DNA of 32,000 nucleotides from Bellilinea caldifistulae. Its GTDB lineage: Bacteria; Chloroflexota; Anaerolineae; Anaerolineales; Anaerolineaceae. The translations under genes and the position numbers were made by a program. The stretch is taken from positions 1 through 32,000 of the forward strand of contig NZ_LGHJ01000005.1 of the NCBI RefSeq assembly GCF_001306055.1. The letters run 5' to 3'. The notes beneath the pieces are model-generated. The model had not been told where the DNA came from and made no database searches. It saw only the letters and a list, made by a program, of their open reading frames with translations. Shown here in pieces: positions 1-32,000 of this stretch. The first letter of the stretch is position 1; every line of letters starts with the position of its first letter.

Positions 1-63
1 AGCAGATAAGGTTGACCCATCACATAAGGTTTGAAGACAGGAGCGGCAGGTTTTCTTTTCATG
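1..63 (-). CDS. possible 5' end of an IS1182-like transposase gene (partial, runs off the window start)
   Basis: The reverse strand from ATG at 63 reads MKRKPAAPVFKPYVMGQPYL and stays open to the window edge. The FKPY-x3-Q-x2-L start resembles the conserved N-terminus of IS1182-family transposases. Only 21 codons are visible. It lies just downstream of the tRNA terminator. Confidence 0.25.
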
Positions 64-87
64 CCCCCATTGAATCACGTTTCTCCT

Positions 88-125
88 AAAAAGAAAAGGG
101 CTGTCCCTTACTTTTTGGACAGCCC
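88..125 (-). terminator. rho-independent terminator of tRNA-Leu
   Basis: 9-bp GC-rich stem (98-106 gggctgtcc pairs with 117-125 ggacagccc) and a 10-nt loop. On the minus strand it is followed by TTTTCTTTTT (88-97), 4 nt after the tRNA 3' end. Confidence 0.7.
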
Positions 126-129
126 CTTG

Positions 130-211
130 TGCGCTGGGTGGGAGTTGAACCCACACGCCTTTCGGCACATGGCCCTCAACCATGCCTGTCTGCCAATTCC
201 AGCACCAGCGC
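130..211 (-). tRNA. tRNA-Leu, anticodon GAG (class II, long variable arm), CCA not encoded
   Basis: The reverse complement folds by hand. Acceptor GCGCTGG/CCAGCGC. D arm CTG-GAATTGGCAGA-CAG. Anticodon stem CATGG/CCATG with loop TTGAGGG (U33, GAG, G37). Variable arm GCC-GAAA-GGC. T arm GTGGG-TTCAACT-CCCAC. Discriminator A. Confidence 0.9.
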
Positions 212-224
212 AATCGGCTTCGAT

Positions 225-252
225 ATTATAATCTGCTCTGGTAGTATGTCAA
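225..252 (-). promoter_or_regulatory. consensus sigma70-type promoter for tRNA-Leu
   Basis: The minus strand reads TTGACA (252-247), a 16-nt spacer, then TATAAT (230-225). The -10 element ends 13 nt upstream of the mature tRNA 5' end. Confidence 0.6.
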
Positions 253-291
253 GAAATCTGCTTGCCGAGACCCACCCAATCGGAGGATGCC

Positions 292-1326
292 ATGACAATC
301 ATTTTGGACGCAATGGGTTCTGATCAATATCCAGACCCCGAAATTCAGGCAGCCGTAATCGCGGCAAAAGAATTTTCAGAAGAGATCATACTTGTTGGTG
401 ATGAGAATTTAGTAAAGCCCAAATTGAAGGCGCTCGATTCCCAAAACCTTCCCATCCATATTGAACATGCACCTGATCTGGTTGAGATGGGAGAGAAACC
501 GGTTGAAGCCGCCAAGCGTAAACCGCGTAACTCAATGGCTGTTGGGCTTAACCTTGTCAAAGAAGGTCGTGGAGATGCCTTTGTTACTGCCGGAAACACT
601 GGAGCCGCGATGTTCAACGCCTTACGCATATTAGGACGAATTAAAGGTGTTGCCCGGCCCGCTTTAACTGCTCTCTTCCCTGTGAGGGGCGGGCATTGCG
701 TTGTTCTCGACATCGGCGCCAATGCAGATTGTCGGCCTGAATTTCTTCTTCAATTTGCTGTTTTAGGCAGCATTTATGCCGAAAAAGTCCTTAACAGGAA
801 AAATCCGCGGGTCGGATTGTTGTCGAATGGAGAAGAAGCCGGCAAGGGTAACCAATTAATCAAGGACACATTTCCTATCCTGGAAAAATCTGGATTGAAC
901 TTCATTGGCAATGTTGAAGGCAAAGAACTCTTTGGTGGTGCAGCCGATGTGGTCGTAACCGATGGATTCACCGGAAACATTCTCCTTAAATCCAGCGAGG
1001 CGGTTGCCAAGTTGCTGACAGACACTTTGAAAGAAGAATTGACCGCCTCCACAATCACCAAGATAGGTGCATTGCTCGCCAGGCCTGCCTTTAATAAACT
1101 GAAAGCCATGATGGACCCTGCCGAAGTAGGGGCTGCACCGCTTCTGGGAATTGACGGTTTGGTTTTTGTGGGTCATGGTCGTTCCGACAACCGCGCCATG
1201 TATAATGCGATTCGCATTGCCCGTCAAGCCGTCAAAGCCGACTTATTACCGGCCTTGCGCTCAGCCATCGAAGAGCGGCTTGAAATGGTTGAAAATATTG
1301 CAAAAACCACTTTGAATCAGTCCTGA
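292..1326 (+). CDS. plsX: phosphate acyltransferase PlsX
   Basis: MTIILDAMGSD start, AGNTGA and VGHGRS motifs, and a length typical of PlsX. GGAGGA (282-287) lies 4 nt before ATG 292. The track ORF begins at an upstream TTG (262), which I consider less likely. Confidence 0.9.
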   Translation: MTIILDAMGSDQYPDPEIQAAVIAAKEFSEEIILVGDENLVKPKLKALDSQNLPIHIEHAPDLVEMGEKPVEAAKRKPRNSMAVGLNLVKEGRGDAFVTAGNTGAAMFNALRILGRIKGVARPALTALFPVRGGHCVVLDIGANADCRPEFLLQFAVLGSIYAEKVLNRKNPRVGLLSNGEEAGKGNQLIKDTFPILEKSGLNFIGNVEGKELFGGAADVVVTDGFTGNILLKSSEAVAKLLTDTLKEELTASTITKIGALLARPAFNKLKAMMDPAEVGAAPLLGIDGLVFVGHGRSDNRAMYNAIRIARQAVKADLLPALRSAIEERLEMVENIAKTTLNQS

Positions 1327-1342
1327 ATTGAGGTTTCATCCC

Positions 1343-2044
1343 ATGAAGATTGTTTCCAACACCAAACTGATCAAGCGCAATAAAAAAATTGGTCAAACAC
1401 TCACCATTGGCGCTCTCATCGTGCTTGCCATTGGCTTGTATTACTCTTTCACCCAACCGGAACAAATCACCATCACATTTGGTGCTTTATTGTTCGGCTT
1501 TCTGATGACTCAGATAGGTATCTACTTCGGCAACCGATGGGGAAGGTCTCCACGACCTGATGAACTGCTCACATCAGGATTAAAGGGATTGGAGGATAAA
1601 TACACCCTTTATCATTATGTGACGGATGTTCCACATGCTCTTATCGGCCCTGCCGGCATCATTGCACTGGTTCCAATTTCAGTTGGCGGAACAATTATTT
1701 ACGATGAGAACAAAAATCGCTTTCGTCAAAAAGGCGGTAATCTGTACTTGAAAATTTTTGGGCAGGAAGGATTGGGAAGACCGGAACTGGATGCACAGTA
1801 CACCACCAATGATCTAGAAAAATTCCTGAAGAAAAAATTCCCTGATCTGGAAACACCCGAGGTTCAAGCCATTTTGGTTTTTACCAATCCAAAAGCCCGC
1901 CTGGAAACTAACGGCTCTCCCATTCCGGCCTTGTCGTTAGAAAAATTAAAAGACTTCATTCGCAAACGGGGAAAAGAAAAACCGGTTGCTCTATCTCTTA
2001 TTCAAGAAATTCAAAAAGGTTTACCGGAGGAAGACCTTGTCTGA
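1343..2044 (+). CDS. membrane protein with two N-terminal TM helices and a NERD-like C-terminal domain
   Basis: Two hydrophobic helices (LTIGALIVLAIGLYY, FGALLFGFLMTQIGIYF) are followed by YTLYHYVTDVPHALIGPAGIIALVPISVGGTI and ILVFTNP, which resemble the NERD core. GAGG lies 9 nt before ATG 1343; the alternative start is TTG 1328. Confidence 0.45.
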   Translation: MKIVSNTKLIKRNKKIGQTLTIGALIVLAIGLYYSFTQPEQITITFGALLFGFLMTQIGIYFGNRWGRSPRPDELLTSGLKGLEDKYTLYHYVTDVPHALIGPAGIIALVPISVGGTIIYDENKNRFRQKGGNLYLKIFGQEGLGRPELDAQYTTNDLEKFLKKKFPDLETPEVQAILVFTNPKARLETNGSPIPALSLEKLKDFIRKRGKEKPVALSLIQEIQKGLPEEDLV

Positions 2045-2832
2045 CTCTTTTTTTCCCTGTTGATTGGCGAAGATTTTGGAGACCCCTCTCTGCTAGAGGG
2101 GTTACTTTTTTGCTTAACCACCTCGCTGAGTGCTTTCACCTCTGCAGGGTTCAGGTATCTCCATTCACCCGGTTTCAGGCTGCCTAATTTCAAATTTCCA
2201 ATCCGCAGTCTGATGATTCGATTCACTGGCAGCCCGATTGTTTTTCCAATCTCGCGTATCTGTCTTTTCTTACCTTCGCGCATAACCACTCGAAGCCATA
2301 CCCCCTTCCCGGCGCTTCCTTCCACGACAACTTGAGCGGGCGCTGTGCGAGTCCCGTCGGGAAGCACCACACCCCGCCTCCAAATTGCCAGTTGTTCTTC
2401 ATCTGGTTTGGTAAACAACAAGACCCGGTACTCTTTTTCGTGTCCGTAACGCGGATGGGTAAGCCGATTGGCTAATTCTCCATCGTTGGTAAGAAGTATT
2501 AAACCCTCGCTATCATAATCCAATCTCCCAACGACGAATAAATGCTCCGGCAAAGGAACAAGGTCAAATACTGTTTTACGCTCAGTTCCCTTCACATCAT
2601 CCGAAAGTACGCCGCGGGGTTTGTGCAAAGCAATATAAATTTTCTTCCCGCTCGGTTTAGGAATGGGTTGACCATCTACCGTGATCTCATCCTTTTCCAC
2701 ATCTGCTTTTGCACCGAGTGAAATCAATTCCCCATTGACTCGAACCCTGCCATCCGCAATTAACAGCTCACAGGCTCGTCTTGATCCAAAACCTGCCCTT
2801 GAAAGAATTTTTTGTACCCGTTCCTCTCCCAT
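2011..2832 (-). CDS. rluB: 23S rRNA pseudouridine synthase, RluB/RsuA family, with a basic Ser-rich C-terminal tail
   Basis: N-terminal S4 domain (RVQKILSRAGFGSRRACELLIADGRVRVNG). Catalytic motif VGRLDYDSEGLILLTNDG. Lies 3 nt downstream of scpB, a classic gene order. Confidence 0.85.
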   Translation of the reverse strand: MGEERVQKILSRAGFGSRRACELLIADGRVRVNGELISLGAKADVEKDEITVDGQPIPKPSGKKIYIALHKPRGVLSDDVKGTERKTVFDLVPLPEHLFVVGRLDYDSEGLILLTNDGELANRLTHPRYGHEKEYRVLLFTKPDEEQLAIWRRGVVLPDGTRTAPAQVVVEGSAGKGVWLRVVMREGKKRQIREIGKTIGLPVNRIIRLRIGNLKLGSLKPGEWRYLNPAEVKALSEVVKQKSNPSSREGSPKSSPINREKKSQTRSSSGKPF

Positions 2833-2835
2833 TGA

Positions 2836-3411
2836 TCAATCCTTTAATAACTTCTGTTCTTCTGGGCTGACCCCTTCTTGTTCAAGCAACTCGAAGGGCG
2901 GTAAATCATCCAGCGAATTTAAACCAAAGTGCTGCAAGAAATCCATGGTTGTTCCATACAAAATAGGACGACCGGGGCCTTCCGCCCTGCCGACCTCTTG
3001 AACCAACCCTTTTGACAGCAGACTTTTTAAGACCCCATCGCTGTTCACCCCTCGAACCGCATCAATACCCGGCCGGGTGATCGGCTGGCGGTAGGCAATA
3101 ATTGCTAGTGTTTCTAAAGCCGCCCGGCTAAGACGACTGGTTGCCTCAAGACCCAAAAATCGCTCAATCAACAAAGCCAATTCAGCTGGAGTGGTCAATT
3201 GATACTTGCCTTGAAAATACTGAATTCTCAGTCCTCGACCCTGTTGAAAGATCAGGGACAATCTTCTTAAACCTTGTTCAACTTCATCTGTGTGGACTCC
3301 TAGCGCCTCCGCCAGTTGATGCGCACTTACTGGCGAAGGAGCAACAAACAATAAGGATTCCAATTTGGACTCCAAGGAAAACTGATCCTCAGGTAGGTTC
3401 GCTTCACTCAT
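2836..3411 (-). CDS. scpB: segregation and condensation protein B (ScpB)
   Basis: Tandem winged-helix signature: IAYRQPITRPGIDAVRGVNSDGVLKSLLSKGLV and GRPILYGTTMDFLQHFGL. Confidence 0.88.
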   Translation of the reverse strand: MSEANLPEDQFSLESKLESLLFVAPSPVSAHQLAEALGVHTDEVEQGLRRLSLIFQQGRGLRIQYFQGKYQLTTPAELALLIERFLGLEATSRLSRAALETLAIIAYRQPITRPGIDAVRGVNSDGVLKSLLSKGLVQEVGRAEGPGRPILYGTTMDFLQHFGLNSLDDLPPFELLEQEGVSPEEQKLLKD

Positions 3412-3451
3412 GCTATAATATGCCTGTTCAATTAATCTTGGCTGATTATAC

Positions 3452-5098
3452 TTGAATCAGATAAAAACGAATAAGATTGCTGGTCTTGTGATCAATACTG
3501 AACATAAAAAAGGGCTGTATTCTTCGAGTTTCCACTTGTTTAAAGTGGCTATTCTCCTTTTCTTATTGTCGGGGTGTAATTCTCCTCAAGCGAATTCGAC
3601 TTCAGCTCTTCCTGTTACAGTGGTGGATTCCAACGGTCAAATCGAGGTATTTGCCCCTTTTGGATCGTCAGTTCTGGATGTTCTCCAAATGGGCAACATT
3701 GAACTGGGTTCCTTGGATCGCACCGAACCCCCTTCCTTTACCATCATCACCGAACCAACCACGATAAAAATTACCCGGGTTGAAGAAGAATTTGAACAAG
3801 AAGAAATTGTTATTCCATTTGAAAGACAAACCGTAAAAAACGAAAACCTCACCGAAGGCGAATCCTTACTGGTTCAACCCGGAGAAAATGGCATTCAACA
3901 AATCACCTATCGTCGTTTAATTGAAAACGGCGTTGAAACTTCACGATCGATTTTCAAAATCGAAGTCATAAAAGAAGCCAAACCCGAAATCTTGATGATT
4001 GGAATTCAATCTCCCTTTGTTCCACTGGAAATTCCAGGCAAACTCGCCTATCTAACCGCTGGCAATGCCTGGCTTATAGAACGAGACACCCGTCAGCGCA
4101 AGCCGATTGTTACGACTGGCGATTTAGATGGACGGATTTTTAGCCTTTCACCCAACGGGGAATGGCTACTTTTTACACGCAAATCCAACGCAGAGGGTGA
4201 AATCAACACCCTATGGGTGGTCAGCCTGGATCAGGAAAACGCGCAACCCATTAATCTCAACGTAAAAAATATCATTCACTTCGCCGAATGGCTACCTAAT
4301 CGTACGGCAACAATCCTGTATTCCACCGTCGAACCTCGCCCAACAGCTCCCGGTTGGCAAGCCAATAATGATTTGAGGCGGCTTGTATTTAATTCGAACG
4401 GAAGAGTCGTTCGTGATGAAAGCATCATCGAAACCAATGCGGGAGGAATTTACGGCTGGTGGGGAACCTCCTACCACATATCACCCTCGACCAATTCCAT
4501 CGCTTTTTCCCGCCCAGACGCGGTTGGTCTCGTCAACGAGGATGATGGAACCTTGAATCCTCTCATGAATCTGTTACCCTTCCAAACACGATCCGATTGG
4601 GCATGGGTTCCGGGTATTGAGTGGAGTTTGGACGGTAAAGTACTGTATGTGGTGAATCACGCCCCGATGGCGGGTGTTAGTGACCCGGAGTCATCCCCGC
4701 TTTTTGATTTGAATGCTTTTATCTTACCTTCAGGTCCGCTGGTAAAATTAATTTCACAAACCGGCATGTTTGCATATCCAAGCATTTCCAAGGGGAAAAC
4801 GGAAACTCAGGCATGGCTTGCTTACCTTGAGGCTATCTTTCCAGAACAGAGTGAAAATAGCCGTTACCGTCTGGTCGTAATGCAACCAGATGGCTCCAAT
4901 CGTAAAGTAATTTTTCCGACAGAAGGGGGTACTGGACTTGACCCGCAGAAAGTTGTCTGGTCACCCGCGCAAAACGATACTACTCACAATTACCTTGGTT
5001 TTATTTACCAGGGAAATGTCTGGCTCATTTCAACCCAAGATTGGCAGCCCAGGCAGGTGACTGGCGACAGCCTGATTACACGAATTGACTGGAAATAA
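3452..5098 (+). CDS. lipoprotein with DUF348-like and G5 domains plus a TolB/PD40-like beta-propeller
   Basis: Lipobox LLSGC after a hydrophobic h-region. DUF348-like VTVVDSNGQIEVFA...IKITRV. G5-like VQPGENGIQQITYRRLIENGVETSRSIFKIEVIKEAKPEILMIGI. PD40-like repeats (SLSPNGEWLLFTRKS, IAFSRPD). The start is uncertain: TTG 3452 or in-frame GTG 3488. Confidence 0.6.
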   Translation: MNQIKTNKIAGLVINTEHKKGLYSSSFHLFKVAILLFLLSGCNSPQANSTSALPVTVVDSNGQIEVFAPFGSSVLDVLQMGNIELGSLDRTEPPSFTIITEPTTIKITRVEEEFEQEEIVIPFERQTVKNENLTEGESLLVQPGENGIQQITYRRLIENGVETSRSIFKIEVIKEAKPEILMIGIQSPFVPLEIPGKLAYLTAGNAWLIERDTRQRKPIVTTGDLDGRIFSLSPNGEWLLFTRKSNAEGEINTLWVVSLDQENAQPINLNVKNIIHFAEWLPNRTATILYSTVEPRPTAPGWQANNDLRRLVFNSNGRVVRDESIIETNAGGIYGWWGTSYHISPSTNSIAFSRPDAVGLVNEDDGTLNPLMNLLPFQTRSDWAWVPGIEWSLDGKVLYVVNHAPMAGVSDPESSPLFDLNAFILPSGPLVKLISQTGMFAYPSISKGKTETQAWLAYLEAIFPEQSENSRYRLVVMQPDGSNRKVIFPTEGGTGLDPQKVVWSPAQNDTTHNYLGFIYQGNVWLISTQDWQPRQVTGDSLITRIDWK

Positions 5099-5124
5099 TC
5101 TTATTTCGAAAGGTTTAAATCCCA

Positions 5125-6084
5125 ATGAGAATTTTAGTAACCGGTGCCGCAGGATTTTTAGGTTCACACCTTTGCGAACGCTTGTTGAATGAAGGCCATT
5201 CAGTCGTTGGTATGGATAATTTCATCACGGGCAGCCCGGAGAATCTTGCTCATCTTACCAACAATCCAAGATTCGAGTTCATCCGCCACGATGTAGCTAA
5301 TTTTATTTTTGTGCCTGGTAAAATTGACGCTGTTTTGCATTTTGCGTCCCCCGCCAGCCCTAATCCATCTTCTCCCTATGGATACACCAATTTACCCATT
5401 CAAACCATGAAAGCCGGTGCATTGGGTACTCATAACACCCTTGGGGTCGCTCGCGCTCATAATGCCCGCTATCTGCTGGCGTCAACTAGCGAAATTTACG
5501 GTGATCCGTTGGAACACCCCCAAAAAGAGACTTACTGGGGTCATGTTGACCCAATTGGTATCCGATCCGTTTATGATGAAGCCAAGCGCTTCGCTGAAGC
5601 GCTGACGATGGCCTATCACCGCTACCACGGAATCGATACACGCATCGTTCGCATCTTCAATACCTATGGGCCAAGAATGCGATTAGACGATGGTCGGGTA
5701 GTCCCAAACTTTATTCAGCAGGCTTTGCGCGGAGAACCGCTCACCGTTTATGGAGATGGATTACAAACCCGCAGTTTTTGTTATGTAGATGATCTGATTG
5801 AGGGAATTTATCGGTTATTACTGTCCGACGAACATTTTCCAGTCAACATCGGTAATCCTGCAGAAATCACCATTTTGGAGTTTGCAGAAACCATTAACCG
5901 ATTGGTCGGCAATAAAGCCGGTATTATCATGAAAGAATTATCACGGTTAGGCGATGATCCTCAACGACGCCGACCGGACATTACCCGAGCAAAGGAAATT
6001 TTGAAATGGCAGCCAACGATCTCCTTAGAAGAAGGCATCAAAAAGACCATACCCTACTTCAAAATGAAATTGGGATTGGAATGA
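5125..6084 (+). CDS. UDP-glucuronate decarboxylase (UDP-xylose synthase-type SDR)
   Basis: [10 protein letters not shown] Rossmann motif. [39 protein letters not shown] contains the YxxxK catalytic motif and the UXS-type signature. Confidence 0.8.
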
Positions 6085-6545
6085 TTTTGACAAACTCCCG
6101 CGAACGAACCCGTTTTATCCGCTTTGCGATTGTTGGAGCAATTGGAGCAGCCATTGACTTCGGCGTGTTCAACCTTCTTACCCATTTCGTTCCTTATTTT
6201 CGGGAAAACGCAGTTTTTGCTCAGGCAATCTCCTTTACACTTGCCGTCTTCAGCAATTTCACCTGGAACCGCCTGTGGACTTATCCCGATTCCCGCAGCA
6301 AATCCATTATGCGCCAGTGGGTTCAATTTGCGGTTGTGAGTGTCATTGGATTGGCTATTCGTACTCCGATCTTCCTATGGTTGGAGGGTTTATTGATACG
6401 CACCTTCTCCAGTTGGTTTCCCAAAGGTGCTGCGACTCCAATTGTCATTGCCCACAATGCTGCTTTGGCAATTGTCATCGGAACAGTCATGATCTGGAAC
6501 TTCATCGCCAACCGATACTGGACTTACAACGATGTCACTTCTTGA
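6081..6545 (+). CDS. GtrA-family membrane protein (lipid-linked sugar handling)
   Basis: [23 protein letters not shown], four TM helices, C-terminal [13 protein letters not shown] 6081 overlaps the UXS stop (ATGA). The track ORF's 5' extension to 6006 lies inside the UXS gene. Confidence 0.8.
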
Positions 6546-6551
6546 GTAAAG

Positions 6552-7745
6552 ATGATTGAAATACCGGCTGAAGATTCCCCCCTTCCACCGTCCAACATTC
6601 GCTCCCTTCGGGAATTAATTGACCTTGTCTCTGGCAGGAGCATAAAAGACCAGATTCCTCAGGAAGATGCTGGTTACGCTGAAGTTTTGCCCTTTCCGTT
6701 TCTGGCGTTGGTCGGTCAGAAAGAAATGAAGATCGCTCTATGCCTGAGCCTGATTAATCCCGAAATTGGCGGAGTTCTCCTGATTGGTCCACGCGGAACC
6801 GGGAAAACCACTGCCGTACGTTCCCTGATTGACTTACTCCCGCCAGTGGAACGGAGTGCTTGTTTTTACGGCTGCCTGCCGGAGGATATTGAAGCGTTTG
6901 GTATGGATGGTGTTTGTCCCGATTGTGCTAAAAAGTTTGCCGAAGGAAAACCCCTCACTATTCAAGATCGGGTGAAATTGGTGGAACTTCCGCTCAACGC
7001 AAAACTGGAAGATGTAATTGGCGGCATTGATGAACGAGCAGTTGTTCATGACCGCTTGCGGTTAAAAAGGGGCGTACTCGCTCATGCAGATTTGAACATT
7101 CTGTATGTTGATGAAGTAAATCTGCTTGCTGACGAGATAATTGACGCCATCCTGGATGCTTCCGCAAGCGGAAGTTATACGGTCAGACGCGGCCCTATCA
7201 CCGCCACATACCGGGCAAGATTCACGTTAATTGGTTCCATGAACCCTGAAGAAGGTAATTTGCGTCCCCAAATCATGGATCGGTTCGGCCTGCGTGTCAT
7301 TGTCAAAGGGTTGGATGAGCCGCAGGAGAGACTTGAAGCCTACCACCGCACACACCTGTACCGTCAGAATCCACGTAAAATGATAGCCCTTTATCAGGCC
7401 GAATCAAACATGGCCGCAGAAGAAATTGCCCACGCGAAAAGCATTCTGCCCAGTGTAGTATTGCCAGAAGATGTCGCCAAACAAGGCATTCAACTTATTC
7501 AAAAGATGCAAATTGATTCCCTTCGTGCCGAAATCACATTATTTGAAGCATCTCGAGCCTTTGCAGCTGCTGATAATCGAACCATTGTGACAAGGGAAGA
7601 TCTACGTCAGGTTGCCCCGATGGCACTTCGTCTTCGCCGTTCTCGTTTTATGACTGAATATTTTTCAGGGAGAAAAGCAGAAGAACAAGAAATTCAAAAG
7701 AAGATTGACGAGGTATTAAGGATAAACGGCGTAAAGGAAGGTTAA
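6552..7745 (+). CDS. ChlI/BchI-type AAA+ ATPase (Mg-chelatase subunit I family)
   Basis: FPFLALVGQKEMKIAL, Walker A GPRGTGKT, Walker B ILYVDEVNLL, LIGSMNPEEGNLRPQIMDRFGL. Carries a Cys4 insert, CFYGC-x16-CPDC. Confidence 0.8.
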   Translation: MIEIPAEDSPLPPSNIRSLRELIDLVSGRSIKDQIPQEDAGYAEVLPFPFLALVGQKEMKIALCLSLINPEIGGVLLIGPRGTGKTTAVRSLIDLLPPVERSACFYGCLPEDIEAFGMDGVCPDCAKKFAEGKPLTIQDRVKLVELPLNAKLEDVIGGIDERAVVHDRLRLKRGVLAHADLNILYVDEVNLLADEIIDAILDASASGSYTVRRGPITATYRARFTLIGSMNPEEGNLRPQIMDRFGLRVIVKGLDEPQERLEAYHRTHLYRQNPRKMIALYQAESNMAAEEIAHAKSILPSVVLPEDVAKQGIQLIQKMQIDSLRAEITLFEASRAFAAADNRTIVTREDLRQVAPMALRLRRSRFMTEYFSGRKAEEQEIQKKIDEVLRINGVKEG

Positions 7746-7746
7746 A

Positions 7747-8742
7747 ATGAGCGAATTATCTCACCGAAAAAGAATGGAAATTTGCCTTGCCGGAGAAATT
7801 GCCGACCGTCCGCCAGTTGCTTTGTGGCGGCACTTTCCTGTAGATGATCAATCCCCGGATGGTCTGGCAGCTGCAATTTCCAATTTCCAGCGCACCTTTG
7901 ACTTTGATTTTATCAAAGTCACGCCGGCATCCTCTTACTGCATTAAAGATTGGGGTGTAAGCGACGTTTGGCGAGGCAACCCGGAAGGCACGCGTGATTA
8001 CGATGAAACATTAATCAAAGACTTTTCTGATTGGGAAAAATTGAAAGTTCTCCATCCCCGTAAAGGCCACCTGGGCCAGATGCTGGAGTGTCTTGAACTG
8101 ATTGTGAAAGAATTTTCAATGACTACTCCTGTGATTCACACGATTTTCAGTCCTCTTTCTCAGGCTAAAAACTTGGTGGGTAAAGAAAATTTGTTGGTTC
8201 ACATGCGTGCCTGCCCGGATGCATTCAAGACCGGTCTAGAAATAATTACTCAATCAACCCTCAATTTTATAGAAGAACTTAAAAAAACCGGCATTGATGG
8301 CATCTTTTACGCGGTTCAACACGCTCAATTCAGCCACCTATCTATCTCGGAATTTCAAACCTTTGGGCGGTTTTATGATCTTCAGATACTTGAAGCTGCC
8401 AAATCCTTCTGGTTGAATGTGGGACATATTCACGGCGATCACATCATGTTCGATCAGGTCTGTGATTATCCCGTTCAGGTATTGAACTGGCATGATCAAC
8501 AAACCTCTCCCACATTGAGCGAAGCTCAAGAACAATTCAAGGGTGTTGTTTGTGGTGGTTTAAGGCAGTGGGAAACGATGGTAATGGGAACACCTCAAGC
8601 AGTTTATCAGGAAGCGCAAAAAGCTATTGACCAAACCGTAGGGAGCCGTTTCATCCTGGGTACAGGTTGCGTGATTCCCATTACAGCTCCTTATGGTAAC
8701 ATTCTTGCTGCCCGTCACGCAGTAGAATCGCAAAAAGAATGA
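7747..8742 (+). CDS. uroporphyrinogen decarboxylase (UROD/MtaA) family protein, probably not bona fide HemE
   Basis: RPPVALWRHF replaces the HemE motif RPPVWxMRQAGR. Length is UROD-like, about 330 aa. HIHGDH and GTGCVIP segments are present. It starts 1 nt after the ChlI-like stop. Confidence 0.6.
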   Translation: MSELSHRKRMEICLAGEIADRPPVALWRHFPVDDQSPDGLAAAISNFQRTFDFDFIKVTPASSYCIKDWGVSDVWRGNPEGTRDYDETLIKDFSDWEKLKVLHPRKGHLGQMLECLELIVKEFSMTTPVIHTIFSPLSQAKNLVGKENLLVHMRACPDAFKTGLEIITQSTLNFIEELKKTGIDGIFYAVQHAQFSHLSISEFQTFGRFYDLQILEAAKSFWLNVGHIHGDHIMFDQVCDYPVQVLNWHDQQTSPTLSEAQEQFKGVVCGGLRQWETMVMGTPQAVYQEAQKAIDQTVGSRFILGTGCVIPITAPYGNILAARHAVESQKE

Positions 8743-9302
8743 GCAACCCACGAATCATTTCCGGCAAAGCCAAAGGAATACGATTACAAGGTGTACCCGG
8801 CAATATCACTCGCCCAATAACAGACCGGGTTAAAGAGGCTTTGTTTAATATTATTGGGTCGGACATTGAAAACGCATCTCTACTGGATTTGTTTGCGGGC
8901 ACTGGTAGTGTTGGAATTGAGGCTCTGAGCAGGGGAGCATCTTTTGTCCACTTCAACGACATTCATCGGCTGGCAATCGCAGCTATCCGCGCAAATCTTG
9001 AACGTGCCCGTTTGAAGGATAACGCAAAAATTACCCAACAGGACGCTTTTCTCCTTCTATCCACTCCCCCTCATCAATCTTTTGACTACATTTTTATTGC
9101 CCCGCCTCAGTATAAAAATCTTTGGAAAGAAATCTTGACTAAGCTCGACCAAAATATAAACTGGCTGGCTGATGATGGTTGGGCAATCGTTCAAATAGAC
9201 CCCCTCGAATACGAAAAGCTGACCCTTGATCATCTGATCGAGGTTGAACAGCGGCGTTATGGCAGTACATTACTTGTGTTTTTCGAGAAAAATCAAAAAT
9301 AA
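8739..9302 (+). CDS. rsmD: RsmD-family 16S rRNA (guanine-N2) methyltransferase
   Basis: RIISGKAKGIRL, TRPITDRVKEALFNII, SAM motif DLFAGTGSVGIEALSRGA. Motif IV reads APPQY instead of DPP[FY]. ATGA overlap with the upstream gene. Confidence 0.75.
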   Translation: MSNPRIISGKAKGIRLQGVPGNITRPITDRVKEALFNIIGSDIENASLLDLFAGTGSVGIEALSRGASFVHFNDIHRLAIAAIRANLERARLKDNAKITQQDAFLLLSTPPHQSFDYIFIAPPQYKNLWKEILTKLDQNINWLADDGWAIVQIDPLEYEKLTLDHLIEVEQRRYGSTLLVFFEKNQK

Positions 9303-9305
9303 TTG

Positions 9306-9809
9306 TTAGTTCGAAAAGTCAATTCTAAGGTGATCGTTTTCATCGTACCAGTATCGGGCATAAAAAAGCTCACCATTTCTTTTTGCACTGAGCACCTTTG
9401 GCAACAAAACTGGTAAATCCTCTACAAGGGGATATTCTCGCAATTTCTCTAGAGCAATCCATTCCAACGACCCCTCCGCTGAATTTTCTACAGGTTGTTG
9501 ATCAGTTTCTCCGCGAAAAACAAACAAACCGATTCCAGTTTCTTCTCCGGCATCAATCATCACAATTCCACATAACCAGAGGTGGTCAATTTCCAACCCC
9601 GTTTCTTCTTTCAGCTCACGCCGGGCTGCTGAAAGTACATCTTCACCCCGTTCGATATGTCCCCCAATTCCATTATACAAATTCGCCCATATTCTCTTCT
9701 GGGGGTGCCCCTTAATCAGCAACAATCGGTTTCCCTGCGTGATAAATATCAAAGTACGCGGGATAATTTGAAACCGATTGTTGCTGACACCCTGATCTTT
9801 TTTGGGCAT
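9306..9809 (-). CDS. NUDIX hydrolase
   Basis: Nudix box GGHIERGEDVLSAARRELKEETGL (GX5EX7REUXEEXGU). Confidence 0.85.
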   Translation of the reverse strand: MPKKDQGVSNNRFQIIPRTLIFITQGNRLLLIKGHPQKRIWANLYNGIGGHIERGEDVLSAARRELKEETGLEIDHLWLCGIVMIDAGEETGIGLFVFRGETDQQPVENSAEGSLEWIALEKLREYPLVEDLPVLLPKVLSAKRNGELFYARYWYDENDHLRIDFSN

Positions 9810-9816
9810 AAAAGAC

Positions 9817-10986
9817 TCAGCTCAAAAACATGGGCACACCCATGAAATCACGAATCTTGGGTTTGTAATTTTCAATGTCGTAATAAGCCGGTACATCCAC
9901 TCGTTTTCGACCCGCCAGAACCATCTCAATCGGCACGGTGGTGTATTTTCCACCATGTAAAGCGACCATTTTACCGGTCTCATTTCGACGGATTAGCTGA
10001 ACCGCCATTGTGCCAAATGACATCGCCACCATTCGATCTAACGAATCGGGAGCGCCAGATCGCATCAAGTACGCCAGCTGTTGATACATGGTATGTTGAC
10101 CGGTCAAGCGCTTGATTTCCTCGCAAACAATCTGACCAATTCCACCCAATTTCCGGTGGCCAAAGGGATCCGCTTCTCCACTTTCCACCACTTCACCACC
10201 TTCCATCACAGCGCCTTCGGATATGGTCATAATTGCATAGTTTGAGGGATTGCGGCGTTTATCTGCCATCAAAAAGTCAGCCAGTTTCTGCATATTGAAC
10301 GGTACTTCGGAAATGATAGCCCGATCAACATAAGCCAGGTAAGCCGTGATCAGACTGGTTTCTCCAGAATTTCTTCCAAATAATTCAACCACCCCAATCC
10401 GTTCATGAGAACCAACGGAAGTGCGCATATTGGTGATAAACTCAACACTTCGGGTGACTGCCGTGGAAAAACCGATACAATAATCCGTACCAAAGATGTC
10501 ATTGTCCATAGTTTTCGGACAGGCTACAATCGGGAATCCCTCTTTATGCAGTCTAACGGCGAAGGATAGTGTATCGTCCCCACCGATAGGTACCAATACA
10601 TCAATACCTAAATTGGCTAAAACCTCAAGAACATAATCGGTGTAATCAATCTTTTCCTCACCGGCTACTTTCTTCCCATAATTGGAATTTTTTAGAAAAT
10701 CTGGAGCATCTTTCAGTGATACCCGTTGAGGATTGGTTCGTGATGTATGTAGAACGGTTCCCCCTGTGCGGTCAATCGTACGAACATCTTCTTCGTGCAA
10801 TTCACGAACATAGTAATCACGCGTAGATGGCTCATTCTGATTGTAATGCAATAAACCTGCCCAACCCCGACGTATACCGATGACCCGATACCCCTGCTCT
10901 AAAGCATTCATCACAACTGCCTTGATGCAGGGGTTCAATCCCGGTACATCTCCACCCCCGGTTAAAATACCGATTGTTTTTGTCAT
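9817..10986 (-). CDS. 6-phosphofructokinase, PPi-dependent type predicted
   Basis: [38 protein letters not shown] lies 5 nt before ATG 10986. The track start at 10998 is a GTG inside that Shine-Dalgarno sequence. Confidence 0.8.
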
Positions 10987-11020
10987 ATTTACCTCCACCT
11001 TGAATAAAAGTTATGATGTC

Positions 11021-12076
11021 TCAGGTTGTTTCTTCATGTGAATAAGGAATTTGAAATGACACTACAGTTCCACTGCCACCGATGCGAGAATCGATGTTGA
11101 AGTAGCCACCCAGCATCTCAACCCGTTCTTTGATTAATTTCAAGCCCAAACCCTTGCCGGCCATTGCCTTGGAAGGATCAAAGCCCTTTCCATCATCTTT
11201 TACCTGCACTTTAATCAATTGAGAATCCATGATGATCGAAACCTCTATCTTTAATTTTTGGGAGAGGTCGTTATTGTGCCGGGCGGCATTCCCGATGATT
11301 TCCTGAAGTGAACGGAATATCAAGACCTCAATATAGGGTTCCAGTCGCCTTTCGGCGCCCATTATATCGAGCTTAATATCAACGCCACTTTCATTTTGGA
11401 AGTTTTCCACATATCGCTTGAGAGTGGGAAACAACCCCAAATCATCCAGCATCATCGGTCTCAGATCCGTGATGAACAAACGGACTTTTTGGAAGGTGTT
11501 CAAGGCGGCGGCCTTTAGATTCTCCAATTCCTGTTTTGCGCGAGTAGGGTCAACATCAAACAAACGACTGACAATTTCCATTTGAACCACAAAGTTCGAT
11601 AATGCCTGAGCCGGGCCATCGTGCATTTGTCTGGAGAGGCGCTGGCGTTCCGCCTCTTGAGCATCAATCAATTTCTGCAACAATACGGTTCCGCGTTCTT
11701 CCCCCGCTCCACCCATCTCCTCTTCTAAAAATCGGTTGGTTTTTTCAATTAAGTCCAATAATTCTTCAAGATATTGTTTTTTGGTTTGTAATTTTTCTAA
11801 TTGACTCCTTTTTTGAACCATTTGATTGAGGGATTCAATGGTTTCCTCATAAGTTCTGACAATATCCTGCCTTGGCAAACTGTCAATTTGAGCTTTAACA
11901 AAGTTCAATTGGGTAATTTTTTGCTTGTTAAGTTCGTTCAGCTTGGCGATTTGTGAATTTTGTAAATTGATCAAAGTATCATTGTCATCCAGATCTTTTG
12001 TGAATTGAGCCTTTTTTTCCCTTAAAAAGGTAAGATATTCTTCCCGTGTATCCTCATTCTTCAGATGATTGCTCAT
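11021..12076 (-). CDS. cytoplasmic DegS-like sensor histidine kinase (coiled coil + HisKA_3 + HATPase_c)
   Basis: No TM segment and a long heptad-like N-terminus. H-box ERQRLSRQMHDGPAQALSN. N-box GNAARHN. DDGKGF and GLGLKLIKERVEMLGG. Confidence 0.8.
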   Translation of the reverse strand: MSNHLKNEDTREEYLTFLREKKAQFTKDLDDNDTLINLQNSQIAKLNELNKQKITQLNFVKAQIDSLPRQDIVRTYEETIESLNQMVQKRSQLEKLQTKKQYLEELLDLIEKTNRFLEEEMGGAGEERGTVLLQKLIDAQEAERQRLSRQMHDGPAQALSNFVVQMEIVSRLFDVDPTRAKQELENLKAAALNTFQKVRLFITDLRPMMLDDLGLFPTLKRYVENFQNESGVDIKLDIMGAERRLEPYIEVLIFRSLQEIIGNAARHNNDLSQKLKIEVSIIMDSQLIKVQVKDDGKGFDPSKAMAGKGLGLKLIKERVEMLGGYFNIDSRIGGSGTVVSFQIPYSHEETT

Positions 12077-12142
12077 GGAGGCCCTCTCTTTTGTACAACT
12101 TGAAAATCATGCCAAGTATAGCACAACCTGTTGTTGCTGTTC

Positions 12143-13795
12143 TTATTTTTTAAACCAGGAAATCTCCCCCCACCCCCATTCCGCCTCCGGAAGCAACAAG
12201 AAGAAGTGAACTCCCTCGTGAGTCTCCAGCAAACGCACCCCACTCATATCGTGAGGGTTTGCGTACAGATTGGACAGGTTTTCCTGATTTTCTTCCAGAA
12301 GCAAGTAGGTCGCTCCGTATCTTTTCGCGGCTGCAAGGGCGTGACGGATATCCCCATCAGGGATGACAATACTGGGTCTTCTGGTAGCCCAATAAAAACC
12401 CGGCGGATTATTGACCATTGCAATAAATTGTTTGGAAATGTGGAGGTCATCAAGCCTTTCCCCAACTCTCTGATACCGCTCGATACTTTCATTCCACACA
12501 AGATGATTGGGGACTCTATATACGCGCTGGTAAAAAAACCATCCTGCAATGAATAGATTGATCAAGATTAAAAAGGTGCCAAACAACGTCATTGAAGTAG
12601 ACATACCCCAACCGCGCGCCTTTTTCATCCAGATAATAAGCTGCTCCAGGCCAGCAACCGACATGCTCCAAAAGAATATCTGAATAGCTGCTCCCGAATG
12701 CAAAAACCCCCCACGTGAACCAGCAAACGGAAACACAATAGTCATCATTCCCAATATCAACAACCACATCATGGTTTCAAATTTTACTGCCGAATGATGT
12801 CTTTTGCTCCAGCACCCCACCAGGATAAGTGGTACCAGGATGATTGAACCCTGAACAACAAGAAAGTTCTGCAAATTCAAGCTGAGTGCATCCAGCCTTG
12901 CGTGGATAATGGCCGGCAATCCGGCTTTAAGCCAGTTTGTAAAGGTCAGGTGATCATTCGGATAAGCAAAAAGCTGGTTGTAGCTTGTCAGCCAAAGACT
13001 TTTTCCGTTGCCGGGTGGAAACATACTCCCAAAAACAACCCAATTTCGATAGTACCAACCCCCTGTCAGAATCAAATAACCGAGTAAAAGAGCCAACAAC
13101 CCGTTTATGGCTACGCGCATTTTTTGGCGGGATTGCCATGGCCGGATTCTCCAAATGACAACCCCAAAAGCGGAAATCAACCAAATCAAACCATCCGCCC
13201 TGGTCAAATGCATCCAACCGGCTATAAAACCCAGCAGTAAAAATCTTTGAAAACTCTCTAATCCTCCAATCCACTGATTGTTTGCAAAAAATGCAATAAT
13301 GACAAATAACCCTCCCCCTATCATATAAGGTATAAAGGTTTCAGGAATGGTCAGATAAAGGGCATAAACCCCCGGAAAAACTGCAAGGCCGCCGGCTATC
13401 CAGGCATAGGCGGGATTTGTTATCACTTTCCTGGTAAGATAAACGGTTAGTACCGGCAAAAATCCAGCCATCAAGAGAAACGGTAATTTTGCCCACACAA
13501 AATCTGGAGAACGACCAAGCCACATGCCCATAAACGCAAGCAGCGACGGTAGAGGCATCCAGTAAACAAATGCCGGAGCAGGCAATCCTTTTGGATTAGC
13601 GAGGTAATTCCAAATATATGGTTCTACAAAGCCATTTCCTTCAAAGAGTTGCAGACCTCCCACCGTGTAATATGCTGAATCCATATATCCCGGTCCCTTT
13701 TGAAATTGTGTTCCAATCAGGGCAAAGATTATTCCACTCAGGTACCAAAACCAATTTGATTGGGGGATTTTTCTTGCCATCTCCCATCCTTTCAT
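12143..13795 (-). CDS. polytopic membrane protein, GT-C fold (ArnT/PMT-like) glycosyltransferase candidate with a C-terminal soluble domain
   Basis: At least 11 hydrophobic helices. Acidic first-loop motif GYMDSAYYTVGG. C-terminal non-membrane domain of about 125 aa. ATGA overlap with the upstream gene. Confidence 0.55.
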   Translation of the reverse strand: MKGWEMARKIPQSNWFWYLSGIIFALIGTQFQKGPGYMDSAYYTVGGLQLFEGNGFVEPYIWNYLANPKGLPAPAFVYWMPLPSLLAFMGMWLGRSPDFVWAKLPFLLMAGFLPVLTVYLTRKVITNPAYAWIAGGLAVFPGVYALYLTIPETFIPYMIGGGLFVIIAFFANNQWIGGLESFQRFLLLGFIAGWMHLTRADGLIWLISAFGVVIWRIRPWQSRQKMRVAINGLLALLLGYLILTGGWYYRNWVVFGSMFPPGNGKSLWLTSYNQLFAYPNDHLTFTNWLKAGLPAIIHARLDALSLNLQNFLVVQGSIILVPLILVGCWSKRHHSAVKFETMMWLLILGMMTIVFPFAGSRGGFLHSGAAIQIFFWSMSVAGLEQLIIWMKKARGWGMSTSMTLFGTFLILINLFIAGWFFYQRVYRVPNHLVWNESIERYQRVGERLDDLHISKQFIAMVNNPPGFYWATRRPSIVIPDGDIRHALAAAKRYGATYLLLEENQENLSNLYANPHDMSGVRLLETHEGVHFFLLLPEAEWGWGEISWFKK

Positions 13796-15267
13796 GGCCG
13801 ATTCCCGAATTCGTAAATATCTAAATCACCGATTTGTGTGTGACTTAATTGTATGTATTGGCTGGAAAGAGCCTCAAGAACCGGATGCTTAAAGCCCCTC
13901 TCTGAAAATTCCTGAACGGCTTTCCTGAAAACGACAAAGAAGAATCGTTCTTTTTCCCGAATTATTCGGGAGTAATCTTCTATCGGGTAAATCCCCATCG
14001 CTTGTTGGGAAACCAGCGCCAGTGTATCGTTGGGAGAGCCGGGTTCATCTGCGAGAAAAGCCGCATCGTGATTTTCATCATAAAAGCGCATCGGGAAGTA
14101 GCTGAGTTTATTGTCATGCAAAATGAACACATCCCGGTTTTGGGGTAAATTGAGATATTCCACAGCCTGACGGAAAGGCGAGCGAGGAAATTCAGCATAG
14201 GTATAAAAAGAAGGTAAAGATATTGCAGCTGTCACAAGAAAACCCCCTAAAAGAAATGCTCCTATTCCTCGTTTCCATCTCAAGACAATGATCCTTGCCG
14301 CTACAATGGAATACATAACACTGGAGAGAATGAAAACCCTTGTAACAAAAACCGGCTGCATGAAGTAGGAAATCACAAATAACAGAATGGGTAATCCGAA
14401 CAGAATCAGGTTTAACAGCATTATGGCTGACCTGTCACTCCGATCTTTCCACAATTCCCAGAGTACAACAAAAAACAGCTGTGCGCTGAAAACGGCTGCT
14501 ATTGGCAACAATGCACCTTTCAAGGGTAGATTGGCATGAAATAATATAACAGCCTGAAAAATCTCCACAATCCCAGGCCTGGGGGTCCAGAAAGCTCTCT
14601 GAACTTTGGCAATTTGACCAGGCAACAAGAAAGCCCATGGTAAATAAAACAATCCAATAACCAGCTGAGCTTTAATTATTTGTATCTGGTCCTCCCATCT
14701 TTTTTTCCAAAGAAGATAGACGTTTCCCCAAATTAAACCGAACCCCGCTAAGGCATGGCTATACATCGCCACGACACCGCTCAAGACTAACCCAACCCAA
14801 AAACCCGCCTTATCCTGTTTTTCTTCAAATATTCGGTAAAAAAACCAGTAATAACCTAGCTGCCCCGCCAGCATTAAAGCGTACATCCGTAAATCCTGGC
14901 TGTGATAAATTTGCAGCGGCGATATCGCCAGCAATATACCGGCGGTGATACCAGTGCGCCACCCAAACATCCGCCGGGCAAGGTCAACCGCGATAAACCA
15001 GCCGATTATGGACAAGCCAACACTGAACAACCTCAAGAAAACCAGATTATCATTCAATCCCTGCCAAAAATGAAGCAAAAAATAATACAAAGGCGGCATC
15101 GTGTCTGCTGCCGTTCCTTTGATAATATTCCCCAAATCCTGACGGGCAAGGAAAATACTGAAGGCATCATCATACTGGATTTCACGGCTTCTGATCCCCG
15201 TCAGCCGTAATCCAACGGCTAGCAGTAGAGCAAGTGTCAAGTAAGACCGCTCACTTCCTTTCGACAT
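13792..15267 (-). CDS. GT-C fold glycosyltransferase, GT39/GT83 (PMT_2/ArnT)-like
   Basis: REIQYDDAFSIFLA acidic loop after TM1, a multi-TM core and a C-terminal soluble domain of about 135 aa. Confidence 0.65.
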   Translation of the reverse strand: MSKGSERSYLTLALLLAVGLRLTGIRSREIQYDDAFSIFLARQDLGNIIKGTAADTMPPLYYFLLHFWQGLNDNLVFLRLFSVGLSIIGWFIAVDLARRMFGWRTGITAGILLAISPLQIYHSQDLRMYALMLAGQLGYYWFFYRIFEEKQDKAGFWVGLVLSGVVAMYSHALAGFGLIWGNVYLLWKKRWEDQIQIIKAQLVIGLFYLPWAFLLPGQIAKVQRAFWTPRPGIVEIFQAVILFHANLPLKGALLPIAAVFSAQLFFVVLWELWKDRSDRSAIMLLNLILFGLPILLFVISYFMQPVFVTRVFILSSVMYSIVAARIIVLRWKRGIGAFLLGGFLVTAAISLPSFYTYAEFPRSPFRQAVEYLNLPQNRDVFILHDNKLSYFPMRFYDENHDAAFLADEPGSPNDTLALVSQQAMGIYPIEDYSRIIREKERFFFVVFRKAVQEFSERGFKHPVLEALSSQYIQLSHTQIGDLDIYEFGNRP

Positions 15268-15269
15268 AT

Positions 15270-16520
15270 CTACGAAGATGCCCTGGATTCGAGCGTTTCA
15301 AACCACAATCGCGGTGGTCTAACAGCCCACCAGCGATTCCAATACAGGACGAGGATCAAAAACAGGGGTAATGGCAGGAACATCACCGGGCTTTGAATGG
15401 GTTGGTAATCCATCTCTACTGTGGTTAGAAAAATCTCCCAGATTCCGACAAAAAGTAAAAACATGGTAGCCACGGAAAGAACTACTCCCCGATTCCGCCA
15501 ACGCTCAACCCAAACAGCGAAAGTTAAAACAACCCCCGGATAAGCCACGATGAAATTACCAGGATCGGTTTGCAACCCGACCCAAAAGCTGACAGTTATA
15601 GTGAGACACGCGGTCCACAAAAAAGCTCGAAATTCACTCTTTCGATTGATGAACCATTCCACCATCAAAATCAACACCACCATCCCGGAAACCACTCGGC
15701 CAAGGCGCTCACCTCCCTGTGGGATAATTGCCCCTAATGCAGCCGGCAAAGTACCCGGAGGATTATAAGATGGATAGCGTAGAACTTCCCGTAAGTTTTG
15801 GATGATCCAATCCGGGATCAAAATTAACGCCAAACCAATTAGGAAGCCCATACCAATCAAAAACCAGATGATAATTTTCCAGCGGCGATGGCTGGCCGCC
15901 CAAAATAACACAAACACAATCAACAACAAAACAACCTGCGGTTTGATGGTGATTAAAGCCATGAGAATCCCGGCCAGCTCATCATTACCGGCGCGGACGG
16001 CAAGTAATATCCCCACTATGGCGAGGGCGATTAAAATGACCACATTCCCCAGAATCACTGGTCTTAAGGCATGATACCAGAAGACCGAAAACAATAAAAA
16101 CAAGGCCAGAATGAGCGGTTTTGGCCGCCATCGTACCAACCCTAAAGACAAAAACGCCATAAGGATCAAACCGGATTCCAAAACCGCCATCCAAACCGCA
16201 CGGGCAAGGTTGTAATCTGCTATCAGCGCAAACGGCAAAAAGACGAGAATCGAATAGAGAGGATAAGCAACCCGCAATTCATGTTCACCCGCCCTGGCTG
16301 GCCGGCCATACACCATATTTTGAATGCGAAGTGCCACCTCATCAGAATACGGGCTCAACCCATCTTCAAAAAAGGATTTCGTTCCCATCCAGTGAACTAA
16401 AAAATCATTGCCCCCTGGATTTTGAGCCGTATAACGATAATTCCCCCACACCAACAGACCAAACAAACCACTTCCGAGCACAAAAAGCACTATAATTGCC
16501 AATGAGGAATTTCGTGACAT
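15270..16520 (-). CDS. polytopic membrane protein, GT87/DUF2029-like glycosyltransferase candidate
   Basis: NPGGNDFLVHWMGTKSFFEDGLSPY after TM1. About 12 TM helices and no soluble domain. It stops 2 nt before the next gene's start. Confidence 0.5.
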   Translation of the reverse strand: MSRNSSLAIIVLFVLGSGLFGLLVWGNYRYTAQNPGGNDFLVHWMGTKSFFEDGLSPYSDEVALRIQNMVYGRPARAGEHELRVAYPLYSILVFLPFALIADYNLARAVWMAVLESGLILMAFLSLGLVRWRPKPLILALFLLFSVFWYHALRPVILGNVVILIALAIVGILLAVRAGNDELAGILMALITIKPQVVLLLIVFVLFWAASHRRWKIIIWFLIGMGFLIGLALILIPDWIIQNLREVLRYPSYNPPGTLPAALGAIIPQGGERLGRVVSGMVVLILMVEWFINRKSEFRAFLWTACLTITVSFWVGLQTDPGNFIVAYPGVVLTFAVWVERWRNRGVVLSVATMFLLFVGIWEIFLTTVEMDYQPIQSPVMFLPLPLFLILVLYWNRWWAVRPPRLWFETLESRASS

Positions 16521-16579
16521 CGAGAACGCTTCTCCTTAAAGTACCGACCAACCCCTAATCAATTATAATTCAGCCCAGT

Positions 16580-17383
16580 ATGAAGACAAAAATTTCACTT
16601 GCCCAATTTGAAGTTCAAATTGGAAAGCCTGAGCAAAATTTTAAAACAGCACTGCCCTATATTGAACAGGCTGCCCGCTCAGGCTCTTCAATCATTTTAC
16701 TGCCCGAATTATGGAGCAGTGGTTACGATTTACAAAACGGTTCAACATATACCCAAATTAATCAGGAAATTATTGGCGAGTTAAAGTCACTTTCCGAACA
16801 ATATCATCTTTCTATTGGGGGGTCTTATATCACTTGCGACGAAGTGGGCTGCCGCAACACTTTCTTGATCACCTTGCCGGATAAAAGTGTCACTCCTCCT
16901 TATCACAAAGTCCATTTATTCCGTCTACTAGATGAAGATCAGTTTTTTCAGCCGGGTGACCAATATCTCTCCGTTGATTTTAACTGGGCTAAAGCCGGTT
17001 TGGCCATCTGTTATGATCTTCGTTTTCCGGAATTGTTCCGTTTTTATTCAAGGCAAGGTGCATCTTGTGTTTTGATCGTTGCCCAATGGGGTGCCAAACG
17101 TGCCGAACACTGGCGCACATTTCTCAAAGCCAGAGCCATCGAAAATCAATTGTTTGTGGCGGGTGTCAATGCAATTGGAATGATTGGAAATACCCCACTG
17201 GCCGGGTACAGTGCAGTCGTATCTCCGTGGGGAGATGTACTGGCAGAAGGGTCTTCCAATCAAGAAGAATTAATCACCGTAGAAATGAACTTTGATTTAA
17301 TTGATGAGGTAAAACAACACTTGAATTCAGGACAGGATCGCCGTGATGATTTGTATAAGGAATGGTATAACCGGTTTCCTTAA
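16580..17383 (+). CDS. carbon-nitrogen hydrolase (nitrilase superfamily, omega-amidase/Nit-like)
   Basis: E-K-C triad contexts: ILLPELWSSGY, YHKVHLF, GLAICYDLRFPE. Confidence 0.85.
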   Translation: MKTKISLAQFEVQIGKPEQNFKTALPYIEQAARSGSSIILLPELWSSGYDLQNGSTYTQINQEIIGELKSLSEQYHLSIGGSYITCDEVGCRNTFLITLPDKSVTPPYHKVHLFRLLDEDQFFQPGDQYLSVDFNWAKAGLAICYDLRFPELFRFYSRQGASCVLIVAQWGAKRAEHWRTFLKARAIENQLFVAGVNAIGMIGNTPLAGYSAVVSPWGDVLAEGSSNQEELITVEMNFDLIDEVKQHLNSGQDRRDDLYKEWYNRFP

Positions 17384-18900
17384 TCCGACTGGTCCCCCTC
17401 TCGTGCAACGACAATACTGACCTCATCCTCGTAGAGTACTCTCCAACCCTTTTTGATTAATTTCTCTACTACGGGTTGTTGGGGCTCAATCAAAAACCAG
17501 CCGATTTTCCATTTTTCTACGGCTTCTTCCCACCCCTCACCGGTGTTGAGAATGTTCAGCCAATCCTTCAGAATTTCATCGCCAAATAGGTCGGTTCTCC
17601 CGTCAACAAAGACCGGTGTTTCAGGCATATTCCAGATCAAATAACCTCCCCAACCGTAACTATTCCATAATCTGCCGTCCGGAATTCCCTTCTCTTTCAA
17701 ATACGCTACGGCTTTTTGAGGATAGAACCGAGCCTCATAGGCACTAACCACCACTGGATGAGTCACATAAAACCATTTTCCAATGGCAACCATTCCCAGT
17801 AATCCGATTATCGTCATATTGATGACCCGGCGAAAGTTGAATGGAAAAACAACCTGGTTTCGACTCATCCGATTACCATGTTGATTAAAGAAATTTTTCA
17901 AATTTTTTGTAATATCAACGAAGATCTCAGGCAAATGATTACCAACGGTCAGGGTAGCAAAAATCGCAAACGGTGCAAAATTGCGTTTTGCAACCAGGGC
18001 TAAATAAGTAAATCCCAAAAAGCCGACAATTTCAAAACCACTGACCGTCTTTTTTGAATATGCGAATGAAAAGATAACAATAAAAAGTAAAACAAGAAAT
18101 GGCTGCATTGCCAGTTGATGAAAATCAGGTGACGCCCACTCATCAATCAAGGATTGCAAGGTTTGCACCCCTACGGTCTTAAAAGGAACAATCAGGGTAT
18201 TTAAACCATTCGGATTGATTAAGACACCTGACAAAGCCACCAGTATCCAAATGAAATATTTTTTCAGCCTCCCAAATCGCTTCCCTTCATTCGAGGGTAT
18301 CAAGAGAGAATCCAGGATCTCGCCCGCCAGCAGAAAAAGTAGAAGAAAAATTCCCAAACCATATCCACCGTGAAGATTGGACCAAAGAACAAACAAAGTA
18401 AAAAACCATATCGTACCCTGAAAACCGCCATGCTTCCGATATGTTCGAATCAGCCCCAATAAAATTACGAACATCAATAACGAAAATATTTGCGGGCGTG
18501 GTGACCAGACGAAAGAACAGATGATCGCAGCCAAAATCACAAACCACGCTTTAAATAAGGCTCCGCCCTCCATGATTTTATATAATATTCCCATACTGGC
18601 TACCGCTGTAATCGCTACACATAAACCCAACCCCCAAAAACCGGCATTTTCAAAAAACCAATAAAGAACAACCTCACCCAGCCAAGAATGATTAATCCAG
18701 TTCTCCCCTGCCCGGGTATAAGAAAACACATCCTTTAGCAGTGGACTTCCGTTCTGAATTGTCCATTGACCTGCCCTGAGATGCCACCACATGTCGCTGT
18801 CCAGCGGCACACGCACAGCCATGATAAACACCAGCAACAGGGTAATGCAAAACAGCAAATTATCGAGGTTTTTTTGATCTTTTTCCAAAAGGTTGATCAT
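17380..18900 (-). CDS. polytopic membrane protein, GT-C-like, with a C-terminal soluble domain
   Basis: PLDSDMWWHLRAGQW acidic loop after TM1. About 12 TM helices. C-terminal domain of about 115 aa. ATGA overlap with the upstream gene. Confidence 0.45.
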   Translation of the reverse strand: MINLLEKDQKNLDNLLFCITLLLVFIMAVRVPLDSDMWWHLRAGQWTIQNGSPLLKDVFSYTRAGENWINHSWLGEVVLYWFFENAGFWGLGLCVAITAVASMGILYKIMEGGALFKAWFVILAAIICSFVWSPRPQIFSLLMFVILLGLIRTYRKHGGFQGTIWFFTLFVLWSNLHGGYGLGIFLLLFLLAGEILDSLLIPSNEGKRFGRLKKYFIWILVALSGVLINPNGLNTLIVPFKTVGVQTLQSLIDEWASPDFHQLAMQPFLVLLFIVIFSFAYSKKTVSGFEIVGFLGFTYLALVAKRNFAPFAIFATLTVGNHLPEIFVDITKNLKNFFNQHGNRMSRNQVVFPFNFRRVINMTIIGLLGMVAIGKWFYVTHPVVVSAYEARFYPQKAVAYLKEKGIPDGRLWNSYGWGGYLIWNMPETPVFVDGRTDLFGDEILKDWLNILNTGEGWEEAVEKWKIGWFLIEPQQPVVEKLIKKGWRVLYEDEVSIVVAREGDQSD

Positions 18901-20582
18901 TGCGCGCTATCAGTTTGAATAAATAATTTTTCGAAATCAACTATCCGTATAGGATTTGACAGGTTGTAATAAATGACAAAGTCACCAATCTGTTTCTCGT
19001 TCCATAAAATTTTTCTCTCTTGGAGCAAACTACGCAGTTTTTGATCCAGGGCAGGATTTCGAGTGGTTATCAAAGCCACCTTGTCCGATTCCTCAACCAT
19101 TTGTGTATAGAGCGGGTAACGATCATCGCGCCGCGTATATCTTAAATCTGGATGATACGGGAATCGGGGACTGAAAATGATCTCTTCGTGTGTAAGAAAC
19201 GCCAGCGGATAAGCAACCCAGTAGTTCGTATAACCCCTCAATTCGCCATTTTCCCGCAGATATTGAATTACTTCCGGCATATCTCCCATATCCACCCGTG
19301 CAGGGGCGTAAAATTGGGTTGTCAAACCCGGTGGATTGGATGCTGTACATTGCAAATTTCCCCACAGGTTGAAAAGTGCAATCAACCCGGCCAGACTTAA
19401 ATATGCAGGCTTCTTTTTACCCCATTCATCCAGAACTTTTCCCCCCATCAGACTTAATACCAGCCAAACGGGTAAAAAATATCTTCCACTTGGGTCAACA
19501 CCAAACGAAGTAAACACAAAACCGAGAATGAAAGTAAAGATAACCCCTTCAATCACTTTGACTTGAAACGAACGAGGCGATCTGATCCAATCCCAAAAAA
19601 TTTTCCCCCATAAAAGTAATGTGAATGGGATCAATGGCAATCCCAGCCAGAAAACATCCCACGGAGGACGCAACCCGATTGCAGCAGGCAAACCCAACAC
19701 TACAAAGTAGACCATATGATTAATCGTTCTTAACCAAAAAGGCTCACGCTCCACTGCCACAGCCGCACCGAATAATTCGTGAATCAGTGAGCCTAAGCCA
19801 TTTTGAAATGCAAAAAACCACCAGGGAAATGAGCCCACCAGTAATCCCACCAAAACCAGGGTTATCCTCCAGGTAATGATTCTTAAGTTTTTAATCCGGA
19901 AGGTACGAAGTAAAATTCCGATACCTGCCGGAACACTGTAAACCATAGTCAACCCATTCACCCATAATCCAAACCCACACAAAAAACCCCATAACAACCA
20001 CAAAATAACGGAGTGGCTCCCTAGTCTAAATGTACGCATTCCTGATGCACGATTAACTTCTGTATCGGCTTCACCACCGCTTTTACTAACTCGAAAACTG
20101 ATTTCTGAACTTGCTTCTGAATATTTCAACAAGTAAAATGTTGTTATCAAAATTAAATTCCCGATCAGCAAGGCTTCGCCATATCCCCCTAAACTGACCG
20201 TAGTATATAGCGTCGTATTGACCGGCGGTATTGCCAGTAATAAGGTAGCGATCAAACCGGCACGGAACGATCCAAAAAATTGATAACCGACCCAAAAACC
20301 TGTCAATATCGTTAAAAGATATAAAATTACCTGAACAAGCCTGATTCCAAAAACCGATTGACCAAAAGCCTTAAAAAAAAATGCTACAAGGAAGGCATCT
20401 AAACTGCCCATGTAGGCCTGTCCGTAGAAAAAGATGGGCTTTTCCCCCGCCAATATGTGGCGAGCCATTAACCCCACCACTGCTTCATCTGCATTGAAGG
20501 GAAAAACATTTAAAACAAGCAGGGAAACTTTCAGAGATAGCCCCAGTAAAATCACGAAGGCCAAAAGCAGGTATCGCTTCAT
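18897..20582 (-). CDS. GT-C fold glycosyltransferase, ArnT/PMT (GT83/GT39)-like
   Basis: FPFNADEAVVGLMARHI after TM1 (typical DE loop), a multi-TM core and a C-terminal soluble domain of about 150 aa. Confidence 0.65.
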   Translation of the reverse strand: MKRYLLLAFVILLGLSLKVSLLVLNVFPFNADEAVVGLMARHILAGEKPIFFYGQAYMGSLDAFLVAFFFKAFGQSVFGIRLVQVILYLLTILTGFWVGYQFFGSFRAGLIATLLLAIPPVNTTLYTTVSLGGYGEALLIGNLILITTFYLLKYSEASSEISFRVSKSGGEADTEVNRASGMRTFRLGSHSVILWLLWGFLCGFGLWVNGLTMVYSVPAGIGILLRTFRIKNLRIITWRITLVLVGLLVGSFPWWFFAFQNGLGSLIHELFGAAVAVEREPFWLRTINHMVYFVVLGLPAAIGLRPPWDVFWLGLPLIPFTLLLWGKIFWDWIRSPRSFQVKVIEGVIFTFILGFVFTSFGVDPSGRYFLPVWLVLSLMGGKVLDEWGKKKPAYLSLAGLIALFNLWGNLQCTASNPPGLTTQFYAPARVDMGDMPEVIQYLRENGELRGYTNYWVAYPLAFLTHEEIIFSPRFPYHPDLRYTRRDDRYPLYTQMVEESDKVALITTRNPALDQKLRSLLQERKILWNEKQIGDFVIYYNLSNPIRIVDFEKLFIQTDSAQ

Positions 20583-20614
20583 AGTTGAATGGTAGTAAAA
20601 CCTTTTTGCTTGAA

Positions 20615-20636
20615 AATACAGTAATATTATTGTATT
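20615..20636. promoter_or_regulatory. 22-nt near-perfect palindrome in a divergent promoter region (candidate operator)
   Basis: AATACAGTAATATTATTGTATT is self-complementary at 20 of 22 positions (one mismatched pair). It is centred in the 100-nt gap between divergent GT-C genes. Confidence 0.4.
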
Positions 20637-20682
20637 CAGGATTGGAATTCACTACCAAACAATTTTATCGGGGCATTACCCA

Positions 20683-21969
20683 ATGATTCAAAACCTGAAG
20701 AAAAAAGCCTTTCTTTTTGTTGTTATTTTTCTTTTCAGCCTTTTATATTTTATTGGAATTCGTGAAGTTCCCTTTCACCCAGATGAAAGCACCCAAATTT
20801 TCATGAGCCGGGATGTTGATTTTTTCTTCTCCCAACCTTCCTACCTTTCCTATAATCCAAACAATTCTGAAGATTTGCGTCAGCGATACCGATTGCTTGA
20901 TCCACCTGTCAGCCGCTGGTTTATCGGCATGTTCGGCTTGATTTTTAAGGTCCCCCCGTTACCGGCCGATTGGGATTGGGGAAAATCGTGGGAAGAAAAC
21001 GTACAATCGGGTGCTTTGCCTCCCCCATCCACCCTTTTGATTTCTCGATTAGCAGTCAGTTTCGTCTTTCCGTTGCTTCTTTACTTTGCTTATAAAACGG
21101 GCGAAGTGCTGGCCGATAAGAAAACTGCCTGGCTTAACCTTGTTTTTACAGCCTTGAATGCCTTAATCCTGCTCCATACTCGCCGGGCAATGGCAGAAAG
21201 TCTTTTAGCCTTTTTTTCTTGCCTTTCTCTTTATCTTCTGGTTTCAGGGAAAAAGCCCGTTTGGCTGCTGGCAGTTCCAATCGCATTGGCATTTAATGCC
21301 AAATACTCAACCGCTCCACTGGTTTTGGCTGGATGGATTAATTGCCTGATGAGTTCTTCAAATTCGCCTTTCCACCATCGTTTGAAACCGGTGCTGCTTT
21401 ATTCAATTATTTTTATCCTGACTACATTTTTACTCAATCCGGTTTTATGGTCATCCCCACTGGATGCTTTGAAAGCTGCCGCCAAAGAAAGACAAAATTT
21501 ATTAGCCGCTCAAACGACTGCAATTGGAGGTTTCAATCCCTCTCAAACACCCCAAACCGTTCCAGAACGTTTATTGGCACTAATCGCCCAGATTTATATC
21601 GCCCCACCAGCGGTTGCTGATGTTGGAAACTATCTTTCTGCTACAGAACTCCCCGCCCAAATTTACTTCTCCCGCCCATGGAATAATCTAACCAATGGAT
21701 TTTTCAAGGGAGGCTTCTTTCTTTCCCTGACCATCATTGGCCTGTTCTGGATGATCCGCCGGCATTGGAGTTCAATATGGAAATTTTCAAATCCGGCCAC
21801 TCTTTTTCTGCTGACTTTTATCGTTCAATTCGCTGGAATTATCGGTGGAATTCCACTCGCTTTTCAGAGGTACTATCTACCCCTTATGCCTTACATCACC
21901 TTCTTCATTGGATACGCCATAAGCCAGGGGATTGATCTTGGTAAAAACACAATCAAACGTTCGATTTAA
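20683..21969 (+). CDS. GT-C fold glycosyltransferase, PMT_2-like, no C-terminal soluble domain
   Basis: VPFHPDESTQIFMSRD acidic loop after TM1. About 11 TM helices. Confidence 0.55.
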   Translation: MIQNLKKKAFLFVVIFLFSLLYFIGIREVPFHPDESTQIFMSRDVDFFFSQPSYLSYNPNNSEDLRQRYRLLDPPVSRWFIGMFGLIFKVPPLPADWDWGKSWEENVQSGALPPPSTLLISRLAVSFVFPLLLYFAYKTGEVLADKKTAWLNLVFTALNALILLHTRRAMAESLLAFFSCLSLYLLVSGKKPVWLLAVPIALAFNAKYSTAPLVLAGWINCLMSSSNSPFHHRLKPVLLYSIIFILTTFLLNPVLWSSPLDALKAAAKERQNLLAAQTTAIGGFNPSQTPQTVPERLLALIAQIYIAPPAVADVGNYLSATELPAQIYFSRPWNNLTNGFFKGGFFLSLTIIGLFWMIRRHWSSIWKFSNPATLFLLTFIVQFAGIIGGIPLAFQRYYLPLMPYITFFIGYAISQGIDLGKNTIKRSI

Positions 21970-21970
21970 G

Positions 21971-22015
21971 AAGGATTGGCATGGCGCCGGGATGTCAGAA
22001 GTCATGCCAATCCTT
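21971..22015. terminator. 13-bp perfect inverted repeat between convergent genes (possible bidirectional terminator; no U-tract)
   Basis: AAGGATTGGCATG (21971-21983) pairs with CATGCCAATCCTT (22003-22015), leaving a 19-nt loop. TTTAAG is present on both flanks. Confidence 0.4.
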
Positions 22016-22036
22016 TAAGTCCCGCAAGCAACAAAA

Positions 22037-23164
22037 TCAAATATGCTTGTAATATACTCGATGATTCTTATAGGGTATTCCCCCGACATTGATCAGATCT
22101 TTTCGCATTTGAACAGCCGTTTCTGCCACCTGGGTCAATTCAAAATGTTCAAATCCATATTCCTTGATGGTTTTATCCATTTCTGAATATAACAAGGCAT
22201 TTCCACCTCGTCCCTGATATTCCGGTAGAATTCCCGCTCCATTTAAAGACACCCATTTCGTTCTCTTCATTTCCGCCAGTAAATCAATAATTGCCCAGGG
22301 CGTCAACCGGCCTTTTGCCCGTTGTAGTGCCGCCGAAACATCTGGAAAACCGAACAGGAATCCCACAATCTTATCCCCATAGAGAATGACTTTAATCAAA
22401 CGCGGATCGGCAATCGTCAACAGGTTCTGCACCACAAAATCAATCTCCCGCTGCGTCAAGGGGTAATATTCCCAATTGTTCACAAAAGTCTTGTTATAGG
22501 CTTCTCCAATTTGAGGTGCGTAAGCCTTTAATTCCCGCTTGGTATTAAAGGTTACTACCCGAAAAGTGCCCTTTTCCTTGACCCGCTGGGCAACCAGATG
22601 AACTTTTTCTGGCATCTGAAATTTATCCCGATGAAGATAACACGAGACGAAGTCCACTTCTTTTTGAAATCCCAAATTTTCTACCAGCTTCACGTAATAG
22701 GGAGGGTTGTAATTCATCATCACCATCATTTGGCGGTGTTCAAATCCTTCAATTTGAATACCGTAACCATCAAACGGACTTAAGCCTTTGGGACCAACCA
22801 CTTCATTCAATCCACGAGCATGCGCCCATTCAAACACCCGATTGAACAAAGCGTTAGCCACATCTTGATCGTCAACACATTCGAACAAATAAAACTGAGC
22901 CTGACGGGTGTCATGGTATTCGTTGAAAGGCTTATTCTCCAACGCTCCAATACGGCCAACCATTTCCCCATTCATGCGAGCCACAAAAAACTCCCCTTCG
23001 GAATGTTCATAAAAGGGATGTTTTTTCGGATTCAACATCAACTTGATATCACTCAGAATGGGCGGTACCCATTGAGGAATATTTCGATAAATTTTGAAGG
23101 GAAATTCAACAAATTCATTGACCGCTTTTTTATTGGATAAGTCAACCTTTTCAATTGTGATCAT
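22037..23164 (-). CDS. GNAT-superfamily N-acyltransferase, two-lobed, about 375 aa, substrate unknown
   Basis: Acyl-CoA binding-type motif EYQGRGGNALLY in the C-terminal half. GNAT-like FVARMNGEMVGRIGAL in the N-terminal half. Confidence 0.6.
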   Translation of the reverse strand: MITIEKVDLSNKKAVNEFVEFPFKIYRNIPQWVPPILSDIKLMLNPKKHPFYEHSEGEFFVARMNGEMVGRIGALENKPFNEYHDTRQAQFYLFECVDDQDVANALFNRVFEWAHARGLNEVVGPKGLSPFDGYGIQIEGFEHRQMMVMMNYNPPYYVKLVENLGFQKEVDFVSCYLHRDKFQMPEKVHLVAQRVKEKGTFRVVTFNTKRELKAYAPQIGEAYNKTFVNNWEYYPLTQREIDFVVQNLLTIADPRLIKVILYGDKIVGFLFGFPDVSAALQRAKGRLTPWAIIDLLAEMKRTKWVSLNGAGILPEYQGRGGNALLYSEMDKTIKEYGFEHFELTQVAETAVQMRKDLINVGGIPYKNHRVYYKHI

Positions 23165-23323
23165 CTCTCACCTCACAAGGGATTAATGATGAAAATTACA
23201 AACTGATGATTGAGTATACTCCCTTTTGCATGACCCAAGCAAAAATTCTGGTTATATTTTGGAAAAAAATATCTGCAAACTTTTGGATAAATAAGGTAAT
23301 ATAAAGTATATATAGGTGTGACC

Positions 23324-25378
23324 ATGCCCAATCGTTTAATCAAAGAAACCTCTCCATATCTTCTACAGCATGCCCACAACCCCGTGGACTGGTATCCATG
23401 GGGCGATGAAGCCTTGCAAAAAGCAAAACTGGAAAATAAGCCCATTTTTCTCTCCATCGGTTATGCTGCGTGTCATTGGTGCCATGTAATGGAAGAAGAA
23501 TCTTTCAAAGACCCTCGCACCGCCAGTTACCTCAATCAATACTTTGTGCCCATCAAAGTGGATCGAGAAGAACGCCCCGATTTGGACAATCTATATATGA
23601 GCGCGGTCATTTCAATGACGGGTCAAGGTGGCTGGCCGATGAGCGTTTTTTTGACGCCTGACCTTAAACCTTTCTATGGGGGAACCTACTTTCCGCCGGT
23701 TCCACGCTATGGAATGCCCTCTTTTTTGGAAGTTTTAGAAGGCATTCAGCAGGTTTGGCAAACCAATCGGCAAAACATCGAATCGGTTGCCGAAAAAGTT
23801 TCAGAATACCTTCAGGAAACCAATCAGTGGCGTACTGTTACCGCATCTCAAATCAACCCGGAGCTGTTGGATCAAGCCGCAACAAACTTGATTCGGCATT
23901 ACGACCGTCAAAATGGGGGCTGGGGCCGTGCGCCTAAATTTCCACAGCCCATGGTGATTGAGTTTCTTCTACACCGTCATTTCAGGGGCCAACCCGAATC
24001 GCTGGAGATTGCACGACACGCGCTCGATGTGATGCAAGGGGGTGGTCTATGGGATGTTGTTGGGGGTGGTTTTCACCGTTACAGCACCGATAGTCGCTGG
24101 CTGGTGCCCCACTTTGAAAAAATGCTTTATGATAACGCCCTGCTTGCCCAGACCTATCTTCATGCCTACCTGCTGACCGGTGACATTGAATATCGTTACA
24201 CCTGCGAACGGACTTTGGATTTCATTTTACGAGAAATGACCCATTCCTCAGGTGGTTTTTATTCAAGCCTGGATGCCGACTCGGAAGGCGAAGAAGGCAG
24301 GTATTATCTTTGGAGCAAAACCGAAATTCTCACAGCCCTTCAAAATCTTCCGGAAAGAGAGATTTTTCTGGCGACTTACCCACTACCAGATGAGGGAAAT
24401 TTTGAAGGCAAAATTATCTTACAGAGTCGCGCTCCTTTCAATATTCTTGCTGCCGACCAGGGCTTACCGGTGCAAGAATATCTGAAACAGCTGGATATTC
24501 CTATCCAGGCACTTCACAGAGCACGCAGTGAACGGATTCGTCCTCACACGGATGACAAAATCATTGTTTCTTGGAACGCTCTGGCATTGCGTGCCTTTGC
24601 CGAGGCCGGTCATTATTTACAACGGCAAGATTATTTACTGGCAGCCCAAAGAAATGCCGCGTTTATTCTTGAAAATTTGATAAGCGAAAACACTCTTTAT
24701 CGCACATGGCGGCAAGGTATTTCTCGAACCCCGGCGTTTTTGGAAGATTATGCGGGTTTGGCGGTTGCCTTGCTTACCTTATATCAATTCGATGACAATT
24801 CCCGGTGGTATTTTGAAGCGCAGAGACTTGTGGAGTGGGTGATTGGTCGGTTCAAAGACCCTGAGGGCGGATTTTTCGATGCTGCCCAACAATCCTCAAA
24901 TATACCCCTCCTCCCTAAATATCCACAGGACAACCCCATTCCATCGGGAAACGCCTTGGCTGCTCACGCCTTGATGCTTCTCTGGGCATTGGATGAACGC
25001 AGTTCCTATCAGGAAATCGCTCTTGAATTACTGGCAACTCTACAACAAACCGCCGCAGAATATCCAACCGCCTTTGCATATTGGCTGCAGATTCAGGATT
25101 TTGCCGCTGGCCCAATTCAACAAGTCGCGCTGGTATCTCCCTCCTCATCTTTCCAGCCCCATTTGCAATGGTTTAGTCCGGCGGTGACACCCTACCATCC
25201 GCGTCGTATTCGGGTATATGCTTCTCTGCCGCTTTCCGAACACGCCCCAAAAATTTTTGAGGAAAAATCCACAATACAAAATCAACCTACGGCTTATATC
25301 TGTCAAAACTTTTCCTGTAAACAGCCGTTGGTGGACTTTGAGCAATACGTTCGAACCATTTCGGAAGGGTTAGCATAA
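23324..25378 (+). CDS. thioredoxin-domain protein, YyaL/DUF255 family, with a C-terminal (alpha/alpha)6-barrel-like region
   Basis: [56 protein letters not shown] lies 5 nt before ATG 23324; the alternative start is GTG 23318. Confidence 0.85.
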
Positions 25379-26127
25379 AAGCTGAGCATGACTTGATTAA
25401 ATAACCCGGGCTGATCAATAGGTAAGGCATGACCACCGCCCTCGATGATCACATGACCGCCGTTAGGTAACAATTCAACTAACCTTTTTTGCAAGTACAA
25501 TGGTATGGTTGTATCCTTTGCTCCGCTAACAACCAGCACCGGGTTTGTGATCCTTTTGGCCAATTCCCGCCCATCAAACCGGGTTAATGCCAGCATGGCC
25601 TGGCGATACACCTTTGGATCAGCCTGTTTAATGCTTTGAGTAAGCATTTCCCGAAAAAGTCTTTTGTCATCGCTTGGGAAAATTCTACTGGCAACCAATT
25701 CAGCCTGAGCTTGTGGAGAAAGGAAAAACGCCCGCACCCCTCTGCGAACAAAATACCGAAACTCACTCCATCTGCGGGGACGTAACACAGCAAAAGTGTT
25801 GACCAGCACCGACATCAGCACAAGATCAGGATATTCTGCTGCAAGTTTCAACCCGATAACTCCCCCCATTGAAATCCCCATTAATCCCATTTTTTTGATC
25901 CCCGCGGAACGCAGAATTTGGACCAACTCTTGGGTAACCCGATCAAAATTCCACTGATCACCCTCAAAAATGGATTTTCCAAAGCCCGGTAAATCCGGTG
26001 CAATTACCCGATAACCAGCATCCAAAAGCGCAGGTATTTGAAAATACCATGACTCGGCATTTGCCCCCAAACCATGAAGCAGGAGAATTGGAAAACCATC
26101 CTGTCGGCCTTCACTTATAATATTCAT
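25303..26127 (-). CDS. alpha/beta-fold hydrolase
   Basis: LLLHGLG oxyanion region, nucleophile elbow GISMGG, C-terminal GGGHAL. The last 25 codons overlap the convergent upstream gene. Confidence 0.8.
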
Positions 26128-26186
26128 AGAAGTTCTCCCTTTGAGGAAAATTTCACAATTTTGTTCATGAATTTTTCTTATAAGTT

Positions 26187-26192
26187 TATAAT
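26187..26192 (+). promoter_or_regulatory. candidate -10 box (TATAAT) for murA
   Basis: Perfect TATAAT 25 nt upstream of the murA ATG. Only a weak -35 (TTCATG or TTGTTC at non-ideal spacing). Confidence 0.3.
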
Positions 26193-26217
26193 ACTATCAA
26201 CACCTCAGGAGGAACAA

Positions 26218-27498
26218 ATGGAAAAATTTATTATAGAAGGCGGACATCCTCTGCATGGAGAGGTAACCCCAGCAGGCAATAAAAATGCAGCACTTCCATT
26301 GCTGGCAGCCTGTTTATTAACCGATGAACCGGTAATCCTGAGAAACGTTCCAGATATTCTGGACGTTCGTACAATGCGAGCCTTACTCGAAAGTCTTGGT
26401 GTTGAAATTAAACCACTGGATACCCACACATGGCAGGTTCAAGCCAAAGTCATCCGTCCTGCCGACCTGGATCCCGATTTGACTCGTAAAATTCGTGCTT
26501 CTATTCTTCTGGCAGGACCGATGACCGCCCGTATGGGTGAATTGCGGCTGCCTCCGCCGGGAGGAGATGTCATTGGCCGTCGAAGAGTGGATACCCATAT
26601 CCTCGCATTGACCAAACTTGGCGCCAGGGTAACTTACGACCGTTATTTTTACTTTTCTGCAAGCGGTTTAACCGGTGCGGATATTCTGCTGGACGAAGCC
26701 AGTGTAACGGCAACTGAAAACGCAATTATGGCTTGTGTAACCGCCAGAGGTAAAAGCGTAATCCGTAATGCTGCTTCCGAACCACATATTCAGGAATTGT
26801 GCCACTTTTTGAATACCCTGGGTGCAAAAATTGAAAATATCGGCTCTAATACCTTACATATCACCGGGGTCGAGAAACTTCATGGGGGTGAATTTACTAT
26901 TGGTCCAGATTACTTAGAGGTAGTCAGTTTCATTGGGGCTGCCGCGGTGACGAAAGGTGAAATTTGGATCCGCAACGCTGGTAATCAGTATCTGGATATG
27001 ATACGTTTGGTATTTGGACGATTAGGAGTTCACTGGGAAACCCATGGAGATGATATTTTCGTCCCTTCAAAGCAGAAACTGGAGATTGAACCTGATCTGG
27101 GAAACGCAATTCCAGAAATCAGCGTGATGCCCTGGCCCTCTTTTCCAACCGATTTGATGAGCATCGCCCTTGTCGTCGCTACCCAATCAAAGGGGACAGT
27201 TCTCTTTCATGACTGGATGTACCCAAGTCGCATGTTTTTCACCGATAAGCTGGTGGGAATGGGTGCCCAAATCGTACTTTGTGACCCACACCGCTGCATC
27301 GTGCAAGGCCCCACGGAATTGTATGGTGAAAAAATGGAAAGTCCGGATATCCGCGCCGGAATGGCTCTGGTACTCGCCGCTCTTTCTGCCAAAGGCACTT
27401 CGGTGATCCGTAACATTGGTCAAATTGACCGTGGTTACGAAAAAGTAGATCAGAAACTCGCAGCCCTTGGGGCCAAAATTCAGCGAGCGATCGAATAA
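26218..27498 (+). CDS. murA: UDP-N-acetylglucosamine 1-carboxyvinyltransferase MurA (Asp at the fosfomycin-target position)
   Basis: MEKFIIEGGHPLHGEVTPAGNKNAALPLLAA, LPPPGGDVIGRRRVDTH, and a C-terminus IDRGYEKVDQKLAALGAKI. AGGAGG lies 5 nt before ATG 26218. The track's 48-codon 5' extension overlaps the divergent gene. Confidence 0.92.
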   Translation: MEKFIIEGGHPLHGEVTPAGNKNAALPLLAACLLTDEPVILRNVPDILDVRTMRALLESLGVEIKPLDTHTWQVQAKVIRPADLDPDLTRKIRASILLAGPMTARMGELRLPPPGGDVIGRRRVDTHILALTKLGARVTYDRYFYFSASGLTGADILLDEASVTATENAIMACVTARGKSVIRNAASEPHIQELCHFLNTLGAKIENIGSNTLHITGVEKLHGGEFTIGPDYLEVVSFIGAAAVTKGEIWIRNAGNQYLDMIRLVFGRLGVHWETHGDDIFVPSKQKLEIEPDLGNAIPEISVMPWPSFPTDLMSIALVVATQSKGTVLFHDWMYPSRMFFTDKLVGMGAQIVLCDPHRCIVQGPTELYGEKMESPDIRAGMALVLAALSAKGTSVIRNIGQIDRGYEKVDQKLAALGAKIQRAIE

Positions 27499-27503
27499 CC
27501 ATC

Positions 27504-27536
27504 AAAAAAAATCCCGGTGAGCCCGGGATTTTTTTT
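27504..27536. terminator. bidirectional rho-independent terminator shared by murA (+) and trxA (-)
   Basis: A-tract 27504-27511. Stem AATCCCGG (27510-27517) pairs with CCGGGATT (27523-27530). Loop TGAGC. T-tract 27529-27536. Confidence 0.85.
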
Positions 27537-27555
27537 GAAAGTTTGTATTTTTTTT

Positions 27556-27915
27556 TCAATTGTTCTTGGCGGAAGCGCTTTGAACAACTTCCAAAAATTG
27601 ATCCAGAATCTCACGCAGCATTCCCTCGGGCAAAGCACCCACCTGACGATGTACCACCTTTCCGTTGGCAACAAATAACATCGTAGGAATACCCTGAACG
27701 CCATAACGCATTGCCCATTCGGGGTTCTCGTCCGTATTAACTTTTGCGACAATTAATTTTCCAGCATACTCCGCAGCAATTTTATCGAGAATTGGAGCAA
27801 CCATTCGGCAAGGACCACACCATGGCGCCCAAAAATCAACAATCACCGGCAGATTTGACTGAAGAACCGTTTTTTCAAATGCCGCATCGGTTACATGCAC
27901 TGGTTCTTTAATCAT
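27556..27915 (-). CDS. trxA: thioredoxin
   Basis: VDFWAPWCGPCRMVAP active site, 119 aa. Confidence 0.93.
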   Translation of the reverse strand: MIKEPVHVTDAAFEKTVLQSNLPVIVDFWAPWCGPCRMVAPILDKIAAEYAGKLIVAKVNTDENPEWAMRYGVQGIPTMLFVANGKVVHRQVGALPEGMLREILDQFLEVVQSASAKNN

Positions 27916-27943
27916 TCCTCTCTCCTCTCAATGAGTTTAGTAT

Positions 27944-27952
27944 AGTATACCA
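27944..27952 (-). promoter_or_regulatory. candidate extended -10 promoter element for trxA
   Basis: The minus strand reads TGGTATACT (TGn + TATACT) about 29 nt upstream of the trxA ATG. The -35 is poor. Confidence 0.3.
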
Positions 27953-28004
27953 TTTGATAAAAATTCATGTAGAATTTGATGCATTTTCACCACAAAAGTT
28001 GCAC

Positions 28005-28055
28005 AAAAAACTCAGACCTCTCATTAAGGTGTGAAGTTGCCGGGAGAGGTCTGAG
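28005..28055 (-). terminator. rho-independent terminator of hsp20
   Basis: 12-bp stem (28011-28022 ctcagacctctc pairs with 28044-28055 gagaggtctgag). On the minus strand it is followed by TTTTTT (28005-28010). It starts 35 nt after the hsp20 stop. The loop is long, 21 nt. Confidence 0.6.
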
Positions 28056-28090
28056 ACAATTTCTCTCGTCTTCCTGATCACCGGTGATAA

Positions 28091-28531
28091 TCACTTAACT
28101 TTTACCGAGATCGTCTTGGGACGAACCTCCTCCACCTTGGGCAATATCAGCGTAAGTATACCATTTTCATACTCGGCTTTGGCTTTGTCCACATTGACAG
28201 TCACCGGCAACTGGACAGAACGGGTGATCATGCCGCTCCGACGTTCGCGGATATGATAGATGGCATCTTCATTGACCTTTTCTTCTTTAACTTCACCACG
28301 AATAGTGAGCACTCCATTTGCAACCGAAATATGGATATCTTCCGGTTTTACACCCGGCAGAACAGCTTTGACGACCACCTCATCATTGGTCTGATACATA
28401 TCCAGCGCCATCCACTCATATCCGCGCCAGCCTTCTAATTGGCGAGTTAACATGTTGTCGAAAACTTGATCCATCATTGAACGCAGTGTTGCCATTTCGC
28501 GGAAGGGATCAAAAACGGTCAGGTTTGCCAT
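28091..28531 (-). CDS. small heat-shock protein, Hsp20/alpha-crystallin family
   Basis: Alpha-crystallin domain AVLPGVKPEDIHISVANGVLTIRGE and ENGILTLILPK, 146 aa. Confidence 0.92.
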   Translation of the reverse strand: MANLTVFDPFREMATLRSMMDQVFDNMLTRQLEGWRGYEWMALDMYQTNDEVVVKAVLPGVKPEDIHISVANGVLTIRGEVKEEKVNEDAIYHIRERRSGMITRSVQLPVTVNVDKAKAEYENGILTLILPKVEEVRPKTISVKVK

Positions 28532-28556
28532 AATCCACCTCCTTCAGAATCAATAA

Positions 28557-28595
28557 ATTCTTATGCTCTTATTTAACATCGAAGAACATAAGAAT
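28557..28595. promoter_or_regulatory. inverted repeat in the hsp20 upstream/leader region
   Basis: ATTCTTATG (28557-28565) pairs with CATAAGAAT (28587-28595) with 21-nt spacing. It lies 26-64 nt upstream of the hsp20 ATG. Confidence 0.3.
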
Positions 28596-28636
28596 ACTGC
28601 ATAAAAATTATTAATGTTTTGTTGAAAAAATGCAGA

Positions 28637-29377
28637 CTAATCGGATGATTTCTTGGACGCCTCTCGCGAGAAGTCCACGAAGCGATAGCCCACCCCTCTT
28701 TCAGTGAGAATATACTTGGGGTTTGCCGGATCTTTCTCCAATTTTTGACGGAGATAGTTGATATACAATCTCACATAATGTGGCTCATCTCGATATTCGT
28801 AGCCCCACACCTTTGAAAGCAATTGGTCATACGTCATGACCCACCCTGCATTTTGAACCAGATGATACAGCAGCCGATATTCTGTCGGACGTAATTTGAC
28901 CAATTTGCCATCCACCCACACTTCTCGTCTGCCAAAATCAATTTTCAAACGATCGTCAATCTCATAGACTTCCTTGGAACCAAAACCGCTGGCTTCTGTT
29001 CGACGCAAAACAGCCCGAACCCGGCTAACCAGTTCCCTCGGACTGAAAGGTTTGGTTACATAGTCATCCGCACCCAATTCCAATCCACGCACCCGGTCAT
29101 CCTCTTCCCCCTTCGCCGTCAACATGATCACCGGCACATTACTGATCTCCCGAATCATTTTCAAAACTTCAAAGCCATCCAGATCCGGCATCATAACATC
29201 CAAAATTACGACATCCGGCATGGCATCTCTGAGTTGATGAATTGCTTCGAGTCCACGGTGCGCTTCCACCACCCTGAATCCATCATGTTCCAGATTCAAA
29301 CGGATGAAGCGTGCCATTCGTTCTTCGTCGTCCACAACGAGAATGACGCGATTCTTAAAATCTTCATCTTGAGACAT
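28637..29377 (-). CDS. OmpR/PhoB-family response regulator (receiver + winged helix)
   Basis: VVDDEE, ILDVMMPDLDG (phospho-acceptor Asp context), MLTAKG, VTKPF. C-terminal RLLYHLVQNAG and ERGVGYRF. Confidence 0.9.
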   Translation of the reverse strand: MSQDEDFKNRVILVVDDEERMARFIRLNLEHDGFRVVEAHRGLEAIHQLRDAMPDVVILDVMMPDLDGFEVLKMIREISNVPVIMLTAKGEEDDRVRGLELGADDYVTKPFSPRELVSRVRAVLRRTEASGFGSKEVYEIDDRLKIDFGRREVWVDGKLVKLRPTEYRLLYHLVQNAGWVMTYDQLLSKVWGYEYRDEPHYVRLYINYLRQKLEKDPANPKYILTERGVGYRFVDFSREASKKSSD

Positions 29378-29381
29378 GGGT

Positions 29382-29621
29382 TTATTCCCTTACGAAGGTT
29401 ATAATCTCTTCTTCCTCACTGGTCGGTAGAATTTCAATGAAGGTAATTCGACTCATCGGCCAAATCACCGTCGTAACATTCGGTTCAAGATAGTGTAAAT
29501 CCTTGCCATCCCTTTTTCTGGGATTTTTGAGGATAACTAAATTATCGGCGGGTGACGGTAAAGTGTCAACCTCACCAACGACGGGATCTTCATTTACAAT
29601 GTGGAGGATTAAGGTTGGCAT
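29382..29621 (-). CDS. 79-aa conserved-looking hypothetical protein (possible small beta/Sm-like fold)
   Basis: Intact ORF packed between the FHA gene (13-nt gap) and the response regulator (4-nt gap) on the same strand. No recognised motif. Acidic tail SEEEEIITFVRE. Confidence 0.55.
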   Translation of the reverse strand: MPTLILHIVNEDPVVGEVDTLPSPADNLVILKNPRKRDGKDLHYLEPNVTTVIWPMSRITFIEILPTSEEEEIITFVRE

Positions 29622-29634
29622 TGCACCGTTCCGT

Positions 29635-30168
29635 TTATTTGTGAATAATCAATTGAAATTTTAACTTTCCCAACGCAATGACATCCCCATGCTTGACCGG
29701 ATAATCAACATGGGGCACAATTTTCTGTCCATTGACCCGGGTACCGTTAGCCGATCCCAAATCCATGATGGCTACCCGCTGCGATCCAATTTTGATTGCT
29801 GCGTGAAGTCGGGAAACCCCTTGCGTGTACGCTTCAAATTCAGATAAATCAACGTCCGGTAAAATGGGCTGCCCTTCGGCAATTCGCCCCAACGAAAACT
29901 CTGTCCTTCCGCTCAGGTGTATGGTTCTCCCCGAATCAATCATATGCAGAGATACAACCGGCTCCGATCCTTCGGCTACTGCTGTTTCAATTTTCACCTC
30001 TGGTATCGGCGCGCTGGAAAAAACTGCGCTTCCATTCAAAATATCCGAATTGACTTTTTCGAGATTTTGAGTGGTCAGCGTATCAACAGAAGTTAACTGG
30101 GCTCCACATTCACTACAAAACAAAGCACCCGGCAACTCCTGGTGCTGACAATTAGGGCATCGAATCAT
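29635..30168 (-). CDS. zinc-ribbon + FHA domain protein
   Basis: CPNC-x12-CSEC N-terminal zinc ribbon. FHA core FSLGR...GVSRLHAAI...DLGSANGTRVNGQKI. ATGA overlap with the upstream gene. Confidence 0.88.
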   Translation of the reverse strand: MIRCPNCQHQELPGALFCSECGAQLTSVDTLTTQNLEKVNSDILNGSAVFSSAPIPEVKIETAVAEGSEPVVSLHMIDSGRTIHLSGRTEFSLGRIAEGQPILPDVDLSEFEAYTQGVSRLHAAIKIGSQRVAIMDLGSANGTRVNGQKIVPHVDYPVKHGDVIALGKLKFQLIIHK

Positions 30169-31640
30169 GACTCCCTCCTTGCCGGACTGGGCAATAAAAA
30201 CAACGCTCGTGTGCCATACTTAATCTTCTTATCCCCTTCTTTACTGAATGAATGGGTTCTCTGAATATGATCCGCCTCAACAAGAACCGTTTTCGCCAGT
30301 TCACGATCTCCCTGTGCAAGCAAATGCGTCGCCAAATGCTGCAAATGGCGCGTTGCTTTCCCAATATCTCCTGCCAATACTTCCAGCCGGGCCTTTTCCT
30401 GCAACCGATAGAGGGTAATCTTTGACATTGCTTGAAGGATGGAAGTAGGGGGTTTCTCCGTCTGCCAATTCTCTCTGGTCTGTCGGGTAAGATGGATCGG
30501 ATAACGGCCAAACGGATTCGCCAGGGATGGAACCTGCATTTGAATATGCCCTCTTAATAATTCAACCTCAATTTGGGTGCTGGAGAGAGGAGGTAGTTTG
30601 AATTCTAATATGATACTGGTTTTTTTTCCATACTCAATTGTACCCAAAGGTATGGGCGATTCATTGCCAAGTGGCGTTATATCCGGATGAATGCGAAATA
30701 CATAGCGGAGCTCGATACCTTCAGCCAAATTAAAAAACCATTCGATTTTTCTCGCGTAACTGACGGAAATTGATTTGATTTTATTTTCAATAAATTGGGT
30801 TAAGTCCTCATTACGGCTAACATAAATCGCATTTCCTCCGCTTAAAGCCGCAATCCGATCCAGGAAAATATCGTTCCATTCGTCCCCTATTCCCAGGGCA
30901 TTGATGGGCACACCTTCCTCTCTGGCCTGAGCGGCCAGATCAATGCAATTTTGTTCATCTCCGTAGGTATGCCCATCCGTAATTAAAATCAGCTGTTTAA
31001 TCATTCCTTCCCGGCTAAACCGTTGAATGAGGTCATAGCCGGTAGAAAGACCCTGGAAGATTTCTGTCGCCCCTCCAACCTGCAATTTACTGATCACACC
31101 ATCCACTGCCGCCGGATCTTCCAGCTCTTTCGGGGGCAAAATCACCTCAGCCCGATCACTGAATGCCACGATGGACAACCGATCCTTTGTTCTCAACTTC
31201 CTTGCCAGGTAGATGATATTTTGCCGCACCATGTCAATACGATCACCTCGCATAGAGTTAGACCGATCTACAACCAGGCAAACATGAATGGGTGGCAGGT
31301 CTTTGGGATCAGGTTGTTTGGGTGTGTCCAATTCCATCAGGACGTAAAAGAGTTGAGGCTCTTCCAACAATGGAATTTGTGACCGCCCGTAGGTGATCGA
31401 AATATTAACCGCCGGCAATTCTTTTAACTCCGCCGGGAGTTGTTCATCATAGGCTGTGCGTTTTTTAGGATTAGAAAGTACCTCGTAGGCTTCCTGGATT
31501 TGTAAAAACTTTTGTTTGGCAAATGGATCGGGATTAACATCCGGATGAAAACGTCGAGCAGCCTCGAAGTACGCCGTCCGGATTTCTTCCGCACTGGCAT
31601 TGAAAGGCAATTCGAGGACTTGATAAAAAGTCGTTTTCAT
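30165..31640 (-). CDS. J-domain / von Willebrand factor A (vWA) fusion protein with a beta-rich and helical C-terminal region
   Basis: J domain FYQVLELPFNASAEEIRTAYFEAARRFHPDVNPD...AYEVLSNPKKRTAYD carries the HPD motif. vWA has a complete MIDAS: VVDRSNSM (DxSxS), GGATEI (Thr), LITDGH (Asp). Confidence 0.85.
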   Translation of the reverse strand: MKTTFYQVLELPFNASAEEIRTAYFEAARRFHPDVNPDPFAKQKFLQIQEAYEVLSNPKKRTAYDEQLPAELKELPAVNISITYGRSQIPLLEEPQLFYVLMELDTPKQPDPKDLPPIHVCLVVDRSNSMRGDRIDMVRQNIIYLARKLRTKDRLSIVAFSDRAEVILPPKELEDPAAVDGVISKLQVGGATEIFQGLSTGYDLIQRFSREGMIKQLILITDGHTYGDEQNCIDLAAQAREEGVPINALGIGDEWNDIFLDRIAALSGGNAIYVSRNEDLTQFIENKIKSISVSYARKIEWFFNLAEGIELRYVFRIHPDITPLGNESPIPLGTIEYGKKTSIILEFKLPPLSSTQIEVELLRGHIQMQVPSLANPFGRYPIHLTRQTRENWQTEKPPTSILQAMSKITLYRLQEKARLEVLAGDIGKATRHLQHLATHLLAQGDRELAKTVLVEADHIQRTHSFSKEGDKKIKYGTRALFLLPSPARRES

Positions 31641-31650
31641 TCTTTAACTT

Positions 31651-32000
31651 CTAGAAATACTGAACTAGAACCACACTGATATTGTCTGGACCTCCAGCAA
31701 GATTAGCGGCATCCACAAGATTTTTACAGGCAACGGAGGGATTGCGGGCACTGGCAATGATTTGGAATATCTCAGCTTCCGGCACCACTCCCCATAAGCC
31801 ATCGCTACAAATCATCAAATACCCTGGATGAGGCATTGGTAAGGATTGAATATCTGGACGGAACGGCTCGGCCTGACCGAGGGCACGATAAAGTACATTT
31901 CGATTGGGATGGACGGAAGCCTCCTGTTCGGTGATTTGACCCAATTCAACCAGGCGGCGCACCAGCGAATGATCCTGGGTTATCAACTGCATTCTACCAT
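31651..32000 (-). CDS. PP2C-family Ser/Thr protein phosphatase (C-terminal part; gene continues beyond the window end)
   Basis: ITQDHSLVRRLVELGQITEQEASVHPNRNVLYRALG, LMICSDGLWGVV, GGPDNISVVLV. The frame stays open upstream of the track's Met at 31992. Confidence 0.85.
   Translation of the reverse strand, partial: GRMQLITQDHSLVRRLVELGQITEQEASVHPNRNVLYRALGQAEPFRPDIQSLPMPHPGYLMICSDGLWGVVPEAEIFQIIASARNPSVACKNLVDAANLAGGPDNISVVLVQYF

Follow-up and report, generated by a model that had tools for sequence, protein, structure and literature searches.

Six neighbouring genes of Bellilinea caldifistulae, found in the window analysed here (one stretch of 32,000 nucleotides, contig NZ_LGHJ01000005.1), encode membrane glycosyltransferases which all belong to the GT-C fold class (Table 1). 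Compared at the sequence level, they are six separate, ancient families and not an expansion of paralogues. The reading which we favour, with some reserve, is that these divergent enzymes, with a loop-1 aspartate and probably lipid-linked donors, serve a single envelope glycoconjugate. A literature search found no paper on the cluster.

Table 1. Features of the glycosyltransferase array and possible accessory genes (positions in the window)
Feature	Position	Strand	Description
SDR enzyme	5125..6084	+	UDP-sugar dehydratase/decarboxylase, extended SDR (UXS-like); Pfam GDP_Man_Dehyd 7.8e-52, Epimerase 4.7e-49
GtrA-family protein	6081..6545	+	Small membrane protein outside the array; Pfam PF04138 GtrA_DPMS_TM 1.9e-23
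C550, 550 aa	12143..13795	-	GT-C_A-fold glycosyltransferase; C-terminal alpha/beta domain
B491, 491 aa	13792..15267	-	PMT_2-type GT-C glycosyltransferase; C-terminal extracytoplasmic domain of ~135 aa
A416, 416 aa	15270..16520	-	GT87-type (GT-C_B-like) polytopic glycosyltransferase; first in A-B-C unit
CN-hydrolase	16580..17383	+	Soluble; seventh gene, inside the array on the opposite strand
D506, 506 aa	17380..18900	-	GT-C_A-fold enzyme; very large family without a Pfam model
E561, 561 aa	18897..20582	-	PMT_2-like GT-C glycosyltransferase with C-terminal domain; first in E-D unit
F428, 428 aa	20683..21969	+	PMT/PMT_2-like GT-C glycosyltransferase without C-terminal domain; divergent from E

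The list of open reading frames returned exactly the six frames and lengths given in the first-pass annotation. The genes are arranged in three transcription units with the CN-hydrolase gene, unrelated to the six, in between. According to the same list, the start and stop codons overlap by 4 nt at both the E/D and B/C junctions, A and B are spaced by 2 nt, and the convergent D and CN-hydrolase genes overlap by 4 nt. A promoter-like sequence, TTGTCT-16-TATAAT (16589-16562, minus strand; a match to consensus only), is located just 5' of A416, while C550 may in truth begin at Met6, as in the gene call on an identical contig, which would give 545 aa. Hydropathy indicated approximately 9-12 hydrophobic segments in each of the six proteins. 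Between 38 and 55 orthologues were aligned per family, with a mean column identity of 43-58% across all six families. Since all six genes are full-length and conserved, the array is not a product of chance.

Assignment to the GT-C class was obtained from Pfam directly (A, B), from Pfam matches of orthologues (C, E, F) and from AF2 models compared by Foldseek, an analysis confined to C550 and D506, which found the GT-C fold in both. A416 matched PF09594 (GT87) at 2.3e-11 with 44.4 bits (cut-off 25), and B491 matched PF13231 (PMT_2) at 1.2e-9 with 39 bits (cut-off 26.1). C550 itself gave no Pfam match, but its orthologues matched PMT_2 (7/55) and PMT (2/55); its AF2 model (pLDDT 93.4, pTM 0.92) retrieved from the PDB GT-C proteins in all of the top 32 positions, among them AglB (9e-9), STT3, ArnT, ALG12, AftA, PglB and Pmt4. 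E561 and F428 remained under the Pfam cut-off for PMT_2 (0.0016 and 0.021, respectively), but 33 of 52 E orthologues match this model (best 6.9e-9), as do 23 of 45 F orthologues, and 16 of those 45 match PMT. No NCBIfam model fitted any of the six proteins. The only signal of sequence kinship to a solved GT-C enzyme, PimE, Emb, Aft and ArnT included, was a marginal one of the F family profile to GPI mannosyltransferase 1 (PIG-M, E=0.0019). A is thus of GT87 type, B, C, E and F form a loose PMT_2/ArnT-like supergroup, and D represents an unclassified STT3-like family; the earlier description of the proteins as GT87-like applies to A416 and fails for the other five. Calling them paralogous also went too far: BLASTP among the six detected no pair at E<0.1, and profile-profile comparison linked 3 of the 15 pairs, C-E (hhalign 94.9%, E=4e-8), E-B (78%, E=1.8e-5) and F-B.

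The acidic motifs noticed after the first transmembrane segment (GGNDF, YDDAF, YMDSAYY, LDSDMWWH, FNADEA and FHPDES) are all present in the translations. The loop-1 aspartate is invariant in families B, C, D, E and F. In A, where the motif reads NPGGNDF, 41/47 orthologues keep D39 and all of them (47/47) keep F40. The residues concerned are Y32-D33-D34 in B491 (38/38 orthologues), D39 in C550 (55/55), D32-E33, the 'DE' motif, in E561 (52/52), H32-P33-D34-E35 in F428 (45/45) and D36, together with W38, W39 and H40, in the D506 orthologue alignment. A C-terminal soluble domain, proposed earlier for four of the six, is seen in B, C, D and E, and the size range of 115-150 aa was roughly right, because it extends for ~135 aa beyond the last hydrophobic segment in B491 (hydropathy), over residues 426-550 of C550 and ~405-506 of D506 (AF2 models), and for ~160 aa in E561. 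A416 and F428 have no such domain. In the mechanism we propose, the conserved acidic residue or pair (Asp, Asp-Glu or Asp-Asp) in the first extracytoplasmic loop would activate a hydroxyl on the acceptor, the sugar would be drawn from a polyprenyl-phosphate-linked donor that had already been flipped across the membrane to its outer side, and the extracytoplasmic C-terminal domain of four of the six enzymes would hold the acceptor. Each enzyme may add a different linkage to one glycoconjugate; candidates are a lipoglycan, a polysaccharide associated with the wall and a glycoprotein of the cell surface.

Synteny makes a joint envelope-glycan pathway plausible. Across loci from Bellilinea, Longilinea, Ornatilinea, Leptolinea and other Anaerolineae, with identity down to ~35-45%, the six genes are not scattered in relatives, and of the 45 loci with complete flanks, 31 have the order F|E-D|(CN-hydrolase)|A-B-C. 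This shared order, together with translational coupling within A-B-C and E-D, points to one cell-envelope glycoconjugate as the most likely target. The six could instead be genuine GT-C enzymes with functionally independent targets (wall polymers, lipids, proteins), kept adjacent by a stable chromosomal region, which we regard as rather unlikely. Synteny extends equally to the flanking housekeeping genes for PFK, a histidine kinase, a GNAT and a DsbH-like protein, so the conserved order may partly reflect such general stability. Three transcription units with an unrelated CN-hydrolase inside the array, and six families which are not near relatives of one another, agree with independence as well. 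So does the variation in membership: B is absent from several loci, D is duplicated in some, and two extra GT-C genes (G, H) present at the locus in many relatives are missing from the clade of this window. Against independence, six to eight enzymes of the same fold at one locus throughout a bacterial class are hard to explain without functional linkage, the E/D and B/C junctions are translationally coupled, and where relatives differ, they gain further GT-C genes or, in a few, a Wzy_C-TPR protein gene at this very place, additions that fit a lipid-linked glycan pathway.

A search with the D506 family profile at E<=1e-3 retrieved 35,522 cluster representatives, and Pfam matched neither D506 nor any of 55 orthologues, both STT3 models being silent on all 55. 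Its AF2 model (pLDDT 91.1) gave GT-C proteins as all top 31 Foldseek matches, STT3A first (2e-8, TMq 0.57-0.60), followed by DPY19, AglB, PglB, ArnT and AftA; judged on this model, STT3-type oligosaccharyltransferases are the closest structures. When the residues conserved among orthologues are placed on the AF2 helix map, most appear to fall in predicted extracytoplasmic loops or the C-terminal domain (D34, D36, W38, W39, H40, N70-W73, R135, P136, W173, N175, H177, E254, W255, H261, W417-Y420, D433 and D437). Another reading, which we consider improbable, is a protein-glycosylation system in which E and F would O-glycosylate secreted or surface proteins and D506 would move a complete lipid-linked glycan onto protein. 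E and F invariably have Asp-Glu in loop 1, a motif typical of the PMT family, and F orthologues match PMT. Foldseek also pairs the C-terminal alpha/beta domain of D506 with the globular domain of AglB, and the loop-1 D-x-W-W-H-L-R of D506 resembles the D-P-W-F-N-Y-R motif of STT3. The Wzy_C family, to which the protein added in some relatives belongs, includes the PglL and PilO O-oligosaccharyltransferases. D506 GWGGYLIW...VFVDGRTD also stands in register with STT3 WWDYGYQI...LVDNNT, but that profile alignment to the STT3 core falls short of significance (hhalign E=0.015, probability 3%), G-W-G-G-Y lacks the Asp of WWDYG, and W-S-N-L-H-G-G-Y takes the place of the acidic second DxD/ExD motif. 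AglB and STT3 are the best matches of C550 as well, and such matches may therefore reflect the general GT-C_A fold and not specific kinship; the locus also has no candidate acceptor protein. That some or all six are transporters or non-catalytic GT-C-fold proteins like PIG-U is very hard to believe: Pfam assigns neither C nor D to a family and PIG-U, of GT-C fold but not a glycosyltransferase, is among the weaker structural matches of C550, but no search of the six proteins and of C, D, E and F orthologues gave a transporter family or, in Pfam, another non-glycosyltransferase one, the significant structural matches of C and D are GT-C enzymes throughout, and the Asp at the catalytic position is invariant.

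Among the closest known systems to an envelope-glycan pathway of several GT-C enzymes is the mycobacterial and corynebacterial set (PimE, MptA/B/C, EmbA/B/C, AftA-D), which uses decaprenyl-P-mannose and -arabinose for LM/LAM and arabinogalactan. Both comprise several distinct GT-C enzymes, one of GT87 type and several with C-terminal extracytoplasmic domains, presumed to work one after another on the outer face of the membrane in an LPS-less bacterium, with a GtrA-like protein nearby (cf. Rv3789), and the structural matches of C550 and D506 include AftA, AftB and Emb. Unlike that set, the Bellilinea genes form one compact locus in a different phylum, show no sequence-level relationship to it and lack neighbouring PRPP/DPA or Ppm1 genes; Emb and AftD are also far larger than the proteins encoded here. 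The PMT_2/ArnT/PMT superfamily (PF13231, PF02366; GT83, GT39) shares with B, C, E and F the Pfam matches described, the DD/DE loop-1 motif and the GT-C_A fold, ArnT and Pmt4 being two of the structural matches, but the lipid A substrate of ArnT is not present here, and the MIR domain and PMT_4TMC of PMT are missing. The eukaryotic ER-lumenal pathway, with its succession of some seven distinct GT-C enzymes (ALG3/9/12/6/8/10 and STT3), is an analogy only: ALG9, ALG12 and ALG3 occur among structural matches and one member is STT3-like, but there is no orthology, and a lipid-PP-linked oligosaccharide and N-glycosylation are without support here.

In the three-component paradigm, a GtrA flippase and a GtrB polyprenyl-P-sugar synthase act with a Gtr-type GT-C enzyme (PMC11127046). 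Here, likewise, GT-C enzymes have a conserved GtrA-family neighbour, a candidate polyprenyl-phosphate-sugar flippase and possible accessory, coupled to a nucleotide-sugar-modifying enzyme. GtrA likely starts at Met26 of the 6006 ORF, giving a 4-nt overlap with the upstream SDR gene, whose product is a possible accessory by proximity. The pair is retained in two relative loci (L082 and L083) at equal distance from the cluster, about 6 kb, with unrelated genes between. In contrast to Gtr systems, six GT-C enzymes stand here in place of one, and the donor synthase of Ppm1/GtrB type (GT2) sought on the suggestion of the first-pass annotation is absent from the window, as are, by ORFs and Pfam, a priming phosphoglycosyltransferase and an LCP-type or other attachment enzyme. 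The cluster probably builds or decorates an envelope glycan.

Our searches identified all six large membrane proteins encoded by the array, named here A416, B491, C550, D506, E561 and F428 after their lengths in amino acids (A–F in short), as GT-C-class enzymes. This conclusion follows from Pfam assignments, family-level scans, structure models of C and D, conservation of the acidic residues in loop 1, and the lack of any match to a non-GT family. Hydropathy gave about 9-12 hydrophobic stretches per protein, all six being strongly hydrophobic, and AF2 helix maps of C and D gave about 11-13 long helices; all six are polytopic to the degree typical of GT-C enzymes (8-13 or more TM helices). In Pfam, A416 matched GT87 (PF09594) over profile positions 3-234 of 237, scoring 44.4 bits where the cut-off is 25, and B491 matched PMT_2 (PF13231, 39 bits against a cut-off of 26.1). 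E561 and F428 scored 19.1 and 15.5 bits to PMT_2, both under the cut-off of 26.1, C550 and D506 themselves gave zero Pfam matches, and no NCBIfam model matched any of the six. Orthologue sets were aligned for each family (six alignments of 38-55 sequences), and all members of the C, D, E and F families were scanned against Pfam at E<=0.01. PMT_2 was recognised in 33/52 members of E, 23/45 of F, 7/55 of C and 0/55 of D, and PMT in 2/52, 16/45, 2/55 and 0/55 members of the same families.

The acidic motifs quoted in the first-pass annotation (GGNDF, YDDAF, YMDSAYY, LDSDMWWH, FNADEA and FHPDES) lie, in the translations, each directly past the first hydrophobic segment. Conservation of this catalytic loop was observed throughout the orthologue sets: D33 and D34 of B (38/38), D39 of C (55/55), D36 of D (55/55), D32 and E33 of E (52/52) and D34 and E35 of F (45/45) are invariant, and D39 of A is kept in 41/47 orthologues. 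Structure models were built from the family alignments for C and D only, and the class of A, B, E and F rests on Pfam. The AF2 models reached a pLDDT of 93.4 and pTM of 0.92 for C550, and 91.1 and 0.91 for D506. For both proteins all Foldseek PDB matches at E<0.1 have the GT-C fold, with TMq up to 0.59-0.60. The best 32 matches of C550 are headed by AglB (9e-9) and include STT3, ArnT, ALG12, AftA, PglB, Pmt4, ALG9, AftB, Emb and PIG-U, while the best 31 of D506 include STT3A (2e-8, TMq 0.57-0.60), DPY19, AglB, PglB, ArnT, AftA, Emb and ALG3. The proposed GT-C class thus held, as no search put any of the six in a transporter or other non-GT family. Against PDB sequences, the single sequences of C, D, E and F found no match, the family profiles of A, B, C, D and E gave nothing meaningful, and that of F gave a marginal PIG-M match only. 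The A profile met no PDB sequence at E<=1, PimE included, and by its Pfam match A416 is a GT87 member but no demonstrable PimE orthologue.

The description of the six as paralogous did not survive comparison, since no BLASTP pair appeared at E<0.1 and 12 of the 15 profile pairs were unrelated (hhalign probability <5%). The remaining hhalign links, C-E (94.9%, 4e-8), E-B (78%, 1.8e-5) and F-B (51%, 1.6e-4), unite B, C, E and F in a loose supergroup of PMT_2-like type, with A (GT87) and D apart. Recent duplication of one gene as the origin of the array is contradicted by this near-absence of pairwise similarity in BLASTP and hhalign, and each of the six is, as judged from these comparisons, a separate ancient orthologous family.

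All six frames and lengths reported earlier were reproduced in the ORF list (see the table). The E and D frames overlap by 4 nt, as do B and C, and the gap between A and B is 2 nt. Between A and D, on the opposite strand, lies the gene for a soluble protein of the nitrilase superfamily (CN-hydrolase), so that the array divides into A-B-C, E-D and, as a third unit, F, which is transcribed divergently. The CN-hydrolase gene converges on D, the stop codons overlapping by 4 nt. The CN-hydrolase occupies the same position in many, not all, relatives, and a link of this gene to glycosylation was not found. The start of C550 is ambiguous: Met6, giving 545 aa, is called on an identical public contig and in the closest homologue (P0001, 98% identical), while the 550-aa frame is the one overlapping B by 4 nt. 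A promoter/terminator scan found signals no richer than in shuffled sequence and was taken as a weak pointer only.

Coordinates of the array genes, their neighbours and additional members in loci of relatives (positions without a locus prefix refer to the window)
Feature	Position	Strand	Remark
G5-domain protein	3452-5098	+	548 aa
UXS-GtrA pair	5125-6545	+	
GtrA-family gene	6081-6545	+	PF04138, 1.9e-23
PFK	9817-10998	-	
C550	12143-13795	-	550 aa
B491	13792-15267	-	491 aa
A416	15270-16520	-	416 aa
CN-hydrolase	16580-17383	+	Pfam 9.7e-42
D506	17380-18900	-	506 aa
E561	18897-20582	-	561 aa
F428	20683-21969	+	428 aa
GNAT-like	22037-23164	-	375 aa
G	L083:11590-13101	+	follows C orthologue
H	L027:11424-12599; L009:7004-8194; L010:11423-12592		examples
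Wzy_C-TPR	L021:11436-13787		783 aa; counterparts in L018, L022, L038
Tandem D copies	L081:1497-6352; L021:8147-11449		also L061, L073

When species-representative genomes were scanned with the D profile, 80 loci were found, every one of them in Anaerolineae. Among the genera are Bellilinea, Longilinea, Ornatilinea, Leptolinea, Levilinea and Anaerolinea, and a Bellilinea sp. supplies the best D match (70% identity). By tblastn and HMM searches the gene order reads DsbH-like, GNAT, F(-), E, D, (CN-hydrolase), A, B, C, ..., histidine kinase, PFK. Exact F-E-D-A-B-C order is kept in 31 of the 45 loci whose 10-kb flanks are complete, so the genes are not scattered in relatives and the expectation of synteny was borne out. 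D stands alone in 7/45 of these loci, and the rest are variants without B or with D duplicated. Cluster loss was dropped as an account of the D-alone loci (Anaerolinea, Levilinea), as D-family paralogues occur elsewhere in such genomes; the D-family tags C0396_01835 and C0396_07830 lie far apart, and the locus L083, taken from a MAG in that species cluster, carries the gene cluster in full. The solitary genes may therefore be paralogues of D. Tandem D-family genes, two or three in a row and sharing 23-28% identity with D506, were also seen in several Anaerolineales MAGs, such loci tending to be without B. In L002-L004, loci of the closest relatives, the GT-C proteins are only 64-88% identical to those of the window, against 96-98% for the flanking GNAT-like protein and PFK, which indicates a much higher rate of evolution in most of the GT-C genes than in the genes beside them.

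The flanking housekeeping genes are as syntenic as the GT-C genes, hence part of the signal reflects general regional stability. This bears on the reading in which the six are independent GT-C enzymes that share a locus without acting together, a reading that we hold to be unlikely, if worth keeping in view.

A second qualification of the synteny is that gene content varies, and in many other Anaerolineae the locus is larger. In 44 loci C is directly followed by one more gene of GT-C-like type (G), coding for 503 aa with the motif FPLDDAWIHQ after TM1; it has no Pfam match, and by profile it is related to C, F and E. The window has no such gene between 12076 and 12143, nor do L002-L007, where C abuts the histidine kinase gene. 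Another addition, seen in 24 loci and mostly right after the D orthologue, is a GT87-like gene (H, about 390 aa) with weak GT87 matches and a GYGD motif after TM1. It is likewise absent from the window and from L002-L007, the closest relatives of the window. With neither G nor H, the window represents a reduced form of the locus, with six GT-C genes where others have up to eight or more. In a few Anaerolineales a Wzy_C protein (O-antigen ligase/polymerase-like) with TPR repeats and an extra PMT_2 gene lie between D and A.

For the donor side, no GT2-type polyprenyl-phosphate sugar synthase or priming enzyme was present among the window ORFs. A GtrA-family gene lies 6 kb from C; it probably starts at Met26 and then codes for 154 aa, in agreement with the gene call in L083. 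Upstream of it, with a 4-nt overlap (ATGA at 6081-6084), is a gene for a UXS-like extended SDR of the UDP-sugar dehydratase/decarboxylase type, and the pair is found at a matching distance from the cluster in relatives (53% and 44% identity). On the GtrA/GtrB/GT-C scheme (PMC11127046), the pair, linked to the cluster by proximity only, is plausibly the supplier and flippase for a polyprenyl-P-sugar. Compared with this three-component system, the window has GtrA and GT-C proteins but, among its ORFs, no GtrB-like GT2. For the use of polyprenyl-phosphate-linked donors by the GT-C enzymes, the GtrA-family gene is circumstantial support only. Adjoining it, and kept there in relatives, is a gene for a protein with a G5 domain, whose orthologues give DUF348 and faint PD40 matches and which may be wall-associated.

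D506 deserves separate treatment. Counted as representatives of clusters at 50% identity, its family profile found 35,522 members at E<=1e-3 and 9,323 at E<=1e-30, reaching beyond Chloroflexota, e.g. to Pyrinomonadaceae (Acidobacteriota), and in the clusters checked every member with a source name was labelled 'hypothetical protein'. Searches of D506 and seven diverse orthologues against Pfam at E<=10 returned noise only, and the STT3 and STT3-core models matched neither D506 nor its 55 orthologues. STT3 makes up 6 of its 10 best Foldseek hits, and the isolated C-terminal globular domain of AglB matches too, but C550 likewise matches AglB and STT3 best, so this structural proximity to oligosaccharyltransferases (OST) is not specific evidence. 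STT3 has the loop-1 motif D-P-W-F-N-Y-R and the segment S-W-W-D-Y-G-Y-Q-I-(8)-L-V-D-N-N-T. D506 has a similar D-x-W-W-H-L-R in loop 1 and a similar S-Y-G-W-G-G-Y-L-I-W-(6)-V-F-V-D-G-R-T. The WWDYG motif was sought in its C-terminal domain and is not present; the equivalent is Y-G-W-G-G-Y, in which W417, G418 and G419 are invariant, Y420 is nearly so and the Asp is absent. A search with an STT3 query retrieved 120 real STT3 core fragments (the top one 97% identical to the query), and hhalign of the D506 family against them gave the predicted register (residues 419-472) at E=0.015 and a probability of 3%, which is not significant. Given this alignment, the absent Asp, the lack of an STT3 Pfam match and the same matches of C550, D506 is kept as predicted to be STT3-like in fold only, and its membership in OST (GT66) is not claimed. 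A protein glycosylation system, the second alternative for the six, would fit the nearness of D506 to STT3; we consider it decidedly doubtful. The last alternative, that the six are transporters or other proteins that are not glycosyltransferases, was rejected on the outcome of the searches and is hardly credible.

We favour, as somewhat probable, a jointly acting envelope-glycan system. The analysis establishes the fold class, the conservation of the catalytic loop and the synteny; established GT-C biology is the source from which we extrapolate the type of donor, the sidedness and the cooperation in one pathway. On this reading each enzyme would take a sugar from a polyprenyl-phosphate donor that has been flipped across the membrane and pass it to an acceptor on the outer face. 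The loop-1 Asp would act as the general base, or in binding of metal or acceptor, and B, C, D and E may use their C-terminal domains to help bind the growing glycan. The closest counterpart in function is the multi-GT-C machinery with which Corynebacteriales make LM/LAM and arabinogalactan, to which there is no orthology, and the ALG/STT3 series of the ER offers a second analogy. Our literature search found no paper describing the cluster, which combines a familiar fold with mostly unclassified families in a compact class-wide locus.

Chloroflexota stain Gram-negative and are often multilayered, yet are without LPS and BAM pathways (PMC13319060). The composition of their outer envelope layers is open, polysaccharide or protein being 'suggested' (PMC13319060, citing Sutcliffe 2011). 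Speculatively, and we regard this as quite improbable, the cluster (six genes, up to eight or more in relatives) could build a lipoglycan or wall polysaccharide that is a major, as yet uncharacterised polymer of the outer envelope in Anaerolineae and the source of the extra layers in Chloroflexota without LPS and BAM; in its boldest, ER-lumen-like form a lipid-linked glycan would be grown stepwise outside the membrane by GT-C enzymes and then transferred en bloc by the STT3-like D506.

If the six are independent decorators, the gain is a useful improvement of annotation only. Many GT-C genes in Anaerolineae are in themselves unsurprising; it is the conserved locus of six to eight genes and the huge Pfam-less D family that give handles on the envelope question. 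The D506 family is a very large GT-C family without a Pfam or NCBIfam model, its structure nearest to oligosaccharyltransferases, and once the donor and acceptor of D506 are defined, an annotation would follow for tens of thousands of 'hypothetical proteins'. Being syntenic throughout the class, the set of six to eight glycosyltransferases, predicted to act outside the membrane, provides concrete candidate genes for an envelope polymer, open to testing in cultivated Bellilinea, Longilinea, Ornatilinea or Leptolinea.

What the first reader, a model, noticed from the sequence alone, without database searches (positions are those of the whole stretch)
28637..32000. Five-gene operon: PP2C phosphatase, J-domain/vWA fusion, zinc-ribbon/FHA, 79-aa protein, orphan OmpR regulator, directly upstream of hsp20 and trxA
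All five genes lie on the minus strand. Junctions are 10 nt, a 4-nt overlap, 13 nt and 4 nt, so co-transcription and coupling are likely.

FHA (a phospho-Thr reader) and PP2C (an eraser) imply a Hanks-type kinase that is not in the window. vWA, FHA, PP2C and kinase neighbourhoods have been noted in bacterial comparative genomics. Three things are unusual here:
- The vWA protein carries an N-terminal J domain with an intact HPD motif, so it should recruit and activate DnaK/Hsp70.
- The output appears to be a canonical OmpR-type regulator with no histidine kinase in the operon.
- An unannotatable 79-aa protein is inserted between reader and regulator.

The next genes downstream on the same strand are a small heat-shock protein and thioredoxin. 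A working hypothesis is a phospho-Thr gated proteostasis or stress module that links Ser/Thr signalling, Hsp70 targeting and transcription. I do not recognise this as a described system.
Basis: partly seen in the sequence, partly recalled or inferred. Interest (0 to 1): 0.7.

Follow-up and report, generated by a model that had tools for sequence, protein, structure and literature searches.

The report
ArnAB-like phospho-switch operon with J-domain
This is a real, conserved operon of filamentous Chloroflexota that couples a Ser/Thr kinase and phosphatase to a scaffold-and-reader protein pair like the archaeal ArnB/ArnA switch. It carries three additions I did not find described: a chaperone-recruiting J domain, a small Sm-like protein and a transcription factor.

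Summary
**Observation.** It is confirmed. All five genes, their domains and the 10 / -4 / 13 / 4 nt junctions are as stated.

**Missing kinase.** The longer source contig shows the predicted kinase directly upstream of PP2C. It is a 605-aa cytoplasmic Hanks kinase fused to a PQQ-type beta-propeller.

**Organism and conservation.** The organism is a Bellilinea sp. (Anaerolineae). The order kinase, PP2C, J-vWA, ZnR-FHA, 79-aa protein, OmpR regulator is kept in 18 of 18 related genomes, down to 33% J-vWA identity.

**Closest known system.**
- Beyond its J domain, the vWA protein has the three-domain ArnB architecture. Its top structural matches are 4fx5 and ArnB (8S05).
- The ZnR-FHA protein has the ArnA architecture.
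- The core is therefore a bacterial version of the Sulfolobus ArnA/ArnB phospho-threonine switch.
- An invariant C-terminal KYGT(R/K)xL motif is the likely FHA docking site.

**The 79-aa protein.** It is not an insertion. It belongs to a family with no Pfam model and a predicted Sm-like fold. In 7 of the 10 further contigs read it sits next to kinase, vWA or FHA module genes.

**Lineage-specific parts.** The J domain and the regulator are add-ons found only in some lineages.

**hsp20 and trxA.** They are variable neighbours (hsp20 in 11 of 18 loci). Terminator-like hairpins separate them from the operon, so the proteostasis-regulon idea is weakly supported.

**Verdict.** This is a new variant of a known kind.

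The parts
31651..32000 (-). C-terminal ~116 residues of a 303-aa PP2C (Stp1-type) Ser/Thr phosphatase. The rest of the gene, and the preceding 605-aa Hanks kinase with a PQQ-type beta-propeller, lie beyond the window (L001 9079-9990 and 7237-9054).
   Evidence: NCBIfam Stp1_PP2C 1.8e-34 and Pfam PP2C. Contig extension and Pfam on the full proteins. The kinase has VAVK, RDxKxxN and DFG motifs and no transmembrane segment.
30165..31640 (-). J-vWA scaffold, 491 aa. It comprises a J domain (aa 1-73), an ArnB-type vWA domain (aa 118-292, intact MIDAS), a beta-sandwich (aa 79-105 plus 294-389) and a four-helix C-terminal domain (aa 399-479).
   Evidence: Pfam DnaJ 5e-21 and VWA 1e-20. AF2 model with pLDDT 88 and pTM 0.83. 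Foldseek top hits are 4fx5, ArnB 8s05_A (E 6e-23, TM 0.71) and vWA2 5a8j. MIDAS residues D125, S127, S129, T192 and D222 are invariant.
31422..31640 (-). J domain with the HPD motif (H32 P33 D34); predicted DnaK/Hsp70 recruitment module.
   Evidence: HPD is invariant in 36 sequences. The best PDB sequence hits are J domains. The domain is absent from otherwise homologous scaffolds in L021, L024 and L027.
30201..30230 (-). Codons for K471-L480, the motif K-x-(I/V)-(K/R/H)-(Y/F)-(G/S)-T-(R/K)-x-L. It has an invariant Thr477 and an invariant Leu at +3. This is the candidate phospho-Thr site read by the FHA domain.
   Evidence: Invariant in 24 of 24 scaffolds, including the J-less ones, and in the cut L029 ORF. 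Its role as a phosphosite is inferred, not shown.
29635..30168 (-). ZnR-FHA reader, 177 aa. It has an N-terminal CxxC-x10-CxxC zinc ribbon, a variable linker and a C-terminal FHA domain. This is the ArnA-type architecture.
   Evidence: Pfam FHA 5e-14 and Zn_Ribbon_1. PDB hits include ArnA 5a8i and 8s05_C. The four Cys, GR and GVSRxHA are conserved across the 25 aligned sequences and NGT is nearly so, apart from the frameshifted L008 copy.
29382..29621 (-). 79-aa protein ('s79'). It belongs to a conserved family with no Pfam model, carries an NPRxRDGK loop and an acidic EEE stretch followed by a C-terminal helix, and has a predicted Sm-like beta-barrel.
   Evidence: 363 and 898 homologues in two searches, and 265 clusters at 50% identity. 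AF2 pLDDT 88.6. Foldseek top 50 hits are almost all Sm/LSm, with prob 1.0, E about 1e-2 and TM 0.5-0.7. No Pfam hit. Next to module genes in 7 of 10 further contigs.
28637..29377 (-). OmpR/PhoB-family response regulator, 246 aa, with canonical receiver residues (D16/D17, D60, T87, K109). No cognate histidine kinase lies nearby.
   Evidence: Pfam Response_reg plus Trans_reg_C. The best NCBIfam matches are RpaB and MtrA, both below cut-off. It is the most conserved gene of the operon at 67-98% identity. It follows s79 in the 18 related genome loci and in L001 (the window's own contig), plus L022 and L029/L030.
28557..28595 (-). 13-bp hairpin followed by a U-rich tract, 25-45 nt before the hsp20 ribosome-binding site. 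It is the probable intrinsic terminator or attenuator of the six-gene operon.
   Evidence: Folds with dG -22 kcal/mol and z -2.4. The equivalent position in L007, L012 and L013 gives z -2.9 to -4.5, with different stem sequences.
28091..28531 (-). hsp20 (146 aa). It is a variable neighbour, not part of the conserved core.
   Evidence: Pfam HSP20 7e-19. It lies directly after the regulator in 10 of 18 loci and one gene further on in L015; it is absent in L003, L008, L011, L014, L016, L018 and L019. It has its own 12-bp hairpin plus U6 terminator at about 28005-28055.
27556..27915 (-). trxA (119 aa). It is a syntenic neighbour with its own promoter-like site and is not part of the module.
   Evidence: TIGR01068 thioredoxin above cut-off. 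Promoter-like TCTACA-18-TATACT with an extended TG. Present in 13 of 18 loci.

Best explanation
The locus is a six-gene Ser/Thr-phosphorylation switch operon of Anaerolineae, built around a bacterial counterpart of the archaeal ArnB/ArnA pair.

**Shown**
- The gene set and order are conserved.
- The catalytic and binding motifs are intact.
- The 79-aa protein is linked to the module in most contigs examined.

**Inferred mechanism**
1. The cytoplasmic kinase senses a ligand or partner through its PQQ-type beta-propeller.
2. It phosphorylates the C-terminal helical domain of the vWA scaffold. The prime candidate site is the invariant Thr in KYGT(R/K)xL.
3. PP2C reverses this.
4. The ZnR-FHA protein stays tethered through its zinc ribbon. 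It clamps onto the phospho-Thr and converts a loose complex into a tight one, as in ArnAB.
5. The small Sm-like protein is a further core subunit or adaptor. Its invariant acidic EEE stretch could engage the scaffold's MIDAS metal site, and it could bridge to the output.
6. In the Anaerolineales/Aggregatilineales lineage the output is an OmpR-type regulator. I propose that the switch sequesters it or changes its activity, in addition to normal Asp phosphorylation by a distant histidine kinase.
7. Where present, the J domain recruits DnaK to remodel or reset the complex. This makes the switch sensitive to chaperone availability.
For: - **Kinase found.** It lies directly upstream of PP2C. It is cytoplasmic and has intact catalytic motifs.
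- **Order conserved.** The six-gene order holds in 18 of 18 loci, down to 33% scaffold identity.
- **ArnB-like scaffold.** The AF2 model shows vWA, beta-sandwich and helical bundle. Foldseek's best hits are 4fx5, ArnB 8s05_A/B and vWA2 5a8j, at E 1e-19 to 1e-23 and TM 0.66-0.72. By sequence, the best PDB hit outside J domains is also ArnB.
- **ArnA-like reader.** The FHA protein hits ArnA. Its four zinc-ribbon Cys and its GR and SRxH pThr-binding residues are conserved throughout, apart from the frameshifted L008 copy.
- **Binding motifs.** The MIDAS residues are invariant. The C-terminal Thr with Leu at +3 is invariant in 24 scaffolds with or without a J domain. pT-x-x-L/I is a common FHA preference (established knowledge, from memory: Durocher et al. 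2000).
- **Published mechanism.** The ArnAB model has zinc-finger tethering plus phosphorylation-dependent FHA clamping on the C-terminal helical domain. A Glu-MIDAS contact has been suggested (PMC12852372, PMC6509490).
- **s79 linkage.** s79 follows FHA or the kinase in L021, L023-L028 and L029. It pairs with an OmpR regulator alone in L022.
- **J domain.** HPD is invariant.
Against: - No experiment exists for any of these proteins.
- Similarity to ArnA/ArnB is at the level of architecture only. Structure-based identity is about 16%, the vWA phmmer E-value is 3e-8 and the FHA E-value is 1.6e-4.
- In the AF2 model Thr477 sits inside the last helix, so phosphorylation would need local unfolding. 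The same is proposed for ArnB.
- No conserved Ser/Thr was seen in s79, and nothing shows that it binds MIDAS, the propeller or the regulator.
- The regulator has a fully canonical receiver. It could be run entirely by a distant histidine kinase and be only co-transcribed.
- The module's downstream neighbours differ between lineages (GT9, CpXC, epimerase, regulator), so the output is not universal.
Confidence: 0.55

Rival explanations
1. One reading: a phospho-Thr-gated proteostasis module. The J-vWA protein targets DnaK, and the OmpR regulator drives the adjacent hsp20 and trxA genes as its stress regulon.
For: The J domain has an invariant HPD. hsp20 follows the regulator in 11 of 18 loci and trxA in 13 of 18. 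The hairpin between the regulator gene and hsp20 lies only 25-45 nt before the hsp20 ribosome-binding site. hsp20 could therefore be expressed by regulated read-through.
Against: - hsp20 is missing in L003 (86% J-vWA identity) and in L008, L011, L014, L016, L018 and L019, although the operon there is intact.
- The module exists without a J domain (L021, L024, L027) and without the regulator (L021, L023-L028).
- trxA has its own promoter-like site, and hsp20 has its own terminator.
- No direct-repeat OmpR-type site was identified upstream of hsp20.
Confidence: 0.15
2. Co-transcription without mechanistic coupling. The regulator, and perhaps s79, belong to an ordinary two-component pathway whose histidine kinase is encoded elsewhere. 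They merely share an operon with an ArnAB-like Ser/Thr module.
For: The receiver has all canonical phospho-acceptor residues (translation). An s79-plus-regulator pair occurs without the kinase module in L022. The module occurs without a regulator in seven contigs.
Against: The s79-regulator junction is 4 nt or overlapping, and the order holds in 18 of 18 genomes at up to 67% scaffold divergence. It holds again in Aggregatilineales. The regulator is the most conserved gene of the unit. Such persistence is unusual for unrelated genes.
Confidence: 0.15
3. An anti-phage or conflict system of the TerY-P type (vWA + PP2C + Ser/Thr kinase). The J domain or the regulator would act as the effector arm.
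For: The vWA / PP2C / kinase triad resembles TerY-P, which works as a stand-alone defence module according to PMC10542128. The kinase matches PADLOC PD-T4-6 kinase models.
Against: - The PADLOC kinase hits cover only the generic kinase domain. The scaffold, FHA and s79 match no defence family.
- The TerY-P kinase carries a C-terminal zinc ribbon or OB fold, not a beta-propeller.
- The locus is syntenic between glnA and trxA-murA across genera, rather than sitting in a variable island.
- No nuclease or other toxic effector is present.
Confidence: 0.04
4. s79 is a true Sm/Hfq-like RNA-binding protein. On this view the module's primary output is post-transcriptional, and the regulator is a secondary addition.
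For: Foldseek's top 50 hits are almost all Sm/LSm proteins at probability 1.0. s79 rather than the regulator accompanies the module in most contigs.
Against: Foldseek E-values are only 1e-2 to 1e-1 and TM scores 0.5-0.7. There is no Pfam LSM or Hfq match even at E <= 1. The best single hit is the Edc3 LSm domain, which as far as I recall is a protein-binding module. The N-terminal helix typical of Sm proteins is missing and a C-terminal helix is present instead.
Confidence: 0.1

Closest known systems
ArnA/ArnB motility-repression switch of Sulfolobus acidocaldarius (PDB 8S05, 5A8I, 5A8J; PMC6509490, PMC12852372)
   Same: - Adjacent genes encode a zinc-finger-plus-FHA reader and a three-domain vWA scaffold (vWA, beta-sandwich, C-terminal helical domain) with an intact MIDAS.
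- Hanks-type kinases and a phosphatase act on the scaffold.
- The best PDB matches by both sequence and fold are ArnB and ArnA.
   Different: - The system here is bacterial, and the kinase and PP2C are encoded in the same operon. In Sulfolobus the kinases ArnC and ArnD are separate genes and the phosphatase is PP2A.
- The scaffold has an N-terminal J domain.
- There is an additional Sm-like subunit.
- The output is an OmpR regulator rather than archaellum genes.
- The candidate phosphosite is a single invariant C-terminal Thr motif rather than multiple redundant Thr residues.
- Structure-based identity is only about 16%.
Deinococcus radiodurans DRA0331-DRA0334 operon (vWA, STPK, FHA, PP2C; bioRxiv 10.64898/2026.01.23.701218) and the PQQ-repeat kinases noted in Deinococcus and Streptomyces (PMC1262709)
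   Same: It is a bacterial operon that combines vWA, a Hanks kinase, an FHA protein and PP2C. Kinases with PQQ-type beta-propeller repeats are known in Deinococcus.
   Different: The gene order differs. The Deinococcus PP2C carries its own KI-FHA domain. No J domain, Sm-like protein or response regulator is reported there. I did not compare the sequences directly.
TerY-P triad (TerY-like vWA + PP2C + Ser/Thr kinase; Anantharaman et al. 2012, as cited in PMC10542128)
   Same: vWA, PP2C and Hanks kinase genes are linked and are predicted to form a phosphorylation switch.
   Different: The TerY-P kinase is fused to a zinc ribbon or OB fold rather than a beta-propeller. It has no dedicated ZnR-FHA reader. 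It is associated with tellurite-resistance, restriction or defence loci. Here no defence-family matches were found for the scaffold, FHA or s79.
Type VI secretion threonine-phosphorylation pathway (PpkA / PppA / Fha1 of Pseudomonas aeruginosa; PMC5995506, PMC1262709)
   Same: A Hanks kinase, a PP2C and an FHA reader form a pThr switch, with a vWA domain in the pathway.
   Different: The vWA domain is part of the transmembrane kinase PpkA. The output is T6SS assembly. No T6SS genes are present here and the kinase is cytoplasmic.
Class C (type III) J-domain proteins such as DjlA, CbpA-like and AtcJ (PMC6715715)
   Same: An isolated J domain with HPD is fused to a specialised targeting module that directs DnaK to one client or site.
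   Different: The targeting module is an ArnB-type vWA scaffold under Ser/Thr-kinase control. Full-text searches found no paper describing a J-domain-plus-vWA protein.

Membership tests
ArnA-type reader | N-terminal four-Cys zinc finger or ribbon followed by a C-terminal FHA domain with the pThr-binding Arg, Ser, His and Asn | tested here: met
   Pfam Zn_Ribbon_1 plus FHA. C4, C7, C18, C21, GR and GVSRxHA are conserved across the 25 aligned sequences and NGT is nearly so, apart from the frameshifted L008 copy. ArnA (5a8i, 8s05_C) is among the PDB sequence hits.
ArnB-type scaffold | Three-domain architecture: vWA with intact MIDAS, beta-sandwich and C-terminal helical domain | tested here: met
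   AF2 secondary-structure layout. Foldseek hits 4fx5, 8s05_A and 5a8j, with TM(target) 0.66-0.72 and E 1e-19 to 1e-23. MIDAS DxSxS, T and D are invariant.
ArnA/ArnB switch | Phosphorylation of the scaffold's C-terminal domain by Hanks kinases, creating the FHA binding site (loose-to-tight complex) | not testable with these tools
   Only a candidate site exists: the invariant KYGT(R/K)xL motif. Kinase assays, phosphoproteomics and binding assays are needed.
ArnA/ArnB switch | Orthology to the Sulfolobus proteins (sequence-level family membership) | tested here: inconclusive
   phmmer E 2.9e-8 (vWA region only) and 1.6e-4 (FHA region only). Identity in structural alignments is 14-16%. I made no phylogeny.
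TerY-P triad | Kinase fused at its C-terminus to a zinc ribbon or OB fold, and a TerY-like vWA | tested here: not met
   The kinase C-terminus is a PQQ/BamB-type beta-propeller. The scaffold has no PADLOC match. The definition is taken from PMC10542128.
J-domain protein (Hsp70 co-chaperone) | J domain with an HPD tripeptide between helices II and III | tested here: met
   Pfam DnaJ 5.3e-21 over residues 5-65. HPD is invariant in 36 sequences. Stimulation of the DnaK ATPase was not tested.
Class A/B DnaJ | G/F-rich region, with or without a zinc-finger domain, and C-terminal substrate-binding domains | tested here: not met
   NCBIfam DnaJ models match only residues 1-70 and score far below cut-off. 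The rest of the protein is vWA, beta-sandwich and helical bundle.
OmpR/PhoB response regulators | Receiver with the acidic pocket, phospho-acceptor Asp, Thr and Lys, plus a winged-helix Trans_reg_C domain | tested here: met
   Pfam Response_reg 2e-33 and Trans_reg_C 5e-25. D16/D17, D60, T87 and K109 were read from the translation. No specific NCBIfam equivalog is reached: RpaB scores 227 against a cut-off of 330, and MtrA 226 against 300.
Sm/LSm/Hfq superfamily | Five-stranded bent beta-barrel (fold level) | tested here: met
   The AF2 model has five strands and pLDDT 88.6. Nearly all of the top 50 Foldseek PDB hits are Sm/LSm, at probability about 1.0. E-values are weak (0.01-0.1) and TM scores are 0.5-0.7.
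Sm/LSm/Hfq superfamily | Sm1/Sm2 sequence motifs, i.e. a match to the LSM or Hfq profiles | tested here: not met
   No Pfam hit for any of 40 family members at E <= 1, and no NCBIfam hit.

The most novel reading that the evidence does not exclude
This would be a phosphorylation-gated Hsp70 co-chaperone switch. The kinase/PP2C pair sets the phospho-state of an ArnB-like scaffold. The FHA reader and a previously undescribed Sm-like subunit assemble on it. The fused J domain then brings in DnaK to remodel the complex. Ser/Thr signalling and chaperone availability would thereby jointly control an otherwise canonical OmpR-family transcription factor. That would be a three-way junction of Hanks kinase, Hsp70 and two-component signalling, and I found no paper describing it in bacteria.
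Probability: 0.2. Interest if true: 0.75.

Novelty: new variant of a known kind. Interest (0 to 1): 0.55.

Why it matters
- **ArnA/ArnB beyond archaea.** ArnA/ArnB has been studied experimentally only in Sulfolobales. The authors already noted ArnB-like folds in bacteria. This locus shows the complete pair in bacteria with its kinase and phosphatase in one operon, which gives a genetically compact system for studying the switch.
- **A new small-protein family.** The locus defines a family of about 80 aa with a predicted Sm-like fold and no Pfam model. In most contigs examined it accompanies this module, so a component may be missing from current models of vWA/FHA signalling.
- **A natural experiment.** Variants with or without the J domain, and with or without the regulator, allow a test of whether Hsp70 recruitment and transcriptional output can be attached to a pThr switch.
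- **Cross-talk.** If the regulator is controlled by the switch, this would be a hard-wired example of cross-talk between Hanks kinases and two-component regulators.

Tried and rejected
1. **Metagenome census of s79 contexts.** A degenerate DNA pattern for NPRxRDGK was considered but dropped. By my own rough estimate it would give thousands of chance hits.
2. **Defence-system reading.** PADLOC gave only generic kinase and PP2C hits and nothing for the scaffold, FHA or s79.
3. **Regulatory RNA.** Rfam found nothing credible across the whole operon region (one sub-threshold snoRNA hit inside a coding sequence).
4. **Promoter and terminator scan.** Counts were not above shuffled expectation. They serve only as pointers. 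The scan's loop limit missed the hsp20 terminator, which was found by eye and by folding.
5. **Inverted repeat before hsp20 as a protein operator (CIRCE/HAIR-like).** Its sequence differs between clades while the pairing is kept, which suits an RNA hairpin better. The alignment-wide consensus fold was weak, at -1.7 kcal/mol.
6. **Literature.** Searches for a described J-domain-plus-vWA protein or a Chloroflexi FHA/vWA/PP2C operon found none.
7. **s79 as kinase substrate.** No Ser/Thr is conserved across the family.

Full report
**1. Observation**

On the minus strand lie:
- an OmpR-type regulator at 28637-29377
- a 79-aa ORF at 29382-29621
- a 177-aa protein at 29635-30168
- a 491-aa protein at 30165-31640
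- a truncated ORF from 31651 to the window end

The spacings are 4 nt, 13 nt, a 4-nt overlap and 10 nt.

Pfam and NCBIfam confirm the domains: Response_reg plus Trans_reg_C; zinc ribbon plus FHA; DnaJ plus VWA; Stp1-type PP2C. Downstream are HSP20 and thioredoxin. The 79-aa ORF matches nothing.

**2. Extension and organism**

The exact J-vWA protein occurs on a 101.8-kb Logan contig, held here as L001. Directly upstream of a complete 303-aa PP2C lies a 605-aa Hanks kinase. Its C-terminal half is a PQQ/BamB-type beta-propeller. It has VAVK, RDxKxxN and DFG motifs and no hydrophobic segment, so it is cytoplasmic.

A genome scan found J-vWA relatives at 92-95% identity in Bellilinea MAGs and at down to 33% in other Anaerolineae.

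**3. Conservation**

A tblastn census of 18 genome loci gave the same order and strand for kinase, PP2C, J-vWA, FHA, 79-aa and regulator in 18 of 18 (ORF tables).

| Gene | Identity to the window protein |
|---|---|
| Regulator | 67-98% |
| Kinase | 50-98% |
| 79-aa protein | 47-97% |
| PP2C | 45-96% |
| J-vWA scaffold | 33-95% |
| FHA | 30-97% |

hsp20 follows the regulator gene in 11 of 18 loci: directly in 10, and one gene further on in L015. It is absent from L003, a close relative that keeps trxA and murA. trxA follows in 13 of 18.

The regulator-hsp20 spacer folds into a 13-17 bp hairpin with a U-rich tail in each locus tested. Stem sequences differ between clades. hsp20 has its own hairpin-plus-U6 terminator, and trxA has a promoter-like site. 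hsp20 and trxA are therefore neighbours, at most read-through targets, and not part of the conserved unit.

**4. What the parts are**

*Scaffold.* The AF2 model of J-vWA has pLDDT 88 and pTM 0.83. It shows a J domain (1-73), vWA (118-292), a beta-sandwich (79-105 and 294-389) and a four-helix C-terminal domain (399-479). Foldseek against the PDB ranks these first:
- the Catenulispora vWA protein 4fx5
- ArnB of the ArnA/ArnB complex 8S05
- the ArnB paralogue vWA2 (5a8j)

Sec23/24 follows. The ArnAB authors describe the same structural family (PMC12852372). By sequence, the best PDB hit outside J domains is also ArnB.

*Reader.* The 177-aa protein hits ArnA. Like ArnA, it has an N-terminal four-Cys zinc module and a C-terminal FHA domain. 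Both are conserved across the 25 sequences aligned, apart from a frameshifted L008 copy.

*Binding motifs.* The MIDAS residues and HPD are invariant. The last helix carries K-x-I-K-Y-G-T-R-x-L. Its Thr, and the Leu at +3, are invariant in 24 scaffolds, including J-less ones. This fits the common pT-x-x-L/I preference of FHA domains (my knowledge of Durocher et al. 2000). It parallels the phosphorylated C-terminal helical domain of ArnB (PMC6509490, PMC12852372).

**5. The 79-aa protein**

It is a real and strongly conserved gene.
- The window protein retrieves 363 homologues.
- A profile search of 1.84 billion representatives gives 265 clusters, mostly about 80 aa.
- A second subfamily search gives 898 proteins.
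- Source names, where given, are all Chloroflexota: Anaerolineae, Aggregatilineales, Chloroflexia and Ktedonobacterales.
- An NPRxRDGK loop, an acidic stretch and a C-terminal F-x-R-E/D are conserved.
- AF2 (pLDDT 88.6) predicts five strands plus a C-terminal helix.
- Nearly all of the top 50 Foldseek hits are Sm/LSm domains at probability 1.0. E-values are weak, however, and no Pfam profile matches.

Contexts of divergent members:

| Locus | Gene order |
|---|---|
| L021 | kinase-propeller, PP2C, vWA (no J), FHA, s79, GT9 |
| L024 | same as L021 but no PP2C found (87); kinase split into two ORFs |
| L025 | kinase-propeller, then s79 directly |
| L026 | kinase, PP2C, J-vWA, FHA, s79, CpXC |
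| L027 | same as L026 but the vWA lacks J |
| L028 | kinase, PP2C, J-vWA, ZnR-FHA, s79, epimerase |
| L023 (Ktedonobacterales) | ZnR-FHA, s79 |
| L029/L030 (Aggregatilineales) | vWA C-terminus, FHA, s79, OmpR regulator |
| L022 | s79 plus OmpR regulator only |

Two further look-ups landed on short contigs with no recognisable module genes.

The L026 and L027 scaffolds are 69% identical outside the J domain.

In these contigs the recurrent unit is thus a propeller kinase, PP2C, an ArnB-like vWA, a ZnR-FHA and the Sm-like protein. The J domain and the regulator are modular additions found only in some lineages.

**6. Mechanism**

*Shown:* the composition, the architecture, the intact motifs and the linkage.

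*Inferred by analogy with ArnAB:* kinase and PP2C write and erase pThr on the scaffold's C-terminal domain. The FHA reader clamps on while its zinc ribbon tethers it.

*More speculative:*
- s79 is an adaptor. Its acidic stretch may bind the MIDAS, or s79 may bind the propeller.
- In this lineage s79 couples the switch to the OmpR regulator.
- The J domain lets DnaK reset the complex.

The regulator keeps every residue needed for Asp phosphorylation. No compatible histidine kinase lies nearby; the only one in the window is a HisKA_3 type at 11021-12076. Dual control is therefore plausible but unproven.

**7. Comparison and novelty**

Known relatives:
- ArnA/ArnB
- the Deinococcus DRA0331-0334 operon
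- the TerY-P triad
- the T6SS PpkA/PppA/Fha1 pathway

The kinase/PP2C/vWA/FHA theme is therefore known. The locus fails the TerY-P definition because the kinase C-terminus differs. It also has no defence-family matches beyond generic kinase and PP2C hits.

Full-text searches found no description of any of the following:
- a J-domain-plus-vWA protein
- the Sm-like family
- a response regulator wired to such a module

**8. Verdict**

I classify it as a new variant of a known kind, of moderate to good interest. The specific hsp20/trxA proteostasis hypothesis is the weakest part of the original finding.

Noticed in passing
window 28557-28595 (minus strand); equivalent positions in L002-L017: A stable hairpin with a U-rich tail lies between the regulator gene and hsp20, 25-45 nt before the hsp20 ribosome-binding site. 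Its stem sequence differs between clades while pairing is kept. It could be a plain terminator or a read-through (temperature-sensitive?) element controlling hsp20.
   Followed up: partly
L018 9801-11018 (+): One Anaerolineales MAG has an extra gene inside the operon, between FHA and s79. It is a 405-aa fusion of a Hanks kinase and an FHA domain (Pfam Pkinase 2e-52, FHA 6e-19).
   Followed up: partly
L026 6875-8356 versus L027 7136-8431: Two scaffolds 69% identical over residues 78-493 differ by the presence or absence of the whole J domain. In L027 only 16 nt separate the PP2C stop from the vWA start. This indicates a recent gain or loss of the J domain.
   Followed up: yes
proteins P0232, P0236, P0256, P0185, P0206: Some database ORFs join a beta-propeller C-terminus directly to an s79 sequence. 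Others join a receiver N-terminus to an s79 C-terminus, or run from s79 into a regulator start. These may be frameshift or assembly artefacts, but they independently show s79 next to the kinase and the regulator.
   Followed up: no
proteins P0235, P0258, P0260, P0262, P0263, P0265, P0266: A longer s79 subfamily (110-165 aa) has the same barrel, then a long acidic, low-complexity linker and a C-terminal LxRR(V/I)R(E/D) helix. The organisms are unknown. The two contexts seen are short contigs without recognisable module genes.
   Followed up: partly
L001 2286-3359 (minus strand), about 4 kb upstream of the operon: A second, 357-aa stand-alone Hanks kinase sits at the same relative position in 11 of the 18 related loci (about 30% identical to the operon kinase), next to ribulose-phosphate 3-epimerase.
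   Followed up: no
window 12143-13795, 17380-18900, 18897-20582, 20683-21969: Four large ORFs (428-561 aa) have no Pfam match at E <= 1e-5. They are interleaved with PMT_2 and GT87 membrane glycosyltransferases (13792-16520), which may indicate an uncharacterised envelope-glycosylation cluster.
   Followed up: no
window 11021-12076 (minus strand): A HisKA_3-type histidine kinase (351 aa) has no adjacent response regulator among the ORFs scanned. As far as I know, this kinase class pairs with NarL-type rather than OmpR-type regulators.
   Followed up: no
L027 10757-13558: In this J-less variant locus, FtsW/RodA and FhaA_N-domain genes lie 1.5-4 kb downstream on the opposite strand. This recalls the actinobacterial fhaA-pstP-rodA-pknB division cluster.
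   Followed up: no
L008 11473-11847: In this MAG the FHA gene matches only residues 1-126 and then diverges. This is probably a frameshift or assembly error rather than a biological truncation.
   Followed up: no
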